Below are positions 1-64,000 of a DNA stretch of 64,000 bases, one piece after another. Below the pieces are notes generated by a model, which worked only from the letters and a program-made list of their open reading frames with translations, was not told where the DNA came from and made no database searches. Position 1 is the first letter of the stretch, and each line of letters starts with the position of its first letter. Origin of the DNA: Nitrospirota bacterium (GTDB taxonomy: Bacteria; Nitrospirota; Thermodesulfovibrionia; Thermodesulfovibrionales; UBA9159); NCBI GenBank assembly GCA_021790195.1, contig JAJYIF010000007.1, positions 24,192 through 88,191 on the forward strand, written 5' to 3'. The translations under genes were made by a program, and so were the position numbers.

Positions 1-685
1 TCAGGTCTGCTCCTCCGCCGTGGATATCGAAGCTCTCGCCGAGGTGCTTCATGGTCATGGCAGAGCATTCGATATGCCAACCCGGCCTTCCCGGGCCCCA
101 GGGACTTTCCCATGACGGCTCTCCTTCCTTCGAAGACTTCCAGAGTGCGAAGTCCATGGGGCTCCTCTTCCTCTCGTCCACCTCGACGCGCGCCCCGGCG
201 AGCATGTCCTCGACATCTCTTTTCGAGAGCTTCCCGTAGTCGCCGAACTTCTTCACTTCAAAATAGACGTCGCCGTCGAGAACGTAGGCGTAGCCTTTTT
301 CGACGAGGCCGCGGACTATAGCTATTATCTCGGTTATGTGCTCTGTCGCCTTCGGCTCGACGTCCGCCCTCCCCACCCCGAGCCTGTCCATGTCAGCGTA
401 ATACTCATCAGTATATTTCTTTGCGACCTCGTCCCAGCGGACACCTTCCTGCCTGGCCCTGTTGATGATCTTGTCGTCGATATCGGTAAAGTTCCTGACA
501 TATTTCACGTCGAGTCCTCTGAACCGCAGATATTTCCTCATGACATCGAAAACAATGGCGCTCCTGGCATGTCCGATATGGCAAACATCGTAAACCGTGA
601 CCCCGCAGGCGTACATCCCTATCTTTCCAGGGACAAGGGGGACAATATCTTCCTTTTTGCCCGTCAGTGTGTTATAGACCCTCAT
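1..685 (-). CDS. cysS: cysteine--tRNA ligase, N-terminal ~228 codons (3' end lies beyond window start)
   Basis: The ORF leaves the window, so it is absent from the supplied track. Minus-strand translation from ATG 685..683 reads [42 protein letters not shown]...[14 protein letters not shown]...[16 protein letters not shown]...[10 protein letters not shown]. This is colinear with E. coli CysRS (HIGH region, [12 protein letters not shown]). AAGGAGG lies 5 nt upstream of the ATG. Confidence 0.93.
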
Positions 686-1333
686 TACGCCTCCTTTACC
701 CTCAATCTTCTCAATCCTCTTTTCGAGCTCGGCAACGTATTTTTCCATCTCCCTGAATTTCTCTTCGACAGGGTCCTGCATATAGACACGGGCCATGCTT
801 TCCTCCGGCCCTCCCTCCGTCATCCTCGTGATCCTCTTTTTTATGACTTTCCCCGGTACGCCTACGACTATGGCGTGGTCCGGAACAGGGTCGAGCACCA
901 CTGCATTGGCGCCTATCTTAGCATAATCGCCGACAGAAATAGCGCCGAGTATCTTGGCGCCTGTCCCGACCACGACATTATTGCCGAGAGTCGGGTGTCG
1001 CTTACCCTTTTCTTTTCCGGTCCCGCCGAGCGTGACGCCTTGATAGAGCAGACAGTTCTCCCCTATCTCGGTCGTCTCCCCTATCACCACCCCCATGCCG
1101 TGGTCGATGAAGAAACCCGGACCGATCTTTGCGGCCGGGTGGATCTCTATGCCGGTGAGAAACCTCGCCACATGGGATAGAAGGCGGGGTATGACCGGAA
1201 TCCCGGCATCCCAGATAAGATGGTTGATCCTGTGAAAGAAGATCGCATGGAAGCCCGGATAGGCGAGGACAACCTCGAACCCGTTCCTGGCGGCCGGGTC
1301 GTTCATAAATACCGCTTGGTAATCACGCTTCAT
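686..1333 (-). CDS. cysE: serine O-acetyltransferase with charged helical C-terminal tail; no stop codon before cysS ATG (in-frame)
   Basis: Minus-strand translation reads [41 protein letters not shown]...[46 protein letters not shown]...[10 protein letters not shown]. That is the short-type CysE N-terminus plus the hexapeptide-repeat core. An alternative ATG is at 1351 ([10 protein letters not shown]...). The frame was checked codon by codon from 883 to 683. Confidence 0.88.
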
Positions 1334-1617
1334 TGTAGGCCAAAATCTCATAATTATAAGGCTATTATACTATAGAGAAGAGCCCTCCCGAACAAAAAGC
1401 CCACCTGGAGACTGATGATTTGCCCGGAGAGACGGAATGTTCAGGCTGGGCGCCACACTGGGACCGGATATGTTGCAGTCCACTGCAATGATCGCATGAT
1501 TCCTCTTCAGCCTGGTTTTTGGACCCTCTTCATATTCTATTCACACATTCTGAGCTATTGTTATAGTAAATGAAATAAGATTAAATTACTCCGGAATACC
1601 GGAAAGGAGGAAACGCC

Positions 1618-3405
1618 ATGAAAAAAATGCGTTTTTTGTTACTTGCCCCATTAGTCCTAGTTTTGACATTCGCCGGGTATCTTGAGGCCGGGGTTACAGG
1701 GGTTCCCGACCATGTTCCGGCGGCGACGGTAATCGTGCCCTATTTCGAGGTGGGGATCAATAGTACAGTCGACTGCAACGACACATTGCCTATTGTCAGG
1801 AATACCGGTTCGTCGCCTGTGACTGTTCACTATCAGGTGTGGGATGAATTCGGAAATGCACTTCCGGATCTGAGCGGCAATTTTAGTCTCGGCCCGCAGG
1901 CGACGAAGACTATCACTATCAGGTATCTTATCGTTAACGCGTCTGCCGCTTCGCTGAACGAGATGACGGACGGCGCTTTCTACAGGGGCTTCATGACGTT
2001 CGACGTAGTTACTTCTTCAACCTCTTTGACTCCTAAAGCGGCCGGTTATCCTTTCGGAAACGATAATGTCCTGGAGGGGCTGGTATATTACACAAGATTG
2101 TGCCAGGGCTCTTCAAACGGGCTGCCCATGATTTCCATAGAAGCGACTCCTTCATCTTCGATGTCGGGATTTTATCAGACCTCCGACAACAGGGAGAGGA
2201 TTGATGCGGATGCCCGTTACTCCGCGGAACAGGGCGCCTTAATGCCGGCCCCGGGTAACGCCATAGGCGAAGTGGATGCCAGGGTATTTCTTGACCCTAA
2301 CAACAACGGTACCAGCAAGGTAGTCGTATTTACTTTTCCCCGGGGAGGCTACTGCGTGAGTTGCGGCCCGGGACAAATCGCCTATAAACATTATGACGAA
2401 AGTGGGAATCTTGTGGAAGATACCTCCGTCAATCTCGACCGCATAGTAAACGTCATTAATGTAACCGGCACGCAAAACGGCGACATCTCTCTCCGGAACA
2501 TCCCGGGGGGCTGGGAGACTTTTGCCTTTTCCACGAATTCTGCAAGCCCCGGATTTAATCCTGCCCTCACCTGGGATGCCATTTTTGAGGCGTCCGTTAA
2601 GGTGGCTGCCGGCGGGACCATCAGCGGCATGGCGGTTAAGGGGCCTGTGGCGGGAGCGACGGTGACGGCGTTTGCCGTAAGCAACGGCGTTGTGGGCGGC
2701 CAGATAGGAACCGGGCAGACAGACGGACAGGGTAATTTCTCAATCCCGGTCGGCAATTATGCCGGTCCCGTTTTGCTGCAGATGAAGGGCGGGACTTACA
2801 CGGACGAAGCGACCAGTGTTGTGATGTCGATGCAACCGGGCGACATGATGACGGCCGTTATCCCTTCTATATCTTCCGGTGATGCGGTGGGCGGAATCCG
2901 GATGACCCCGCTGACTTCAATGGCCCAGACGATGGCGCAGGGAATGCCGGGTGGAATGACTCCTGCAAATATCGCCACGGCTAACACCTCGGTCGGCAAT
3001 TACTTCGTGGTAAGCGACATCCTGCACGTCGCTCCGATGGACCCTTTGGTCACGGGATCCGGCAACAGCGCAGACCAGAATATGAGGAATTACGGAATGG
3101 CTATCGCCGCTATGTCACAGTATGCAAGCAGCATAGGGCTGCAGTATTCTTCGGCTATAGTAACCGCAATGATGAATGACGCTTCGGACGGACTTATGAA
3201 TGGTATGATGGGCGGCTCACCGGTGCAGATGGGAAGCGGCGGCATGATGGGCGGCAGCATGATGTCCTCCAGCGCGGGCACAAGCGGACTGGCAAATGCC
3301 ATGACGCAATTCATGAACTCGCAGATGAACAGATCCGGCCTGACCGTTCAGGAAATGCAGACGCTGATCAATAAACTCATGACCTCTAACGGAGTGATCC
3401 AATAG
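1618..3405 (+). CDS. secreted protein: unknown N-terminal domain, carboxypeptidase-regulatory-like beta-sandwich, Met/Gly-rich C-terminal tail
   Basis: GGAGG lies before the ATG and the signal peptide is MKKMRFLLLAPLVLVLTFAGYLEAG. The segment ISGMAVKGPVAGATVTAFAV...GQTDGQGNFSIPVGNYAGPVLLQMKGGTY resembles CarboxypepD_reg-type domains. The tail contains runs such as MMNDASDGLMNGMMGGSPVQMGSGGMMGGSMM. Confidence 0.8.
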   Translation: MKKMRFLLLAPLVLVLTFAGYLEAGVTGVPDHVPAATVIVPYFEVGINSTVDCNDTLPIVRNTGSSPVTVHYQVWDEFGNALPDLSGNFSLGPQATKTITIRYLIVNASAASLNEMTDGAFYRGFMTFDVVTSSTSLTPKAAGYPFGNDNVLEGLVYYTRLCQGSSNGLPMISIEATPSSSMSGFYQTSDNRERIDADARYSAEQGALMPAPGNAIGEVDARVFLDPNNNGTSKVVVFTFPRGGYCVSCGPGQIAYKHYDESGNLVEDTSVNLDRIVNVINVTGTQNGDISLRNIPGGWETFAFSTNSASPGFNPALTWDAIFEASVKVAAGGTISGMAVKGPVAGATVTAFAVSNGVVGGQIGTGQTDGQGNFSIPVGNYAGPVLLQMKGGTYTDEATSVVMSMQPGDMMTAVIPSISSGDAVGGIRMTPLTSMAQTMAQGMPGGMTPANIATANTSVGNYFVVSDILHVAPMDPLVTGSGNSADQNMRNYGMAIAAMSQYASSIGLQYSSAIVTAMMNDASDGLMNGMMGGSPVQMGSGGMMGGSMMSSSAGTSGLANAMTQFMNSQMNRSGLTVQEMQTLINKLMTSNGVIQ

Positions 3406-3411
3406 ACAAAT

Positions 3412-3448
3412 ATGAGTCGGATGGAAGCAAGTCTTCCATCCGACTCAT
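3412..3448 (+). terminator. perfect 16-bp hairpin after the 1618..3405 gene (possible terminator, weak U-tract)
   Basis: ATGAGTCGGATGGAAG-caagt-CTTCCATCCGACTCAT begins 7 nt after the stop codon. Only TT follows the stem. Confidence 0.5.
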
Positions 3449-3550
3449 TTCCGTAGCCAGAGCCTCGCATTTTGAGCCCGTCATAATTGTTCCCGCCATA
3501 AAGACCCGCCTCAAACGTTATAATATGAAAAAACCCAAAGGAGCGCGGTT

Positions 3551-3994
3551 ATGAAAAAGGTAGAGACAGGAGACACGGTCGTAATCAATTACGTGGGGAA
3601 ACTCGAAGACGGAGCGGTGTTCGGCTCCACCGAAGACAAATCCCCCCTGGAATTTACAGTGGGCGAGGGAGAAGTCGTGCAGGGACTTGAACAGGGCGTG
3701 ATAGGGATGGCGCCCGGAGAATCGAGGTCGATTACTGTGTCCATGAAAAAAGGTTACGGCCCTTCCATCAAAGAAAGGATACGCGAATTCGACAATGCGC
3801 GAGTCTCACAGGATTTCAGACCTGAAGTGGGACAACGCATGCAGATGCACCGTGCAGACGGACTGCCTTTCATGGGGACCGTCATCGCCGTCTCCGAAAC
3901 CTCGTTTACCGTGGATTACAATCATCCTCTTGCGGGAAAGACGCTGATATTCGAGACAACGCTTCTGGAAATCTTCCCGAAGACTGAACAATAG
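3551..3994 (+). CDS. FKBP-type peptidyl-prolyl cis-trans isomerase (SlyD-like)
   Basis: MKKVETGDTVVINYVGKLEDGAVFGST...PLEFTVGEGEVVQGLEQGVIGMAPGESRSITV is the typical FKBP/SlyD core, and an insert-in-flap region follows it. Confidence 0.85.
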   Translation: MKKVETGDTVVINYVGKLEDGAVFGSTEDKSPLEFTVGEGEVVQGLEQGVIGMAPGESRSITVSMKKGYGPSIKERIREFDNARVSQDFRPEVGQRMQMHRADGLPFMGTVIAVSETSFTVDYNHPLAGKTLIFETTLLEIFPKTEQ

Positions 3995-4019
3995 AGAACA
4001 GTCGCTCCCCTTTCCCTCT

Positions 4020-5132
4020 ATGCAAAAGGTCGTCTTAAGAAAAGCATCATATAATTACGAAACGCTCAGGCCCGCGATCTTCGACGTCATGTCAGCCCTT
4101 GACAACGGACGGATATCAAAAGGACGGCTGGTCCTTATCAAGCCGAACCTTCTGGCCCCTGCAACGCCCGAGAGGGCGATGGTCACTCATCCCCTTGTAC
4201 TAAAGGCTGTCGCGGAATATGTGCATGAAAAGGGCGGCAATATCCAGGTCTCGGACAGCCCTGCGATGGGCTCCTTTGAGAAGGTCCTCAAAGAAAGCGG
4301 CATCAGAAAAGCCCTCGAGGATTTTCCCGTGGACTTCAGGGAATTCAGGAATTCTGCCGAGGTCTCAGTCGGCGAGCCGTTCAAGAAGATTGAGATTGCC
4401 GAAGATGCTCTAAGCGCGGATGTCGTGATCAATGTACCGAAATTAAAGACCCATACACAGATGCTCCTTACCCTCGGAGTAAAGAACCTCTTCGGCTGCA
4501 TAGTGGGACTGAGAAAACCGGAGTGGCATTTCAGGGCGGGTGTTGAGAAAGAGCGCTTCGCCCAGCTCCTGCTCCAGATATACAAGACAATTCGTCCTTC
4601 CATAACGATCATGGATGGCGTCCTCGCCCTGGAAGGGCAGGGACCTGGAAGGGGCGGGACACCAAGGGAATTGGGATTGATAATGGGAAGCTCAGATGCA
4701 GTTGCCCTGGACGTTACGGTAACGCGACTGCTCGGCCTTGAGCCCAGTACGCTCCTCACAAACAAGGTCGCCGCCGACATGGGTCTTTACCCGGGGGAGA
4801 TTGATGTCGATGGGGATGCGCCGGTCATACGGGATTTCAAGCTGCCGGTAATAGGCCCCGTGATTTTCGGACCGCCCTCGCTTCACGGTTTCATGCGCAG
4901 GCACTTCATACAAAGACCGGACGTTAACGACCGCCTGTGCAAGCAATGCGGAGAGTGCTGGAAATATTGTCCCGCCGAGGCAATAAGTCCTGAAGGGAAG
5001 AAGGTCGGCTTCGATTATGATCGATGCATCAGGTGTTTCTGCTGTATCGAGGTCTGTCCCCACGGCGCGTTGAAGGCAGCGGAGACGCTGCCCGGAAAGT
5101 TCCTGAGAAAGATCACAAAACGTCATAGATAA
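4020..5132 (+). CDS. DUF362 domain protein with C-terminal 2x[4Fe-4S] ferredoxin motif
   Basis: The N-terminal layout is DUF362-like. The C-terminus carries CKQCGECWKYCP ... CIRCFCCIEVCP, two CxxCxxCxxxCP motifs. Confidence 0.7.
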   Translation: MQKVVLRKASYNYETLRPAIFDVMSALDNGRISKGRLVLIKPNLLAPATPERAMVTHPLVLKAVAEYVHEKGGNIQVSDSPAMGSFEKVLKESGIRKALEDFPVDFREFRNSAEVSVGEPFKKIEIAEDALSADVVINVPKLKTHTQMLLTLGVKNLFGCIVGLRKPEWHFRAGVEKERFAQLLLQIYKTIRPSITIMDGVLALEGQGPGRGGTPRELGLIMGSSDAVALDVTVTRLLGLEPSTLLTNKVAADMGLYPGEIDVDGDAPVIRDFKLPVIGPVIFGPPSLHGFMRRHFIQRPDVNDRLCKQCGECWKYCPAEAISPEGKKVGFDYDRCIRCFCCIEVCPHGALKAAETLPGKFLRKITKRHR

Positions 5133-5160
5133 AAAGGAGAGTCTGTCCTACAATAGTATC

Positions 5161-7266
5161 ATGGTTAATAAAGAAACCGTCCTTTCTTTTTTCCGTGAGA
5201 AGACAAGGAAACCTCTGAGCTACAAGGAGATCGTTTCCCTGATGCGTCTCAGTCATCCGGAAGCGAGGGCGCTGAAGCGTATCCTCCGGCAGATGATGAG
5301 AGAAGGCGAAATAGTGATGACGAGGAAAGGCCTCTACGGTCCCGCCGGAGACATGAACCTTATCACCGGGCGTTTCGAGGCGCATGGAGACGGCTACGGC
5401 TTTGTGGTTCTCGAAAAGCCCGGAGAGAGGGACATCTTCGTTCCGGCCAGATGGACCATGGGGGCCATGGACAACGACAGGGTCATTGTGAGAATCGAGA
5501 ACCGGCAGAGGCGGGAGGGAAGGATCATCAGGATCCTCGACAGGGCGACCACGAGGATCGTGGGGAGACTAGATGTGACAAAGAAGGCCGCCTACGTGAG
5601 GCCGATAAACAAGTCGGTCCGCTTCGACCTCTACGTCTCTCCGGGAGATATGAATAAGGCGCGGCAGGGCGACAAAGTCGTGGCGGAGATAGTCTCCTTT
5701 CCGACCGACACAAGGCCCCCGTCCGGAAAAATCGTCAAGGTGCTCGGTATGACCGAAGACCCGAGATCTGAGGTGGAGGCCATCATCGAGGAGTTCAACG
5801 TCCCTAAGAGATTTCCGAGGGGCGTTCATGAGGATGCGAAGCTACTTCAGGCGCAAACTTTTCAAGGCAGAGGGCCTGCAGTGGCCGGAGACAAGAGGAG
5901 AGACCTGAGAGACCTTTCAACCGTAACCATCGACGGCGAGCGGGCAAGGGACTTTGATGATGCCGTCTCTATCGATCTCACTGAACACGGATACAGGCTG
6001 TGGGTCCATATCGCAGATGTGGGCTTCTACGTAGCCTGGGACTCCGTAATCGATCTCGAAGCGAGAAAGAGGGGCACAAGCATCTATTTCCCGGACCGGG
6101 TCATCCCCATGCTGCCGAAGGAGCTTTCGGAGGACCTCTGCAGTCTCAAACCGCAAGTGGAAAGGTTATCCTTTACTGTCGAGATGGACTTTGACCGTTA
6201 TGGACAGAGGCTCGCGGCCAAATATTACCCGGGCGTGATTAAGAGCGACGAGAGAATGACCTATACCTCCGTCAGGAAGATCCTCGTCGACAACGACAGA
6301 CGGGAGAGGGAGAAATACGATTACCTTCTGCGGGAATTCGAGATAATGAACGAGTTGTGCAATGTCCTGAGGGAAAAAAGACTCAAGAGGGGCAGTCTCG
6401 ATTTCGACCTCCCCGAGCCTGAGGTGCTGCTGGACATCCAGGGGAGACCTGAGACTATCGTGAAGGCCGAGAGGAACCTTGCGCATATGATAATAGAAGA
6501 GTTCATGATAGCCGCAAACGAGGCAGTGGCCGAGCATCTAGAATCGGTCGGTGTCCCCAGCTTGTACAGAATCCACGAGGAGCCGGACCCTGTAAAGCTT
6601 GAAGGCATCGTAAAGGTCATTAAACCCGGGACTCGGACGAGAAAAAACCTTAAGCCCGCAGACTTCTCAAAACTGCTCGTCGAGATCAAAGGGACCCCCT
6701 CTGAGGAGATAATTAATTACATGGTGCTGCGGAGCCTGAAGCAGGCGAGATATTCTCCCCACAATGTCGGACATTTCGGTCTCGCCTCAAAATGTTACAC
6801 CCACTTCACCTCTCCCATCAGGAGGTATCCCGATCTTGTGGTCCATAGAATATTAAGGGAAGTCTTGACAAAAAGACATCTTTCCGACAAACGGGTGAAG
6901 GACCTCGAAAGCCTGCTGCCCGATATCGCCTTTCACTCTTCGAGGACGGAAAGGCTTGCCGACGAGGCCGAAAGAGAAGTAGTGGACGCAATGAGGGTCT
7001 GGTTCATGAAAGACAAGGTCGGGGAGGAATACAGTGGCATGGTAGTCGGGATAACGCCGTTCGGACTGAAGGTGAGATTGAACGACTTCTACGTCGAGGG
7101 CTTCATACACGTCTCTTATATGACCGACGACTTTTACAGCTACAACGAGAGAACGGTTTCACTCTTCGGAAGGAATACGGGAAAGACCTTCAGGATAGGA
7201 GATGAGATCAAGGTACGTACCGACAGGGTTGATATGGAAGAAAGAGAGATCCTTTTCGGACTATAA
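5161..7266 (+). CDS. rnr: ribonuclease R
   Basis: 701 aa. The RNB catalytic region reads TIDGERARDFDDAVS...YFPDRVIPMLP. The C-terminal S1 domain reads YSGMVVGITPFGLKVRLNDFYVEGFIHVS. Confidence 0.92.
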   Translation: MVNKETVLSFFREKTRKPLSYKEIVSLMRLSHPEARALKRILRQMMREGEIVMTRKGLYGPAGDMNLITGRFEAHGDGYGFVVLEKPGERDIFVPARWTMGAMDNDRVIVRIENRQRREGRIIRILDRATTRIVGRLDVTKKAAYVRPINKSVRFDLYVSPGDMNKARQGDKVVAEIVSFPTDTRPPSGKIVKVLGMTEDPRSEVEAIIEEFNVPKRFPRGVHEDAKLLQAQTFQGRGPAVAGDKRRDLRDLSTVTIDGERARDFDDAVSIDLTEHGYRLWVHIADVGFYVAWDSVIDLEARKRGTSIYFPDRVIPMLPKELSEDLCSLKPQVERLSFTVEMDFDRYGQRLAAKYYPGVIKSDERMTYTSVRKILVDNDRREREKYDYLLREFEIMNELCNVLREKRLKRGSLDFDLPEPEVLLDIQGRPETIVKAERNLAHMIIEEFMIAANEAVAEHLESVGVPSLYRIHEEPDPVKLEGIVKVIKPGTRTRKNLKPADFSKLLVEIKGTPSEEIINYMVLRSLKQARYSPHNVGHFGLASKCYTHFTSPIRRYPDLVVHRILREVLTKRHLSDKRVKDLESLLPDIAFHSSRTERLADEAEREVVDAMRVWFMKDKVGEEYSGMVVGITPFGLKVRLNDFYVEGFIHVSYMTDDFYSYNERTVSLFGRNTGKTFRIGDEIKVRTDRVDMEEREILFGL

Positions 7267-7271
7267 AACAC

Positions 7272-9224
7272 TCACTTCAGGCCGGCCTTGCCCAGGGCGT
7301 CCAGCTCACGCTTCAACATGGCAGGATCTTTGAAAGGGAGGGCCGACCTCATCTTTTCGACAGAGAATTGCGGATTGAGACGCATAATCTCCGCCGCCTC
7401 AGCGTTCGCCTCTTCCTGCCGCCCCATCTCCGCATAGCAGACGGCGAGACTCCAGTGAACAGGTATGGCATTGGGAATAAGAGCGAGCGCCTTCTTCAGC
7501 GCGGCAACCGCCTTTTCGTACTGTCCCACCCGCTGATAGGCAACACCTAATTCCAATAAATACGCGGGTCTGTAGCGAGGGTTGAGACGCATGGCCTTCT
7601 CTATCAATCCGATGGCTTCCTGAGACCGTCCGGCCCAGCTCAGAATGAATCCCAGGGCCCTGTAGCCCTCTGCGGAATTGGGGTTTAGCGCGACAGCCCG
7701 CTCCGCTTCGGCGATGGCTTGGTCATGCTGACGCTTATACAGATAAGTCCATGCCAGTGATTCGTGCGCTATGGGAAGGGAGGGATCAAGCGCAACAGCC
7801 TTGCGCGCGGACTCGCTCCATCGCTCCAGGACCTGCTGGGTCGGGTCCCACTGGTAGAGCCAGTCGCTGAAATAGGTTATACTCAGGCCTGCGTACGCCT
7901 CGGCATACTGAGGGTCCAGCTCGATCGCCTTTTCAAACATTTTTCTGGCCTGGGCGCTCGCCTCTTTGCTGGTTTCGCGGAATGCGCGAAGCTGAGACTC
8001 CCACCCGCGCAAATTGAAGTCATAAGCGTTAAGGTTTTCCGTGGGAACACGCCGCACCCTCTGCAACTCCGCCTCCTGGACCTCTACCCGCAGATTTGAA
8101 ACGATCTGCCGCACGATCTCATCCTGCAGGGCGAAGATGTCTTTCATGGGACGGTCATAGTGCTCGGACCATAAGTGACCGCCGGTGGTGCCGTCAATCA
8201 GCTGTGCCGTGACGCGGAGCTGATCTCCGGCTCTTCTCACGCTGCCCTCCAATATATACCGCACTCCGAGCTCTTTGCTCACGTCCTGCGCCTTCACAGC
8301 CTTGCCCTTGTAAGTGAAAGCAGAGTTGCGGGCTATGACAAAGAGACTGGAAAGCTTGGAAAGGTCGGTCGTGATGTCTTCGGTGACCCCATCGCTGAAA
8401 TACTCCTGCTTCGGATCTCCGCTCATGTTCAGGAAAGGCAGCACGACGATCGAAGGCTTGTCCGGCAGCGATAGCGCCCCCTGACTTCGCATCAAAGGTT
8501 TCGAAGTGCGAAATGGGGAGAGGGAGGGAAACCAAAGGATGGCGACCCCGCCGGCGATGAGCAGTCCCATCACAACCAGCGCAACCCCGACAAGGCGGCC
8601 GACCCGATGAGAGAGCTTCAACCTTTGTACCTTCAGGGTGCGGCGTATGCCCTTTGGGGGCCCGGGCAGCAGCTCATACACCTGGAACCGCTCGACAATA
8701 TTCTTCATCTGGGGCCGCCCCAGCGACACCACTACGCCGAGGGAGACTTTTTTGGCGACGTCCCTATAGACGATATCGGAAATGCAGATGGTGTCGGGCT
8801 CTGCGAGTCCCTGCAGGCGGGAAGCGATGTTCACTCCGTCGCCGAACACGTCGTCATCCCGCTGAACAATATCGCCGGAGTGAATGCCGATGCGGACATG
8901 GATCTGCTCGGACCTTTCCTTCTCCGCGTTATAGGTCCGGAGCCGGTCTTGAATACGCTGTGCGCACTGCACAGCGCTGACGACCGAGGGAAAGTCCACC
9001 AGAAAGGCGTCACCCACAGTCTTGATCACACGGCCGTGATCTTCGCTTACGGCCTGGTGAATGATCTTGTTATGGGTCTCCAGCAGACGCAGCATACGGG
9101 CTTCGTCCGCGCCCATTTGACGGCTGTAGCCGACGATGTCTGTGAACATGATCGCCGCCAGCCGACGGGTCCCGTTTTGCGGAAGGTCAGGGTCAGATCT
9201 TGTTTCGTGCATTTCCCGCTCCAC
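7272..9224 (-). CDS. class III adenylate/guanylate cyclase - TM - TolB-N-like - TPR multidomain protein
   Basis: The cyclase core reads LAAIMFTDIVGYSRQMG...IKTVGDAFLVDF...VRIGIHSGDIV...GDGVNIASRL. A TM helix follows, then SIVVLPFLNMSGDPKQEYFSDGVTEDITTDL, then C-terminal TPR repeats. Confidence 0.85.
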   Translation of the reverse strand: MEREMHETRSDPDLPQNGTRRLAAIMFTDIVGYSRQMGADEARMLRLLETHNKIIHQAVSEDHGRVIKTVGDAFLVDFPSVVSAVQCAQRIQDRLRTYNAEKERSEQIHVRIGIHSGDIVQRDDDVFGDGVNIASRLQGLAEPDTICISDIVYRDVAKKVSLGVVVSLGRPQMKNIVERFQVYELLPGPPKGIRRTLKVQRLKLSHRVGRLVGVALVVMGLLIAGGVAILWFPSLSPFRTSKPLMRSQGALSLPDKPSIVVLPFLNMSGDPKQEYFSDGVTEDITTDLSKLSSLFVIARNSAFTYKGKAVKAQDVSKELGVRYILEGSVRRAGDQLRVTAQLIDGTTGGHLWSEHYDRPMKDIFALQDEIVRQIVSNLRVEVQEAELQRVRRVPTENLNAYDFNLRGWESQLRAFRETSKEASAQARKMFEKAIELDPQYAEAYAGLSITYFSDWLYQWDPTQQVLERWSESARKAVALDPSLPIAHESLAWTYLYKRQHDQAIAEAERAVALNPNSAEGYRALGFILSWAGRSQEAIGLIEKAMRLNPRYRPAYLLELGVAYQRVGQYEKAVAALKKALALIPNAIPVHWSLAVCYAEMGRQEEANAEAAEIMRLNPQFSVEKMRSALPFKDPAMLKRELDALGKAGLK

Positions 9225-9470
9225 GCGTTACCCCTCGCCGTAATGTGATACACTGCCCCGTCAAACTCTATCCGTAATGTCTCGCTATGCCCTCAGTTTA
9301 CCATATCGGCATTTTGCATGAAACAAGACCGTCTCTCTTTCTCAGGCCAACTGTCATGCGGGGCAGGTGTTCAGAAGTAAGCAGAGGGCATATGGGATTA
9401 TCTTCCGGCAAGGGTGCCTTTAGGGGCAGCGCCCCTTGTGACATCAAACATCAATCGAAAGTACGTGGCC

Positions 9471-9722
9471 TTACATCTCGAAAATCAATCCCACCACGAA
9501 AAACCCGTCCAGCAGCTCCTCGATCCATTGGACGATGAATCTTTGGTGTGGGGTGGGGAGGGGGCTCTTGACCGAGATCCTGTCGCCCTCGGAAAGCGGG
9601 CAGTATGAGTAAACGCGCATGCCGCCGTCGCAAAGATTGACCGCAATACCCTTCATGGTCTGACCGTTCTCAGACGGGTCCTTGGTAAATTCTATAGGAG
9701 CGAAAAGCAGTCTGCGGTTCAT
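9471..9722 (-). CDS. small PilZ-like domain protein (degenerate motifs)
   Basis: 83 aa. GIAVNLCDGGMRVYS resembles the PilZ (D/N)xSxxG motif. The N-terminus has RR but no clear RxxxR. Confidence 0.4.
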   Translation of the reverse strand: MNRRLLFAPIEFTKDPSENGQTMKGIAVNLCDGGMRVYSYCPLSEGDRISVKSPLPTPHQRFIVQWIEELLDGFFVVGLIFEM

Positions 9723-9830
9723 GTCTCATGCTATAAGAGAGAGGGGCCGATGTAAATACCCACATCGGGGTATTTTGGGGGGACACGACGGTCGCGCACA
9801 GTAAGTCGGGGTGTTGCTTCAAAACGCCTC

Positions 9831-10283
9831 TCACTTCGGCACCCATACCCTACCCTTGTCGATGATATGCTCCATGGCCCAGCCCCTTTTGTGAAGCTCC
9901 CTCGATATCCATTTTCTGTGGCATTTCCACGGGAACCTCTCGGAACAGAGGATGACCGACAGACTATTATGTGCGATGGCCTCCAGTCTCTCGATCCCAC
10001 GCTTGAAATCCTCAGTAAGGATATATGAGGTATATCCTCCTTTTCTGAGACCGCCCAGCTCCTCGCCGAGGAAGTGATAGACCATGTTTTCTTTCTCCAG
10101 TATTTCCCGGAGGCTTGACCTGTTGAAGGTAGTGATCTTACTTCTGGGTATGCGTCTTACGTCTATGACGTTCTCGATATTGTACGAAAGGAGTATCTCG
10201 ACGAAGTCTTCTTCGCTTCTGCGGTCGGTCCCGAGGGTGAAAATACGCTTTGCAGTTTCCACTAACCAAACCGCATGGGGCAT
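9831..10283 (-). CDS. DUF488 family protein
   Basis: RIFTLGTDRRSEEDFVEILLSYNIENVIDVRRIPRS ... VILCSERFPWKCHRKWISREL matches the remembered DUF488 pattern (IYTIGHS...DVR..P.S ... LC.E....CHR). Confidence 0.7.
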   Translation of the reverse strand: MPHAVWLVETAKRIFTLGTDRRSEEDFVEILLSYNIENVIDVRRIPRSKITTFNRSSLREILEKENMVYHFLGEELGGLRKGGYTSYILTEDFKRGIERLEAIAHNSLSVILCSERFPWKCHRKWISRELHKRGWAMEHIIDKGRVWVPK

Positions 10284-10343
10284 GGAGCAAAGGGCACTAC
10301 ATCTCTTACTCTATGCTCCAAGCACTTTGCGCCTCGCATATCT

Positions 10344-11327
10344 TCAACTGCTTATCTCACCGTCAACATTCGGGGCGCACCTGCCATAAACCTCGTCCAG
10401 GATCTCTTTCGCACCCCTCGAAAGGACGTCCTCAGCCAGCGTTGTGCCGAGTGCTTCGGGATTCCCTCTATCGCCCTCAATATGTCCTTTTATGATCCTG
10501 TCTCCCGATATGCTCCCGACAAGCCCGTCCATGACGATCCTGCCGCCCGACAACCGGGCATAAGCGGCGATAGGCACCTGACAGCCGCCCTCGAGCTTTT
10601 TCAGAAAGGCCCTCTCGGCCCTGACGCAAACCGAAGTATCCTCATGGTTAAGAGATGCGACAAGGTCGTTTATGAACGGGTCCCCGACCCTGCATTCAAT
10701 CCCGATAGCGCCCTGTCCTATTGCCGGAAGGCTTACCTCCGCCGGCATGATCTCGGTTATCCTGTTCGCCCATCCGAGTCTCTTTACGCCGGCCGCCGCC
10801 AGGATTATCGCACCGAACTGGCCTTCGTCCAGCTTTCTCAATCTCGTATCGAGATTCCCTCTCAGTTGCGCTATCCTCAGGTCAGGCCTGATGTTGAGGA
10901 GTTGTGTCGAGCGCCTTAGACTGCTCGTCCCCACAGTCGAGCCCTGGGGGAGACTTCCGAAATTCTGAATTTTGAATTTTCCATTTTGCATCTGAGATAT
11001 AAAAGCGTCCCTCGGGTCTTCCCTCTTGCATATTACCGGCAGATGAAGCCCCTCGGGAAACTCCGTAGGCACGTCCTTCATGCTGTGGACAGCAAGGTCG
11101 GCAGCGCCGCTAAGCATGGCCTCTTCTATCTCTTTCACAAAAAGGCCCTTGCCCCCGACCTTTGCAAGGGGAACATCCAGTATCTTGTCACCTGTAGTCT
11201 TTATTTTGTTCAATTCGACTTCCGCCCCGGGCAGGAGCTTCTGCAACTCCGACTTCACCCATTCCGCCTGCCAGAGCGCAAGTTTGCTGCCGCGTGTGCC
11301 TATAATGACCTTATTTCTCTTCTTCAT
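10344..11327 (-). CDS. hemC: hydroxymethylbilane synthase (porphobilinogen deaminase)
   Basis: VIIGTRGSKLALWQAEWV...HSMKDVPTEFPEGL...GNLDTRLRKLDEG...EGGCQVPIAAYA. Confidence 0.93.
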   Translation of the reverse strand: MKKRNKVIIGTRGSKLALWQAEWVKSELQKLLPGAEVELNKIKTTGDKILDVPLAKVGGKGLFVKEIEEAMLSGAADLAVHSMKDVPTEFPEGLHLPVICKREDPRDAFISQMQNGKFKIQNFGSLPQGSTVGTSSLRRSTQLLNIRPDLRIAQLRGNLDTRLRKLDEGQFGAIILAAAGVKRLGWANRITEIMPAEVSLPAIGQGAIGIECRVGDPFINDLVASLNHEDTSVCVRAERAFLKKLEGGCQVPIAAYARLSGGRIVMDGLVGSISGDRIIKGHIEGDRGNPEALGTTLAEDVLSRGAKEILDEVYGRCAPNVDGEISS

Positions 11328-12585
11328 CTCCGTTTATCCCATAAAGTTTCTTGATCATTGCGACAAGTACGTCCTTGTCTTCCGCGTCCTCTCTGAGGGC
11401 GACCGTCGGCGGGTGAATCAGTTTATTGGTTATAGCTGATGCCATATATTCGATCGCCTTCTTCTCCTTCTCTCCCAGCCCCGGGAACTTGTTGATGAGC
11501 TTTTCCAGTTCCTCTTTCTTTATCAGCTCTGCCTTGTTCCTGAGGGCCACCACGGTAGGCACCGAGCTGAGAGAGGACATCCATCTCCTGAAAGATTCGA
11601 TCTCTTCCCCGATTATAGTCTCGGCCTTTTCGGCCTCCTTCTGACGCTCCGATATATTCGCGTCCACGACTCCCTGCAGATCGTCCACGTCATAAAGGTA
11701 TACATTGTCGAGGTCGTTTGTCTCCGGATCGATGTTCCTAGGCACCGATATGTCGATAATGAATACCGGCTTCTGCTTGCGCTCCCTCATCACCTTCTGC
11801 ATCTCCTCTTTTCGAAGCACGTAGGCGGGCGCGCCCGTGGAGCATATGATAATGTCCGTATGGACCGCCTCGTGAAGGAAGTCCTCAAACTTGACCGCCC
11901 TTCCGTTCAGCTCCTTTGCGAGCTCGCATCCCCTCTCGAATGTCCTGTTGACCACGACCACTTTCGTCACGCCGAAGTTCATCATATGCTTTGCAGCGAG
12001 TTCGGCCATCTCACCCGCGCCGAGGAGCATAAAGGATTTTTCCGGGAGGTCGGTGAATATCTTCCTCGCAAGTTCCAGGGCCGCGAAACTGATCGAAACC
12101 GCATTCTCCGCTATCCGGGTCTCGGTCCTCACCCTCTTTGCAACGGAGATGGTCTTCTTCATCAACCTGTTGAGCAGGATACCTGTTGTCTTCTTTTCGA
12201 GAGCGAACTCGAAAGCGTCCTTGAGCTGACCCAATATCTGCGGCTCGCCGACAACCATGGAGTCGAGGCTCGAACCGACCCTGAAGACGTGTCTGACCGC
12301 ATCCAGGTTCCTGTAGAGGTAAAGCGATTTTTCGAGGGCGGCGCTCTTTAAGCCGTGGAACTCCGAAAGGAAGGCCTTTACCTGATCGAATGCTGTCTCA
12401 GGCTCCTTTACGTTTAAGTAAATCTCAACCCTGTTACATGTCGAGAGGATTATCGCCTCCTCAACGCCCGGCAGACCGCCGAGTTTGAGCAAACCCTCGC
12501 TGAGCTTCTCTCCGTTGAAGGCAAGCCTCTCTCTCACCTCCACATCCGCAGTCTTATGGTTCAAACCGACGACGAGGATATTCAT
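11311..12585 (-). CDS. hemA: glutamyl-tRNA reductase
   Basis: MNILVVGLNHKTADVEVRERLAF...ILSTCNRVEIY...LLGAGEMAEL. It overlaps hemC by 17 nt. Confidence 0.93.
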   Translation of the reverse strand: MNILVVGLNHKTADVEVRERLAFNGEKLSEGLLKLGGLPGVEEAIILSTCNRVEIYLNVKEPETAFDQVKAFLSEFHGLKSAALEKSLYLYRNLDAVRHVFRVGSSLDSMVVGEPQILGQLKDAFEFALEKKTTGILLNRLMKKTISVAKRVRTETRIAENAVSISFAALELARKIFTDLPEKSFMLLGAGEMAELAAKHMMNFGVTKVVVVNRTFERGCELAKELNGRAVKFEDFLHEAVHTDIIICSTGAPAYVLRKEEMQKVMRERKQKPVFIIDISVPRNIDPETNDLDNVYLYDVDDLQGVVDANISERQKEAEKAETIIGEEIESFRRWMSSLSSVPTVVALRNKAELIKKEELEKLINKFPGLGEKEKKAIEYMASAITNKLIHPPTVALREDAEDKDVLVAMIKKLYGINGDEEEK

Positions 12586-13406
12586 ACAAAAGCATGAAGC
12601 CCTTTTAAGAGGAGATTAACACCGAAGAAAGTGAAGATCACACTGAGGAAGCCCACAATGGAGAGTATGGCGGCCTTTCTCCCCCGCCAACCCGCGGTCA
12701 GGCGGGCATGAAGCACGAGGGCATAGATGAACCATGTGATCAGCGACCACACCTCTTTCGGGTCCCATCTCCAGTAGCTTCCCCACGCGCTCTCGGCCCA
12801 GAGGGCGCCGGTTATGATAGCGAGAGTGAGCAGCGGGAAGCCGAGAGTGATGAGCCTGTAATTGATTTCATCCAGGATCTGGAGATTGGGAAGCCTGTCG
12901 AACAATCCCCCGAGGCGCTTGGACTTCAGGTGATGCTCCTGGATGAGGTACATTATGCCGATTCCGAAAGCGGTCGCGAAGGCGGCGTCTCCGAGAAAAG
13001 CCAGGAATGTGTGTATGCCAAGCCAGTAGCTCTGAAGCACCGGGCTCAGCGGCTTTATCTCTCTCGGCAGAATAGAGGACGAAAGCATAAGCACGAACAC
13101 TATCGGCATTGTGAAAGGACCGAGGAGGTCGATCCTGTAGCGGTATTCGAGGAAAAAGAAGATTACGACTATGCACCACGCAAAAAAAGACGAGGCCTCG
13201 TGGAGACTCGTAATGGGGAGATGCCCCGAAACCGTATACCTCACCACGATCGTCGCGGAATGCAGGACAAAGCCGGCAACGGCAAAGACGAGAACAAAAT
13301 TGGACGTCTTCTTTGTGCCTTTGAAGAGCTCCACGATGCCCACGATGGCGGCCGCGAAATAGAACGTCAGGCTGAGTTCAAAAAGAAGCACACTCATCAG
13401 AAACAA
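12582..13406 (-). CDS. cytochrome c assembly protein, CcsA/HemX family
   Basis: Polytopic membrane protein with the Trp-rich motif WAESAWGSYWRWDPKEVWSLITW. It overlaps the hemA start by 4 nt. Confidence 0.8.
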   Translation of the reverse strand: MFLMSVLLFELSLTFYFAAAIVGIVELFKGTKKTSNFVLVFAVAGFVLHSATIVVRYTVSGHLPITSLHEASSFFAWCIVVIFFFLEYRYRIDLLGPFTMPIVFVLMLSSSILPREIKPLSPVLQSYWLGIHTFLAFLGDAAFATAFGIGIMYLIQEHHLKSKRLGGLFDRLPNLQILDEINYRLITLGFPLLTLAIITGALWAESAWGSYWRWDPKEVWSLITWFIYALVLHARLTAGWRGRKAAILSIVGFLSVIFTFFGVNLLLKGLHAFV

Positions 13407-14092
13407 CCAAGCTCGCAGTCCGTGATCTTGATGTCGAGCTCATCAGCGATCTTGCCGACTTCCCTGAATCTGACATCCAGCTCCTCGGCGATCTTTCTGG
13501 CAACGGGACACGGGATCTTACCGTGAACGGATTTCTTCTTCAATAATGACCTAATCTGTTCCTTAGCTTCGACCATTTCCTCTATGTATTCAAGAAAGGC
13601 CTTGTAATCGCTCTCGGACCTCCCTAAAACCTTGGCCCCTTTCGGCAGCTCCAGGGGGATCTCTCCTTCGAGAACTACCACATCGGCTTTATGGAGAATA
13701 TCTCTCGCGTCAGCCTTGATATTTCGCGCATCGCCTCCAAATATAAATATTATAATATCGGGACTTAAAAACTCAATTGCACTATTGCCTTCAACAACGA
13801 TACCTTTAAGATCCGAGAGCCTCTCGACAGCCATCGGAAGGACGTCCCCGAGATCGGACGGCGGGGACTGCACCCACATGACGCGCTCCGCCCCGGAGTC
13901 GATCATCCTCCTCGTGTCCTTGCCCTCCTCCATCAGGGTCTCCGGGTCGTCCACAAGGGAGCAATACAGCCCGGTCTTAGTACATTTTATTGCGCCCCAT
14001 TCTGGAAAGCGCCGGAGGATGAGGGATGCATAAACCGTCTTTCCGGCACCGCTATGCGCGCCGGCAACACCTATGATGATGGGTCTCGTCAT
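13397..14092 (-). CDS. P-loop NTPase (MobB/BioD-like) with small Cys-containing C-terminal domain
   Basis: The P-loop reads IIIGVAGAHSGAGKTV, with VVEGNSAIEF downstream. The C-terminal 45 aa read KIPCPVARKIAEELDVRFREVGKIADELDIKITDCELGCF. It overlaps the ccsA-like gene by 10 nt. Confidence 0.55.
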   Translation of the reverse strand: MTRPIIIGVAGAHSGAGKTVYASLILRRFPEWGAIKCTKTGLYCSLVDDPETLMEEGKDTRRMIDSGAERVMWVQSPPSDLGDVLPMAVERLSDLKGIVVEGNSAIEFLSPDIIIFIFGGDARNIKADARDILHKADVVVLEGEIPLELPKGAKVLGRSESDYKAFLEYIEEMVEAKEQIRSLLKKKSVHGKIPCPVARKIAEELDVRFREVGKIADELDIKITDCELGCF

Positions 14093-14170
14093 GATGAAAA
14101 AAAGGTGAAAGTCAAGGCTTAGATCAAGGCGGGGAATGCCGGACTTCAGACTTAGCCTTAACCTTGATCT

Positions 14171-16480
14171 CTATCCTACAGGGACAGCTTCTTCGGCCGG
14201 CGTCATTTCTTCCCTTTTTTCCTTATAACCGCATTCTTTCTTATGGCAGAAGACTATCGTCTGTCCCGTCTTGTCGCGTTTTTCGAAGAGGAATTCAGCG
14301 CCGCACTTGGGACAGCCCACCGGGACAGGTTTGCTCCAGGAGGCGAATTTGCATTTCGGGTAGTTGCCGCAGCTCCAGAAGGGTTTACCCCGCCTCGTGC
14401 GTCGCTCGACAATATCTCCTCCGTCCTCCGGACATTTCACCCCGGTCGAAACAGGCTTCGTGGTCTTGCATTCAGGATAGCGCGAGCAGGCAAGAAACTT
14501 GCCGAACCGCCCTGACCTCTGCACCATGGGAGAACCGCACACCTCGCATTTCAGGTCGGTCACGACAACCGGCGCCTGCGGCTCCTGCCCTTCCAGCGGC
14601 CTTGTGTTCTTGCAATTCGGATAGCCGGAGCAGGCCATAAACCTTCCATGACGCCCCCATTTTATTACCATGGGCATTCCGCATTTTTCGCAGACCACAT
14701 CGGTAGGAATATCGGCGGGCCTCACCTTCCCCAGGGTCTTGGACGCCTCGGAGAGGTCGTGATTGAAGGGCTTATAGAAGTCCTTCACAACCTTGGCCCA
14801 TTTCATCCTGCCCTCCTCTACCCGGTCGAGCTCATCCTCCATTCTGGCGGTAAAACCTATGTCTATCAGCCCGGAGAATTTCTCCACGAGGAGGTCATTC
14901 ACCACAATGCCAAGCTCGGTCGGCGCGAACCTCCCGTCATCCTTATGCACATACTTTCTGTCCTGAATAGTGGAAAGGATGGCCGCATATGTGCTCGGCC
15001 TTCCGATGCCTTTCTCTTCGAGGGTCTTGACGAGCGTCGCCTCCGTATAACGGGGCGGCGGCTGAGTAAAATGCTGGGCGGGCACAATCTCCAGGGTCTT
15101 CAGAGCTTCCCCCGGCTTCAACATCGGGAATATCCCGCCTTCCTCTTCCTCTATCTCGTCCTTGCTTTCAGTATATAAGGCCATGAAGCCGTCAAATCTG
15201 ACCACTGTCCCTGAGGCCCTGACTTCAATCTCCTTCTCGCGGTCCCCGACTAAAAAGGTCGTCTGTTCGAGCCTTGCAGCGGACATCTGGCTGGCGATGA
15301 ACCTGTTCCATACGAGCGTATAAAGATTGTAAAGGTCCTTCGAGAGGAACTGCTTCAGGGCCGCCGGGGGTCTGTTCATATCGGTGGGCCTTATCGCTTC
15401 ATGGGCCTCCTGAGCGGTACTCTTGCTTTTATAGACCGGAGGGTTCTCCGGGACGTAATCCTTTCCGAACCTCCCCGCAATATATTCCCTCGCCCATTGC
15501 TGCGCCTCAGAGGCGACCCTGACAGAGTCGGTGCGCATGTATGTGATAAGCCCTACTGAACCCTCGTCCCCCAATTCAATGCCCTCATAAAGCTGCTGCG
15601 CCAGCGCCATAGTCCTTTTCGCCGTGTACCTCAATTTCCTTGCGGCCTCCTGCTGCATAGTGCTCGTTGTGAAGGGCGGATAAGGCGACCTCTTCCTGTC
15701 CTTCTTTTCGACCTTCAGGACGGAAAGACTCTTCCTTCCTATCTCTTCGGAGATCCGCGCCGCTTCATCGGAAGTCCTTATAAGAAAACGGTCCCTTCCT
15801 TCGGCCTCACGGTTGATCACCAATGACCCGTGATACTTATAAAGCCTTCCGGCAAAGGTTGGAGGCGTTGAGCCCTCCAGCCGGAGGCTCACATCCCAGT
15901 ATTCCTCTTTTTGAAAAGCCTCGATCTCCCTCTCCCTGTCGACAACAAGCTTCACTGCAACAGACTGGACCCGGCCGGCGCTGAGACCGCGCCTCACCTT
16001 TTTCCAGAGGAGAGGACTCAATCCATATCCCACAAGCCTGTCGAGAACCCTCCTTGCCTGTTGCGCCTCGACCTTGTCCATATCGATCTTGCCGGGATTC
16101 TTCATTGCTTCCCGGACGGCCCTCTCGGTGATCTCATTAAAGGTAACCCTGTATATCTTTTCGTCGCCTGCCGAAGATCGTGATCCCGAGATAGCCGTTG
16201 CAATATGCCATGCGATGGCCTCTCCTTCCCTGTCGGGGTCGGGAGCTAGGAAGACCTTCTCTGCCTGTTTTGCGGCTTTCTTCAGCTCCCTGATGATCTT
16301 CTCTTTTCCGGGAATGGTCACATAGTGGGGCTCGAAGCCCTTCTCGACATCGACTCCCATCTCCTTTTTCGGAAGGTCCCTGATGTGGCCCACGGACGCC
16401 TTCACAAAAAAGTCCTTGCCCAGGATCTTATTTATGGTATTCGCCTTTGCGGGCGACTCCACTATAACAAGGGATTTCAC
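14171..16480 (-). CDS. topA: DNA topoisomerase I
   Basis: GTG start preceded by AGGAGG. MKSLVIVESPAKANTINKILGKDFFVKASVGHIRDLP is the TOPRIM region. The C-terminus has several CxxC...CxxC zinc ribbons. Confidence 0.95.
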   Translation of the reverse strand: MKSLVIVESPAKANTINKILGKDFFVKASVGHIRDLPKKEMGVDVEKGFEPHYVTIPGKEKIIRELKKAAKQAEKVFLAPDPDREGEAIAWHIATAISGSRSSAGDEKIYRVTFNEITERAVREAMKNPGKIDMDKVEAQQARRVLDRLVGYGLSPLLWKKVRRGLSAGRVQSVAVKLVVDREREIEAFQKEEYWDVSLRLEGSTPPTFAGRLYKYHGSLVINREAEGRDRFLIRTSDEAARISEEIGRKSLSVLKVEKKDRKRSPYPPFTTSTMQQEAARKLRYTAKRTMALAQQLYEGIELGDEGSVGLITYMRTDSVRVASEAQQWAREYIAGRFGKDYVPENPPVYKSKSTAQEAHEAIRPTDMNRPPAALKQFLSKDLYNLYTLVWNRFIASQMSAARLEQTTFLVGDREKEIEVRASGTVVRFDGFMALYTESKDEIEEEEGGIFPMLKPGEALKTLEIVPAQHFTQPPPRYTEATLVKTLEEKGIGRPSTYAAILSTIQDRKYVHKDDGRFAPTELGIVVNDLLVEKFSGLIDIGFTARMEDELDRVEEGRMKWAKVVKDFYKPFNHDLSEASKTLGKVRPADIPTDVVCEKCGMPMVIKWGRHGRFMACSGYPNCKNTRPLEGQEPQAPVVVTDLKCEVCGSPMVQRSGRFGKFLACSRYPECKTTKPVSTGVKCPEDGGDIVERRTRRGKPFWSCGNYPKCKFASWSKPVPVGCPKCGAEFLFEKRDKTGQTIVFCHKKECGYKEKREEMTPAEEAVPVG

Positions 16481-16492
16481 CTATACCTCCTC

Positions 16493-16666
16493 TTAGTGCC
16501 AGAGAATTCTCTTGCCTTCACCAAAAATGTATGCATAAATCTCTTCCCTGTCAAGGCGCGTGTCCTTCATAAGGATAGAGACAAGCAGCGCCCTTATTGC
16601 GTCAAGCTCGTCGTCTTCAAGACGAAACCGCTCTTCAGTTGATTGTCTCACGGTTTTATTGGCCAT
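16493..16666 (-). CDS. possible small protein (57 aa), Smg/DUF494-like by position
   Basis: Below the track's 60-aa cut-off. It reads MANKTVRQSTEERFRLEDDELDAIRALLVSILMKDTRLDREEIYAYIFGEGKRILWH. It sits between dprA and topA, where E. coli has smg, and shows loose resemblance to the Smg C-terminus (FELEDLKWVILMVLF...). Confidence 0.35.
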   Translation of the reverse strand: MANKTVRQSTEERFRLEDDELDAIRALLVSILMKDTRLDREEIYAYIFGEGKRILWH

Positions 16667-16723
16667 TTCGCTGAGCGCTGTCCTTGATTCCTTATTGATT
16701 TCTTCGGTCCTGTTATCCGGACC

Positions 16724-17848
16724 TCAGCAAACGAGATAAAACATCTTGCCTTCAGCCTGTCTGACGATTCCCTTCAGTTCAAGGTTCAACAGCAGCGAGA
16801 GCGCCCTGGCAGGTGCGAGAGAAAGCCGCCTCGACAAATCATCTATGTGCACCGGTTCTCCCGTTAGTATATCACAGAGACTTTTTTCTTCATCCGTCAT
16901 CGCGGCCTGAGCTCCGCTAAACTTCTTTGCACCGCCCGGAGATGCAGATCTTTTCGCCGCCCCCACGTATCCTTTCAATACAGGCGCCAGTTCTTCTATT
17001 ATATCATCCGATTTCTGAACAAGTTTTGCGCCCTTCCTGATCAACTCGTTAGTCCCTGCCGCAGTCGGGGAATTAATATTCGCCGGGACGGCGAAGACCT
17101 CCCGGTTCTGTTCGAGGGCCGAGTTCGCGGTTATCAGAGCGCCGCTCCCTGCCGCCGCCTCGACGACAACGACCCCGAGTGAAAGTCCGCTGATCAATCT
17201 GTTCCTTCTCGGAAAATTTTCCCTTGTCGGTTGAGTCCCGAAAGGGAACTCGCTTACGACGCATCCCGAACCTGATATCTTCTCCATGAGCCCTATGTTC
17301 TCCGGCGGATAAGCCCGGTCTATGCCCGAGCCGAGCACCGCAATAGTCCTTCCTCCGGCTTCAAGGGCGCCTTTGTGTGCTACCGTGTCGATACCCCGCG
17401 CCATGCCGCTCACTACAGTAAAGCCCGCTCCGGCAAGGTCCGAAGAAAGTCTTTCGGCCACGAGCCTTCCATATGATGTAGTCTTTCTCGATCCCACAAT
17501 CGCTATCGCGAATTTGTCTTCGTCTTCGATACGTCCCTTCACAAAAATTACGGCCGGGGCATCTTCTATTTGGCGCAGCAAGGAGGGATATTCCGGGCTG
17601 ACGCAGGTAACGGCACGGGCCTTGCTCTTGTCCAGCAGCTCCACCTGCTCTTCCACATTCCTCCACCCGGCAAACTGCTTTATGTTTCTTGCCTTTCTCT
17701 CACTGATTCCGGACACGCGCACAAGGTCTTCCGCAGTCGCATCAAACACCGCCTCAGGGCTCCCGAAGGCGGAAAGCAATCTTCTAAAAGTAATGTTACC
17801 GATCTCGGGGACCATCAAGAGCGCGATCCAGGACTCAAGATGAAACAT
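16724..17848 (-). CDS. dprA: DNA-processing protein DprA (Smf)
   Basis: [13 protein letters not shown]...[38 protein letters not shown], followed by a C-terminal winged-helix-like tail. Confidence 0.92.
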
Positions 17849-19043
17849 GGGGATTTCTTAACAACTTTCTCACTCTCAGGCGAAGGGCATTGAGTTTGAT
17901 AAAGCCTTCGGCATCCCTTTGGTCGTAAACTCCCTCTTCCTCGAAAGTGGCAAGTTCCGGATGATAAAGAGACCTTTCCGACTTTCTTCCCGCCACGAGA
18001 CAGGTCCCTTTGTAAAGTTTCAGACGCACCGTCCCCGATACGTCTCTTTGCATTTCATCGACCATGTGCTGGATCGCCTCTCTTTCGGGCGACATCCAAT
18101 AACCGTAGTATACGAGCTCTGCATACCTGGGGATTAGAGAATCCCTGAGATGCAGGGTCTCGCGATCGAGGGTCAAAGACTCGACAGCCCTGTGAGCGAC
18201 GTGCAGCACGGATCCTCCCGGGGTCTCATAAACCCCGCGGGATTTCATGCCTACATATCTGTTCTCCACTATATCGGCCCTGCCAATGCCGTTTGCACCC
18301 GCGAGACTGTTCAGCTTGGAAAGCAGGTCTGACGGACCCAGGGCCTTTCCGTCGACGGCAACGGCGTCTCCCCGCTCATATGTTATCTCAATGTAAAGAG
18401 GCTTGTCAGGGGCCTTTTCGGGAGGCGTCATCATTGTGTACATATCCTGCGGCGGCTCGGCCCAGGGGTCTTCGAGGATTCCCCCCTCATAGCTTATGTG
18501 AAACAGATTCCTGTCTGTGCTGTACGGTTTTTCCTTTGTCGCTGCGACCGGTATGCCGTGCCTCTCCGAATACTCTATCAGCGACTGGCGAGACTTAAAC
18601 GGCCATTCCCTCCATGGCGCTATCACCTTTACGTCGGGCTTCAGCGCATAATAAGTGAGCTCGAATCTCACCTGGTCATTCCCTTTGCCGGTCGCGCCGT
18701 GGGCCACGGCCTCGGCGCCCTCCTTCTCGGCTATCTCTATCTGTCTCTTCGCTATGAGCGGTCTTGCGATGGACGTGCCGAGCAGGTATGACCCCTCGTA
18801 TACCGCATTGGCACGCAGCATAGGAAATATATATTCGGAAACAAACTCCTCGCGCAGGTCTTCCACATAAGCCTTTGACGCGCCTGTCTTCAGCGCCTTT
18901 TCTCTGACCGCGCCAAGGTCTTCACCCTGTCCGAGGTCGGCGCAGAACGCGATGATCTCGGCGCCGTAAGTCTCTTTGAGCCACTTTATCGCCACAGATG
19001 TATCAAGCCCGCCGGAATATGCGAGAACAATCTTCTTTATCAT
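17835..19043 (-). CDS. argG: argininosuccinate synthase
   Basis: [24 protein letters not shown]...[15 protein letters not shown]...[14 protein letters not shown]. Confidence 0.95.
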
Positions 19044-19276
19044 GTGTCCCTAAAACCTCTCTTTCACACTGCGGCGCGCGGCCGCTTTCAAAGTATAAAC
19101 CTTAGCACAAATGGAAAATAAATTTCAAAAGGGCATGATCAGAAAATGCTATCCACAGCGAACAAGGTGGCGAGTATATCGGGACAAGGCTCTTCGCGAT
19201 ATTGGATTACGCGACTTCTTATCCCGCAGCAGGCGAAGTTCCCCGCCTCAAATAATCCGGTTAAACAACAGCGCCT

Positions 19277-20236
19277 TCAGTCGAGTGTGGTGTCGTCCAG
19301 TATATCCTCATAGAACTTTTTCAGGTTGGGAAGGGTCTTCTCCGCCATAGCCTTCATCCCGCTCCTAGGATGTTCATTGAGTATGCCGGTTATCATGTAG
19401 GGAATGTGATAACCCCATTCGACCTCGGCCTTCAAGGGAATAAAAATCTCCTGAATGACCTCGAAAATGGGCCTGATATCGAACTTCGGGTTCTTCAGGA
19501 ACGCCAGGAGAAGCTCCAGCGGACAATTACCCGCGCCCCTGCCCATTCCGTAAAGAGTAGCGTCAATGCGGTTGACGCCCGCGATGATCGCCTCAACGGT
19601 ATTGGCAAATGCGAGCTGCTGGTTATTGTGAGCGTGTATACCGAGTTCCTTGCCGGGCAGGGCCGCAAAGTACTTCTTGGCAAGAAAGTGGATCTGCTCG
19701 GAATACAGCGCGCCGAAGCTGTCCACGATATATATGGTTTCCACTCTGCTCTTGGCAAGGTCGTCCAGGGCCTCATCAAGGTCCCTCTCGAGGACCTTTG
19801 AGACAGCCATCAGATTTATTGTCGCCTCATAGCCCTTGTCTATGCATTCGTGCGCGAGGCGAATGCCCTTATCGACTTCCTTGACATAGCAGGCAACCCT
19901 TATCATATCGAGGACGCTGTCCTTCTTCAGGGGTATGTCCTCCTGATCGATCCGGCCTATGTCAGCCATCGCAGACAGCCTCATCCTGGTATTTGTCTCA
20001 CCGATTATTCTTCTGACATCCTCTTCAGTGCAAAACTTCCACGCCCCGTTGTCCTTCCGGGAGAAATACTTCTCTGAAGATTTGTATCCTATCTCCATGT
20101 AATCCACACCGGCCTTCGAAAGGGCGAGAAAGACTTTCCTGACCAGATCGTCGCTAAACTGCCAGTTGTTGATTAAACCACCGTCGCGGATAGTGCAATC
20201 CAGGACCTTAATCTGCGGACGAAACATATCTGTCAC
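19277..20236 (-). CDS. HMGL-like (DRE-TIM) aldolase / pyruvate carboxyltransferase-domain protein
   Basis: IKVLDCTIRDGGLINNWQFS...AGVDYMEIGY...GIHAHNNQQLAFANT is the typical HMGL-like metal-binding pattern. Confidence 0.6.
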   Translation of the reverse strand: MTDMFRPQIKVLDCTIRDGGLINNWQFSDDLVRKVFLALSKAGVDYMEIGYKSSEKYFSRKDNGAWKFCTEEDVRRIIGETNTRMRLSAMADIGRIDQEDIPLKKDSVLDMIRVACYVKEVDKGIRLAHECIDKGYEATINLMAVSKVLERDLDEALDDLAKSRVETIYIVDSFGALYSEQIHFLAKKYFAALPGKELGIHAHNNQQLAFANTVEAIIAGVNRIDATLYGMGRGAGNCPLELLLAFLKNPKFDIRPIFEVIQEIFIPLKAEVEWGYHIPYMITGILNEHPRSGMKAMAEKTLPNLKKFYEDILDDTTLD

Positions 20237-20346
20237 CTCCTGAAAACATTTCTCAGCTGCAGAAGACGCCTCTCGCTGCTCGGAATTCTTTAGACCGCTA
20301 AGTTATCAATTATACACAATTGACTGAATGCCTGTGAAGACGCGGC

Positions 20347-20985
20347 CTACTTCGCGGTACGGAACTCTTCGACCTTCGCGACGAATTGCGCCGCAATCTT
20401 CTCAATCGAAGGCCAGTCATCGGCCTTTACGAGGTCCCGCCTGATTATGGCTGATCCTACAAGTACGGCCGCAGCGCGGGCCGCGAGGTATCCGGAGATA
20501 TTCTCCAGTTTCACTCCCCCGCAGAGCATATACTTTATATAGGGGAAAGGGCCCCTGATCACCCTGAGGAAATCGAGGCCTCCGATCTCGACAAAGGGGA
20601 AGAGTTTAATGACATCGCCTCCCGCAGTGTAAGCGCGGTATATCTCGGTCGGCGTGCTTGCACCCGGGAAAGATAAAGCCCCTTCCGACTTGGTGAACTT
20701 GACCACCTTCTCATCGAGGTTCGGACTCACTATATACCTTGCCCCGGCCCCAAGGGCCTTCTTTGCGTCTCTTGTGTTCAGAACGGTCCCAGCGCCGATT
20801 GAGGCCCTTTGATCGACACTCAATCTTCTTATGACTTCCACGGCGTCCGGCACTGAGAAGGTGATCTCTATGAATCTGACCCCGGCCTCTATGCAAGCCA
20901 GGGCAGCCCTGTAAGCCCGCTCCGGAGTGTCTGTCCGGACCGCGACCATCAATTGGTGTCTTTCGAGTTCCTTTATCAGATCCAT
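20347..20985 (-). CDS. eda: KDPG/KHG aldolase family protein
   Basis: AVRTDTPERAYRAALACIEAGVRFIEITFSVPDAVEVIRRL...GAGTVLN...YIVSPN...FPGASTPTEI...DVIKLFP. Confidence 0.8.
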   Translation of the reverse strand: MDLIKELERHQLMVAVRTDTPERAYRAALACIEAGVRFIEITFSVPDAVEVIRRLSVDQRASIGAGTVLNTRDAKKALGAGARYIVSPNLDEKVVKFTKSEGALSFPGASTPTEIYRAYTAGGDVIKLFPFVEIGGLDFLRVIRGPFPYIKYMLCGGVKLENISGYLAARAAAVLVGSAIIRRDLVKADDWPSIEKIAAQFVAKVEEFRTAK

Positions 20986-21001
20986 AGATCGCTTGCCCTG
21001 A

Positions 21002-21685
21002 CTAGAATTTCTGACCCCTCAGGAGCATCCTTGCCTTCCAGGCCCACCTTCTGTCGACCTTGCGCTTAAAGAAAGGCGACTCCTTGAAGACCTGGATAGA
21101 CCTCTTGAGATAAACAGTCCCTTCTTCTCTCGACCCGAGTTTCATCTTCAAGAAACCCATCCGGTAAAATCCCCGCGAACTTGAAGAATGGATCTTCTCG
21201 AACTCTTCAAGAAGAGGGAGGGCGCTCCGATAGTCTCCGTTATCCATATAGACCTCCGCCATCATAAGATAGGGCTCGCCGTATTTCAGGCCGGGCGAAG
21301 CATTCAGGGCCTTATCGATGAGTTCTCTTCCGCGCGCTATATCGCCTGTCCGGGCGATGGATATTCCACAGTAGTAGTTGAATTCAGGGTCGTCCGACAT
21401 CTTGGCCTCAGCTGCCTCGAGGTATCGGCGTGCGCTTTGATAGTCGCCTTTTTCTATCATGAACATGCCGAGTTCCTTCAGGGACCTGCCGTCATAGGGA
21501 TTGATCGAGACAACCTTCCTCAGCTCCCTCACTCTCGACGAGACCCTGAATGCTCGGAAGGGGTCCGGCATAAAGCCGAAGAATGTCCTGTCGGCAGCGA
21601 AGAATACTGCAATGATGATCAGAAGCGCTGCAACGGGACTGCCTGTGATCATATAGAGTATATAAAAAATAAGAATTTTTCCCAT
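21002..21685 (-). CDS. membrane-anchored TPR repeat protein
   Basis: The track start at 21733 is TTG. ATG 21685 (MGKILIFYILYM...) has AGGA upstream. One or two N-terminal TM helices are followed by TPR-like repeats. Confidence 0.65.
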   Translation of the reverse strand: MGKILIFYILYMITGSPVAALLIIIAVFFAADRTFFGFMPDPFRAFRVSSRVRELRKVVSINPYDGRSLKELGMFMIEKGDYQSARRYLEAAEAKMSDDPEFNYYCGISIARTGDIARGRELIDKALNASPGLKYGEPYLMMAEVYMDNGDYRSALPLLEEFEKIHSSSSRGFYRMGFLKMKLGSREEGTVYLKRSIQVFKESPFFKRKVDRRWAWKARMLLRGQKF

Positions 21686-21889
21686 TTCATTAATTCCTGA
21701 GACTACAGATATAATAAGCGAACTATTAACCAAACATCAAACATTGGCTGAGCGGCCCGATCGTATCCGACGGTTCAGTATTGAGGTTTGCATGACAGCC
21801 TCTTAAACGGAATTGTCTTAAATATCACAGCGTTATTATCAAACTTACTCTTCTTTGTAATTTTTTGATAGCAACTCATATAAAAAACA

Positions 21890-21919
21890 TTGACTACATT
21901 CCCATAGTTCATTTATAAT
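21890..21919 (+). promoter_or_regulatory. near-consensus sigma70-type promoter upstream of feoB
   Basis: TTGACT (21890..21895), an 18-nt spacer, then TATAAT (21914..21919). Confidence 0.55.
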
Positions 21920-21922
21920 TTC

Positions 21923-21943
21923 AATTGAGACTTTGTCTCAATT
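21923..21943. promoter_or_regulatory. perfect 9-3-9 palindrome, candidate operator at the feoB transcription start
   Basis: AATTGAGAC-TTT-GTCTCAATT lies immediately downstream of the -10 hexamer and 8 nt before ATG 21951. Confidence 0.5.
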
Positions 21944-21950
21944 AATTCCC

Positions 21951-23927
21951 ATGCACTCACATACAGATAAAAATAAAGCCAGGACGAGCAGGTACGACCG
22001 TATAGCGCTAATAGGAAACCCAAATGTCGGCAAGAGCGTTATCTTTGGTCTTCTCACCGGCAAATATGTGACAGTTTCCAATTATCCCGGGACGACAGTC
22101 GAGGTTTCGCATGGGAACATCTCGTTAGAAGGCAGGAAGTATCATGTCGTGGACACACCGGGCGTCAACAGCCTCATTCCCATGAGCGAAGACGAGAGGG
22201 TAACAAGAGACATACTTCTGAAAGAGCGCCCTTTCCTCGTCATCCAGGTGGCCGATTCGAAGAACCTCAAACGCACCCTCCTTCTCACTTTGCAGATTGC
22301 GGAGATGGGGATACCCATGGTGCTCGACCTCAACATGGAGGACGAAGCAAGAGACCGGGGTATTATCATCAATACTCAAAAGCTTAGAGAAATACTCAAC
22401 ATCGAGGTGGTCACTACGATCGCGCCCCAGAGAAAGGGGTTCAAGGAGCTTCGGACTTCAATCCTCAGGCCGTCGGTGCCTTCCATACAAATAAACTACC
22501 CGCCGATGATAGAAGAGTATATCAAGAAGATTTCGGCCCTGCTGCCGGAAGGGGCCATATCCAGGAGGTCTCTTGCCGTAATGGTCCTTTCCGGTGATGA
22601 GAGCCTGAAGGAATGGCTGGCGGGGAACCTGTCTTCAGAGATGATCAAGGAACTGGAGCATCTCAGAGACGAGTGCCAGATCAGGATGCAGGACGACGTG
22701 GCCACGATAATAAATAAGGCAAGACTGGATGCGGCGGACAATGTAACTAAAGGCGTAGTAAGAAAGATCCCACCGGAAGGAGGGCGTTTTTTTTCTTTCC
22801 TCGGAAAGATCAGTATGCACCCCGTCTGGGGAATCCCCGTGTTGCTCGTTGTCCTCTTTGCGCTTTACGAATTCGTGGGAGTCTTCGGGGCCGGAGTCCT
22901 CGTGAACTTTTTCGAAAAGACGATCTTCGGCGAATACATCAATCCAATGGCATCAAAGGTCGTGGCACTGCTCGTCCCCGTTCAGTTTATCAGGGAAATG
23001 CTTGTGGGGGAGTACGGTATAGTCACCGTGGCCCTGACGTATGCAATAGCCATAATTCTTCCGATAACTGCCACCTTTTTCATAGCCTTCGCTATTTTGG
23101 AAGACAGCGGATATCTCCCGCGTCTCGCCATAATGAGCAATAAGGTCTTCAATATCATGGGTCTTAACGGGAAGGCGGTGCTTCCCATGATCCTCGGTCT
23201 GGGCTGCGGAACAATGGCGGTCATGACCTCGAGGATCCTGGAGTCGAGGAGGGACAGGATAATCATCACTTTTCTTCTGGCGCTTGCCATACCTTGTTCC
23301 GCTCAATTGGGCGTAATCCTGGGGATGCTGAGCGCGTTGTCTTATAAGGCTACCATCATATGGGTGGCGTGCATACTGATTGTCCTTTTTGTATCCGGAT
23401 ATCTCGCCTCCAAGGTGGTCAAAGGAGAGAGGACGGATTTCTTCCTTGAGATACCTCCCATCCGGAAGCCCGCATTGATGAATATATTGGTTAAGACTGC
23501 CGGGAGGGTCGAATGGTATCTCAAGGAGGCGGTACCGCTTTTTATCCTCGGAACATTCATCCTCTTCCTTCTGCATAAACTGAACATGCTGGCTGTCCTT
23601 GAAAAGGTGGCATCCCCTGTGGTAGTTAATCTCGTGGGGCTTCCCGAAAAGACAACAGAGTCTTTTATCCTCGGCTTCCTGAGAAGGGATTACGGCGCTG
23701 CCGGATTATTCATCATGGCCGAGAAGGGCCTGCTGACGCATGTGCAGTCTCTCGTAAGCCTTGTGACCATCACCCTGTTTATCCCGTGTCTAGCCAATTT
23801 CTTTGTGATTATCAAGGAGATGGGGCTGAAGATCGCGGTCGCTATGGTGATCATTGTGTTCCCCCTGGCGTTCCTCAGCGGTGGAGCGCTTAACTGGATA
23901 CTGACCACACTTCACGTGGCGGTCTGA
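21951..23927 (+). CDS. feoB: ferrous iron transporter FeoB
   Basis: The G-domain reads RIALIGNPNVGKSVIFGLLTGKYVTVSNYPGTTVEVSHG...VDTPG, followed by a polytopic membrane domain. The track start TTG 21933 lies inside the palindrome, so ATG 21951 is preferred. Neither start has a strong SD. Confidence 0.9.
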   Translation: MHSHTDKNKARTSRYDRIALIGNPNVGKSVIFGLLTGKYVTVSNYPGTTVEVSHGNISLEGRKYHVVDTPGVNSLIPMSEDERVTRDILLKERPFLVIQVADSKNLKRTLLLTLQIAEMGIPMVLDLNMEDEARDRGIIINTQKLREILNIEVVTTIAPQRKGFKELRTSILRPSVPSIQINYPPMIEEYIKKISALLPEGAISRRSLAVMVLSGDESLKEWLAGNLSSEMIKELEHLRDECQIRMQDDVATIINKARLDAADNVTKGVVRKIPPEGGRFFSFLGKISMHPVWGIPVLLVVLFALYEFVGVFGAGVLVNFFEKTIFGEYINPMASKVVALLVPVQFIREMLVGEYGIVTVALTYAIAIILPITATFFIAFAILEDSGYLPRLAIMSNKVFNIMGLNGKAVLPMILGLGCGTMAVMTSRILESRRDRIIITFLLALAIPCSAQLGVILGMLSALSYKATIIWVACILIVLFVSGYLASKVVKGERTDFFLEIPPIRKPALMNILVKTAGRVEWYLKEAVPLFILGTFILFLLHKLNMLAVLEKVASPVVVNLVGLPEKTTESFILGFLRRDYGAAGLFIMAEKGLLTHVQSLVSLVTITLFIPCLANFFVIIKEMGLKIAVAMVIIVFPLAFLSGGALNWILTTLHVAV

Positions 23928-23950
23928 ACCTTTGGGACTGAAGGGCATGC

Positions 23951-24106
23951 ATGGGCATCCTTAAGAAGGCATTTTCCGCAACGAGCTCTGTGATAAGGCT
24001 TCTCTTAGGAGCGGGCGCGCTCCTGACCGTAGTGATCGGCATTAAGAATAAAAGGATTGAGAATCCTGCATATAAAGATAGAAGAAAAGAGGGGACAGAC
24101 CGCTAA
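23951..24106 (+). CDS. possible 51-aa single-TM protein downstream of feoB
   Basis: MGILKKAFSATSSVIRLLLGAGALLTVVIGIKNKRIENPAYKDRRKEGTDR. The position resembles small FeoB-associated membrane proteins, but it has no Cys. Confidence 0.3.
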   Translation: MGILKKAFSATSSVIRLLLGAGALLTVVIGIKNKRIENPAYKDRRKEGTDR

Positions 24107-24927
24107 GGCTGCTTCTTCTTCCCTGCCGTAAATTTCCTCGAAGATGCCTCGTCTATGATCTTTATAAGCTTGTCCGCATCAGTGTATCCAGAATAGATCG
24201 AGCCGTCCGGCAATATCAGGGTAGGGGTCCCGGTTATACCGTCCTTTTCGCCAAGTTTCAGATTATTGTCGATCTCTTTTGTAGCGCACTCTTTCCGGGG
24301 AATCGGTTTCTTCTCGAAGTTATCCTCAAGAAGTTCCAGCGATTTACTGCACACAATGCTCTTGGATTTCCAGTATGCGTCAGGATGGATCTTCAGCGGG
24401 AATAATTTCAGGTAAAAAACAATGTCCTTCCTCTGTGCCAGAACCTTCTTCATCTCCTGATGAAGTCTCGCGCAGAACGGTCATTCGGGGTCGGTGAAAA
24501 CAATTACCTTTATGGGGGCCGTCTTGTTGCCGAGCACAAGGGCGTCTTTGAGAGGGATGCTTGCGGGATTGATCCTCCTGTCCTTGTTAAGTTCATCCAG
24601 CCGCTCTTTCGTCTTGTTGATCGCGGCATTCACTTCGACGACAGAACCGGAGAGAAGATATTTCTTCGAGAAGTCCACATAAAAAAGTCCCCTCTGCCCT
24701 TTGTCCTCGACGTCCACTTCCCACAGCCCCTTGATCGGACTCATCTGGATCTTTAATATCTTCGCGTCCTGGGCCTTCATCTTGTCGAGTATATGACGCA
24801 CTTCCTCCCGGCTCAGGCTGTGGCACTTATAGCAATCGGTCTCGCATCCGCTGAACGCAAAAGCAACTACCGGCTTCAGCGCCAGCCAAATCACAATAAG
24901 ACATGCCGGGACCATGTATTTTTTCAT
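24103..24927 (-). CDS. DsbC/DsbG-like thiol:disulfide interchange protein, predicted selenoprotein (UGA at 24483..24481 read as Sec)
   Basis: Track ORFs 24481..24945 and 24103..24453 share one frame and are separated by a single TGA. The joined sequence ...VIVFTDPE-U-PFCARLHQEMKKVL... aligns with E. coli DsbC VFTDITCGYCHKLHEQM. The cis-Pro loop GITGTPTLILPDG is present. The likely start is ATG 24927 (MKKYMVPACL...), since the track start at 24945 is TTG. Confidence 0.8.
24448..24465 (-). promoter_or_regulatory. candidate bacterial SECIS hairpin
   Basis: The mRNA reads UGA-CCGUUCUGCGCGAGA-CUUCAUC-AGGA-GAUGAAG. This is a 7-bp stem with a G-containing tetraloop, and the loop is about 22 nt from the UGA. 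Confidence 0.55.
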
Positions 24928-25021
24928 ATTGTCTCTCACGACCAATTATTATAACACAGAGACCCAGGAAACTTGGCAATGCAGCGCATTAGCAGAAAGT
25001 ATTGAATTGCATCTTCAGGAC

Positions 25022-27148
25022 TTACCGTTTCACCCTCAACACGCCTTCTGTCTGCGCTATCTTCTGGATAAGTGCGGAGACCTGGACCTTGTCCTTCACC
25101 TCGAGATTGAAAAGTATATGCGCTTTCTTGTCCTGCGTTGCGCTGGCCTCCATCTGGCTAATGTTGATGTTTATCGACGATATGAGGGCGCTCAGGTCCG
25201 CTATGATCCCCGGCCTGTCCACTGTCTCGACGAGGAGACGCGCCATCGTAGTGGTCTCATTCTCGGGCCTCCAGTCCACTTCAACGAGCCTTCCGTCATC
25301 GATCGCGAGCCTTTCGAGGTTCGGGCACTCCCTCCTGTGGATAGTCACTCCCCTTCCCCTTGTAACGAATCCCACGAGAGCGTCTCCGGGTATGGGGAAG
25401 CAGCACTTTGCGGTGTGATAAAGAATATGGTCGATGCCCTTTATGCTGATGCCCTTCTGTTCCTTCTCGTGTTTGGTCGTCCTGGGCTGGAGTTCCTGAG
25501 CCTTTTCTGGGAAAAGCCTGTTGACGATCTGATGAGGCGATACTTTACCGTAGCCCACCGATACGAAGAGGTCGTCAACGGATTGCAGACTGAAGGCCTT
25601 TGCGATTGCCATCATCTCCTCGGTCTTCACCGCAGAAACTTTCAAATGGTGCTTTCTCAACTCTACATCAAGCAGCTTTATGCCGAGTTCGATGCTCTGT
25701 TTTCTCTCCTCGGCCTTTATCCACTGCTTTATTCTCCCCTTGGCCCTCTGCGTCGCTACAAATTTAAGCCAGTCCTTGCTCGGCCCGTGGGTCGGGGAGG
25801 TGATGATCTCGATGGTATCGCCGTTCCGGAGCTGATACCGCAAGGGGACGATCCTGCCGTTCACCTTGGCGCCGATGCATTTGTGCCCCACCTGGGTATG
25901 GATCCCGTATGCGAAATCGACCGGGGTGGAACCCACAGGGAGCTCCTTGATCTCTCCGGTGGGAGTGAAGACATAGACCACATCGGGAACGACCTCGCCC
26001 TTTACCGCCTCGAGAAATTCCCTCGCGTCCCGGAGATCTTTTTGAGACTTTATCAACTCCCTCAGCCAGGAGATATATTTGCTGTCCTTGTCTTCGATTG
26101 CGCCCTTTTCCTTGTACCTCCAGTGCGATGCGATACCCTCCTCGGCGATCTTGTGCATCTCCTCAGTCCTGATCTGAAACTCCACCCTCTCTCCCTTCGG
26201 ACCTATGACGGAGGTGTGAAGCGACTGATACATGTTGGACTTGGGCATCGCGATGTAATCCTTGAACCTTCCGGGGATCGGGGTCCATAACGAATGAATA
26301 ATACCCATGACCGTGTAGCAATTCGCATTAGTGTCGGTTATTATCCTGAGCCCCAGCACGTCGTGCACCTGATCGAAAGTGATTCTCTGTCTCTGCATCT
26401 TCTGATAGATGCCGTAATAGTGTTTGACCCTGCCGGAAACACGTCCGGGGATGCCTTCCTCGCGGAGCTTCTCTTCGACCGTCTTGGAGACCTCTATCAA
26501 GTAGCCCTCCTGCTCCTCTTTCCTCTTGGCGACCTTCTTCACAAGCTCGTCGTAAAGTTCAGGCATAAGGACCTTGAAGCTAAGGTCTTCGAATTCAAGC
26601 CGGAGCCAGCCTATCCCGAGCCTGTTTGCAAGAGGGGCATATATCTCCAGCGTCTCGGTGGCGATCCTCTGTCTCTTGTTTTCGGGCAGGAATTGCAGGG
26701 TCCTCATGTTATGGAGCCGGTCCGCGAATTTTATAATGATGACCCTGATGTCCTCGGACATTGCGAGTAGCATCTTCCGGAAGTTCTCCGCCTGGGCCTC
26801 TTCCTTTGTCTTGAATTCTATCTTGCTCAGCTTTGTGACCGAGTCCACAAGGAAGGCTATCTCCTCACCGAACATGTCCTTTATGTCTTTGGTCGTGGTT
26901 TCGGTGTCTTCGATTGTGTCGTGAAGGAGGCCGGCTGCGAGGGTTGACACGTCCACCTTCATATCGGCCAGTATGTCGGCAACGGAAAGGGGATGGCCTA
27001 TGTAAGGAGTTCCCTCAATCCTCGTCTGGCTGCAGTGGGCCTCGCGGGAAAAAATATAGGCCTTTTTCAGGAGATCGACGTTGGCCTCAGGACTGTAGGA
27101 ACATACTTTCCTGATAAGGGAATTGACAGTTACATCTTCCTCCGACAT
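25022..27148 (-). CDS. rel: bifunctional (p)ppGpp synthetase/hydrolase (RelA/SpoT homologue)
   Basis: The HD domain reads YIGHPLSVADIL...LLHDTIEDT...ADRLHNMRTL. The synthetase region reads YIAMPKSNMYQSLHTSV, and TGS and ACT-like C-terminal regions follow. Confidence 0.95.
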   Translation of the reverse strand: MSEEDVTVNSLIRKVCSYSPEANVDLLKKAYIFSREAHCSQTRIEGTPYIGHPLSVADILADMKVDVSTLAAGLLHDTIEDTETTTKDIKDMFGEEIAFLVDSVTKLSKIEFKTKEEAQAENFRKMLLAMSEDIRVIIIKFADRLHNMRTLQFLPENKRQRIATETLEIYAPLANRLGIGWLRLEFEDLSFKVLMPELYDELVKKVAKRKEEQEGYLIEVSKTVEEKLREEGIPGRVSGRVKHYYGIYQKMQRQRITFDQVHDVLGLRIITDTNANCYTVMGIIHSLWTPIPGRFKDYIAMPKSNMYQSLHTSVIGPKGERVEFQIRTEEMHKIAEEGIASHWRYKEKGAIEDKDSKYISWLRELIKSQKDLRDAREFLEAVKGEVVPDVVYVFTPTGEIKELPVGSTPVDFAYGIHTQVGHKCIGAKVNGRIVPLRYQLRNGDTIEIITSPTHGPSKDWLKFVATQRAKGRIKQWIKAEERKQSIELGIKLLDVELRKHHLKVSAVKTEEMMAIAKAFSLQSVDDLFVSVGYGKVSPHQIVNRLFPEKAQELQPRTTKHEKEQKGISIKGIDHILYHTAKCCFPIPGDALVGFVTRGRGVTIHRRECPNLERLAIDDGRLVEVDWRPENETTTMARLLVETVDRPGIIADLSALISSININISQMEASATQDKKAHILFNLEVKDKVQVSALIQKIAQTEGVLRVKR

Positions 27149-27202
27149 AACTGTATTATAACAAACCGCTGTAGAGCAAGGACACGCGGGAAGAAAGAAG
27201 AG

Positions 27203-27961
27203 TCATGCAGTCAGCTGCATCTTTGCGTCGAGGACCATAAGACCTTCAGGAAAGAGGGCCACCGGGTTCAGGTCGATCTCGCCGACCAGGCCCGTTGCCA
27301 TCATATCGGAAACAATGACTAACGCCCTTATCAGCGCCTCTTTATCTATCGGGGGCTTTCCCCTGTAACCTTCCAGGAGCAGGCTGCCCCTGGTCTCACG
27401 GACGAGCCGCCTGGCGCCTTCCGGATCCATCGGCGCAAGGCCGAAGGCCACATCCTTGAACAATTCGACAAATACCCCTCCCAGGCCGAACATCATGACG
27501 GGACCGAACTGGGGGTCGATTATTCCACCGATAATAACTTCGATCCCTTCCGGGGCCATCTCCTCCACGAGAACTCCTTCCGCTCCCGGAACGCCTGATA
27601 ACTCCTGAACAGCCGTTTTCAATTCATCCCCGTCCCTTATGCCGGTCCTCACCCCGCCCACGTTGCTCTTTGAAGTAATTCTCAGAGAGGAAATCTTCGC
27701 GACAAGGGGAAACCTGAGGTCCACTTTGACCGGGATGACTTCACCGGTTCCGAACAACCTCCCATTCGGCACGGATAATCCGATCCCTCTCAAGAGATTC
27801 TTTACCTCGTGCTCGGCAAAGACAGTCCTCCCTCTCTTTGCCTCTGCAAAATCCCTGATAAGTTTCGAGACTTTGCCGTCGGTTCCGGAAAAATGTGGAT
27901 CGGCCGGGACAGTCATAGAATATCTTTTCCTTTCTGTATTAAGTATATCCTGTTGCCGCAT
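27203..27961 (-). CDS. ATP-grasp domain protein resembling the beta part of ADP-forming acetyl-CoA synthetase
   Basis: AEHEVKNLLRGIGLSVPNG...FPLVAKISSLRITSKSNVGGVRTGI...GVLVEEMAPEGIEVIIGGIIDPQFGPVMMFGLGGVFVE...EIDLNPV. The true start may be the internal M at 27916. Confidence 0.65.
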   Translation of the reverse strand: MRQQDILNTERKRYSMTVPADPHFSGTDGKVSKLIRDFAEAKRGRTVFAEHEVKNLLRGIGLSVPNGRLFGTGEVIPVKVDLRFPLVAKISSLRITSKSNVGGVRTGIRDGDELKTAVQELSGVPGAEGVLVEEMAPEGIEVIIGGIIDPQFGPVMMFGLGGVFVELFKDVAFGLAPMDPEGARRLVRETRGSLLLEGYRGKPPIDKEALIRALVIVSDMMATGLVGEIDLNPVALFPEGLMVLDAKMQLTA

Positions 27962-28014
27962 GAAACGGAAGGCAAAAACACCTCTGATATTTAAGAATAT
28001 GTTACCATTCCTGC

Positions 28015-29640
28015 ATGGAAATACAGCCCAACATGAAAGATTACAAGAATGAGTACCGGAGCTTTTCTTTGGATGCGCCTGAAAGATTTTCTTTTCCTCT
28101 CGATGTCTTCGACAAGTGGGGTGAGAGGACGGCCCTCTTCTGGACTGACGGCGCCGTTGAAATCAAATACACTTTCACTCAGCTTAAGACCCTTTCCTCG
28201 AAGGGCTCCGCGGCCCTTGGGAAAATAGGAATCAAGACGGGGCATAAAGTCCTTGTGATGCTCCCGGCTGTTCCTGAATGGTGGGAGTTGATGCTCGCAC
28301 TGATGAGACTGAACGCAATCGCAATCCCCGCAACAACGCTCTTGAAATCCAAGGACATCGAATACAGGCTCTCGGCCACGGATGTGAAGGCCGTCATAGC
28401 GATGGACGAAGCAGCCCCGATGGTGGAAGAAGCGATAAACGCCTCTTCCTCAAACGCGATCTTGATAGCAGTCGGGGAAAGACAGGGGTGGCTCAACTAC
28501 AGAGAGGAGCGAGAGAGGGCCGATGCCTTTGAAGGCGAAAGGGACTTTTCGAACGAGCCGGCCCTTATATATTTCACGTCCGGCACGACCGGGCAGCCCA
28601 AAATGGTTGTGCACACCCATGCGTCATATCCTCTTGCACACCTCCTGACGGGAAGATATTGGCTCGATCTCAGGCCCGGAGATATGCACTGGAACCTCTC
28701 GGACACAGGCTGGGCAAAGGCCGCGTGGTCGAGCTTATTTGGCCCGTGGCACATGGGGGCCACCATATTCTCATTTTACAGGAAAGGGAAATTCGACCCT
28801 TCAATGACATTGGAGGTCATGCAGAAATATCCCATTACCACTTTCTGCGGGCCTCCCACTGCTTACAGGATGATAGTAAAAGAGCACGCCTTTTCATTGA
28901 GACGCGGGATATGGTCTATGCGCCATTTTGTCGCGGCCGGAGAGCCCCTTAATAGCGAGATAATAGAAATCTGGAAAGACAGGACAGGCATGTACATCCT
29001 TGATGGCTACGGTCAGACAGAGACCGTAAATGTCCTGGCCAATTTCAGGTGTCTTCCTGTAAGGCCGGGCTCGATGGGGATGCCTGTTCCTGGATTTGAG
29101 GTGGATGTTATCGACGAAAACGGCGAGACCAACTCGGCTGGGACAGAGGGAGATATTGCTATAAGGACAAAGCCGGAGAGACCCATGGGATTGTTCAAGG
29201 AATACCTCGGAAACCCAGGGGCGACAGCCGACACCGTAAGGAAAGATTGGTACATAACGGGCGACAGGGCATTCAGGGACGAGGACGGATATTTCTGGTT
29301 TGTAGGAAGGGCGGATGACGTTATCCTGACCTCGGGGTACAGGATCGGGCCATTCGAGATTGAAAGTATCCTCATCGAACACCCGGCAGTAAAAGAGACG
29401 GCTGTGGTCGCGAGTCCCGATGAGGTGAGAGGCGAGGTAGTCAAGGCCTTCGTGGTCCTCACGCGCGATCATGACCCGTCGGAGGCACTGATGAAAGAAC
29501 TTCAGGAGTTTGTGAAGCAGCGGACCGCGCCGTACAAATATCCCCGCAAGATCGAATTTGTCGATGACCTTCCAAAGACAGTCAGCGGAAAGATAAAGAG
29601 GAAAGAGCTGAAGATGAGGGAGTTCGGGAAATCTCAGTAA
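28015..29640 (+). CDS. AMP-forming acyl-CoA synthetase (medium-chain/acetyl-CoA synthetase-like)
   Basis: The AMP-binding signature reads LIYFTSGTTGQPKMVVHTH. Also present are GYGQTE, YITGDRAFRDEDGYFWFVGRADD and PKTVSGKIKR. Confidence 0.88.
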   Translation: MEIQPNMKDYKNEYRSFSLDAPERFSFPLDVFDKWGERTALFWTDGAVEIKYTFTQLKTLSSKGSAALGKIGIKTGHKVLVMLPAVPEWWELMLALMRLNAIAIPATTLLKSKDIEYRLSATDVKAVIAMDEAAPMVEEAINASSSNAILIAVGERQGWLNYREERERADAFEGERDFSNEPALIYFTSGTTGQPKMVVHTHASYPLAHLLTGRYWLDLRPGDMHWNLSDTGWAKAAWSSLFGPWHMGATIFSFYRKGKFDPSMTLEVMQKYPITTFCGPPTAYRMIVKEHAFSLRRGIWSMRHFVAAGEPLNSEIIEIWKDRTGMYILDGYGQTETVNVLANFRCLPVRPGSMGMPVPGFEVDVIDENGETNSAGTEGDIAIRTKPERPMGLFKEYLGNPGATADTVRKDWYITGDRAFRDEDGYFWFVGRADDVILTSGYRIGPFEIESILIEHPAVKETAVVASPDEVRGEVVKAFVVLTRDHDPSEALMKELQEFVKQRTAPYKYPRKIEFVDDLPKTVSGKIKRKELKMREFGKSQ

Positions 29641-29710
29641 TGGTTCACGAAGACAGGACGGATGACCCTCGATCTATTTCGGCCAAGGACACCTTTCCTG
29701 CAAGTCAACC

Positions 29711-29721
29711 TCTTCTGATAG
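29711..29721 (+). repeat. intergenic motif copy A (TCTTCTGATAG)
   Basis: It shares TCTTCTGATAG with the copy at 31578..31604 (see the finding on the recurring intergenic motif). Confidence 0.4.
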
Positions 29722-29936
29722 AATGCATCCACCTGTAGTTATAGTACGCAAGCGGGCAAAAAAGGTTTCTCACTTAATGGTCGGGAATAGCTGCTCATCC
29801 CGGGAATCTCATGATACTCGTAAAGCAACTGAGACTTCTCACCTGGAAGGTATTGCAACTGTTGGGACATGCTGGTAGAAATAAGTAGTTGTCTGAGCAG
29901 GGAAGTGATACCATGTAGTAACGTCACGCAAATAGC

Positions 29937-30497
29937 ATGGAGGTGCGTGTTGTCATGAGAAGGATGCGGATCAGCAAAGCATTCACGCTGATGGAACCAG
30001 GACCCGTAGTTCTCGTTACGACAAATGACGGGGAGAAGGACAACATAATGACCATCTCCTGGACCATGGTGATAGACTTTACGCCGCTATTTGCCATGAC
30101 CACCGGGCCCTGGAACTATTCCTATGCTGCGCTTCGGAAATCCAGAGAATGCGTAATTTCGATTCCCACCGTTGACCTGATTGATCAGGTCGTCGGCGTG
30201 GGAACATGTTCAGGAGCCGACACAGATAAGTTCAGAAAGTTCGGGCTGACTCCTGTGAAGGGGCGGCATGTAAGGGCGCCCTTAATCAAGGAATGCCTGG
30301 CGAATATCGAATGTAGAGTGATCGACATCATTAGAAGACACAATATCGTTGTGCTCGAGGGCATTGCTGCGTACTTTGATAGTTCACGGAAAGAAAAGCG
30401 CACCATTCATGCAATTGGCGATGGCACTTTCGTAGTTGATGGACGCAGGCTGAATCGAAGAATAATGATGCGGTCGAAGATTCCAGATGGTGTTTGA
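29937..30497 (+). CDS. flavin reductase-like (FMN-binding split barrel) protein
   Basis: MEPGPVVLVTTNDGEKDNIMTISWTMVIDFTPLFAMTTGPWNYSYAALRKSRECVISIP...DKFRKFGLTP. Confidence 0.75.
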   Translation: MEVRVVMRRMRISKAFTLMEPGPVVLVTTNDGEKDNIMTISWTMVIDFTPLFAMTTGPWNYSYAALRKSRECVISIPTVDLIDQVVGVGTCSGADTDKFRKFGLTPVKGRHVRAPLIKECLANIECRVIDIIRRHNIVVLEGIAAYFDSSRKEKRTIHAIGDGTFVVDGRRLNRRIMMRSKIPDGV

Positions 30498-30762
30498 CTC
30501 GCTGGTGGACATAAGCAACGCTGTTGGCACCTGTGCCGCGTTGATCTGAGAGGGCACGTTCACCTGAGAACCAACACGCAGTTCATCTTACCGAGAACAT
30601 TGATTTCCGATAAAACCGATAATTGCCTTCCCCTGGGAAGGCGGTAAGATCTCATGATCGAATAGCGCTAAATGCATAATTGCAAGCCTGACCCCATTTA
30701 CCACATTATTTGATAATATCCCAGCTATTCTTGCCATTTTCGTCATGCTTCGCCTGCATGGG

Positions 30763-31410
30763 TCACAACTGAGATTTGAATTCGGCGAAGGCTCGCTTCA
30801 GCTCCTCCAGTTCGTTTCGCATTTTTGCCATCTCTTCTTCAAGTTCTTTGATCTTCCCCTGTGATGACATTTGAACCGTTGCCGGTTCTGCGCTATAGCC
30901 ATGCAAAGTTTCTACGCCGCCTGAAAAAAGATGCATATACCTGCAATCTTTTCTTCCGGTTTCCCTTGACATCTTGAAAGTCAGAGGGGGATCATGTTCC
31001 GCCAGCCCCTGGAGCGTATTTTCGACTTTCTCAAGACTCTCGAAGGTGGCCATCCTTTCTGTGTGTGAACGCACCTCTCCAACTGTCTGAGGACCCCGAA
31101 GCATGAGTTCGCATAGAATGGCCATTTCCTGCCTTGACAGATCAAACCGGTCCAGAAAGGCATGGATGTATTTCGACACGCGGCTTCCTGGCATAATCGT
31201 TTTCCGTACAAGGCCCTTCCCCTGTAAACTGCCAAGCCCTCGCTCCACGTTGGTTTCATCGTAAGAAACAATAGGATTTCTGTTCGATTTCTGGTTACAA
31301 GCATTAGTCAGTGAATTTAGAGACAACGGGTAATATTCAGGAGTTGTCATTTCTTTTTCAATAAGACATGCGAGGATGCGGACCTCGCTTTCATCAAGAA
31401 CGATATCCAT
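30763..31410 (-). CDS. YceH/UPF0502 (DUF480) family protein
   Basis: MDIVLDESEVRILACLIEKEMTTPEYYPLSLNSLTNACNQKSNRNPIVSYDE. GGAGG lies 9 nt upstream of ATG 31410, and the track start is at 31425. A C-terminal coiled coil is present. Confidence 0.8.
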   Translation of the reverse strand: MDIVLDESEVRILACLIEKEMTTPEYYPLSLNSLTNACNQKSNRNPIVSYDETNVERGLGSLQGKGLVRKTIMPGSRVSKYIHAFLDRFDLSRQEMAILCELMLRGPQTVGEVRSHTERMATFESLEKVENTLQGLAEHDPPLTFKMSRETGRKDCRYMHLFSGGVETLHGYSAEPATVQMSSQGKIKELEEEMAKMRNELEELKRAFAEFKSQL

Positions 31411-31577
31411 TTTAGGGACCTCCATAGTTGACTCAAAAATCGGTTATGTTCTTATCAATTTTATAATATTTTCAGAATGAATTTATTGAAGGCAACTACT
31501 TTCAGACATGGGAAGCTTATGTTTTGCCCGATAAAAGTTTCTTTAGGAATATAACACAGGCTAATCGGGGAGAAGAA

Positions 31578-31604
31578 ATCTTCTGATAGCCGATGCTGAG
31601 ACAG
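31578..31604 (+). repeat. intergenic motif copy C (ATCTTCTGATAGCCGATGCTGAGACAG)
   Basis: It aligns with the copy at 59573..59599 (ATCTTCTGACGCCGATCACTGACACTG). Confidence 0.5.
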
Positions 31605-31690
31605 CAGTCCTCAGTCTGCTAAAGTGCGAGAGAAAATCCTTGGTAACTGGCATAATTGGAGAGTTTGCCACAAAAAAGCCGGAATGTATT

Positions 31691-32443
31691 CTATTTAAGC
31701 CCGACGCGGAACCGGTAGTTCTGGTAACTGAAGATTACTCCGTTAGGGGTAATCTCATCGAGCTTCAGTCCCGCAGCGAGGTCCTGACCTTCACGCATCA
31801 TCTGCCCGTTGATCTTGACCATCCTTGAAGCCGGATCATTCGAATAGATATGGGCAGAGATGGCAAAGGCAGGCAAGCCCTGCTGTATCGGAGTGGGCAG
31901 CTCCATGACATTGTATATCTTGTTTTCCGGCGAGGGAATCTTGGCCTCGACCGGCTTCGTTTCGGAGGCTGCCGGCTGGGCCGGAGAGACCTGCGCAGGA
32001 GGAGGAACGGGGGCGTCTTTTTGGCTTACAGGCTCCGCAGGAACTTTCATTGACGTTCCTTCGCTCGGCGCTTCCCTTGAGACCGGAGCTGGGCCCTTGA
32101 TATCAGCCCTGACCGCTTTTACCGCTTTTACCGCAGCGTGCTCGCCCTCATGATTCACTTTTTTCCCACTAACTGATATCTTTGGCGAAACGTCCCCGAT
32201 AGTGTTCGCACGTTCATGGATTGCCTGCTGCACCGCTGCGGGCGGATTCTTCGTGCGCGAGGGCGCAAGCAGCCACGCGAACAGACCGGCGTTCAGCAAT
32301 AAAACCGCAACCGCCACGTAAGGCCAAACCATGCGGCCCCTCGCTTCCGGGACCGCTGTGTCCTGAACGGTCAAGACTCCCGGAACCACGCCTTTCTGGC
32401 GCTGCCTTTCGGACTTCTTCAGGGCGTCAAGTATATACGACAT
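31691..32443 (-). CDS. gspB: general secretion pathway protein B-like (GspB/ExeB)
   Basis: The N-terminus MSYILDALKKSERQRQ is typical of GspB. It has one TM helix and a Pro/Ala-rich linker, and it lies directly downstream of the ExeA-like gene. Confidence 0.7.
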   Translation of the reverse strand: MSYILDALKKSERQRQKGVVPGVLTVQDTAVPEARGRMVWPYVAVAVLLLNAGLFAWLLAPSRTKNPPAAVQQAIHERANTIGDVSPKISVSGKKVNHEGEHAAVKAVKAVRADIKGPAPVSREAPSEGTSMKVPAEPVSQKDAPVPPPAQVSPAQPAASETKPVEAKIPSPENKIYNVMELPTPIQQGLPAFAISAHIYSNDPASRMVKINGQMMREGQDLAAGLKLDEITPNGVIFSYQNYRFRVGLK

Positions 32444-32446
32444 CTT

Positions 32447-34036
32447 TTATCCGTCCTTCCGACTGAGGGCCGGCGCCCGCCTGCTCAGAGCCGCATTCAG
32501 ATGGATAAAGGTTTGAGGTCCTACGATCCCATCCACCTTCAAACCTTCCGAGGATTGGAACACTTCAACCTGTCTGCTCAGAACACTGTCAAAGACCTCA
32601 TTTTTCCTGCGCTGCCCTGCATCGCCCTGAATAAGCGCAAGCTGGTTCTCCAGCCATTGAACGTCCGGACCCTTGTCGCCGGGTTTGATCTCGCGGTATT
32701 GCGGTGCAGCCCGCCTTAACAATGTGTAAGTGCCGGGCCAGTTTCGCAATAAGTCATTCAGATCCACCCTCCTGATCTCCGGACCCACGACAACAGTAGC
32801 CGCACGATCTTTGACGGCAATCAGAGTCGCATAAAATTTCCGTCCGCCGCCGGAAAGTCTTAGGACCGCCGGCTTGTTCATCTGGAGCAGGCTGCTGAGA
32901 TTCCCCCTTGCGTCCGTACATTCAAGACCCCAGGCCTTTGCCTGTTTGCACATACTGTCTTTATTTCGGGAATCGCAGGGTATGCCCCACTCTTTGAATA
33001 AAGCCTGATAAGCCATTTCTCTGCTGGGTTGAATCGGCTGTGAAGAAGGCCAGTCCAATTTATCGAACCCCGCAGATCCGGCAGGCAGGGTCGTCTTCGC
33101 AGGCTGCATGCTTCTCCCGGGCAAAAGCTGCAGCTTACGATTATAGAATGTTGCAGCAAGAGCGGTGACCGAGATGATCAGGATACAACCCGTCAAGACC
33201 CATTTCAGCGTCCTCTTATGAGCAGGCCGTTCGCCAAACACCTCCCCGGCAGCTTTGGAGAGAGTAGCCTTGCCGACCTTTTTCTGCCCCTGGACATAAG
33301 CGCCGAGCAAGGCACGATCGCATATGACATTGACGGTCCTCGGGATCCCGCGACTCAGTCGCCACAACTCGCTCAAGGCAGAAGCGGTAAAGGGCGAACC
33401 CTGCAGTCCGGCGACAGACAGACGGTGGTTTACGTAACCTGTGACATCGTATCTCGACAGAGGTCCCATGTGGTACCGGGCGGTTATGCGCTGAGCAAGC
33501 TGACGCAATTCAGGGCGCGCCAGCATCTCCCGCAGCTCCGGCTGCCCTATCATAATTATCTGGAGAAGCTTGCGCTGGTTCGTCTCGAGATTGGTGAGCA
33601 GACGCAGCTGCTCGAGCACATCGGCGCTGAGATTCTGCGCCTCCTCAATTATCACAACCGTCTTCCGGCCCCTTGCGTGAGCGTCAAGCAGATAAGTGTT
33701 GATGCGATCGACAAAGGCCTTGACGCTGGTATTTCCCTCAGGATAATCTATGCCCAGCTCGTCGCAGACCGTTCCCAGCAGTTCAGTCACGCTCAGCGCC
33801 GGATTGAGAACAAACGCGACGTCGGCGTCGCAGGGCAGCTGCTCGAGCAGGCAGCGACAGACCGTCGTCTTCCCGGTCCCTACTTCCCCTGTGAGAAGCA
33901 CGAAGCCGCCGTCACTGTTTACGCCGTATACGAGATGGGCAAGGGCCTCCCTGTGCTGCTCGCTCATGAAAAGATAACGGGGATCGGGGGCTATGGAAAA
34001 GGGTGTTTCGTCTAAGCCAAAGTGTTCTTTATACAT
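32447..34036 (-). CDS. gspA: ExeA/GspA-like AAA ATPase with C-terminal peptidoglycan-binding domain
   Basis: YKEHFGLDETPFSIAPDPRYLFMSEQHREALAHLVYGV...LLTGEVGTGKTTVCRCLL. The C-terminal segment GLKVDGIVGPQTFIHLN looks like PG_binding_1. Confidence 0.85.
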   Translation of the reverse strand: MYKEHFGLDETPFSIAPDPRYLFMSEQHREALAHLVYGVNSDGGFVLLTGEVGTGKTTVCRCLLEQLPCDADVAFVLNPALSVTELLGTVCDELGIDYPEGNTSVKAFVDRINTYLLDAHARGRKTVVIIEEAQNLSADVLEQLRLLTNLETNQRKLLQIIMIGQPELREMLARPELRQLAQRITARYHMGPLSRYDVTGYVNHRLSVAGLQGSPFTASALSELWRLSRGIPRTVNVICDRALLGAYVQGQKKVGKATLSKAAGEVFGERPAHKRTLKWVLTGCILIISVTALAATFYNRKLQLLPGRSMQPAKTTLPAGSAGFDKLDWPSSQPIQPSREMAYQALFKEWGIPCDSRNKDSMCKQAKAWGLECTDARGNLSSLLQMNKPAVLRLSGGGRKFYATLIAVKDRAATVVVGPEIRRVDLNDLLRNWPGTYTLLRRAAPQYREIKPGDKGPDVQWLENQLALIQGDAGQRRKNEVFDSVLSRQVEVFQSSEGLKVDGIVGPQTFIHLNAALSRRAPALSRKDG

Positions 34037-34111
34037 GGGCCTGATACCGCTTTAAGGTCTCCAACAATAGTAATACAGGAGGCAGGATAAAAACAATAAC
34101 GGAGAAGACGA

Positions 34112-34306
34112 TTATTCTTCCTCCACCGTAATCGCCTCGACCGGACAATTCTCCTCGGCTGCCTCGCAGCACCCGGCATATTCGCACGCCTCGGGGTCCA
34201 TGACCTCGGCCTTGCCTATCTCCTCGTCAAGGTGAAACACCGCAGGACATATCTCCTGGCAGGTCCCGCAGCCGATGCACTTGTCCACATCCACGATGAC
34301 TCTCAT
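34112..34306 (-). CDS. small [4Fe-4S]-type ferredoxin
   Basis: 64 aa, with CIGCGTCQEICP ... CCEAAEENCP. Confidence 0.8.
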   Translation of the reverse strand: MRVIVDVDKCIGCGTCQEICPAVFHLDEEIGKAEVMDPEACEYAGCCEAAEENCPVEAITVEEE

Positions 34307-35247
34307 TACATCTCCTCAATTATCGCCGCGGCGAGCAGAGGAAACATTATCTCGTGATGTCCGGTAAGGGCGTATGACCTGCCCTTCTTCAGGGTAGGTC
34401 TGCAAAGGACATTCTCCCTGGGGCGGTAATGCTGAATAAAATCCATGTTGACAGTGGTAATGTCCTCGACCTTATTGCCGAGGTTTCTCGCTACGGTCAA
34501 GGCCTTCAGGAAGACCTCCGGCATGATGACGGCGGAGCCGAGGTTGATGTAGACGCCGCCTTCAAGGTCAGCGATGACCGAAGCGAACAGCTTGAAGTCG
34601 CGCAGACTTCCCTTCCCGATCCTCGAACCGTCCGCATCGGGGTGCATATGAATTATATCCGATCCCAGGGCAACGTGGACGGTGGCGGGGATGCCGAGCC
34701 TGAAGCTCTCGGAGAAGATACTCTTGTCCTTCATGGCGTTCTTACTCTCGTAAATGTATCTGCCCACCGAATTTCCTATTCCGTATCCTTTTCCGACGCC
34801 TCTGTTTATCGCCCTGTTCAACTCCCTCCCCGTTTCCCTCGCCATACCGAACCTGCCGCTGCAAAGTTCACTCGCGACATCCTCCGAAGTTCTTCCGAGA
34901 AGAGAAAGCTCAAAATCATGGATGATGCATGCGCCGTTAGTTGCTACGGCAGTGATTATCCCCTTTCTCATCAGGTCGATGATAACCGGCGAGAGTCCGA
35001 CTTTTATGGGATGTGCCCCCATCCCCAGGACAACGGGCCTGCCGCGTCTGCGCGCACCGGCAACTGCATGTACAACCGACTTCAGGTCTGCCGCGGCAAG
35101 CACGGACGGAAGGTCCTCCGTGAACTCACGGAAAGAGGCCCCTCTTGCATGAGGGACGGCGGCCATTCCCATCTCCACCTTGCTTTTTCTCAAGGAAAGG
35201 GGGTATGTCTTCACTTTCTTAAGGGATACGGGTTTATACTTTTTCAT
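34306..35247 (-). CDS. deoxyhypusine synthase-like family protein (putative)
   Basis: Several blocks parallel deoxyhypusine synthase. [41 protein letters not shown] matches [58 protein letters not shown] matches HIPVFSPALTDGSLGDM. The C-terminal FPLLAAAI matches FPLLVAETF. Confidence 0.55.
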   Translation of the reverse strand: [313 protein letters not shown]

Positions 35248-35292
35248 GCCTTATTCCAGTGTTTACGCGAGATCGTTGTTGAACATGCGTCA

Positions 35293-36765
35293 ATGAATAA
35301 ATTATATTTGATAATGAAAAAATTTGCACAGCCGCCTTCCCCCAAAAAAATGTCCGGCACGTTCCCGCCTGACTACATCGAAAACAACAATGCTTCAGAT
35401 ACAAACAAGCGTCTTTTATATATATTACTCATATCTCTTAGTGTGAGGATACTCGTCCCGCTTATTGTAGTTCTCACCTCCGGCGATTACAGGCTTTTCT
35501 ATAGCCCGGACACCTTCACTTATCTAAGACCGGCGGAAGAGCTTCTGCTTAACGGCCGCTTCTATAGCAATGGCGTCCCGGAGATCTTCAGGACCCCCGG
35601 ATATCCCGTGTTCCTGATTCCCGGAATCCTTGTCGGCCATGTGGAAATAGTAACTATTGTTATGCAAATAGCTCTAAGCTGCATGACCGCCTATTTTGTC
35701 TTCAAAATATCACTGCTTCTCTTCAAGAATACCAGGGTTGCATTAATCAGCGCTTTCTTATGCGCAATTGAACCGGTCTCGGCGCTTTACGCTTCCAAGT
35801 TGCTGTCGGAAACGTTATTTGCGTTTCTGAGCACACTGTCTGTCTACTGCCTCATACAGTATTTCAGGACAAATTCGATAGGGACACTGTTGTTCTCTTC
35901 GGCACTCATCTCTTTTTCCACATACGTTCGGCCGGCAGGTTATTTCTTTCCGTTCGTCGTTCTGGCAGTCTTGCTCTTCAGGTCTTTCAGGAAGAAGAAG
36001 ATTATTCTCCTGACACACGCCTTCGGTTTTCTTCTATGCTCGTTATTGATCATAGGTCTTTGGCATATACGAAATATAAAGGAAGCGGGTTTCTCGGGTT
36101 TTTCGTCGGTTGCCGACTACAATCTTTATTGTTACCAGGCTGCGTCCGTGCTTGCTATTAACGACAACGTACCTTACTATCAAGAGCATCACGATCTGGG
36201 TTGCGGAGATATGAAGGTGTATTTCCTAAACCACCCGGAACAGAGCAATTGGGACCGAGGTCGCATATATCGCTTCATGGGGAAAGAAGGAATGAGAATT
36301 ATCCTGAGAGAGCCACTGACCTATCTCCTCATTCATATCGAAGGGATGATCAGAACCTTGATCGACCCCGGCATCACCGAATACCTCATCATGTTTAAAC
36401 AATATTCATGGTCCGGGGGGCTGCTCGGTCAGATACTTGACCGCGGCTTGTTCGCCACGCTAACGGATTTTGCCGGGACCATGCCTGTATTCTTCTTCAT
36501 GATATTGATCGCGCTCGGGCTATATTTAGTGATATCGCTTGTCTCTACGGTTATCGCGCTCTCTCATGAAGACTTTCCTTTCTCTGCATCGACGGCAGTC
36601 ATTCTGTGTCTGCTGGCATATGATCTCCTCGTTTCGGGAGGTCCGGTAGGTTATCACCGTTTTCGTCTCCCTATGATGCCGATGATTTCGGTCTTTTCCG
36701 CTTACGGACTTTATTTGACCTCGCAGAAATGGAGGCGGCGGAAGACCGACGGCCCTTCACGATAA
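35293..36765 (+). CDS. GT-C fold glycosyltransferase (ArnT/PMT, family 39-like) membrane protein
   Basis: The track ORF 34429..36765 is antisense to the DHS-like gene until about 35290. The real product likely starts at ATG 35293 or 35314 (MKKFAQPPS...). It has about 11 TM helices and the segment YSPDTFTYLRPAEELLLNGRFY...RTPGYPVFL. Confidence 0.65.
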   Translation: MNKLYLIMKKFAQPPSPKKMSGTFPPDYIENNNASDTNKRLLYILLISLSVRILVPLIVVLTSGDYRLFYSPDTFTYLRPAEELLLNGRFYSNGVPEIFRTPGYPVFLIPGILVGHVEIVTIVMQIALSCMTAYFVFKISLLLFKNTRVALISAFLCAIEPVSALYASKLLSETLFAFLSTLSVYCLIQYFRTNSIGTLLFSSALISFSTYVRPAGYFFPFVVLAVLLFRSFRKKKIILLTHAFGFLLCSLLIIGLWHIRNIKEAGFSGFSSVADYNLYCYQAASVLAINDNVPYYQEHHDLGCGDMKVYFLNHPEQSNWDRGRIYRFMGKEGMRIILREPLTYLLIHIEGMIRTLIDPGITEYLIMFKQYSWSGGLLGQILDRGLFATLTDFAGTMPVFFFMILIALGLYLVISLVSTVIALSHEDFPFSASTAVILCLLAYDLLVSGGPVGYHRFRLPMMPMISVFSAYGLYLTSQKWRRRKTDGPSR

Positions 36766-36783
36766 CTTTTTGCATAAATGACG

Positions 36784-36813
36784 TTGATTTTTTGGATGCT
36801 GCTCTGCTAAAAT
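36784..36813 (+). promoter_or_regulatory. candidate sigma70-type promoter for rpsT
   Basis: TTGATT (36784..36789), an 18-nt spacer, then TAAAAT (36808..36813). Confidence 0.4.
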
Positions 36814-36855
36814 TTGTTTTCAGTCCATATACAAACATTAATTCAGGAGGTCACA

Positions 36856-37152
36856 TTGCCAGGTAAAGCAGCACCGAAAAAGAACCTTTCCGCCATTAAG
36901 AAGGCCCGCCAGTCGGAGAAGCGCAGACTGCATAACAGGATGATAAAGACCGCCATCAGGTCAGCCGCCAAGAAGGTAGAGACTGTAGTGGCGGAGAAGA
37001 ATAAGGAAGAAGCCCGTAAAGCGCTGATCGAGGCGACCGAGGTCATCACCAAAGCCGCTTCAAAAGGGGTTATTCATAAGAATACCGCGTCGAGGAAGAT
37101 CTCCCGGCTCGCAAAGCTTGCCGGCACTATACTCAGATCTGAAGCAGCCTGA
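36856..37152 (+). CDS. rpsT: 30S ribosomal protein S20
   Basis: TTG start 5 nt after AGGAGG. The sequence reads (M)PGKAAPKKNLSAIKKARQSEKRRLHNRMIKTAIRSAAKKVE...KGVIHKNTASRKISRL. Confidence 0.88.
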   Translation: MPGKAAPKKNLSAIKKARQSEKRRLHNRMIKTAIRSAAKKVETVVAEKNKEEARKALIEATEVITKAASKGVIHKNTASRKISRLAKLAGTILRSEAA

Positions 37153-38017
37153 TCAGCAGATATTCAAGAGGGAATGTCCCGCCTGATGTCTTGATGCGGA
37201 TGTCCGCTTCATTGAGCAGTTCGAAAACCTTAGTGTAATACCCGGTTCTGCCGCGCTCCTTCTCCGACATCCGGCTATAATGCCAGTTGATGGCGCCGAG
37301 AAGCCCATATGACTCCTGGGTTTCCCTGAGGGCCTTTGAAATAACGAAGACCTTCTCTCTGTCCTTGTCTCTTATGGCGTTGACGAGATCGAATACGCTA
37401 TAATCACTGCTGCCGGCCACGATGTCCGATATGTCCTGGGCGTCGATTTGGGACTTCCCCAGGAGGGCCAGCTTCTCGATCTCGGACGCCAAAAGCCCCG
37501 CTTCCGGACCGATGACATCGAGCAGACACCCGATTGCGTCGTTCGTCAGAGACAGCCCCTTGCTGCGGGCCTTTTCCCCGATCCATGAGGGAATCTCATC
37601 GCGTCTAATGTCTAGCGATACGGCTTTGAGCTTCTTCAGAACGTCCCTGAAAAGCGCCTTTGGGCTGCCGAGATGGAAAAGTACAAGGACAGCTTGAGAA
37701 GAAGGTTTTGAAACGTAACCATCAAGGGGCCCTGAATTCTTCTTGGAGAGCTCCTGGACGTTCTCGATAGCGACGACCCGCCTGCCTCCCATGAAAGGGA
37801 CCGTGTTCAGTATGTCCACAATTTGCTCGAAGTGAGGGATTTCGTCGATGCTGTCGAGATCAAAAACGTCATAAGAAAAAGCGCGCTCAGACTCGGGAAT
37901 CGTCCCCGCGATCATGTGCGCGGCTTCCTTAAGCAGGTACCGGTCTTCCGCATACAGAAAATAGACCGGCGACTTCAGTCCTTTCTCGATTTCACTGGTG
38001 AGATGTCTGATGCTCAC
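37133..38017 (-). CDS. holA: DNA polymerase III subunit delta
   Basis: PVYFLYAEDRYLLKEAAHMI...FDL...VVAIENVQEL, together with the conserved leuS-lptE-holA synteny. Confidence 0.8.
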   Translation of the reverse strand: MSIRHLTSEIEKGLKSPVYFLYAEDRYLLKEAAHMIAGTIPESERAFSYDVFDLDSIDEIPHFEQIVDILNTVPFMGGRRVVAIENVQELSKKNSGPLDGYVSKPSSQAVLVLFHLGSPKALFRDVLKKLKAVSLDIRRDEIPSWIGEKARSKGLSLTNDAIGCLLDVIGPEAGLLASEIEKLALLGKSQIDAQDISDIVAGSSDYSVFDLVNAIRDKDREKVFVISKALRETQESYGLLGAINWHYSRMSEKERGRTGYYTKVFELLNEADIRIKTSGGTFPLEYLLIRLLQI

Positions 38018-38580
38018 TTGCTTTCAGAGGGCTGTTTTACGGTAACCCCCGAGTACATTATGGAAGCGACTATCTCGGAGGAGAGGTCCTTCAGCGCCCT
38101 CTCTGTTGCCAGTTCCTTCTGGGCCATCACATCCTGGAGGGCATCGGAACTGGGAAACGACACGATGAATACGCCGTGATTTCGCAGTTCTCTCGACTTG
38201 CCCGAAGGATCTACCAGCTTGAACTCGCCTTTTATGATAACCTCATATTCGACCGCGATTCCCTGTTTCTCGGAAAGAGTGCTCAACGCAAAGGTCGTGA
38301 TTACCCCGTCTATCTTATGGTCCGCGTTCCCTTCAATGGAAAAACCGTCAGTCATTAATTCATTCACCAACGCCCTTTGCATCCTGTCTTCCAGCTTGGG
38401 CTCAAAGGTCTTGTTGATGATCTTTCCGATACTTATCGCCCGAAAAGGCAGATCGGCCTTGCCGTAAATCGCGTATCCACAGCCTGCCGTGCAAAGCGCA
38501 AAGAGCAAGGCGCAAAGAGCGACAATGCAACGCACAATCTTCTTTGTGCCGTATCCTATATTTCCTATGCCGTCTGTCAT
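38014..38580 (-). CDS. lptE: LPS-assembly lipoprotein LptE-like
   Basis: The lipobox is LCTAGC. It is of small lipoprotein size and lies between leuS and holA, as in E. coli. Confidence 0.7.
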
Positions 38581-41150
38581 ATTCCGGCCCCTCCTATGAC
38601 TATGTTCACGAGTCTGCCTTTGACTACAAATATCTTCTTCACGGCCTTGCCGCTGAGTATCTCCTTTATCTTCGGCTCGTCAAGGGTCTTATCTTTGATC
38701 TCCCCGTCCGAAAGCCCTTCCGGGACCATGACCTTGGCCCTCACTTTGCCGTTCACCTGAATCACCAATTCGACCTCTTTTTCCTTTGCAATGTCCTCGC
38801 TCCATTGCGGCCAGCTCTGCTCAAAGACGCTCGGCCGGTTGCCTGTCGCCTCCCACAGCTCTTCGGCGATATGAGGCGAGAACGGCGAAAGAAGCATAAT
38901 GGCGGACTCAATTGAATATTTCAACACCGCCCAGTCCTGATCGTCCACGGGCTGAAACGCCCCAAGTTCGTTAACGAGCTCCATAAGGGCCGCAACAGCA
39001 GTATTGAAATGATATTCCCGCTCGATATCGGTTGTCACCCTTTTTATCGTCTGATGGGTCTTGCGCAAAAGACCTTGAGCAGGGGGACGGAGTTCCGATA
39101 CTGTATCAATCCCGAACTTCGAACCCTGAACTTTGAACTTACTCTTATAGACGATCGCCCAAACCCTGTTCAGGAAGCGATAGGCCCCTTCGACGCCCCT
39201 GTCGGACCACTCCAGATCCCTTTCAGGAGGCGCGGCAAAGAGGGAAAAGAGCCGCATGGTGTCCGCTCCGTATTTCCCTATAAGATCGTCGGGGGTAACC
39301 ACATTCTTCTTGGACTTGGACATCTTCTCGGTCCGGCCCCTCTCGACATCTCTGCCGCAATGAACGCACTTGCCGTTCTCAGCTTCTTCGGGGAAAAGCC
39401 AGTCATGCTCCGGGCATCTCAATGTTTCCTTGCCTACCATTCCCTGTGTCAGCAGATTGGTAAAAGGTTCGCTCAGGCCGAGCACACCCAGGTCCCTCAT
39501 GACCCTCGTGAAAAACCTGGAATAAAGGAGATGCAGAACAGCATGCTCGATGCCGCCTATGTACTGGTCGACAGGCATCCAGTAGGAGATATTATTCTTT
39601 TCGAGGGCGTCTTCATCCTTCTTAGAACAGTAGCGCACAAAGTACCACGATGAATCTACAAAGGTGTCCATGGTATCGGTCTCGCGTCTTGCCCCGCCCC
39701 CGCATTTAGGGCACCTCGTCCTTACGAAATCCGGCAAATCCAGAAGCGGAGAACCACCTTTGCCCGTAAACTTCACGTCCCTGGGAAGTATAACCGGAAG
39801 GTCCTTCTCGTCCACCGGCACAACGCCGCATTTGTCGCAATAGACGATCGGTATAGGCGTGCCCCAGTATCGCTGTCTCGATATGCCCCAATCACGGAGC
39901 TTGTAATTAACGGTGCCTTTGCCCAAACCCTTCGCCTCAATATACTCAGTGATCGCCTTTTTTGCCTCGGGACTGGCCATCCCGCTGAACCGGCCCGAAT
40001 CGACAAGAATCCCTTCGCCTTCATAAGCCTCGGCAATTGGTCCGGACTCCCGGCTTCCGGCCTTTGACGTCAGATCAGGCATTATCACCTGCTTTATCGG
40101 AAGATCGTATTTTCTTGCAAACTCAAAGTCCCTCTGGTCATGTGCCGGGACCGACATGATCGCACCCGTTCCATATTCCATCAGAACAAAATTCGCCACG
40201 TAAACCGGCACACGCTCCCCGTTGAGAGGGTTTATCGCGTAATGACCTGTAAACAGGCCTTCCTTCTCTTCCACGTTTCCGTACTTTGCCTTGATACGCT
40301 CAAGGCCTTCGGTCTCTTCAACCAGTTCTGCGGTCAGGGGATGGGTCGGCGCGATGCACATGAACCTGACGCCGAAAAGGGTGTCGGGACGGGTAGTGAA
40401 AATCCTCAGTTTTCTGTCTGTTCCCTCGATGGGGAAATCGACCTCTGCGCCCTCGCTCTTTCCGATCCAGTGCTTCTGCATGAGGACGACCTTTTCGGGC
40501 CATCCTTTCAGCTCTTCACAGCCCTGCAGTAGTTCTTCGGCATAATGCGTGATCCTGAAAAACCACTGTTCGAGCTCTTTCTGGACCACAACTGAATCAC
40601 ACCTCCAGCACCTTCCGTCTATGACCTGCTCATTGGCGAGGACAGTTGCGCAGGAAGGGCACCAGTTTACGAAAGAGGCCTTTTTGTACGCCAGGCCCTT
40701 TTCATATAGCTTCAGGAAAAACCACTGGTTCCATCTGTAATATCCGGTATCGCAGGTCGTCACTTCTCTTTCCCAGTCATAACTCAGACCGATGGGCCTT
40801 AACTGTTTCTTCATGGAATCGATATTCTCGTAAGTCCACTGTGCCGGATGGACGCCGTGCTTGATTGCGGCATTCTCGGCGGGAAGGCCGAAGGCGTCCC
40901 ATCCGATTGGATGGAGCACGTTGAACCCCCTCATCCTCTTATACCTTGCGATAACGTCGCCGATTACATAGTTGCGGGCATGGCCCACGTGGATCTTTCC
41001 GGAGGGATAAGGAAACATCTCGAGGCAGTAGAACTTCTTCAGGGAAGGGTCGGCCGAGGCCTTGTCGATGCCGCTCCTGTCCCAGTATTCCTGCCATTTC
41101 AGCTCAACTTTGTCCGGAATATATTTCTCTTCCAAGGTCACTCTCCTCAA
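38577..41150 (-). CDS. leuS: leucine--tRNA ligase
   Basis: 857 aa. [24 protein letters not shown] is the HIGH region, and EKMSKSKKN is the KMSKS motif. Confidence 0.96.
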
Positions 41151-41264
41151 GAAAATATTAGAAAAGCTACCATAAAAGCAGGGACATTAGCAAGAAGACG
41201 CGGGGCGCCGCCAGAAACTCAGACAGCCCATTTCGGCCTCGCCGGCGCTGAAGCGAAATCAAGT

Positions 41265-42188
41265 CTATCTTACATAAGCGCCGTAGATGGAATAGATGAA
41301 ATGACCGGGTATCGTCAACGAATCCTGTTTCCATTCGTCGGGAAGCGGCCAATAAGGCGCCCCTTCCTTCAGCGCCCTCATGGCAGCCGAATCGAGACCG
41401 GGGAAACCTGACGACCTTTCCAGCTCAATATCGCCGAGCGACCCGTCCTTCTTTATCGTGAATGTGATATAAACGTCGCCGTGTATTCCCCTGCTGGCCT
41501 CTTCCGGGGGATACTTCCAGATACTCTCGATCTTATCTTTCAATTTCATCATGTAACTCTCATACTTGAATTCGGTGGTGTCGAAAGTTACGCCGTTGTC
41601 GTGGTGCTTCTCCTCCCTTTTCGCAATCTTCCCGACAACTTCGCTGTCGAACAATTTGTCCCTGAGCGACGGCACGGGGACGGGTATGCCCCGGCTCTTT
41701 GGAGGACGAACAGCGGTGCTCCCGGATCCCGGACCATTATCAGGTCGTTCCTGGATGTTCGGTATCTGGTTCGCCGTTCCCTTTTCGATTGAATTGGGCG
41801 CAACATTGCTTTCGGGCATCGCAGTCCTCGGCCGGGCCGGCGGGGGAGCCGGTATTGCACGGCTTTCCTTAGGCGCCTCAGCCTTGCGGGGAGCAGCCTC
41901 TTTCGGAGGGCGGGAAGCGCGATGCGACCCGTATATCTCATTAGGCAGAATTTCGGACGGTCTCACCCTCGGAGGTATGACGGGCGGGGGCTTGACCTTC
42001 GGGAACTCTTTGAGCCATTCGTCGGGGGTCAGGAGTCTTGTGATAATGGGCTTCTCCGGCTCCTTCTTGGCGGCGGGTACAAGAAAGATCAGCGACACAA
42101 TCAGGATATGTATCGCAATGGAGAATGCCAGCGATATCCTCCACTGCGGGAACCTGAAATTTATCTGGGGGAAATAGGTATCTTTCAT
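41265..42188 (-). CDS. tonB: energy transducer TonB family protein
   Basis: N-terminal TM helix, a Pro-rich spacer (PPVIPPRVRP...APPPARP), and a C-terminal TonB_C-like segment GDVYITFTIKKDGSLGDIELERSSGFPGLDSAAMRAL. Confidence 0.8.
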   Translation of the reverse strand: MKDTYFPQINFRFPQWRISLAFSIAIHILIVSLIFLVPAAKKEPEKPIITRLLTPDEWLKEFPKVKPPPVIPPRVRPSEILPNEIYGSHRASRPPKEAAPRKAEAPKESRAIPAPPPARPRTAMPESNVAPNSIEKGTANQIPNIQERPDNGPGSGSTAVRPPKSRGIPVPVPSLRDKLFDSEVVGKIAKREEKHHDNGVTFDTTEFKYESYMMKLKDKIESIWKYPPEEASRGIHGDVYITFTIKKDGSLGDIELERSSGFPGLDSAAMRALKEGAPYWPLPDEWKQDSLTIPGHFIYSIYGAYVR

Positions 42189-42218
42189 TATTGAGAGACG
42201 TTTCTTATGTAAGAACGG

Positions 42219-43367
42219 CTAACTAAGGAATCTCCTGAAGATGTTTATATAGGAAAGAAGGCTCCCCCTTCGCAAGTCCTTTCTGAGCCAGATGCCCATG
42301 GACGCCTGAAGGACCTCGGGACTTCTGTGCAACTCGAAGATCTTTTCCACACGGTTATCGCCCTTCATAAAATAGGCCCAGAGCCTTCTCATCAAAGAGA
42401 ATCTCCTGCCGAAGGCCTTCTCCCACGCCTTCTTGTATTCGCCGGACTTTCCTGCGGCTATCGCCCTTGCGGCCATTTCTCCCGACTTCATCGCGTAATA
42501 GATGCCCTCAAAGGTCAGAGGCATCACATGGCCGGCCGCATCCCCGGCAAAAAATATTCTCCCCCGGTTGTACAGGTCTCCCCGCCAAAGCGGTATCTTG
42601 TACCCCCTGACCGAACCGTCGGTGCTCAACCCCCTCCTTTCAACGAATCTTCTCCACAGGTCGCCGATGCCCCGATGGACGAAAGAGCCGGTACCGGCAG
42701 AAACCCCTTCACCCTGGGGAAAGACCCATGAGTAACACCTGGGGGCATGAGACGCCCCGAACCAGAATTCGCAGGCATCGGCCATTTCCGCTTTGATCTT
42801 CTCGGACAGCGTGATAAAGGAAGGAGGCGGTTTGATGCCAAGGGCCGCACGCACCCGTGAATTCACTCCGTCCGCAGCAATCACATAATCGGCCCTCACC
42901 TTCATAACATTTCCTGTTCCTGCCGAAGAGGTGTCGCCGCACAATTCAGGACTTTGTACGGAGACCTCGGCCGTCACCGTCTTTCCTACATCCGAAAAAC
43001 GATTGAATTCCGCCTCGATGAGCCTGGCGCCGCGCCTCTCCGCTTCAGCCCTCAGGGAACGATCGAAGCTGCCTCTTTCAACAATGTCGATTGAAGCGCC
43101 CTCAAGTTTAATGTCAAGGACGTCTCCCTTTGGAGATACGGCCTTGATCTTGTCTACCCGCTTCCTGACGGAGTCTTCCGGTATATCCATCTCGCTGAAA
43201 AGAAAAGAAGGGACCCCCCCGCCGCAAGGCTTCACAAACGAGAAGTTCCTGTCCACAAGAAGGGTCTCGATCCCGCTCAGGGCAAGAAATCTCGCCGCAG
43301 TGGAGCCGGCCGGTCCTCCTCCGACAACCAATGCCTCAGCTCTGAGCGTCATCCGTCCTGGCCGCAA
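42219..43367 (-). CDS. FAD-dependent oxidoreductase, geranylgeranyl reductase family
   Basis: EALVVGGGPAGSTAARFLALSGIETLLVDR is the GxGxxG FAD fold. FFAGDAAGHVMPLTFEGIYYAM is also present. Confidence 0.75.
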   Translation of the reverse strand: MRPGRMTLRAEALVVGGGPAGSTAARFLALSGIETLLVDRNFSFVKPCGGGVPSFLFSEMDIPEDSVRKRVDKIKAVSPKGDVLDIKLEGASIDIVERGSFDRSLRAEAERRGARLIEAEFNRFSDVGKTVTAEVSVQSPELCGDTSSAGTGNVMKVRADYVIAADGVNSRVRAALGIKPPPSFITLSEKIKAEMADACEFWFGASHAPRCYSWVFPQGEGVSAGTGSFVHRGIGDLWRRFVERRGLSTDGSVRGYKIPLWRGDLYNRGRIFFAGDAAGHVMPLTFEGIYYAMKSGEMAARAIAAGKSGEYKKAWEKAFGRRFSLMRRLWAYFMKGDNRVEKIFELHRSPEVLQASMGIWLRKDLRRGSLLSYINIFRRFLS

Positions 43368-43527
43368 GATCGCACGGGGAGTTCGCCTTTCCGAACTGTA
43401 TAAAATAGATCGTCCCGCCGGGAAGTCCCCGACAGATCAGTCAAGTATAACAGGGTCTCCAACATGCTACGTTTAGTTTACAATGTTTTAGGTTAGATAT
43501 GAAATCGGCAGCGACATCAGGGTATTG

Positions 43528-44049
43528 CTAATTCAGGAAGCCGGGCGGGAGAGGACAATGCAGCCTTGCGCGCTTCGAGGCGTTATTGTTCAGGAAATAG
43601 GCCGATATCTTGAAAAAGAAATCTCCCACCGAACCGGAAATAGTGCCGTCCCTGTTCTCGCCCCAGCCGACGGTCTTTTCGTTATTGTTGATGGCGACTA
43701 TAAGATAAATGAGACCCTGTTTCATGCCCGCAATGTCCTCTTCGCTAGGAAAGGGGAGCCCCTTGGTAGGGCCGAATTGCGTGTGGGAGTGAAAGTCCCC
43801 TATTATCTGCAGCTTGTCGAACTTGTCGAGGATCGGCTCCACTTTCTTATGGTTCTTTTCATGTACGACAACGCCTTTGTGCTTTCTGTTCGCCGTCTGA
43901 AAACTGAAGGCGTGCTCCACAATGAACCTGTCTTCGAGCCTGTACCCGAGCAGGTATCCGAGACACTCCTTCTTGTACACCTCGGCGGAGCTCAGAAGGA
44001 CGTCAATGAAAGCATTCTCAGAAAGATAAACCTTCATCGCGAATAACAC
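43528..44049 (-). CDS. stand-alone JAB/MPN (JAMM) metalloprotease-domain protein
   Basis: ECLGYLLG supplies the catalytic Glu context, and GDFHSHTQFGPTKGLPFPSEEDI gives HxH...SxxD. The track start is GTG 44049, with ATG at 44037 (MKVYLSE...). Confidence 0.75.
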   Translation of the reverse strand: MLFAMKVYLSENAFIDVLLSSAEVYKKECLGYLLGYRLEDRFIVEHAFSFQTANRKHKGVVVHEKNHKKVEPILDKFDKLQIIGDFHSHTQFGPTKGLPFPSEEDIAGMKQGLIYLIVAINNNEKTVGWGENRDGTISGSVGDFFFKISAYFLNNNASKRARLHCPLPPGFLN

Positions 44050-44077
44050 AGAGCCTCTTCAATTCCCGTATTCCGCC

Positions 44078-44539
44078 TTATTTCCTTTTCTCCTTGAGTC
44101 CGGGCAGTCCGACGGTAAGAACCGGACAATGGCAATGCCGCACAACCCTTTCGGCCGTGCTGCCGAATACTACCCTGTCGAGCCCCTTCCTGCTGTGGCT
44201 TCCCATGACGATCATGTCAATGCTGTTTTCCTCCGAAAACCTCACTATCTCCTCGTGAGGCACGCCCTTCAATATCTTGTGCTCGATATCCTTGTAGCCC
44301 CTGAGCTCTTCCAGACAGCATTTCTCGAGCTCTTTTCTTGCATTTGCTTCTATGTCCTTGTACATCTCGTCCATGCTGATATGGGGCACGTACCACCCTG
44401 TCGCCTTAGCCACGTCGTAAATGACGTGGACGACAAAGAGCTTTGCGCCGTAATGCTTTGTGAGATCCGCCACAAAGGGAATCGCGTGGGCGGAGCCTTC
44501 CGAGAAGTCGGTCGGGAAAAGAATCCTCTTGATTTCCAT
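44078..44539 (-). CDS. universal stress protein (UspA family)
   Basis: IKRILFPTDFSEGS...MIVMGSHSRKGLDRVVFGSTAERVVRHCHCPVLTV. Confidence 0.88.
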   Translation of the reverse strand: MEIKRILFPTDFSEGSAHAIPFVADLTKHYGAKLFVVHVIYDVAKATGWYVPHISMDEMYKDIEANARKELEKCCLEELRGYKDIEHKILKGVPHEEIVRFSEENSIDMIVMGSHSRKGLDRVVFGSTAERVVRHCHCPVLTVGLPGLKEKRK

Positions 44540-44543
44540 ACTA

Positions 44544-45536
44544 TCAGGCCTCCCTTAAATATTTTGCTGCATCCTCAGGGGATGTTGTCAAGACATAAAA
44601 ATCAGAACCCCATTCAAAGCCGCTCGTCCGGAGCAGCCTGGGTATAATCTCTATATGCCAATGAAAATCGTCGCCGAGGGTATGCCAGTGATTGCGTCTC
44701 GGGATCCTGTTGGGCGCCGTATGTATAACATAGTTATACGGCGAATCCTTCAACACCCGCCTCATCTTCTTCAGGACGGTCGAGAGCATCAGGCTCAGGT
44801 CTCCCATCTCTGCGTCACCGGTGTCCTGGAATGCGCAGTTATGCCTCTTCGGCAATATCCAGAATTCAAAAGGAAATTTTGGGGCAAAGGGGCTGAAGGC
44901 AACAAACTCTTTCGTCTCGGAGATCACCCTCTCCCCGACCCTTAACTCCTCTGCCATTATATCACAGAATATGCACCTTTCCTTGTACGCATAATACTGC
45001 TTGGCTCCGTCCAGCTCTTCCTTGATAAGCTTGGGGATGATGGGCGTCGCCATAAGCTCTGAATGCGGGTGGCTATAGAGAGCCCCGGCCCCCTTCCCGG
45101 AATTCTTGAAGATGAGTATATATCTCAGCCTTCCGTCCCTTTCGAGGTCCGCCACCCTGTTTCTATATATGCTCAATATCCTCAACACCTGCCCGGCGCC
45201 CATGTCCTCGGGCAGCTTTTGGTGTTCGGGGCTGTCAATTATAATTTCATTGGCGCCAACGCCGTTCATCTTATCGTACATGCCCACGCCCCTCCTGCCG
45301 AGATCGCCCTCGATCCGCAGAATCGGGCTGATATTTGGGATGACCCTGGCCAACCATCTGTCTCCGTCCCTCGAAGATGTTATCTCGGGCGGCGCGTCCT
45401 TCTCCCTTCCGGCACAGAGGACGCATGAGGTCTCCTCGGCTTTCTCCGAAAACAGCCCGTAATCCTCGGGCGATCTGGAGTCGCTCATCACAGCGACCCA
45501 TCTGTTGAGCAAAGGGTCCTTTCTCAGCTCATGCAC
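44544..45536 (-). CDS. galT: galactose-1-phosphate uridylyltransferase family (HIT superfamily) protein
   Basis: RKDPLLNRWV...CVLCAG...IFKNSGKGAGALYSHPHSELMATP. The HPH motif marks the active-site region. Confidence 0.8.
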   Translation of the reverse strand: MHELRKDPLLNRWVAVMSDSRSPEDYGLFSEKAEETSCVLCAGREKDAPPEITSSRDGDRWLARVIPNISPILRIEGDLGRRGVGMYDKMNGVGANEIIIDSPEHQKLPEDMGAGQVLRILSIYRNRVADLERDGRLRYILIFKNSGKGAGALYSHPHSELMATPIIPKLIKEELDGAKQYYAYKERCIFCDIMAEELRVGERVISETKEFVAFSPFAPKFPFEFWILPKRHNCAFQDTGDAEMGDLSLMLSTVLKKMRRVLKDSPYNYVIHTAPNRIPRRNHWHTLGDDFHWHIEIIPRLLRTSGFEWGSDFYVLTTSPEDAAKYLREA

Positions 45537-46309
45537 CGGACATTCCTCTCATAAATCAACTTCAATCCTTTGAGTGTAAGGTCGGAGTCCATGTAATGCC
45601 TTCTCCTCAAAAAGCGGGTCATCCTGCCGGAGTATCCGCCCGTAATTACCACTTTGAAGCGACAACCTTCCTGCTCTTCCATCTCACTTATGAGCCTTTC
45701 AGCGGCCCCTGCCGTGCCATAGATAATACCCGATATTATACACATGGCCGTGTTTTTTCCCACGGCGGGCATCAAAAGCCCTTCGGGCGAATTCCATATA
45801 TCCACACGCGGAAGCCTGGAGGTCGCTGTGTATAGCGACTCACTCATCAGTCCCATTCCAGGCAATATAGCCCCGCCTATAAATCTCCGGCCCTTTACCG
45901 CGCTGACCGAGGTGGCCGTGCCAAAGTCTACCACTACAGCGGGAGAACCGAAAAGCTCCCTGGCTGCAACAGCATTTGAAATACGGTCGCTTCCGAGTTC
46001 TTCAGGTTTTTCCACATCCAGAATCAGACCGGTCTTCAAGGAAGTGTCCATAATTACCGGCCGTCCCCTGGTCAGTTCTTTTACGGAGTTGCTCAGCGTT
46101 CCCGTAAGCTCCCGGACCACCGACGATATTATAACTCCCTTCAGGGGCATTTCAATACTGTTCTTCCCCAGAAAAGCCTTAATCCTGTTCCTGTAAATCG
46201 CGCTCGTCTTTCTCGGACGAGAGGGGAAATTCAGCCTTCCGAGAAGCCCTTTCCTTCCAAAAATACCCATATTTATTGAGGAGTTGCCGATATCTATCGC
46301 AAGGAGCAT
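45524..46309 (-). CDS. coaX: type III pantothenate kinase
   Basis: MLLAIDIGNSSINMGIF...VVDFGTATS...GIIYG. Confidence 0.9.
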   Translation of the reverse strand: MLLAIDIGNSSINMGIFGRKGLLGRLNFPSRPRKTSAIYRNRIKAFLGKNSIEMPLKGVIISSVVRELTGTLSNSVKELTRGRPVIMDTSLKTGLILDVEKPEELGSDRISNAVAARELFGSPAVVVDFGTATSVSAVKGRRFIGGAILPGMGLMSESLYTATSRLPRVDIWNSPEGLLMPAVGKNTAMCIISGIIYGTAGAAERLISEMEEQEGCRFKVVITGGYSGRMTRFLRRRHYMDSDLTLKGLKLIYERNVRCMS

Positions 46310-46494
46310 CAGGTCCCCCGTTGATTATCCTTGCAGTTGCATAAAGAATAGGCGCAGTTGGGCGTGGAGGCCGAAAAAAGCTTTATATGCGACATGTTAT
46401 ATTCGCTGCAGGAGAGCTTCATGCTCAACGCAATACAAAGGTTATCTCTCACTTCACGCCCTTCCGCGGTCCGAGTCTCTATTGTCTTGCTCAT
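46309..46494 (-). CDS. hypothetical 61-aa ORF filling the birA-coaX gap (doubtful)
   Basis: Its start overlaps the birA stop as ATGA, and its stop overlaps the coaX start as TGATG. The sequence (MSKTIETRTAEGREVRDNLCIALSMKLSCSEYN...) has no recognisable family and lower G+C than its neighbours. Confidence 0.25.
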   Translation of the reverse strand: MSKTIETRTAEGREVRDNLCIALSMKLSCSEYNMSHIKLFSASTPNCAYSLCNCKDNQRGT

Positions 46495-47240
46495 TGTTGT
46501 CGTAATATCGTCAGGTCGCCGGCGCTGATCTTCCTGAGAATGCCGGACTGCAGCCTCATTATCAACAATCCTTGATCATCTATATCTTCCGCAATACCGG
46601 TCGTTTCCTCCTTCCCCACCGTAACCTTTACAGACTTTCCCAACATAGCCGCAAATCTCCGCCATTCCTTAAGCACCGGCCTTCCCCCTTTTTCCATAAA
46701 TATGTCATACCACCGGTCCACTTCATTGAGCAGCGCCCGTAAAAGAGCATCTTTCGGCTGCTCCCTCAGCTTCTCATTTCCGATAGAGGTCGCTATCTCC
46801 CGGACTTCGGGCGGAAAACCCTCCGACAAGACATCAACGTTTATGCCGATACCGACCACCACGAACTCTATTCTGTGCTCTCTCGATTTGACCTCGGTGA
46901 GTATGCCTCCCAGTTTCCTGCCTGAAACGATCAGGTCATTGGGCCATTTTATCCTAATGTCAAGACCGGTAGCGTCCCTCAGCGCACGGCAGCAGGCAAC
47001 CCCGGCCATCATAGTCAGGAGCGTGGAGTCCTTCAGTTCCATTCGCGGTCTGAGGATGATGCTCATATAGATACCGCCAGGCGGAGATATCCATATCCGC
47101 CCCAATCTTCCTTTACCGCTGGTCTGGCTCTCGGCAATTACGACTGTCCCGTGCATCGCCCCGTTTTCCGCAAGCCCCTCCGCATATGTATTTGTGGAGT
47201 CGACTTCTCCAAGTCTGATCACTTCCCTGCCTATATTCAT
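46491..47240 (-). CDS. birA: biotin--[acetyl-CoA-carboxylase] ligase (no N-terminal HTH)
   Basis: AESQTSGKGRLGRIWISPPGGIYMSIIL...IKWPNDL...GILTE. Confidence 0.9.
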   Translation of the reverse strand: MNIGREVIRLGEVDSTNTYAEGLAENGAMHGTVVIAESQTSGKGRLGRIWISPPGGIYMSIILRPRMELKDSTLLTMMAGVACCRALRDATGLDIRIKWPNDLIVSGRKLGGILTEVKSREHRIEFVVVGIGINVDVLSEGFPPEVREIATSIGNEKLREQPKDALLRALLNEVDRWYDIFMEKGGRPVLKEWRRFAAMLGKSVKVTVGKEETTGIAEDIDDQGLLIMRLQSGILRKISAGDLTILRQQ

Positions 47241-47377
47241 CGAATCAACCGTAACATAGAAAACCAGAGGTCAAGGACTGATCTCCGCGCAGGGCCGAAA
47301 AGCGCTTCTTGAATAAATGGGCCTTCTCTCTTTGCAGTCTTTGTGCCTTTGCGCGCGATTTCTGCCCTCATTCTATT

Positions 47378-47992
47378 CTATTCCTCTTCGAGTAAGACAA
47401 CCTCGACCTTTCCCTTAAGTCCTTCGGCAAATCTCCGCGCATCGTCCTTTGTTCCGACTATGGAACCATAATGCATGGGGACCGCAATCCCCGGTCTTAT
47501 CTCGAGGGCCGCCCTGACCGCCTCTTCAGCGGTCATGACGTAAGTGCCGGATACCGGAAGCAGCGCCACATCTGCCCTTATAGCGCTCATCTCCGGTATG
47601 AGGTCAGTGTCGCCGGCCAAATAAATCCTTTGGCCCCTGACCTTGAAGATATAACCGACCCAGCCCCTGTCCTTCGTATGAAACTTCTTGTTGGCGTTGT
47701 AGGAAGGGACGACCTCGACCTCTATGCCGTCCGCATCTATCCTGTCTCCGGCCTTGACGGCCCGAAGGTTGCCGGACAGCTTCGCGCAGCAGTCGGCAGG
47801 GGCCACTACGACGGTCTGGGGGGTCTGGATCTTCCTCACGTCGTCGGGAGAGCAGTGGTCATAGTGCTCATGAGTAATGAGAATTACGTCGGCCTTGTCG
47901 CTTTTCTTGAGCTTGAAGGGATCGGTATAAACAACCTTTTCCCCAACGATCTTGAATGTGTCATGGCCAAGCCAGTGGATGTCGCTGATCAT
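47378..47992 (-). CDS. metallo-beta-lactamase fold hydrolase (UPF0173-like)
   Basis: ISDIHWLGHDTFKIVG...ADVILITHEHYDHCS. Confidence 0.8.
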   Translation of the reverse strand: MISDIHWLGHDTFKIVGEKVVYTDPFKLKKSDKADVILITHEHYDHCSPDDVRKIQTPQTVVVAPADCCAKLSGNLRAVKAGDRIDADGIEVEVVPSYNANKKFHTKDRGWVGYIFKVRGQRIYLAGDTDLIPEMSAIRADVALLPVSGTYVMTAEEAVRAALEIRPGIAVPMHYGSIVGTKDDARRFAEGLKGKVEVVLLEEE

Positions 47993-48267
47993 TGCGCTGA
48001 CCTCCTTTCATCTACAGACAGATAGTAACAACATTTGTTCATCACGGCTTATTGGAAAGGACCTGACGGCCGCAGGATTCTCAGGCTTCTTCCGCGCGGC
48101 TCGTTTCTACGCATAATATAGCACAATATCTCCCGGGGCAAAAGGGATTAATTGACGGTAATAGATCGGCGAGAGCAGGTCTTCAAATGATCACCAGTAT
48201 TGCTTTTATTTAATTTCTAAATTAGTATAAATCAAAATCAATCGGTCTAATTCGGAGGTAGAGTCTG

Positions 48268-48597
48268 ATGTTAAAGAAGAATTGCTGGGAATTCAAGAAA
48301 TGCGGCAGGCACGAGGGCGGAGGACATGTCAATGACCTCGGGGTCTGCCCTGCGGCCGTCAACGAAAAGCTTGATGGAACTCACGGCGGCAAGAATGCCG
48401 GAAGGGCCTGTTGGGTGGTGGCAGGGACAATGTGCGGCGGCAATATTCAGGGCACGTTTGCCCATAAGTACAATCAGTGCGAAAAATGCGAATTCTATAA
48501 GGCAGTGAAGGGTGAAGAGGGCTCGACCTTCGAAATGTCGATCGTCCTTCTCAACAGGATGAGAGCGTTGGAGAAGAAAGAGGCTTCAGTCCTTTGA
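48268..48597 (+). CDS. stand-alone two-CW domain (Cys-rich) protein
   Basis: GGAGG lies before the ATG. The two Cys-Trp motifs are [10 protein letters not shown] and [14 protein letters not shown], and QCEKCEFY follows. The protein has 7 Cys in 109 aa. Confidence 0.6.
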
Positions 48598-50640
48598 TTT
48601 CACCGTCCCCGTCCGCGCCTTCCCCTTTTTCTTTTTGGGCGCCGGGGCTGCAGACTGCCGAATTCCCTGTTCGAGGAGCTTTTTCCTTATTTCCTTGGTC
48701 TTGTCCCGTATCTCTGCGGCAAGCTCGAAGTCCAGTTTCGAGGCAGCGTCTCTCATCTCCTTGTCGAGCCTCTTCAGGGTCTCTTCATCATATCCGTATT
48801 CATCGACCGCCTCGGCTACCGGCACCGTCCAGTAATCCGACTCATAGATAGAGCTGAGGATATCCTTGATGCTCGATTTCACCGTCTCAGGAGTGATTCC
48901 CATCCTCTTGTTGTAACCCGTCTGCAGCCTTCTCCTCCTCTCCGTCTCATCGAGCGCCCTTTTCATTGAACCGGTCACGACATCGGCATAGAGCATGACC
49001 TGGCCGTTCGCGTTCCTCGCGGCCCTTCCAGCTGTCTGGATCAAGGATCTTTCCGATCTGAGAAACCCTTCCTTGTCCGCATCAAGGATCGCAACGAGGG
49101 AGACTTCCGGAAGGTCGAGCCCTTCTCTCAGCAGGTTCACTCCGACGAGCACGTCGAATTTACCTTGTCTCAGGTCTCTTATAAGCTCCACCCTTTCGAG
49201 GGTGTCGATATCCGAATGAAGATACCGGGCCCTCACCCCAAGCTCTATATAATAATCGGTAAGGTCCTCAGCCATCTTCTTAGTGAGAGTCGTAACGAGA
49301 ACGCGCTCGCTTTTCTCGCTTCTCTTCTTTATCTCGTGCAGCAGATCGTCCACCTGCCCATCCGCCGGCTTCACCTTCATCTCGGGATCGATGAGACCCG
49401 TCGGCCTTATTATCTGTTCCACTACCCTTCCCCTGGCCCTGTCGAGCTCGTAAGGGCCGGGGGTGGCAGACACATAGATCGCCTGTTTTACCCTGCGCTC
49501 GAATTCATTGAAGGTGAGGGGTCTGTTGTCCAGGGCGGAGGGGAGCCTGAAACCGAAGTCCACGAGGGTCCTCTTCCTCGACCTGTCCCCTTCGTACATC
49601 CCGCCGATCTGAGGCATCGTTGCGTGCGACTCATCCACCACAACGAGGAAATCCTCGGGGAAATAATCGATGAGCGTATACGGAGGTTCTCCCGGCAGCC
49701 TGCCGCTCAGGTGCCTCGAGTAGTTTTCTATTCCATGGCAGTACCCGAACTCCCTCAGCATTTCGAGATCGAACCTTGTCCTCTGCTCTATCCTCTGCGC
49801 CTCCGCAGACTTTCCCTCCTGCACGAAATGTTTCGCTCTTTCGTTCATCTCCTCCTCTATCCTTGCCATCGCCGGGTCCATTCTCTCCTTCGGCGTGATC
49901 CAATGGCTGTTGGGAAAAAGCGCAAACTTCTCGTATCTTCTCAAGCGCTCTCCGGTCAGGGGATCAAACTCATAGATGGAATCGATATTGTCGCCGAAGA
50001 ACTCAATGCGCATCGCTTTATTCAGAGAAAACGAGGGATATATCTCTACGTTGTCCCCCCTCACCCTGAAAAGGCCCCTTCTGAATTCGGCATCGGAGCG
50101 CGTATATTGCATCTCGACCAGCCTCCTCAGAATCGCGTCCCTCTGCGTGCGCATGCCCTCCTCCACGACAAGGTGCATCTCCAGGTAATCCTGCGGGGAG
50201 CCTATACCGTATATGCACGAGACCGAGGCCACCACAATGGCGTCCCTCCTCTCCAGGACCGCCCGGGTGGCGGAATGCCTCAATCTGTCTATGTCGTCGT
50301 TTATCATGGCGTCCTTCTCGATGTAGGTGTCGGTCGTCGGGATATACGCCTCGGGCTGGTAATAGTCGTAATAGCTCACAAAAAATTCGACTGCGTTTTC
50401 GGGAAACAACTCCTTGAACTCGCCGTAGAGCTGGGCCGCAAGAGTCTTGTTATGGGCGATGACAAGCGCAGGCCTGCCGATGTTGGCAATCACATTGGCG
50501 ACCGTGAAGGTCTTGCCCGAGCCTGTGACGCCAAGGAGCACCTGGTCCCTTGCGCCTTTTTCGACGCCCGCCGTCAATTCCTTGATCGCCTTCGGCTGAT
50601 CGCCCTTTGGAGTGAAACTTGTCGAGAGTTTAAAGTCCAT
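48586..50640 (-). CDS. uvrB: excinuclease ABC subunit B
   Basis: [10 protein letters not shown]...[12 protein letters not shown]...the C-terminal UVR domain [11 protein letters not shown]. Confidence 0.96.
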
Positions 50641-50711
50641 TGATTGAGTCTATCAACCGAAAAGGGAGAGGGTCAAGAGTAGAACGATCGACTAAGTGAC
50701 ATACAAATGCC

Positions 50712-50732
50712 TTCTTCTGATAACTGACACTG
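50712..50732 (+). repeat. intergenic motif copy S1 (TTCTTCTGATAACTGACACTG)
   Basis: It shares TCTTCTGA and ACTGACACTG with the copy at 59573..59599. Confidence 0.5.
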
Positions 50733-50810
50733 TTCTACACACCTAACTGAAATAGGTTTCACCGACAAATGCGCGTGGTTCAATTTATCGCAACAGTGAA
50801 GATTTTCGAC

Positions 50811-50847
50811 CGAAACAAAAAGGGGCGATAATGGATTCTCGCCCCTT
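50811..50847 (-). terminator. rho-independent terminator of the IPTL-CTERM gene
   Basis: The minus-strand RNA reads AAGGGGCGA-gaauccauua-UCGCCCCUU followed by UUUGUUU. It lies 33 nt after the stop codon. Confidence 0.75.
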
Positions 50848-50879
50848 ATAAAAGGTTATTCTAAGAAGTTCCTTTCTCT

Positions 50880-51605
50880 CTAGGCTCTTCTCTCTCTCCG
50901 GAGGTAGTAAATAGCCCCGAGTCCCGCAAGCACCATAAACATTATCATTCCCCATTCCGTCATAGTGGGCACGGATGCGGGAGGTGACCCACCGTAAGTA
51001 TGGTTATCAATAATTACACTAAAAGAGTAAGCTGAACCTGTAAAGATAACCTTGACGATACCTCCTGGATCTTGATAACCAAAAAAAACAGGGCTCGGAC
51101 CATTAACACTAATTGGCGAGGAAGTAAAGATTAAACCACCAGGTCCGTAGACTTTGGCTGTCACAGAATCAGGAAATCCAGAAAACGCTTCCAAATCTAT
51201 ACCCATGGCTATCACCGGTGAAGTGTAGTCTATTTCTAGTATTTGTGATGGACCGCATAGAATAGTCTTGGTATTCAGTCCGAAATAATTATTCCCATTC
51301 CACTGAATAAAAGAACCTGTAAAGACGTAGGTAGCACCAGAGTGTACCAAGCCTGGGCCTTGACCGTTTACAAGAGTAGTACTACCTAATGAGCCAACAG
51401 AGGTATCAACGCTCGAACTGCCGTCTGCAACATTATAAGATTCGAAATCGTCTGTGGTGCCTCCTCCAGATAGTAGCGTGTTGAGTGTTGTACGGTCTGG
51501 AATAACCGCTGCAATGCCATCCGCTACAAAAATGGCAAAGGTTATCAAAATAATTATTCCAAAGCATCCAGACAGTTTGATAATATGTCTGATTAAACCT
51601 GTCAT
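50880..51605 (-). CDS. secreted protein with IPTL-CTERM-type C-terminal sorting signal
   Basis: The C-terminus VPTMTEWGMIMFMVLAGLGAIYYLRRERRA matches the remembered IPTL-CTERM pattern (IPTLSEWGMI..TM..basic tail). It has an N-terminal TM/signal segment, GGAGG before the ATG, and visibly low G+C. Confidence 0.7.
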   Translation of the reverse strand: MTGLIRHIIKLSGCFGIIILITFAIFVADGIAAVIPDRTTLNTLLSGGGTTDDFESYNVADGSSSVDTSVGSLGSTTLVNGQGPGLVHSGATYVFTGSFIQWNGNNYFGLNTKTILCGPSQILEIDYTSPVIAMGIDLEAFSGFPDSVTAKVYGPGGLIFTSSPISVNGPSPVFFGYQDPGGIVKVIFTGSAYSFSVIIDNHTYGGSPPASVPTMTEWGMIMFMVLAGLGAIYYLRRERRA

Positions 51606-52103
51606 TGATAAACCTCCGTTGAGCGTTGTTTCTTACCTAAGTTTTGTACTCTGCGCTATTATGCATGCAATTTCAGATGCTGTCAATCGCATTGTCTTAT
51701 CGATTCTTATGTGAAGAAACCAGTAGGTAGGTCTGTCACCTCAGACAGGAACCCTCTCGGCAGCCGTTTTTTGGGGCTGCTTGTTATCCATGTTTCGTAT
51801 CTATCTCTTTTCATTCGTACTGCGCACTGTTATATCGACGTTGAAAGGTATTATGTTCAGGAAGGAAACCTGCACACTCTTATGATCCTGATCCGCTATC
51901 AGTTACCTGGACAACTATGGCCATCACCAACTTAGAAATGTCTGTTTCAATTCCGACATCACGAAGATTCTCCAATTCCATGAATTCTGCAGATCAAATA
52001 CCGCATCCTTATCTTTGTCGAGGATCGATCTATGCTTTCAATTACTCCGCTTTTTTGATAGAATCCATAAGACAAAAAGTGTATTGTCCCCCGGAGAAGA
52101 AGA

Positions 52104-52283
52104 ATGACCGAAGAACATGAAAAGCTTGTTAAGACCTCTCTACATCTCGAGGAGGAAGTCCTCGATGCGCTTTCGGAACTTGCGGTCGAGTACACAAAGG
52201 AGACCGGCAAGAAGTGGTCGCGCGGGGCTGTCGTGAGGCTTGCGCTCAGCGAATTCTTCTCTAAGAGAGGGAAGATACTTTAG
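52104..52283 (+). CDS. 59-aa ribbon-helix-helix (CopG/antitoxin-like) protein
   Basis: Below the track cut-off. It reads MTEEHEKLVKTSLHLEEEVLDALSELAVEYTKETGKKWSRGAVVRLALSEFFSKRGKIL, a beta-strand, helix, helix pattern. GGAG lies 9 nt upstream. Confidence 0.55.
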   Translation: MTEEHEKLVKTSLHLEEEVLDALSELAVEYTKETGKKWSRGAVVRLALSEFFSKRGKIL

Positions 52284-52389
52284 GCTGGATGGGGGGTCCC
52301 GCAATGATTTCACCGAAATATAGATCTATAAGGTCCGCGAGCGGGCTTCGCGTTGCGGCATCGCCTTCGGCGGCTTTCTAAGAGCAATC

Positions 52390-53706
52390 ATGTCAAGGCC
52401 CTTTGTAGTAATCATCGGCAGACCCAATGTCGGGAAATCCACGCTCTTCAACAGAATAACCGGCTCCGAAAGCGCCATAGTCGAAGACTTTCCCGGAGTG
52501 ACAAGGGACAGAAATTACAGCGACGCGGAGTGGAAAGGCCGCTCCTTCGTTGTTGTCGATACAGGCGGCTTTTATCCCGAGCCGACAGAAAATATGTTCC
52601 AGCAGGTGAAAGAGCAGGCCATCTTTGCCGTCGAGGAGGCCGACGTGATAATACACCTGATGGACGGAAGAGAAGGACTCAATCCCCATGACAGAGAACT
52701 CGCGGGTCTTCTCAGGGAATCCGGGAAAAGGGTGCTGTGGGTGGTAAACAAGATCGATGCCCCGACAAGGGAAGACAGGCTTTACGATTTCTACAGTCTC
52801 GGAGCAGACGAGCTGATACCGGTCTCCGCCGCGACAGGCTTCGAGTTCGACGATTTTATGGACAGGCTTGTCTCTCTCCTGCCGGAAAAGAGTGAAGAAG
52901 GGGAGCGCATCGCTTATCCAAGTGTAGCCGTTGTGGGAAGACCCAATGTCGGCAAGTCCACGCTCGTGAATACCCTTATAGGGAAAAAGAGGATGATCGT
53001 AAGCCCGGTGCCGGGGACGACAAGGGACTCTGTAGACTCAATCTGCTCATATTACGGCAGGAAATACGTCTTGATAGATACCGCGGGCATTCGGAAGAAA
53101 GGGAAGATCGGTTATTCCATTGAACGGTATTCGATGGTGAGGGCTGTCAGGAGCATCGAACGCTGCGACGTCGCCCTCATTGTCCTCGATTCATCGGAAG
53201 GCCTCGCGGAACAGGACAGAAGGATTGCCGGCATGGTGGAGAAGTACGGCAAGGGAGCGGTATTCCTGTTCAACAAATGGGACCTGGTGAAAGAGCCCGA
53301 AGCCGCTTTCAAGAAATATATGGCGGAATTCCGGGACAAATTCTGGTTTTTCCAGCACGCACCCGTTCTGACTGTATCCGGTCTCGAACGCAAGCGGGTC
53401 ACAAAGGTCTTTCCCTTAATCGACGGCATCATCTCAGAGAGGAGGAAACGGATAGGCACCTCCGAGCTGAACGACCTCCTCGGTAAGGCGGTGTCGCGCT
53501 CCGCGCCTCCAGTGCACAAAGGGAAAGCGGTCAGGCTCTACTACATTACCCAGGTGTCCGTAGAGCCTCCGGAATTTGTGCTCTTTGCGAACGATCCGAC
53601 CGGGATAAAGGACTCTTATATGCGCTACCTGGAGAAGAACTTACGGGAAAGGTTCTCTTTCAGCGGGACCCCTATAAGGATTTTCCTGAAGCGGAGGGCC
53701 GGTTGA
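52390..53706 (+). CDS. der: ribosome-associated GTPase Der (EngA)
   Basis: Two tandem G domains, VVIIGRPNVGKSTLFNR and VAVVGRPNVGKSTLVN, followed by a KH-like C-terminus. Confidence 0.95.
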   Translation: MSRPFVVIIGRPNVGKSTLFNRITGSESAIVEDFPGVTRDRNYSDAEWKGRSFVVVDTGGFYPEPTENMFQQVKEQAIFAVEEADVIIHLMDGREGLNPHDRELAGLLRESGKRVLWVVNKIDAPTREDRLYDFYSLGADELIPVSAATGFEFDDFMDRLVSLLPEKSEEGERIAYPSVAVVGRPNVGKSTLVNTLIGKKRMIVSPVPGTTRDSVDSICSYYGRKYVLIDTAGIRKKGKIGYSIERYSMVRAVRSIERCDVALIVLDSSEGLAEQDRRIAGMVEKYGKGAVFLFNKWDLVKEPEAAFKKYMAEFRDKFWFFQHAPVLTVSGLERKRVTKVFPLIDGIISERRKRIGTSELNDLLGKAVSRSAPPVHKGKAVRLYYITQVSVEPPEFVLFANDPTGIKDSYMRYLEKNLRERFSFSGTPIRIFLKRRAG

Positions 53707-54539
53707 AGGCCGGGGGGGTTCACAAGGTCGTCTGGAAGAGTCTCCTCGACTTCTTCAGGGACGGAGGCATCATGCTCGCAGGCTCTCTCTCCTTTTTCTT
53801 TATGACGGCGATCGTCCCCTTCTGTCTTTTCCTGGCTGCGATCTTCGGATACTTCCTTGGAGAACAGAGGGGTTTTTTCCAGTTTATTTCGTCCAGACTC
53901 GCGAGTTTCTTCCCTACGGTGACGCATCAGATCACCGGCGAGCTCCAGCATTTGATAACTTATAAGGGCCTCGGTAAGCCGAGCCTTGTGCTTTACGGTC
54001 TCCTGTCCTTCGGGCTTTTTTCGTCTCTCCAGTCGGCCTTGAACATAATCTTCAAGGCGAAGGTCAGGCGGTCGCTTATTGTGTCGCTGGTCCTTTCTCT
54101 TGTCATGATCACATTCATCATCGGCTTCATCCTGATATCCTTTGCCGCCACGTCTTCCATGTCGGTAATCGAACCGGCAAGGAGCATATTCCCCGGACTG
54201 AGGATGAGCAGTATAGCCCGCTTCTTCATAGGGTTTGTCATCCCGTTTGTCCTGATGTTCCTGATAATGACGACAGTGTATGTCCTCTTTCCAAAGAAAC
54301 GGGTTAGCCTCTCCCATGCGGTCTCGGGCGCTCTCTTTGCAGCTGTCTTCTTTGAGGCCGCAAAGCACATCTTCACGCTCTATGTGGTACACGTCTTCAG
54401 GCTCGGCACTATATATGGCCCGCTCTCGGCCTTTGTGATATTCTTATTATGGGTCTTTTACTCTATGAGCATACTGCTCATAGGCGCTGAGGTGGTGCAC
54501 AACCTTGAGAGTCAGAGAGGGAGGCGGCAGAATGATTGA
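53703..54539 (+). CDS. YihY/BrkB family membrane protein
   Basis: FFRDGGIMLAGSLSFFFMTAIVPFCLFL...IYGPLSAFVIFLLWVFYSMSILLIGAEV. Confidence 0.85.
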   Translation: MKAGGVHKVVWKSLLDFFRDGGIMLAGSLSFFFMTAIVPFCLFLAAIFGYFLGEQRGFFQFISSRLASFFPTVTHQITGELQHLITYKGLGKPSLVLYGLLSFGLFSSLQSALNIIFKAKVRRSLIVSLVLSLVMITFIIGFILISFAATSSMSVIEPARSIFPGLRMSSIARFFIGFVIPFVLMFLIMTTVYVLFPKKRVSLSHAVSGALFAAVFFEAAKHIFTLYVVHVFRLGTIYGPLSAFVIFLLWVFYSMSILLIGAEVVHNLESQRGRRQND

Positions 54540-54693
54540 TCTGCGTGGAAAACTTGTGGAGGTCATGGCTAATGACATCCTTTACATTGGAAAACTTGTG
54601 GAGATCGACGAAACGGACGTCTATCTTGAAAGCCGGTCGGGTTGGATCGTCATTCCCGTCGATCAGGTCGCCTCGATCAGGGAGAAAGAATAG
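54532..54693 (+). CDS. small hypothetical protein (53 aa), beta-rich/Sm-like appearance
   Basis: The ATG overlaps the yihY stop by 8 nt, with GAGGGAGG upstream. It reads MIDLRGKLVEVMANDILYIGKLVEIDETDVYLESRSGWIVIPVDQVASIREKE. Confidence 0.45.
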   Translation: MIDLRGKLVEVMANDILYIGKLVEIDETDVYLESRSGWIVIPVDQVASIREKE

Positions 54694-54739
54694 TCACTGC
54701 GCGGCCTTTCTTGAGGTCTTCTAAAATTACAATTTGAAG

Positions 54740-54768
54740 TTGACAAATTTATTTTGGCGATATATTTT
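54740..54768 (+). promoter_or_regulatory. candidate promoter of the beta-propeller gene
   Basis: TTGACA (54740..54745), a 17-nt spacer, then TATTTT (54763..54768). This implies a purine-rich 5' UTR of about 115 nt. Confidence 0.4.
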
Positions 54769-54841
54769 AAAGCATGTTGGGCTATTATGTCCGAGGCGGA
54801 AAAAGATTAAGAGGGGGGTGAGACAGACAAGAAAAAGGTCC

Positions 54842-54855
54842 GTGTGTGTGTGTGT
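54842..54855. repeat. (GT)7 dinucleotide microsatellite in the 5' UTR
   Basis: GTGTGTGTGTGTGT lies 34 nt upstream of ATG 54889. Confidence 0.9.
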
Positions 54856-54888
54856 TTACTGACTAAGAAAGAACGAAAGGGAGGAAGA

Positions 54889-55986
54889 ATGAAAAAGAGA
54901 CTGTTTGTTGTACTGATTCTGGCGGCGGCCTTGGTGGGCTATATGGCATTCACAGGGTCCGTCGGTTACGGAAAAGAGTCCGGAGAAGGGCACGCGGTAG
55001 TTGCAAAGGTCGAATTGTCCAAGAAACCCATTACCTTTGACGGTATAGCTTATATAGCAGGACACGGCGGCCACATAGCTATCATCGACATGAGGACGAT
55101 GAAGTCGCCGACGGACGTGGAAAAAGACAGGATCGTTATCACCGAGGCCGGCTCCGAGATGGAGGGCAAGATAGCAGGTATGAGCTTTGAAAAGGTCCAG
55201 AAGGCCGGCGGAATGCACGGTCAGGCGCTTATAAAAGAGCACGGCGACAAGGTCCTCGTTGTGGGCACACTTGACGGCGATGTCTACAAGGTCGATCTCA
55301 AGACAGGTAAGAAGACCGGGCCCTGGAAGGTCGGCGAAAAGTTCTGCGGCGCCATTGTCGGTCCTGACGGAAAGATATACTTTGAAGACATGGCCGATGG
55401 TAACGTTTACGTCTGGGATTCAAAGACGCTGAAGACTGCGGACAAGATGCCGGTTGGAAAGGCCGTTTGCGGCATACAGTGGACCAAGAACGCGAAGAAG
55501 GCGTACATCACCGACATGCCTACCGGCATTGTGTATGTGTATGACTGGAAGACAAAGAAGAAGATCAAGGAGATCAAGAGCCCTGAGATGACGTTCATCC
55601 ATCAGGACAGAATGACACCCGACGGCAGGTACCTCTGGGTCAGCGCGCCGAACGAGTTCGATCCGGGCCTGAAGCCGGGCACCCACAAGAGCCAGGTCAT
55701 CATCATCGACACAAACACGGACAAGATAGTGAAACGGATAATCCTTCCGGACAACATAAGGCCGCACGATTTTGCGTTCACAGCTGACGGCAAGTACGCC
55801 CTGCTTTCATCCAGGACATACGGCGATGACAGCAAGCTCGTTGTCCTCGACAGAAAGAATGACCACATCGTGGAAGAGGTTTCGGCTTGTAAATCATGCC
55901 ACCAGCCGAACGGCATAGAAGTGAAGATGGACAAGGGTTCACCGCTTCTCTGCGGCATCACGGTTGACTGGCACCCCGGCAAGTAA
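54889..55986 (+). CDS. secreted YVTN-type beta-propeller protein with C-terminal CxxCH motif
   Basis: GGGAGG lies before ATG 54889, and the track start at 54844 lies within the GT repeat. The signal peptide is MKKRLFVVLILAAALVGYMAF. Blade-like repeats include DGNVYVWDSKT, GIVYVYDWKT, SQVIIIDTNT and KLVVLDRKN. CKSCH is encoded at 55888..55902. Confidence 0.75.
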   Translation: MKKRLFVVLILAAALVGYMAFTGSVGYGKESGEGHAVVAKVELSKKPITFDGIAYIAGHGGHIAIIDMRTMKSPTDVEKDRIVITEAGSEMEGKIAGMSFEKVQKAGGMHGQALIKEHGDKVLVVGTLDGDVYKVDLKTGKKTGPWKVGEKFCGAIVGPDGKIYFEDMADGNVYVWDSKTLKTADKMPVGKAVCGIQWTKNAKKAYITDMPTGIVYVYDWKTKKKIKEIKSPEMTFIHQDRMTPDGRYLWVSAPNEFDPGLKPGTHKSQVIIIDTNTDKIVKRIILPDNIRPHDFAFTADGKYALLSSRTYGDDSKLVVLDRKNDHIVEEVSACKSCHQPNGIEVKMDKGSPLLCGITVDWHPGK

Positions 55987-56019
55987 GTACCGAGCCGGTT
56001 CAGAAAACGCTTTGGCAAA

Positions 56020-56050
56020 GAAGGGGGCTGATGCAGCCCCCTTCTTTTTT
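56020..56050 (+). terminator. rho-independent terminator after the propeller gene
   Basis: GAAGGGGGCTG-atg-CAGCCCCCTTC followed by TTTTTT. Confidence 0.85.
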
Positions 56051-56142
56051 GACCCTGTTCGCAGAGGCCCGCAAAACAAGCGCTTTATTCATTGAGGCGG
56101 CAAGTCACGAATGCGAATGATAATGTTATAATAAGAAAGTTT

Positions 56143-57351
56143 ATGGCGTCAAAACTGAACATCATACTGTTTGCGATAAAGAACCTCCGCAGAAAAATGA
56201 CCCGCACCTTCCTGCTCCTCCTTGCGGTCACCGTGGTGACAGGCACACTCTTTTCGGCGACCCTCTTTATCTCCAGCATGCAGAACGCGCTTAAGATCGG
56301 CACTTACCGCCTTGGGGCTGACGTGCTTGTCGTGCCGTCGAAGTACGAGTCCGAGGCCCGCGCTGCGCTGCTTGCGGGCGAGCCCACGAGCTTTTACATG
56401 GACCGCTCGGTCCTCGACAAGGTGAGGGCGGTCGAAGGAGTCAAGAGAGCGTCCCCGCAGCTCTTCATAAAACCGACCTCGTTTACATGCTGTTTCAGCG
56501 TCGAGGCCTTTCTTGTGGCCTTCGATCCGGCTACGGACTTCACTATCACCCCGTGGCTTGAGAGGAACCTTAAGAAGCCGCTTGTCGGCAACCAGGTCAT
56601 AACCGGGAGGAACATACCCGTGATCGTCGGAGATACCATGCCTTTCTTCGGCACCCCCTTTAAAGTCGTAGGCACAATGGAGCCGACAGGCATGAAATTT
56701 TTCGACCAGTCCGTGTTCATGACCATGGATGCGGCCTATCAGATGGCCGAGAACTCCAAGACCAGGGCCATACAGCCGATTACCATAGAGAGAGACAAGA
56801 TCTCGGCCGTGCTCGTCCAGGTCCAGGAAGGTTTTTCTCCCGACAGGGCCGCCATCCGCATAGAGCACGATATTGACGGCGTCAAGGCGATAGCCTCTGA
56901 CGAAGTCATCAGCACGGTAAGGAAACAACTTGGAGGACTTCTGAAGGGGATCCTCGCGATCAGCGCCGTGTTGTGGGTTTTGGCGCTTTTGATGATGGGC
57001 TTCGCCTTCTCGATGATCGTAAACGAGCGTCAGAGGGAACTCGGCCTCCTGAGGTCCATGGGCGCCAGGAAGAGTCATGTATTCAAGCTTATAGTGACTG
57101 AGGCTGTCATCATCTCTTTGATGGGCGGGCTCGTCGGCCTGATATCAGGCTCGGCCCTCCTTGTCACGTTCAAGAACCTTATCCTTCACAGCCTTAAACT
57201 GCCCTACCTCTTGCCGCCGGTTTCGACTCTCATCGAGCTGGTCTTAGGCGCAGTGATATTCTCGATGCTGACCGGCCTCCTCGCTTCGCTCCTGCCGGCC
57301 ATATCTGCAAGCAGAATGGAGCCGTACGAGGCCATCAGAAAGGGGGAGTAG
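56143..57351 (+). CDS. ABC transporter permease, FtsX/MacB/LolE type
   Basis: The likely start is ATG 56143 (MASKLNIILFAIKNLRRKMTRTF...). TM1 is followed by a large periplasmic domain, then three TM helices (FtsX domain: NERQRELGLLRSMGARKSHV). The periplasmic domain contains an adjacent CC pair (TSFTCCFS). Confidence 0.85.
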   Translation: MASKLNIILFAIKNLRRKMTRTFLLLLAVTVVTGTLFSATLFISSMQNALKIGTYRLGADVLVVPSKYESEARAALLAGEPTSFYMDRSVLDKVRAVEGVKRASPQLFIKPTSFTCCFSVEAFLVAFDPATDFTITPWLERNLKKPLVGNQVITGRNIPVIVGDTMPFFGTPFKVVGTMEPTGMKFFDQSVFMTMDAAYQMAENSKTRAIQPITIERDKISAVLVQVQEGFSPDRAAIRIEHDIDGVKAIASDEVISTVRKQLGGLLKGILAISAVLWVLALLMMGFAFSMIVNERQRELGLLRSMGARKSHVFKLIVTEAVIISLMGGLVGLISGSALLVTFKNLILHSLKLPYLLPPVSTLIELVLGAVIFSMLTGLLASLLPAISASRMEPYEAIRKGE

Positions 57352-57354
57352 ATC

Positions 57355-57792
57355 ATGATGCCAAGATCCGCCATGCTGCGTGTCTCCGTTTTTTTGTGTT
57401 CTTTGATGTTTGTGTTTCTTTTGCCTGTTTCCTCATATTCCCAGCCCTTCCCTATTCCCAAAGACACGCTTTGCGCGGAATGCGGGATGACGGTTAACCC
57501 GGATTCGAAGTTCTCTGCCGAGGTGATAACAACAGACGGGAAGAAGATGTTCTTTTGCGATATAGGGGACATGCTCCGTCACTTCAGATCGGACAGGGGA
57601 AAACTGAAAATAGTCTACGTAAAAGATTATAAGAGCGGCGCCTGGATTGAGGGTGCAAAGGCGTATTATGTTTTTGACAAGAGGTTCTCGACCCCGATGT
57701 CATGGAGCATTGCAGCCTTCCGGGAGGAGTCGGAGGCAAGGAAGTGGGGCAATCCCGTCGACTTCAAGGGGGCCTACGGACTGTTGAAATGA
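57355..57792 (+). CDS. nosL: NosL-family (copper-chaperone-like) protein
   Basis: A signal peptide is followed by DTLCAECGMTVNPDSKFSAEVITTDGKKMFFCDIGDMLRHF, the NosL pattern CxxCGM...FCD.G. Confidence 0.75.
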   Translation: MMPRSAMLRVSVFLCSLMFVFLLPVSSYSQPFPIPKDTLCAECGMTVNPDSKFSAEVITTDGKKMFFCDIGDMLRHFRSDRGKLKIVYVKDYKSGAWIEGAKAYYVFDKRFSTPMSWSIAAFREESEARKWGNPVDFKGAYGLLK

Positions 57793-58190
57793 TTATAAGC
57801 AGGAAGTTCGGGATAATGCTCTTCTTGATGGGACTTCTGGTATTGCTCACCCCGCGATACATACTGCCGACTTGCGAGTTTGAGGGCTATAGCAGGATGG
57901 CCTGCACTTATACCGGCACGGCGGAGATGTTTATAGGGGCCATCGTCATGATAGCGGCGGTGGGAATGATCCTGTCCAGGACCTACGAGGCCCTGAGGTG
58001 GTCGGGCCTCACTACTCTGGCTGCGGGCATAGCCGTGGTTTTTGTGCCTGATGCCATCGGATACTGCCACAACAGCCAGCACCCCTGCAATTACGGCACG
58101 GTCCCCATGCTCCGGCTGCTGGGGGCATTGATAATTCTTCTTTCTATAGCGGGTTTTATCATATCTCTTAAAGGAGAAAAAAGCAGATGA
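57789..58190 (+). CDS. 133-aa four-TM membrane protein with Cys/His-rich external loops (DUF4418-like)
   Basis: ATGA overlap with the nosL stop. Loop 1 reads PTCEFEGYSRMACTYTG and loop 3 reads GYCHNSQHPCNYG. Size and topology recall DUF4418, but this is not verifiable without an HMM. Confidence 0.6.
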   Translation: MIISRKFGIMLFLMGLLVLLTPRYILPTCEFEGYSRMACTYTGTAEMFIGAIVMIAAVGMILSRTYEALRWSGLTTLAAGIAVVFVPDAIGYCHNSQHPCNYGTVPMLRLLGALIILLSIAGFIISLKGEKSR

Positions 58191-58828
58191 AGAACCATAT
58201 TAGCTTTGCCGGAAAATTGCTGCTTGTGGCAGTGCTTCTTTTTGTCCTCTTGCCTGTTGTTTCCTGCAAGAAAGAACAGCCCCGCGAGGAGCAGAGAGCG
58301 GAGGCGCCTACCGTCAACCCATACTCCAGCGAGTCCGTCTACGGAGAAATAAAGAAGAGACTGGACGAGAACCCCAATGACGTGGATGCCCTTTACCATC
58401 TTGCAGATCTTTATTACCGCGACGCGCAGTACCCCGAGGCGATTGAGACGCTGAAGAAAGTCGTCAAACTGAAACCCGACATGGGATACGCCTACCTCAA
58501 GATGGGGACCGCTTATGATCGTCTCAATAAGCCTAAAGAGGCGATAGAAACCTTGAGGAAGGCTGCGAAGCACATGCCCAAGTATGCGGTAGTCTACAAC
58601 AACCTTGGGGTGGCTTACGGCAATAGCGGCAATCTCAATGAAGAGATAGGCGCCCTGAAAAAAGCGATAGAACTGAGACCGAACTACACGTCGGCCAGAT
58701 TTAATCTTGCGATAACCTACTCCAAGAAAGGAAACAAGAAGGCCGCGGAACAGCAATATGAGGCCCTGAAGAAATTCGACGAGGGCGCGGCCGAGGCCCT
58801 CAGGAAAGAGCTCGATAAGACTTCCTGA
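58187..58828 (+). CDS. TPR-repeat lipoprotein
   Basis: ATGA overlap with the preceding gene. The lipobox is LLPVVSC, and about 4 TPR units follow (ALYHLADLYYRDAQYPEAIETLKKVVKLKPD...). Confidence 0.8.
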   Translation: MKNHISFAGKLLLVAVLLFVLLPVVSCKKEQPREEQRAEAPTVNPYSSESVYGEIKKRLDENPNDVDALYHLADLYYRDAQYPEAIETLKKVVKLKPDMGYAYLKMGTAYDRLNKPKEAIETLRKAAKHMPKYAVVYNNLGVAYGNSGNLNEEIGALKKAIELRPNYTSARFNLAITYSKKGNKKAAEQQYEALKKFDEGAAEALRKELDKTS

Positions 58829-58865
58829 TGACGCCAGGCTTACATTTACAGGACCCGGAGGACAG

Positions 58866-59534
58866 ATGATAGAAGTCAAGGACCTGACGAAGACCTACGA
58901 TATCGACGGGCAGACCCTGAAGGCGGTAAATAACGTCTCCTTCGAGGTCGACAGAGGTGAAATGGTCTCAATCATAGGCCATTCAGGTAGCGGTAAGACG
59001 ACCCTTTTGAGTCTGATCGGCGGTTTGACGCGGCCCAATTCCGGCCGGGTGGTCATCGATAATGCGGACATATGGTCCATGGATGACGACAGCCTCTCCG
59101 GCTTCAGGAACAGGAAGATAAGTTTCATCTATCAATTTGCAAGCCTGATCCCCACGCTTACCACCCTCGAAAATATCGTGCTGCCGACCGCTTTTGGAAA
59201 CTACAGGGATGAGATCGTTAAGGACGCAAAGGAACTTCTCGGCATCGTCGGCCTCGCAGAAAAGGTCAACTCTTATCCGTCTCATCTCTCGGGAGGCCAG
59301 CAGCGCAGGATCGCTATTGCGAGGGCCTTCATAAACAGGCCCGAGATCATTCTTGCCGACGAGCCTACGGGGGACCTCGACGAAGAAACCGAAAACGAAG
59401 TTATACAGCTCTTCGACAGGATGAATACGGAAAGAGGGGTCACGTTTCTCATCGTAACCCACAACAAAGAGATTGCAGCCAGGGCAAAGAAAAAATTGAG
59501 TATGGTCAACGGGGTCCTCTCGGAGATCGGCTGA
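58866..59534 (+). CDS. ABC transporter ATP-binding protein (MacB/LolD family)
   Basis: Walker A GHSGSGKTT, signature LSGGQQRR, Walker B ILADEPTGDLD. Confidence 0.9.
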   Translation: MIEVKDLTKTYDIDGQTLKAVNNVSFEVDRGEMVSIIGHSGSGKTTLLSLIGGLTRPNSGRVVIDNADIWSMDDDSLSGFRNRKISFIYQFASLIPTLTTLENIVLPTAFGNYRDEIVKDAKELLGIVGLAEKVNSYPSHLSGGQQRRIAIARAFINRPEIILADEPTGDLDEETENEVIQLFDRMNTERGVTFLIVTHNKEIAARAKKKLSMVNGVLSEIG

Positions 59535-59572
59535 CCCCGGAGCCGGCGCTCAATACCGGTTTTGGTGTAAAG

Positions 59573-59599
59573 ATCTTCTGACGCCGATCACTGACACTG
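59573..59599 (+). repeat. intergenic motif copy S2 (ATCTTCTGACGCCGATCACTGACACTG)
   Basis: It lies between the two convergent ABC ATPase genes and is followed by the small palindrome CTGATGTTCAG. Confidence 0.5.
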
Positions 59600-59613
59600 A
59601 TGTTCAGCGCTGT

Positions 59614-60285
59614 TTATTCCAGTCTCCCGTCCGCCATCTTCATCACACGGTGACAACGCTTTGAAAGGGCATCGTTGTGAGTGACTATTACAAAGGTTAT
59701 ACCGCGTTCTTTATTCAGTTTTACTAGCAGACTGAAGAGCTCATCGCCGGTTGCGGTATCGAGGTTCCCGGTGGGCTCGTCCGCAAGGACCACCTTAGGA
59801 TTGAGTATCAGTGCCCGCGCCACAGCTACCCTCTGCTGCTCGCCGCCGGAAAGCTCCCCTGGCCTATGGTCCCTTCTCTCGTGAACGTCGAGCTCCGAAA
59901 GGAGCTCTTCGGCCCGCGACCTTGTTTCCGCATAATTGCAGGACCCTACGAGACCCGGCATCATCACATTTTCGAGGGCGCTGAACTCGGGCAGAAGGTG
60001 ATGGAACTGAAACACGAAGCCGATCGTCCTGTTTCTGAAAAGCGCAAGGGAGCCATTGTCTTTGGAAAAGATATCGGCGCCTTCATAGAAAACCTTGCCG
60101 GAGGTGGGCCTGTCCAGGGTGCCCAGGACATGAAGGAAGGTGCTCTTGCCGACGCCTGAGGCCCCGACTATGGCAATGACCTCTCCCGGCCTTATCGAAA
60201 GGTCCACGCCCCTGAGGATCTTGAGCTCACCCGCAGGCGTATAAAAAGACTTTTCTATCTTTTGGGCCTCAACGAGGTTTGTCAT
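59614..60285 (-). CDS. LolD-like ABC transporter ATP-binding protein (no cognate permease adjacent)
   Basis: GASGVGKST, LSGGEQQRVAVARAL and VLADEPTGNLD. Confidence 0.85.
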   Translation of the reverse strand: MTNLVEAQKIEKSFYTPAGELKILRGVDLSIRPGEVIAIVGASGVGKSTFLHVLGTLDRPTSGKVFYEGADIFSKDNGSLALFRNRTIGFVFQFHHLLPEFSALENVMMPGLVGSCNYAETRSRAEELLSELDVHERRDHRPGELSGGEQQRVAVARALILNPKVVLADEPTGNLDTATGDELFSLLVKLNKERGITFVIVTHNDALSKRCHRVMKMADGRLE

Positions 60286-60520
60286 CTTTCTCTTTCTTGG
60301 CGTCTTTAGAGCCGGCTATCTCCTTTACTGTCTCCGTTGTCTTCCGGATGCCGTTTATGACGATATCGCTGCCCTTCTTGAGCTTGTCTGCCTTCTCTCC
60401 GACCTTCTCTGACTGCTGCTCGACCTTTTTCCCGAACCACCTGAACTTCTCACCTCCGCTATAAATAGATAGCGCGACAAAAACGACCGCGGCAATTATG
60501 CCGAGGAATATCAGTTTCAT
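60269..60520 (-). CDS. small single-TM protein with Lys/Glu-rich tail
   Basis: ATG 60520 gives MKLIFLGIIAAVVFVALSIYSGG..., and the track start at 60550 is TTG. It overlaps the LolD-like start by 17 nt. Confidence 0.5.
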   Translation of the reverse strand: MKLIFLGIIAAVVFVALSIYSGGEKFRWFGKKVEQQSEKVGEKADKLKKGSDIVINGIRKTTETVKEIAGSKDAKKEKDDKPR

Positions 60521-60632
60521 GATGAACTTGATCACATTCGTCTCCCGCAACGCAAATATTATTTGAGTTTACCAGACTCCCCGGTTTTTTGTCATTGTTG
60601 ACTTGGAACATCCCTGAATCATAGAATTATAA

Positions 60633-62393
60633 GTGAGCAGGAAGACCTTCAAGATTCTAGCTGTCGGTGCTGTCGCCTTCGCCGTCTATTACAACGCCCT
60701 TTCCAACGGCTTCGTTTATGACGACCTCCAGACGGTGCTGAACAACCCCTGGATCAGGGACCTGAGGCACATACCCGAAGTCTTCTCGTCCAATCTGTGG
60801 GGGTTCAAAGGGGAAACTTCAAACTATTATAGACCGCTTGCCTCACTCCTTGGCATCCTCCTTTTCAAAATGTGCGGGACCGATCCCTTCGGCTACCACC
60901 TGCTGAGTGTCATGACACATGCAGGCATTTCAATATTGGTCCTGCTGATATCGTCACACCTCATTTCAGGACTGTCAGGGTCTGACTCGAACTCCTTCCT
61001 GTCGCCGGCTTTCATCACCGCCATGCTTTTTGCCTCCCATCCCATTCATACAGAAGCGGTGGCATGGTCCGGCGCGTTCACAGAGCTATCTTTCTCTTTC
61101 TTCTATCTCCTCTCTTTTTATTTCTATGTCTTATACACCGAAGGGCATAAGAAGGGCCTTTTATTCTCGGCAGTCTTCTTCATCTTCTCCGCTCTCTGTA
61201 AAGAGACGGCCCTTACGCTTCCAGTCCTGGTCGTCTCTTACGACTATATACTTCGAAATGCCGGAGGGGACGTGATCTCGCGCGTAAAGAGATACTTGCC
61301 TTATCTTGCCGTCTCCGGTATATATCTGATTGCCAGGTTTCTTGTCCTCGGAGGATTTGCGCCGGTGCGGCAGCATGCCGGACTGAGTATCTACACTCAG
61401 CTCATCAATGTCCCGCCTCTCCTCGCAAAGTATCTCGAAAAACTGGTCCTTCCTGTTGACCTCAGCGTCTTTCACGTATTCCATCCGATCAAGTCCTTCC
61501 TGGGGATGAACGGCATCATATCGCTTCTTTGTTTCGCTGCTTTTGTCTCTCTCGCCTTCGCGGCCTGGAAAAGAGACAAGGTTGCGCTATTCAGCCTCTT
61601 CCTTCTGCTCGTGCCTCTCCTGCCCGCCTTCTATCTTCAGGGCCTCGGCGACAATGTATTTGCAGAGAGGTATCTCTATCTGCCCTCCTTCGGCTTTGTC
61701 CTGCTTGTGTCCTTGCTCGCGGGGAAAATATCGCATAAGCGGGCGCGGCCCGTAGTAGCGGTGATCCTGGCGGCCGTGGTATGCGTATACTCCTTCGGGA
61801 CAGTAACAAGGAATGCGGTCTGGAAGGACGACTACACGCTCTGGTCAGATGCGGTAAAGAAATCGCCTGACAGTTACGAGGCGTATGACAGCCTGGGAGC
61901 GGCCCTTTTCAGGAGAGGACGGTCGGATGAGGCAGTGAGGTGCTTCGATACTGCTCTCAGGATAAAGCCTGATGACGCCATGGCCCATTATGATTTGGGT
62001 GACCTCTATGCAAGGACAGGGCTGATAGACACTGCCATAGAGCAATTTCAGGCGGCCATAAGATCAAAACCTGATTACGTGAACGCCCACGACGCACTTG
62101 GGGTAGCTTTGAGCTCAAAGGGCCTGCCGGAAGAGGCCGCGAGGCAGTTTGAGGTCGCAGTGTCATTGAGAGGCAATGACCCTGTGCTCCATTACAAGCT
62201 CGGGACCGCTTACGGGCAGTCGGGGATGCTCGACAAAGCAGCCGAACAGTTGCGGACTGCCATAAAGCTGGATCCCGCTTATGCCCAGGCGCACTACAAT
62301 CTTGGAGTCGTCTACAAAGAGGAGGGCATGAAGAACAAAGCCCTCGCGCAATTCTCAGCTGCGCACTCGCTTAACAAGACAGTCAAAAACTGA
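60633..62393 (+). CDS. TMTC-like GT-C membrane glycosyltransferase domain fused to C-terminal TPR repeats
   Basis: GTG start. The first-loop motif is NGFVYDDLQTVLNNPWIRD. There are about 10 TM helices and then 5-6 TPR units (AHYDLGDLYARTGLIDTAIEQFQAAIRSKPD...). Confidence 0.75.
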   Translation: MSRKTFKILAVGAVAFAVYYNALSNGFVYDDLQTVLNNPWIRDLRHIPEVFSSNLWGFKGETSNYYRPLASLLGILLFKMCGTDPFGYHLLSVMTHAGISILVLLISSHLISGLSGSDSNSFLSPAFITAMLFASHPIHTEAVAWSGAFTELSFSFFYLLSFYFYVLYTEGHKKGLLFSAVFFIFSALCKETALTLPVLVVSYDYILRNAGGDVISRVKRYLPYLAVSGIYLIARFLVLGGFAPVRQHAGLSIYTQLINVPPLLAKYLEKLVLPVDLSVFHVFHPIKSFLGMNGIISLLCFAAFVSLAFAAWKRDKVALFSLFLLLVPLLPAFYLQGLGDNVFAERYLYLPSFGFVLLVSLLAGKISHKRARPVVAVILAAVVCVYSFGTVTRNAVWKDDYTLWSDAVKKSPDSYEAYDSLGAALFRRGRSDEAVRCFDTALRIKPDDAMAHYDLGDLYARTGLIDTAIEQFQAAIRSKPDYVNAHDALGVALSSKGLPEEAARQFEVAVSLRGNDPVLHYKLGTAYGQSGMLDKAAEQLRTAIKLDPAYAQAHYNLGVVYKEEGMKNKALAQFSAAHSLNKTVKN

Positions 62394-62410
62394 TAATCTA
62401 TTTTAGGGCC

Positions 62411-63061
62411 GTGACGAGCACATTTTTTGAGGATCTGTGCCGTTTGACGCTTAACATAAGTCGCGCGTATATCTCTATGAAAGAAACGTTCCTCGACAGC
62501 ATCGGAAAAAATTACATGGAAGCGCTCGCGGATTTGCGCAGGGTCAGGTGGTTGATACTCGCCGCGGCGATCATCTTTATTGCCGGCATCGCCATAGGGG
62601 CACGGCATCCTTCCTGGAGCGAGGGGAGCCTTTCGGCCCTGAAGCAGTTCGCCAGGCAGCTGTCCCGGGAGAACCTGTTTGCATTGGTTCTGGCGATTTT
62701 TCTCCGGAACAGCTTGGTGGCTTCGGTATGCGTTGTGTCCGGACCTCTCCTCGGGGTCCTGCCTTTATTGATTTCGGTCCTGAACGGACTCATCCTCGGC
62801 TCCGCGTTGTCATATGTCGACGAAGCGCATCGCGTCACCGCCCTCTTGCTACTTCTCCCCCACGGCATCTTTGAATTGCCCGCACTGTTTACGGCATGCG
62901 GAATCGGGTTATGGCAAGGCATAACTGTTTTCCAAAAGAACGCTACGCCCTTAAGGGAGAGGCGGTCCAGGTCTCTCAGGATTCTTTTCATCGTTGTCAT
63001 TCCGCTTCTTCTTATCGCAGCAATCATCGAAGGGACGAACATATATACATTGCGCGGATGA
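62411..63061 (+). CDS. SpoIIM-like (DUF95) membrane protein
   Basis: LRNSLVASVCVVSGPLLGVLPLLISVLNGLILGSAL...LPHGIFELPALFTACGIGL. An alternative start is ATG 62477. Confidence 0.75.
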   Translation: MTSTFFEDLCRLTLNISRAYISMKETFLDSIGKNYMEALADLRRVRWLILAAAIIFIAGIAIGARHPSWSEGSLSALKQFARQLSRENLFALVLAIFLRNSLVASVCVVSGPLLGVLPLLISVLNGLILGSALSYVDEAHRVTALLLLLPHGIFELPALFTACGIGLWQGITVFQKNATPLRERRSRSLRILFIVVIPLLLIAAIIEGTNIYTLRG

Positions 63062-63108
63062 GATGACCTTTTTGACATCAGGTCCGGAAACGTGATACCT
63101 TTCATCAT

Positions 63109-64000
63109 ATGGACCCGGTGACTCACGCCCTCACAGGCGCGACGATAAACCAGCTCGGCTTCAAGAGAAGGGCCTCTATGGCAGTCTTGCTCATCTCTTC
63201 CCTTGCGCCCGATCTCGACTACGTGTCGAGGTTCTGGGGGGCGGACGTGTTTCTCAGATACCACAGGGGAATAACCCACGGCATCGCAGCGTTGTTCATC
63301 TTCCCCATAATAATCGGGATTATCTTCGGATACAGAAAAGGCTTTCTCTACTATTTCTTTATTTCGCTCCTGGGTTACGGGGCCCACATACTCATGGACC
63401 TCGCCACCCAGTACGGCACCAGGGTCCTTTCACCCCTCGACTGGGAGGCGTATTCCCTTGACCTCGTGTTTATTATCGACCCCTATATAACGCTCGGCCT
63501 TCTCCTGTGTGTGATTCTCGGCTGGAAGAACAGGAAAAGGGCACCTATGATTGCGGCGGTCACCCTTGTCCTGATGGTTTCCTATTTCGCGGGCAGATAC
63601 TACCTGCATGAGGAGGCCACGGACTTTCTCAAGACCAAGGTCGACGCAAACACATACGCGCTCTGCCCTTTGCCGAACGATTTCCTGAGGTGGTGGTTTG
63701 TCGCGAGGTCCGGGGACGAATACCTAACCGGCTTCGCGGACCTTTTTGCCCAGAGGGTCTGCATCCAGGAAAGATATAAACCCGTCAGGGACCCTCTCAT
63801 AGAGCGCTCGAGGGAAGAACGCGCGGTCAGGAACTTCCTCTATTTCGCAAAATATCCTTATGCCGATGTGGAAAAGAAAGGCGACAGGACGGTGGTCATA
63901 TGGCGCGAGCTGGCCTATTCCTTCAGGGCGGGCGACCACTTTGTCACAAAGGTCGTATTCGACAAGCGCGGGAGGGTCCTCAGTTCAGCGTTCACTTTCT
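63109..64000 (+). CDS. membrane-bound metal-dependent hydrolase, YdjM/DUF457 family (3' end beyond window)
   Basis: The ORF leaves the window, so it is absent from the track. It reads MDPVTHALTGATINQLGF...LAPDLDYV...HRGITHGI...GYGAHILMDLATQYGTRVLSP. Confidence 0.75.
   Translation, partial: MDPVTHALTGATINQLGFKRRASMAVLLISSLAPDLDYVSRFWGADVFLRYHRGITHGIAALFIFPIIIGIIFGYRKGFLYYFFISLLGYGAHILMDLATQYGTRVLSPLDWEAYSLDLVFIIDPYITLGLLLCVILGWKNRKRAPMIAAVTLVLMVSYFAGRYYLHEEATDFLKTKVDANTYALCPLPNDFLRWWFVARSGDEYLTGFADLFAQRVCIQERYKPVRDPLIERSREERAVRNFLYFAKYPYADVEKKGDRTVVIWRELAYSFRAGDHFVTKVVFDKRGRVLSSAFTF

Follow-up and report, generated by a model that had tools for sequence, protein, structure and literature searches.

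A single gene on the minus strand of the window (here, the whole 64-kb stretch of DNA that was analyzed) very probably encodes a periplasmic disulfide isomerase/reductase of the DsbC family in which selenocysteine (Sec) takes the place of the nucleophilic active-site Cys, within a U-P-F-C motif. A TGA-split selenoprotein gene had been described at this position in the initial annotation, and our analysis confirms that observation.

A dsbC-type gene interrupted by one in-frame TGA codon

The gene is composed of two open reading frames (24945/24927..24481 and 24453..24103, both minus strand) that lie in the same frame, with TGA at 24483..24481 as the sole stop codon between the two. The 27 nt from this TGA to the next ATG are open and encode PFCARLHQE. 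Reading through the TGA gives ...IKVIVFTDPE-U-PFCARLHQEMKKVL..., the same sequence as that reported initially. The statement that the gene had been split by the ORF caller holds literally for the public record (GCA_027425855.1, contig DAIBUU010000007.1), in which the gene is present as two fragments of 148 and 116 amino acids. Based on the public 148-aa gene call, the start codon is likely ATG 24927 rather than TTG 24945. Full-length homologs are single polypeptides of 270 to 285 aa that share at most 74% identity with the window protein. The proposed gene and its first features are as follows.

24103..24927, minus strand: complete selenoprotein gene (proposed), 274 codons, with ATG at 24927, Sec-UGA at codon 149, and TAG at 24105..24103
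24856..24927, minus strand: predicted Sec-type signal peptide MKKYMVPACLIVIWLALKPVVAFA, as read from the sequence
24481..24483, minus strand: in-frame UGA, codon 149, proposed selenocysteine at the nucleophilic first Cys of CxxC
24472..24483, minus strand: active-site motif U-P-F-C (C-P-[FY]-C in homologs)

The predicted signal peptide lacks a twin-arginine motif and is probably cleaved after AFA. In a structure model of a 74%-identical homolog, residues 4 to 24 form an N-terminal helix.

The placement of the TGA on the nucleophilic first Cys of CxxC, as claimed initially, agrees with both the homologs and the solved DsbC structures. All 27 aligned homologs have a Cys at the TGA position, namely the first Cys of C-P-[FY]-C, and the TGA codon aligns with the active-site Cys of the solved structures. 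Among the 237 homologs retrieved, 234 have CxxC at the active site; seven lack CP[FY]C and have CSFC, CAFC, CHFC, or CQFC instead. None of the 237 sequences is annotated with U or X.

Domain architecture and DsbC family membership

Two domains and two further conserved elements were located in the read-through protein.

24628..24804, minus strand: DsbC_N dimerization domain, residues 42 to 100 (Pfam PF10411, E = 1.1e-8, 35 bits; cutoff, 25 bits)
24157..24513, minus strand: thioredoxin-fold catalytic domain, residues 139 to 257 (Pfam PF13098, Thioredoxin_2, E = 3e-19)
24223..24228, minus strand: cis-Pro loop Thr234-Pro235 (GITGTPTLILPDG)
24286..24351, minus strand: second Cys pair in the helical insert (C193 at 24351..24349, C214 at 24288..24286)

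Both Pfam matches exceed their cutoffs, and the PF10411 match lies in the upstream half that had been likened to the DsbC dimerization domain. In a phmmer search against PDB chains, the catalytic domain matches DsbC chains with E values down to 1e-16, and the search reproduces the proposed alignment with enterobacterial DsbC (VFTDITCGYC.KLHEQM; cis-Pro G-T-P). The best PDB fold matches of the modeled 74%-identical homolog (pLDDT 87.8) are DsbC proteins, over about 230 columns that include both domains; the suggested DsbC-like architecture is thus borne out by both profile and fold. The cis-Pro loop is kept in the downstream half, as had been noted, with T234 and P235 invariant and aligned to G-T-P in the Yersinia and Neisseria DsbC structures. 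The second Cys pair is kept as well: C193 and C214 are invariant, and each aligns to a Cys in 4npb, one of the DsbC chains in the PDB. We take this pair to be the structural disulfide of DsbC (Cys141-Cys163 in Escherichia coli DsbC).

The homologs carry the public name “DsbC family protein.” The match to the NCBIfam equivalog of E. coli DsbC (NF008129) scores 72.5 bits, well below its cutoff of 215. As judged from these profile matches, the window protein is a member of the DsbC family and no equivalog of E. coli DsbC. The “DsbG-like” family NF041057 was rejected, as it gave no match at E ≤ 0.01, and the DsbG equivalog is matched only weakly and in part (37.7 bits; cutoff, 124).

The TGA codon and the downstream frame are conserved in more than 40 species

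A scan with a TGA-specific pattern gave matches in 40 species-representative genomes, with about 0.54 expected by chance, and all 40 lie in frame within DsbC-family genes. The same TGA is present on eight metagenome contigs. In each of these TGA forms (here, Sec forms), the codon is followed by a conserved continuation of 111 to 125 aa. Most carriers belong to Thermodesulfovibrionales/Nitrospirota, and some are Syntrophaceae-like deltaproteobacteria; the nearest Cys homologs of the deltaproteobacterial TGA forms are labeled Syntrophaceae. The initial annotation had proposed asking whether orthologs carry TGC/TGT or TGA here, and the answer is that TGA occurs in 40 genomes and that Cys forms exist at the locus as well. 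Switches from Sec to Cys codons are frequent in this DsbC-type family. The Sec forms closest to the window gene share synteny with relA or feoB. The Cys paralog P0035, from a contig with the same length (103,890 bp) as that of the locus L040, does not lie inside the 8-kb locus.

Purifying selection acts on the frame 3' of the TGA: the median dN/dS is 0.13 over 25 codons and 0.17 over codons 14 to 25, compared with 0.17 on the 5' side.

These data bear on the reading in which an ordinary Cys-type dsbC gene has suffered a nonsense mutation or contains a base-calling error, i.e., a pseudogene or a sequencing or assembly error. The window stems from a metagenome-assembled genome, there are close Cys-form orthologs (up to 74% identity), and public gene calling took the TGA as a stop. 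Such an accident, however, does not account for a TGA at the identical codon in 40 species-level genomes and eight contigs with an intact and selected downstream frame, for the exact 148-aa TGA-terminated product being on record on five contigs, or for a TGA-form-specific hairpin kept by selection (see below). This reading is effectively refuted by the comparative data, and we assign it a next to negligible probability.

A hairpin downstream of the UGA is specific to the Sec forms

The hairpin CUUCAUC-AGGA-GAUGAAG that had been noticed 15 nt after the UGA was found at 24465..24448, and it is part of a larger predicted stem-loop.

24448..24465, minus strand: apical hairpin of the predicted bacterial SECIS, encoding L-H-Q-E-M-K
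24459..24465, minus strand (read 24465..24459): 5' arm CUUCAUC
24455..24458, minus strand (read 24458..24455): loop AGGA
24448..24454, minus strand (read 24454..24448): 3' arm GAUGAAG
24431..24477, minus strand: extended stem-loop (predicted), built from the apical hairpin plus surrounding inner pairs and lower stems (24477..24473 with 24435..24431)

The hairpin begins exactly 15 nt 3' of the UGA, and the spacing from UGA to loop is 22 nt. According to a published bSECIS model (PMC13188914), the loop has 3 to 9 nt, the stem 4 to 16 bp, and the UGA-to-loop spacing 16 to 37 nt, and the first two nucleotides of the loop include a G, after which G or U follows. The window hairpin, with its 4-nt loop, 7-bp stem, and 22-nt spacing, lies within this geometry. 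A 67-nt fold has a minimum free energy (MFE) of -23.6 kcal/mol (z = -3.7), and none of 200 shuffled sequences was as stable. The bare 18-nt hairpin has -6.9 kcal/mol and its C-G variant -9.3, against a bSECIS model threshold of ≤ -7.5, and together with the window's own lower stem, which is not conserved, the hairpin reaches -20.7 to -23.6 kcal/mol. The lower stem differs among orthologs in both sequence and pairing; the RNAalifold consensus consists of the 7-bp hairpin only, without a conserved lower stem, and no bulged U was detected. The total MFEs of the Sec forms and Cys forms overlap. Rfam searches of the whole window at gathering thresholds and of 24350..24560 at permissive E values revealed neither a SECIS nor any other credible RNA family, and only chance eukaryotic hits appeared; given the diversity of bacterial SECIS elements, such a result is to be expected.

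Conservation of the 7-bp hairpin sets the Sec forms apart. All seven pairs are intact in 44 of 44 distinct Sec-form sequences (100% of cells paired). One pair (24463 with 24450) covaries, being U-A in 38 sequences (CTT/AAG) and C-G in six (CTC/GAG), with no mixed cases. The double change from U-A to C-G keeps the RNA pairing, and it is this pairing constraint that forces a change from Lys to Glu in the protein. The covariation rests on this one pair since the other six of the seven never vary, and much of the hairpin doubles as code for a conserved peptide. The loop is N-G-G-A, with A, U, or G as its first base and an invariant GG.

A perfect hairpin is thus found in all 44 Sec forms, versus 1 of 33 Cys forms (Fisher p = 7e-21; 2.8e-6 when only residue-compatible Cys forms are counted). 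Synonymous sites vary in the Cys forms: Leu is encoded by CTG, CTC, CTA, or TTG, His by CAC in 9 of 26, and Glu by GAA in 11 of 26. Even among the Cys orthologs that share the relA-dsbC position, seven of seven show one or more broken pairs, although four of them encode the identical LHQEMKK (the other three have I or L for M). As judged from these alignments, the hairpin is under selection specific to the Sec forms and decays in Cys-form orthologs. The suggestion that it has the position and shape of a bacterial SECIS therefore stands as to geometry and gains conservation with covariation that is confined to the Sec forms.

The same segment could be read differently, as the start of a second gene. 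In that case, the locus would give two products, a 148-aa protein with DsbC_N only and a 116-aa thioredoxin-fold fragment from AUG 24453, as in the public annotation, and the AGGAG-AUG formed by the hairpin loop and 3' arm superficially looks like a ribosome binding site with a start codon. The AGGAG, however, abuts the AUG with zero spacer, and a Shine-Dalgarno sequence directly abutting the AUG is unsuitable by established spacing. The CTC/GAG covariation likewise favors base pairing over a Shine-Dalgarno role. Moreover, translation from AUG 24453 would begin within the first thioredoxin-fold helix, and the entire CxxC motif would be missing from the 116-aa product; the nine codons from TGA to AUG (PFCARLHQE) are conserved as coding sequence, and the full-length homologs are all single polypeptides. 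We therefore regard two separate products as extremely unlikely.

Decoding of the UGA codon

A genetic code with TGA as a sense codon was rejected, as TGA ends other genes of the window (e.g., at 27203, 48586, 16724, and 7272). No selA, selB, selD, or tRNA-Sec gene was found within the 64-kb window by Pfam searches of 40 long ORFs and by ARAGORN. Besides these 40, the long ORFs are 27203..27961, 28015..29640, 29937..30497, 59614..60285, and 60633..62393, of which public gene calls assign the first three to ATP-grasp_5, AMP-binding, and Flavin_Reduct, respectively. Nor were sel genes found in 40 related loci, in which ARAGORN detected only tRNA-Leu and tRNA-Phe. Thermodesulfovibrio genomes are known to contain selA, selB, selC, and selD (PMC5389517), and a selC gene overlapping selB is reported for Nitrospirae (PMC13188914). 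A scan of the window for same-frame ORF pairs across a TGA (at least 60 aa before and at least 40 aa after) gave no other credible split selenoprotein gene, the remaining candidates being ordinary gene ends or noncoding frames.

A UGA that is recoded by a SECIS/SelB-type route may in principle receive Cys instead of Sec, always or under selenium limitation, through a selC* tRNA-Cys(UCA). Genes for selC* tRNA-Cys exist in Thermodesulfovibrio, Nitrospirae-like contigs, and deltaproteobacteria (Mukai et al., PMC5389517), which are the lineages carrying this dsbC TGA, and opal suppression with Cys was demonstrated in E. coli (PMC5389517). Cys would also be functionally acceptable at the site because most homologs have it. 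On the other hand, the same study placed the UCA forms that have a dedicated SelB*/CysRS* in Desulfobacterales and Syntrophobacterales and did not show them for Thermodesulfovibrionales, and all selC*-bearing genomes have a complete Sec machinery (PMC5389517). A TGC codon would be a simpler means of encoding Cys, in a family in which Sec-to-Cys switches are frequent, and ARAGORN found no tRNA gene within the window. Insertion of Cys is in our view very unlikely, and Sec is the preferred reading of codon 149.

A conserved Cys motif near the N terminus

The segment that follows the predicted signal peptide contains a further motif.

24820..24846, minus strand: C28-x3-C32-x2-C35-H36 (CETDCYKCH), containing a CxxCH heme-c-type signature

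In the aligned homologs, C28 is invariant, and C32, K34, C35, and H36 are at least 90% conserved. CxxCH is present in 119 of 120 Cys-form and 34 of 38 Sec-form homologs and in 35 of 96 diverse metagenomic relatives. We found nothing specific in the literature on DsbC proteins with an N-terminal CxxCH. It is conceivable, though unlikely, that the family is an undescribed DsbC subfamily whose members are both selenoproteins and c-type heme proteins, with heme bound covalently through the CxxCH after the signal peptide; in addition, a selC*-type tRNA may decode this UGA with its hairpin as Cys in some lineages. A bound heme could link the selenol/thiol active site with the pool of periplasmic cytochromes, or, alternatively, the enzyme could be a dedicated handler of apocytochrome CxxCH motifs in cytochrome-rich anaerobes, replacing the classical DsbD route.

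Proposed mechanism

Returning to the DsbC-type selenoenzyme, we propose that the ribosome would encounter the UGA at codon 149 during translation of the mRNA. The 7-bp hairpin with its N-G-G-A loop would act as a bacterial SECIS and recruit SelB-GTP-Sec-tRNA(Sec), and Sec would be inserted without termination. The full-length protein would be exported by its Sec-type signal peptide and would dimerize through the DsbC_N domain. The U149 selenolate could then attack wrong disulfides of substrate proteins, and the mixed selenenylsulfide would be resolved either by a substrate thiol (isomerization) or by C152 (reduction). A putative DsbD/CcdA-type partner may re-reduce the enzyme; no DsbD or CcdA gene was identified within the 64-kb window by the Pfam searches of 40 long ORFs.

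Relationship to known systems

The DsbC proteins of E. coli, Salmonella, and Yersinia (PDB 1EEJ, 4I5Q, and 4NPB) have the same N-terminal dimerization domain and thioredoxin domain with a helical insert, and they match the window protein in the position of the active site (VFTD..CxxC..LH.EM), the G-T-P loop, the second Cys pair, and the signal peptide. The window protein differs from them in having Sec for the nucleophilic Cys, the dipeptide P-F rather than G-Y, and the extra N-terminal C-x3-C-x2-C-H segment, and the identity is only about 23 to 26%.

Among known selenoproteins, the “Thiol:disulfide interchange protein” family is defined by PF13098 and UxxC (PMC13188914). The window protein shares both, PF13098 being its best Pfam match; it may be related to the published representative WP_011366075.1 and to the Syntrophus and Geobacter members, for which the Syntrophaceae labels of the nearest Cys homologs of the deltaproteobacterial Sec forms offer indirect support. 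The published carriers are deltaproteobacteria, one of them in Syntrophaceae, whereas the genes collected here belong mostly to Thermodesulfovibrionales/Nitrospirota. The “DsbG-like” selenoproteins (COG1651; NF041057; PMC1088965, PMC13188914) have the same Dsb-type periplasmic thioredoxin fold and UxxC. Like the bacterial SECIS elements of the bSECISearch model and of E. coli fdhF and fdnG, the window hairpin is a stem-loop in the coding region just after the UGA, but it bears no sequence resemblance to those of fdhF and fdnG, and its conserved part is short (18 nt).

The initial annotation was correct, according to the literature, in stating that Dsb-like selenoprotein families were already known. 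We found nothing specific on a DsbC selenoprotein under that name and no published description of the Thermodesulfovibrionales/Nitrospirota distribution, the relA-linked locus, or this specific SECIS hairpin. Given that selenoproteins of the Dsb/thioredoxin type with a UxxC motif have been described before, the window gene is a well-supported further case, and it leaves the general knowledge of selenoproteins unchanged.

Its significance lies in annotation and in the evolution of the family. The same in-frame TGA occurs in at least 40 other species-level genomes, and there, too, standard gene callers will take it for a stop codon; the 18-nt hairpin combined with the pattern FTDP[DE]-U-P[FY]C provides a simple and specific detector for the family. 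The frequent switching between Sec and Cys at one orthologous, syntenic locus is a natural experiment, in which the SECIS hairpin is kept with TGA and decays with TGC or TGT, and in which one lineage was forced to change Lys to Glu. Finally, the gene indicates that its Thermodesulfovibrionales-type host decodes UGA as Sec, and other genes of this organism may be miscalled in the same way.

Gene structure and family assignment

The DsbC-family gene on the minus strand is a single open frame from the ATG at 24927 to the TAG at 24105..24103, with a TGA at 24483..24481 (codon 149) as its sole interruption. The ORF list gives it in two pieces in the same frame:

24481..24945, minus strand, upstream ORF piece
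24103..24453, minus strand, downstream ORF piece

The initial annotation took these ORFs to share one frame parted only by the TGA, which is borne out by the sequence, the ORF list, and the translation; the likely start, however, is the ATG at 24927 instead of the TTG at 24945. The 27 nt from the TGA to the next ATG are open and code for PFCARLHQE. The read-through product (274 codons) begins with MKKYMVPACLIVIWLALKPVVAFA and FSGCETDCYKCHSL, runs through ...IKVIVFTDPE-U-PFCARLHQEMKKVL..., and continues with GITGTPTLILPDG. As the initial annotation also held, ORF calling splits the gene: the public record (GCA_027425855.1, contig DAIBUU010000007.1, ~47.8 to 48.7 kb) mis-annotates it as two products, one of 148 aa with DsbC_N and one of 116 aa with Thioredoxin_2. 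Two separate proteins, as the record reads, are highly improbable, because the 116-aa product would be without the entire active site and the codons from the TGA to the second AUG are conserved.

With U written as C, the product matches Pfam DsbC_N at residues 42 to 100 (35 bits versus a cutoff of 25), in line with the proposed resemblance of the upstream half to the DsbC dimerization domain, and Thioredoxin_2 at residues 139 to 257 (E = 3e-19). A homologue search returned more than 1,000 relatives, the best of which are “DsbC family” proteins of 270 to 285 aa from Nitrospirota, Thermodesulfovibrionales, and Dissulfurispiraceae MAGs, aligned over their full length at no more than 74% identity. 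The TGA had been placed on the nucleophilic first Cys of CxxC, and its column is indeed the first Cys of C-P-[FY]-C in 27/27 aligned homologues; CxxC is found at this position in 234 of the 237 homologues retrieved. In a phmmer search against PDB chains, “...vftdpeCpfcarlhqemk...” pairs with the Yersinia DsbC active site “VFTDITCGYCRKLHEQMK”, and the G-T-P cis-Pro loop, correctly predicted to be kept downstream, aligns as well, together with both Cys residues of the second pair. The AlphaFold model of a 74%-identical homologue, P0001 (mean pLDDT, 87.8), has the DsbCs of E. coli, Salmonella, and Yersinia as its top PDB fold matches (~230 columns), with DsbG next. Because the score against the NCBIfam DsbC equivalog (72.5 bits) is far under the cutoff of 215, the product is a DsbC-family member and not an E. 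coli DsbC equivalog.

Dsb/thioredoxin-type UxxC selenoproteins have been predicted since 2005, among them a “thiol:disulfide interchange protein” selenoprotein (PF13098, UxxC) reported from Syntrophus aciditrophicus and from two species of Geobacter (PMC1088965, PMC1794560, PMC13188914); the initial annotation was right that such families were already known. The window protein fits the PF13098/UxxC description and, compared by description only, may well belong to that family; it gave no match to NF041057, the “DsbG-like” selenoprotein model.

Conservation of the in-frame TGA

Scanning of a genome collection with a pattern requiring TGA at the active-site codon, TTYACNGAYCCNGANTGACCNTWYTGY, gave matches in 40 species-representative genomes versus ~0.54 expected by chance. 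All 40 lie in frame inside DsbC-family genes, and in each genome the frame runs on for 111 to 125 conserved residues past the TGA. Most carriers are MAGs of Thermodesulfovibrionales or Nitrospirota, “Candidatus Sulfobium” among them; another group bears the label delta proteobacterium or Thermodesulfobacteriota, and the Cys homologues nearest to it bear the label Syntrophaceae. When TGC and TGT were allowed besides TGA, a scan of metagenomes reached a far wider range of DsbC relatives than the TGA-only genome scan and yielded at least 8 TGA and at least 113 Cys codons among the matches listed. Whether orthologues carry TGA or TGC/TGT had been proposed as a check; both occur, with the same in-frame TGA in the 40 genomes.

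Median pairwise dN/dS past the TGA (0.13 for the first 25 codons and 0.17 for codons 14 to 25) is like that upstream (0.17), and the downstream part is therefore under selection for its coding capacity in the read-through frame. A pseudogene or a sequencing error is excluded by this selection, by 48 independent TGA forms, and by the exact TGA-terminated 148-aa product, which is recorded on five contigs. A general TGA-sense code was likewise ruled out: because TGA ends other window genes (e.g., at 27203, 48586, 16724, and 7272), the organism does not read it as sense in general.

In the window, relA/spoT lies upstream of the gene and a convergent feoB downstream. Since this neighborhood is common to the closest Sec forms (homologues with TGA) and the closest Cys forms (with TGC/TGT), these are orthologues differing in Sec versus Cys. 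In a rough neighbor-joining tree, the two forms are intermingled and parsimony requires at least 14 changes between them, a pattern that fits the frequent Sec/Cys interconversion already known (PMC1794560). The Cys-form protein P0035 is on a contig identical in length and organism label to that of the Sec-form locus L040 (JACQXE010000072.1, 103,890 bp), and one genome may thus have both a Cys paralogue (C-x3-C-x2-CH) and a Sec paralogue (D-C-x2-CH); P0035 is not within the 8-kb locus of L040.

A putative bSECIS hairpin

24465..24448, minus strand, hairpin CUUCAUC-AGGA-GAUGAAG, exactly 15 nt past the UGA

The foldable hairpin described in the initial annotation is at exactly that position, and a segment of 67 nt has a folding energy of -23.6 kcal/mol (z = -3.7; 0/200 shuffles equally stable). 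All 7 bp of the stem are preserved in 44/44 distinct Sec-form sequences (308/308 cells paired), and the loop is N-G-G-A with invariant GG. Six stem pairs are invariant; at the third (24463/24450), 38 sequences have U-A and 6 have C-G (L017, L022, L033, L039, L088, and L128), with no mixed state. The C-G state occurs in a Syntrophaceae-like (deltaproteobacterial) clade and separately in one Nitrospirota genome (L022). It couples a silent substitution in a Leu codon (CTT to CTC) with a non-synonymous one (AAG to GAG, Lys to Glu), so that base pairing in the RNA determines which residue the protein has.

Stem conservation alone proves little, because the stem also codes for the conserved peptide L-H-x-E-M-K; the Cys forms are the informative control. 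Their codons vary (Leu CTG, CTC, CTA, TTG, or CTT; His CAC in 9/26; Glu GAA in 11/26; Lys AAA in 7/26). Where a Cys orthologue occupies the same relA-dsbC position, one or more pairs are broken in 7/7 cases, with an identical LHQEMKK peptide in four and I or L replacing M in three. The perfect hairpin is present in 44/44 Sec forms versus 1/33 Cys forms (Fisher p = 7e-21), and in 1/6 Cys forms with hairpin-compatible residues (p = 2.8e-6 versus Sec forms). The sole exception, L041 (metagenome contig Ga0315312_1010540, ~4165 to 4191, minus strand; TGC; CTCCATCAGGAGATGGAG), belongs to the Syntrophaceae-like clade and, judged from its sequence, looks like a recent Sec-to-Cys switch still bearing a fossil SECIS. 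Its neighbor L077 has the same hairpin, partly decayed.

The published bSECIS model (PMC13188914) has a loop of 3 to 9 nt, an upper stem of 4 to 16 bp, a UGA-to-loop distance of 16 to 37 nt, a G among the first two loop nucleotides, then G/U, and an energy of -7.5 kcal/mol or lower. The hairpin agrees with this model in loop, stem, G position, and spacing (UGA-to-loop, 22 nt), and the bare hairpin is borderline in energy (-6.9 versus -7.5 kcal/mol). Folded with the lower stem of the window's extended structure, it has an energy of -20.7 to -23.6 kcal/mol, but that stem lacks conservation. The covariance check gave no Rfam match.

N-terminal motif and heme context

24846..24820, minus strand, C-x3-C-x2-C-H (CETDCYKCH), residues 28 to 36, directly after the signal peptide
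10344..11327, minus strand, hemC, porphobilinogen deaminase
11311..12585, minus strand, hemA, glutamyl-tRNA reductase
12582..13406, minus strand, CcsA/ResC-type cytochrome c assembly protein
13397..14092, minus strand, 231-aa ORF, no Pfam match

Solved enterobacterial DsbCs are without the N-terminal CxxCH motif of the window protein. The family motif, G-C-x3-C-x2-C-H-[ST]-[LI], follows the signal peptide, and CxxCH is found in 119/120 close Cys forms, 34/38 Sec forms, and 35/96 diverse metagenomic DsbC relatives. This region is of low confidence in the P0001 model, and our literature search found no paper on this N-terminal DsbC motif. CxxCH is the heme c attachment signature. Because of this signature, unfolded export, and the CcsA-like and heme biosynthesis genes ~10 kb away, covalent heme is possible, as are a metal site and an extra redox dithiol. 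The cluster at 10344..14092 suggests that the organism matures its cytochromes c by System II.

Elsewhere in the window, a beta-propeller protein (54844..55986, plus strand) has a weak cytochrome D1 heme domain match (PF02239, E = 1e-10) and adjoins genes for an FtsX-type permease, a DUF4418 protein, a TPR protein, and an ABC ATPase (56092..59534). Long ORFs, candidate genes without a Pfam family at E <= 1e-5, are 338..1180 (280 aa), 1618..3405 (595 aa), and 50880..51605 (241 aa).

Decoding and proposed mechanism

No selA, selB, selD, or tRNA-Sec was found in the 64-kb window (of a 139,883-bp contig, GCA_027425855.1) or in related loci. Published work supports Sec decoding at the level of the lineage: Thermodesulfovibrio genomes have complete selA/B/C/D (PMC5389517), and in Nitrospirae selC is reported to overlap selB (PMC13188914). 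Occasional insertion of Cys at the UGA has a small probability, as tRNA(Sec)-like tRNA-Cys genes have been described in these lineages (PMC5389517).

Most likely, the hairpin recruits SelB with Sec-tRNA(Sec) and Sec is inserted at codon 149; we infer this and all other steps beyond the gene structure and RNA conservation. The protein would be exported via its Sec-type signal peptide and dimerize through DsbC_N. The U149 selenolate would attack non-native substrate disulfides, the selenenylsulfide intermediate being resolved by C152 or a substrate thiol, and a DsbD/CcdA-type protein, none of which was identified within the window, would re-reduce the enzyme. As is well established for selenium, the pKa of Sec is below that of Cys, and Sec surpasses Cys both as a nucleophile and as a leaving group, which would speed exchange.

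Follow-up and report, generated by a model that had tools for sequence, protein, structure and literature searches.

The analyses outlined a conserved six-gene set, comprising a secreted beta-propeller, a type VII ABC permease and its ATPase, a NosL-family protein, a DUF4418 membrane protein and a TPR lipoprotein, which we tentatively interpret as an ATP-driven, MacB-type periplasmic machine that would relay Cu(I) and load it into the propeller in anaerobic Nitrospirota (Thermodesulfovibrionales and relatives). This reading is assigned a probability of roughly 0.4; if true, it would define a new version of the copper-delivery machinery known from nitrous-oxide reductase. The window analyzed here, a 64,000-nucleotide stretch of a Nitrospirota contig, contains five co-directional and tightly packed genes at positions 56143-59534 of the forward strand, downstream of the propeller gene:

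54889-55986, forward strand: beta-propeller gene (secreted, seven-bladed, YVTN-type; 365 aa)
56017-56049, forward strand: hairpin resembling an intrinsic terminator, with U6 after it, in the gap between propeller and permease genes
56143-57351, forward strand: type VII (MacB/FtsX) ABC permease (402 aa; FtsX and MacB_PCD domains)
57355-57792, forward strand: NosL-family metallochaperone (145 aa; Pfam NosL)
57789-58190, forward strand: DUF4418 four-TM protein (133 aa; Pfam DUF4418)
58187-58828, forward strand: TPR lipoprotein (213 aa; lipobox VVSC27)
58866-59534, forward strand: ABC ATPase of the LolD/MacB/FtsE type (222 aa; ABC_tran)

The permease reading frame extends from an ATG at 56143 to a TAG at 57349-57351, and this start was preferred over an upstream TTG (56092) because permease homologues are 395-403 aa long. 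The NosL start codon (ATG, 57355) lies 3 nt past the permease stop, the NosL stop and DUF4418 start overlap as ATGA (57789-57792), as do the DUF4418 stop and TPR start (58187-58190), and a gap of 37 nt separates the TPR stop (58826-58828) from the ATPase ATG (58866). An earlier, sequence-only reading of this stretch had described the five-gene set with these same gaps and overlaps, all of which were recovered when the boundaries were re-read from the sequence. The absence of nosZ, nosD, nosY and nosR that it reported also holds for the window, as assessed with Pfam for the locus and 20 further ORFs and by eye for the others. The remaining ORFs, with translations judged by eye, read as housekeeping genes; no metal-sensing regulator was found within the window, and a CcsA-like gene is present elsewhere in it. 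The hairpin preceding the permease gene has a stem of 13-14 bp and a folding energy of -26 kcal/mol (z -4.08), and none of 200 shuffled sequences folded equally well. Despite this terminator-like element, the conserved unit comprises six genes: the five described previously do recur together, but the upstream propeller (24 of 33 loci) had been overlooked.

Co-occurrence was assessed in 33 full-flank genome loci, a Nitrospirota-dominated sample of species-level genomes. Both the permease and the ATPase were present in 30 of the 33 loci, NosL in 27 and the TPR protein in 21. The propeller accompanied the ABC set in 24 loci and was absent from nine, most of which still keep the ABC set, and some loci carry only NosL and DUF4418, or DUF4418 alone. 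The pattern was replicated in 16 full-flank metagenome contigs, in agreement with the earlier view of a gene set conserved as a unit elsewhere. Both in genomes and in metagenome contigs the order of the six genes varies, with at least five arrangements observed, and in nearly all of these the propeller gene neighbors the permease gene. Dozens of independent genomes and metagenome contigs carry the gene set, far beyond chance, and its persistence through shuffled gene orders indicates that the genes are functionally coupled and not just inherited in synteny. Conservation is strongest in the propeller and the permease (median identities of 69% and 67%), followed by the ATPase (58%) and the other members (41-50%).

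All the family assignments advanced in the sequence-only reading (FtsX/MacB_PCD, NosL, DUF4418, TPR and ABC ATPase) scored above the Pfam curated cut-offs. The permease matches FtsX with 71.8 bits (cut-off 25.5, residues 272-394) and MacB_PCD with 37.3 bits (cut-off 27, residues 22-241), and its periplasmic core domain, located between TM1 and TM2, bears a C116-C117 pair (TSFTCCFS) whose residues are kept in 40 and 44 of 45 homologues; permeases linked to DUF4418 in other phyla have [C/H]C at this site. The scores of the permease against NCBIfam equivalogs are all far below cut-off: 42.3 bits for lolCE (362), 49.1 for MacB (966) and 18.7-29.7 for FtsX (225-255). The ATPase matches ABC_tran with 123.8 bits (cut-off 25) and its top NCBIfam matches are LolD (234.9 bits, cut-off 307.75), FtsE, YbbA, DevA and MacB; with all equivalog scores below cut-off, it belongs to the LolD/MacB/FtsE subfamily at subfamily level only. 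Together, the two proteins present the FtsX domain, MacB-type periplasmic core and LolD/MacB/FtsE ATPase that define type VII ABC systems. The TPR protein matches TPR families well above the Pfam cut-offs, and more weakly TPR_CcmH_CycH (31.4 bits, cut-off 42). Its lipobox Cys27 is conserved in 34 of 34 homologues, and it is probably a scaffold.

The NosL-like protein matches Pfam NosL (PF05573) with 57.0 bits (cut-off 24, residues 31-131). The ligands of S. denitrificans NosL are C59, C62, M64, C88, D92 and M145, with Cu(I) bound by the Cys-x-Met of an N-terminal C-x2-C-x-M motif and by a distal Met, and mutagenesis has shown that all six are required for Cu delivery (PMC8457098). The corresponding set here is C40-x2-C43-G-M45 (within CAECGM), C68-x3-D72 and M115. 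The Cu(I)-site residues C43 and M45 are invariant in 43 homologues and M115 is present in 42 of them, the CxxCGM motif being kept in 43/43. The structural Zn site of NosL (Cys, Cys and the Asp/Glu of C-x3-[DE]) is likewise present, with C40 in 43/43, C68 in 40/43 and D72 in 42/43. These residues also align with those of Pseudomonas stutzeri NosL (7OSF, from the NosDFYL cryo-EM entries), including the CGM and the distal Met. As judged by alignment, the NosL-like protein retains all six Zn/Cu ligands of crystallised NosL, which strengthens the earlier guess at copper, and its homology to that protein predicts Cu binding. Its signal is of the signal-peptidase-I type, ending in SSYS|QP, with no lipobox Cys, and a lipobox-like match was found in just 5 of 43 homologues; by this signal, it is not a lipoprotein.

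The DUF4418 protein (Pfam PF14387, 75.3 bits, cut-off 27) was modeled by AF2 as four helices (pLDDT 79.7). Its outward loops contain the motifs P27-x-C29...M37-x-C39 and G91-x-C93...H98(M)-P-C100. The four Cys and two His noted previously in these loops are all present, as are the CC and CAECGM motifs, but the conservation anticipated for them extends only to the Cys: C29, C39, C93 and C100 are kept in 138-141 of 141 family representatives, whereas H94 is variable and position 98, His here, is Met in 124 of 141. M37 is conserved in 127 of 141. The layout of four TM helices with two conserved Cys per outward loop is shared with DsbB/VKOR. Nevertheless, a PDB fold search gave no significant match, with VKOR among the weak hits (E 0.2-0.9), no significant sequence match to DsbB/VKOR was found, and DUF4418 lacks a CXXC; its conserved Met-x-Cys motifs point to metal binding rather than to a DsbB/VKOR role.

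The propeller presents a Sec-type N-terminus without a Tat motif, and shares at least 70% identity with more than 120 protein clusters. Its AF2 model (pLDDT 82.6) shows a seven-blade strand pattern. The partial match to Pfam Cytochrom_D1 (PF02239; 41.5 bits, cut-off 25.5) spans only profile positions 213-361 of 368, and the heme domain of that family is an eight-bladed, d1-binding propeller; the model here looks seven-bladed. Conserved residues fall at the blade starts (H59, H62, H110, C153, C194, H238, H293 and C355); according to the sequence register and the AF2 secondary structure, each of the seven blades has one conserved His or Cys within two residues of the start of its inner strand, and position 59 is His or Met among homologues. 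These residues may form a hub constituting a putative metal site. They occupy the 'P-x-G' position, the one taken by the PHG CuZ motif of NosZ in the motif list given in bioRxiv 10.64898/2026.07.10.737647. In addition, a CXXCH motif (C334-x2-C337-H338) is kept in 31 of 32 propellers. The top NCBIfam match, 'PQQ-dependent catabolism-associated beta-propeller protein', scores 43 bits, far below its cut-off of 287, and a profile search of PDB sequences matched YncE (3VGZ).

The clade III lactonase-type N2O reductases (L-NosZ) are likewise YVTN/lactonase-like and seven-bladed, occur in Nitrospirota with non-canonical accessory genes and present a His at the 'P-H-x' blade-start position. The criteria quoted for them in the preprint are a length of 400-900 aa and the motifs CX2FCX3HXEM, DXHH/GXHH, PHG, GPLH and EPH (bioRxiv 10.64898/2026.07.10.737647). 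Against this list, the 365-aa propeller has none of the five diagnostic motifs and no CuA domain, and among 32 propeller homologues DXHH/GXHH occurs in two and the other four motifs in none (0/32 each). It differs further in having Cys at three hub positions and a CXXCH, and scores 41.7 bits against the NCBIfam L-NosZ equivalog (cut-off 700). No NosZ chain was returned at E <= 10 in the PDB-sequence profile search and no nos_propeller family at E <= 0.01 in Pfam, and the best 50 Foldseek matches were generic YVTN/WD40 propellers without NosZ. Identification of the propeller as NosZ or L-NosZ was hence rejected, with every score, length and motif criterion tested failing.

The organization of the set nonetheless resembles NosDFYL of P. 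stutzeri (PDB 7OSF-7OSJ, 7ZNQ), in which a NosL with C-x2-C-x-M, C-x3-[DE] and Met ligands is also encoded with an ABC ATPase and permease, beside a secreted seven-bladed beta-propeller whose structural gene stands apart from the accessory operon. Several components differ. In place of the six-helix NosY stands a type VII FtsX permease with four TM helices and a periplasmic core domain, the NosD beta-helix is missing, NosL lacks the lipoprotein anchor, DUF4418 and the TPR lipoprotein are additional members, and the propeller lacks the motifs and cupredoxin (CuA) domain of NosZ. The nosZ and nosDFYL genes are commonly transcribed separately, an arrangement mirrored here by the terminator that sets the propeller gene apart from the five genes of the operon. 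With MacAB-TolC and LolCDE the system shares an FtsX and MacB_PCD permease, a separate LolD-like ATPase and a periplasmic-side substrate; unlike them, it has no MacA adaptor, TolC or LolA/B logic and is distinguished by the [C/H]C signature of its periplasmic domain and by DUF4418, which looks like an obligate partner.

The propeller is probably the recipient or a partner of the ABC/NosL machinery. In the proposed copper relay, it would be exported unfolded via Sec, as suggested by its N-terminus, and fold as an apo-protein, while the soluble NosL-type chaperone would capture Cu(I) at its Zn-stabilised Cys/Met site. Cu(I) could then pass to thiolate and thioether sites exposed on the periplasmic side of the inner membrane; the conserved residues of the DUF4418 loops (four Cys and two Met/His) and the permease [C/H]C are the candidates. 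By analogy with MacB and LolCDE, and with NosDFYL-NosZ, turnover of the LolD-like ATPase would drive mechanotransmission in the permease periplasmic domain and so release the metal to the propeller at its putative His/Cys hub, with the TPR lipoprotein possibly acting as a docking scaffold. The permease periplasmic domain and DUF4418 would thus replace NosD and NosY, and the propeller would replace NosZ as the client. The sequence-only reading of the locus as a metal trafficking module is partly supported, its function remaining a matter of inference. Extrusion, which that reading had also entertained, appears unlikely: no membrane-fusion (HlyD/MFP, MacA) or outer-membrane (OEP, TolC) gene was found in the cluster, whether that of the window or those of the annotated loci inspected (L001, L003, L005, L008, L065 and L066), and the co-conserved propeller, as likely recipient, makes cofactor delivery a likelier purpose than export.

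This same lack of a MacA-like adaptor or TolC-like partner makes it unlikely that the system serves Cu/Ag detoxification, with NosL and the Cys/Met-rich membrane proteins capturing periplasmic Cu(I) for a MacB-type pump to expel or sequester, and the propeller as an unrelated neighbor or sink. The ligand chemistry is of the soft-metal type, MacB-type pumps act on periplasmic substrates, and an ArsR-type regulator adjoins locus L066, as does an RND/MFP/OEP efflux set; the latter, however, lies ~2.4 kb upstream on the opposite strand with its own RND (ACR_tran) pump. Furthermore, the window contains no metal-sensing regulator, and detoxification leaves unexplained the co-conservation, through order shuffling, of a propeller that is the most constrained member. 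A role for the propeller as a periplasmic transporter subunit rather than a client, in a system trafficking metal for general use, is quite unlikely. YVTN propellers of other ABC operons (YncE/PedA2 type) provide a precedent, consistent with the match to YncE and with a top NCBIfam family known from transport operons (43 bits, far below the cut-off of 287), and the propeller gene lies next to that of an equally conserved permease. Yet a terminator sits between the propeller gene and the operon, most of the nine propeller-less loci keep the ABC set, and type VII ABC systems are not known to act as importers.

A sulfur-species relay, with persulfide or polysulfide sulfur borne by the conserved Cys on the periplasmic side, for sulfur metabolism or as sulfide for a Cu-S cluster, is improbable. 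The host order is a sulfate-reducer lineage, and three Nitrospirota loci without a propeller adjoin DsrE, rhodanese or YeeE sulfur-trafficking genes, with DsrE-like, rhodanese and Sulf_transp genes flanking L003 and L005, and Sulf_transp flanking L027. These genes are nevertheless divergently oriented and found only at propeller-less loci, the NosL-like protein retains in full the Zn/Cu site known from a proven Cu chaperone, and the replacement of Cys by His and Met at key positions fits metal ligation, not persulfide carriage. Heme or thiol maturation, in which the propeller CXXCH would receive heme c while a DsbB/VKOR-like DUF4418 and a CcmI-like TPR protein chaperone the apo-protein and maintain the motif in reduced form, is very improbable. 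The near-invariant CXXCH, the weak TPR_CcmH_CycH match, the DsbB/VKOR-like topology and Cys-pair layout of DUF4418 with its weak VKOR fold hits, and the CcsA-like gene would agree with it, but the TPR cross-hit is of a generic kind, the VKOR hits lack significance, DUF4418 has no CXXC, and neither NosL nor a [C/H]C permease motif is known to take part in cytochrome c biogenesis.

Other observations weigh against the copper relay itself. The propeller is missing from 9 of 33 full-flank loci, three propeller-less Nitrospirota loci lie beside sulfur-trafficking genes, and NosZ appeared neither among the best 50 Foldseek matches of the propeller nor at E <= 10 in the PDB profile search. The propeller CXXCH could just be a heme c site, and disulfides with a structural function could account for the conserved periplasmic Cys pairs, although the His/Cys and His/Met exchanges (permease CC/HC, DUF4418 position 98 and propeller position 59) are typical of soft-metal sites rather than of disulfides. 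In other phyla, the neighbors of the DUF4418-FtsX-ABC trio are not copper genes but NMT1-type (sulfonate-like) importers, NifB/NifH-like genes and a Cys/Met PLP enzyme, a context that also favors sulfur relay. An independent link to Cu is found in a Planctomycetes locus, where two cupredoxins (CuA motif CX3CX3HX2M) and a NapH/NosH-like Fer4_5 protein are encoded directly upstream of DUF4418, permease and ATPase, the nearer cupredoxin gene overlapping DUF4418 by 4 nt.

The locus encompasses five co-directional genes with tight boundaries, preceded by a gene for a secreted beta-propeller:

54889-55986, +, secreted beta-propeller gene, upstream of the permease gene
56143-57351, +, permease gene, read directly on the sequence, with TAG as its stop
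57355-57792, +, NosL-like gene, starting 3 nt past the permease TAG
57789-58190, +, gene for a 133-aa four-TM protein (DUF4418), in ATGA overlap with the NosL-like gene
58187-58828, +, TPR lipoprotein gene, in ATGA overlap with the four-TM gene
58866-59534, +, ABC ATPase gene, starting after a 37-nt gap

The sequence-only reading had put forward the five-gene arrangement together with its family assignments and the absence of nos genes. The boundaries were confirmed on the sequence, and all Pfam scores exceeded the curated cut-offs. The permease matched FtsX (71.8 bits, cut-off 25.5) and MacB_PCD (37.3 bits, cut-off 27), the NosL-like protein matched NosL (57.0 bits, cut-off 24), the four-TM protein DUF4418 (75.3 bits, cut-off 27) and the ATPase ABC_tran (123.8 bits, cut-off 25), and many TPR families were matched above their cut-offs by the TPR protein. 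With NCBIfam models, the permease and ATPase fell within the MacB/LolCDE/FtsEX super-group, far under every equivalog cut-off. As proposed, no nos gene was found in the 64-kb window, where 20 further ORFs outside the locus were scanned with Pfam and the remainder judged by eye from their translations. By eye, and not by HMM, other window ORFs read as housekeeping genes (cysS, RNase R, hemA/hemC, topA, argG, feoB, relA, leuS, uvrB, der and others). Judged from its close homologues, the host is a Nitrospirota MAG of Thermodesulfovibrionales type.

A strong terminator-like hairpin lies between the propeller gene and the operon (56017-56049; dG -26 kcal/mol, z -4.1, U6 tail). It was absent from the consensus terminator scan and was confirmed by direct folding, and suggests separate or attenuated transcription of the propeller gene and the operon. 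Folding 3' of the ATPase gene yielded no convincing terminator (z -1.2). Convergent with the operon, positions 59614-60285 (-) encode a second, LolD-like ATPase (TIGR02211, 286.8 bits, just under the cut-off of 307.75), which is preceded by a 93-aa membrane-anchored ORF (60269-60550, -) and has no LolC/E gene beside it. A convergent LolD-like ATPase recurs at the cluster end in many related loci, whichever gene stands last. A role for this protein as the second NBD of the system is unsupported, as its gene runs on the other strand, and a syntenic neighbour is the better explanation.

For the comparative analysis, 51 species-level genome loci were fetched with a DUF4418 profile, plus contig neighbourhoods, and their ORFs were searched using HMMs derived from the proteins of the window. 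The genome scan used the closer DUF4418 alignment, the broad one having no conserved stretch, and these search patterns biased the locus sample, in genomes and metagenomes, toward Nitrospirota. Complete neighbourhoods on both sides were available for 33 genome and contig loci. Of these, 30 had the permease and 30 the ATPase, 27 NosL, 24 a propeller homologue and 21 the TPR lipoprotein, and 19 had all five partners. An independent metagenome scan yielded 16 contigs with complete neighbourhoods, encoding the permease, NosL and the ATPase in 15 cases each, the propeller in 12 and the TPR lipoprotein in nine. The six genes were found in at least five distinct orders: propeller-permease-NosL-DUF-TPR-ATPase (as in the window), propeller-permease-TPR-NosL-DUF-ATPase, propeller-permease-TPR-ATPase-NosL-DUF, propeller-permease-ATPase-(NosL)-DUF and propeller-NosL-DUF-permease-TPR-ATPase. 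Reduced forms were also seen (permease-ATPase-NosL-DUF, NosL-DUF and DUF4418 alone). Maintenance of the same membership despite reshuffled order points to functional coupling. The set thus recurs as a unit across both collections, and the five genes of the sequence-only reading do co-occur, but the conserved unit comprises six, the propeller included.

Relative to the window proteins, homologues in 26 six-gene loci had median identities of 69% (propeller), 67% (permease), 58% (ATPase), 50% (TPR lipoprotein), 44.5% (NosL) and 41.5% (DUF4418). Permeases are seldom better conserved than their own ATPases; that this one is hints at tight constraint on the periplasmic domain, possibly via contact with the propeller. 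The six-gene feature is real, widely conserved in one phylum and uncharacterised; no account of the cluster or of DUF4418 function was found in the literature.

To our knowledge, NosL has so far been understood only as the copper donor for the NosDFY machinery of nitrous-oxide reductase. At the Zn,Cu site seen in the S. denitrificans NosL crystal structure, Zn is bound by Cys59, Cys88 and Asp92 and Cu by Met64 and Met145, with Cys62 bridging the two; mutation of any of these ligands impairs copper delivery, and the occurrence of NosL homologues outside nos clusters is taken there to imply wider use of the chaperone (PMC8457098). The window protein presents this ligand set with the same spacing (C40-x2-C43-G-M45, C68-x3-D72 and M115). 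The ligands are kept in 40-43 of 43 homologues and align residue for residue with the P. stutzeri NosL of the NosDFYL cryo-EM entries. The window protein departs from canonical NosL in its signal, which is of the signal-peptidase-I type, and in lacking a lipobox.

The DUF4418 protein is predicted by AF2 to contain four TM helices and, following the positive-inside rule, both Cys-bearing loops would face outward. An exhaustive profile search identified 569 representatives of the family. Of 141 aligned members, 138-141 have each of C29, C39, C93 and C100, and 127 have M37; at position 98, where the window protein has His, 124 carry Met, and H94 is not conserved. This conservation defines a family signature, P-x-C...M-x-C and G-x-C...[M/H]-P-C. 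The four cysteines originally put forward as potential loop ligands are hence conserved, while of the two histidines one is not and the other is Met in most members. No significant PDB fold match was obtained for DUF4418 (best E-value 0.08; VKOR 0.2-0.9), and homology to DsbB/VKOR is an improbable alternative. The periplasmic CC pair of the permease, singled out in the same reading, is indeed conserved (40/45 and 44/45), and CC or HC is found in DUF4418-linked permeases from a Planctomycete, an archaeon and Synergistetes-type contigs. The known roles of type VII ABC transporters are in efflux, lipoprotein release and cell division. The DUF4418-FtsX permease-ATPase trio also occurs in other phyla, and in Bifidobacterium longum the expression of DUF4418 shifts along with that of the permease next to it (PMC7701253), so that DUF4418 appears to be a partner dedicated to a single type VII ABC subfamily.

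In a Planctomycetes MAG (NJBM01000025.1; L055:4785-11516), the gene for an EB_dh+COX2 fusion is followed by those for a Fer4_5 membrane protein (NapH/NosH-like), a cupredoxin of 129 aa, DUF4418, an FtsX permease, an ATPase and, last, a propeller of the BamB/PQQ_2 type. The two cupredoxins of this locus, directly upstream of DUF4418-permease-ATPase, both carry the CuA motif CX3CX3HX2M, and the gene for the nearer one (129 aa) runs 4 nt into that for DUF4418. The locus looks like a nos-like electron-transfer and copper cluster without a recognisable NosZ, and its cupredoxins and Fer4_5 protein provide an independent copper link for DUF4418-ABC systems. Two Nitrospirota loci (L003:1-4500 and L005:1-4350) have divergently oriented genes of the DsrE-like, rhodanese and Sulf_transp (YeeE/YedE) types next to the cluster, and a third (L027:6224-7372) has Sulf_transp there; these three loci have permease-ATPase-NosL-DUF4418 or NosL-DUF4418, without propeller and TPR genes. 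Outside the Nitrospirota, the trio adjoins NMT1-type binding proteins and a BPD_transp_1 importer in three loci (L060:1286-10396, L062:634-7467 and L063:2654-8302), with radical-SAM and Nitro_FeMo-Co genes also adjacent in L060 and L062 and an additional NifH-like ATPase and Cys/Met PLP enzyme in L060, a context that suggests organosulfur use or cofactor metabolism. A Dissulfurispiraceae contig (L065) has a propeller-permease-TPR-ATPase cluster without NosL and DUF4418; about 5 kb away on the opposite strand (L065:1-2622) lie a tandem pair of NosL genes, an ORF of 101 aa, a further FtsX permease gene and a gene for a thiol peroxidase/redoxin of the AhpC/TSA type.

The propeller (365 aa, Sec-type N-terminus, no Tat motif) shares >= 70% identity with more than 120 protein clusters, and its AF2 model (pLDDT 82.6) presents a seven-blade strand pattern. 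In the alignment and the model, conserved H62 (with H59), H110, C153, C194, H238, H293 and C355 are predicted to fall within two residues of inner-strand starts in successive blades, at the 'P-x-G' position of YVTN repeats. C334-x2-C337-H338 is also conserved, in the loop just ahead of the last blade. A divergent subtype, in four loci without a TPR gene, retains only [H/M]59, H62, C153, H293, the CXXCH and C355. The window also encodes, in its hemA-hemC group, a CcsA/HemX-like 'Cytochrome C assembly protein' (12582-13406, -; 179 bits), which bears on whether the CXXCH could receive heme c.

Assignment of the propeller to NosZ or L-NosZ, the clade III lactonase-type N2O reductase, was rejected by score (L-NosZ HMM 41.7, cut-off 700) and, against the criteria as quoted second-hand in a preprint (bioRxiv 10.64898/2026.07.10.737647), by length (365 aa versus 400-900) and motif content (0/5 diagnostic motifs). 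NosZ chains were absent from its PDB profile search (E <= 10) and NosZ from its top 50 Foldseek fold matches. The conserved blade starts 'P-H-D', 'M-H-G' and 'x-C-G' share their repeat position with the NosZ 'PHG' motif, which is a design resemblance and not evidence of membership.

MacB-type transporters (MacB, LolCDE) carry no substrate across the inner membrane and pass ATP-driven motion to a periplasmic domain, and in NosDFYL the route of Cu(I), driven by an ABC motor, runs from NosL by way of a periplasmic domain to NosZ, itself a propeller enzyme. NosDFYL-NosZ is the closest functional analogue of the six-gene system, and MacB/LolCDE the closest structural family of its motor. By analogy, the anatomy of the set fits the NosDFYL logic with different parts: the soluble NosL with its complete Cu site would act as copper chaperone, the thiolate/thioether sites on DUF4418 and the permease periplasmic domain as a relay and the TPR lipoprotein as a scaffold, and the Sec-exported propeller, its hub predicted to be lined with His/Cys, would receive Cu(I). 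At three separate sites (DUF4418 position 98, permease CC/HC and propeller position 59) His alternates with Cys or Met, a pattern that speaks for metal ligands more than for disulfides or persulfide carriers. We class the system as a putative ABC-coupled, NosL-dependent periplasmic metallochaperone machine. ATP-driven Cu(I) delivery to the propeller is the reading we favour, with a probability of roughly 0.4, and in it we infer every step beyond sequence conservation.

Detoxification or extrusion, the latter contemplated in the sequence-only reading, appears unlikely, since no adaptor or outer-membrane channel accompanies the cluster in any annotated locus and the propeller is left unexplained. 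The propeller could instead be a YncE/PedA2-like subunit of the transporter, as its adjacency to the permease and equal conservation would allow; the terminator-like hairpin and the propeller-less loci fit less well, making this a rather improbable arrangement. A relay of sulfur species would agree with the DsrE, rhodanese and YeeE neighbours of propeller-less loci and with the organosulfur contexts in other phyla, yet the NosL metal site and the Met/His substitutions count against it and we consider it decidedly improbable. A mixed role, with both copper and sulfur supplied for a Cu-S centre, is conceivable. Maturation of the propeller CXXCH, by heme c attachment or thiol chemistry, is suggested by weak resemblances and seems very improbable.

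Copper delivery to the propeller, if correct, would represent a second ATP-driven route to periplasmic copper sites, with a different mode of working, and would give DUF4418 its first functional context and make this abundant, strongly conserved propeller of sulfate-reducer-type Nitrospirota a candidate new metalloenzyme. Unconventional N2O reductases have reportedly been found recently in the same lineages. A more specific and doubtful proposal casts the propeller as a hitherto unrecognised metalloenzyme in the periplasm of anaerobic Nitrospirota, with a Cu or copper-sulfide centre at its hub held by His/Cys/Met ligands, the adjacent CXXCH heme c as electron entry and a cofactor put together by assembly machinery of a new class (MacB-type ABC, DUF4418 and soluble NosL replacing NosDFY). 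Such an enzyme would have a NosZ-like catalytic design but lack the CuA domain of NosZ. DUF4418-linked MacB systems of other phyla, such as that beside the Planctomycetes CuA cupredoxins, could then constitute a general, overlooked cuproprotein-maturation pathway. Clade III nosZ genomes in Nitrospirota have no canonical accessory genes and carry unexplained transporter genes nearby (PMC13477213), which at most makes this lineage a sensible one in which to seek alternative assembly systems. With only six genes, the system is amenable to co-expression, metal analysis and cryo-EM.

Elsewhere in the window, positions 34429-36765 (+) hold the longest ORF (778 aa), which matches PMT_2 glycosyltransferase from residue 401 onward only; its N-terminal half is probably an over-extended call and not real protein. 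Met-rich tracts occur in periplasmic copper-binding proteins, and a 595-aa secreted protein with no Pfam match (1618-3405, +) has a Met/Gly-rich C-terminal third (e.g. MMGGSMMSSS and MAQTMAQGMPGGM). A small Cys-rich 109-aa ORF (48268-48597, +) contains several CxxC-like pairs. Finally, a 241-aa secreted protein (50880-51605, -) ends in an IPTL-CTERM sorting motif (PF18203, 22.6 bits, cut-off 20.8), implying an exosortase/archaeosortase-type sorting system in this genome.
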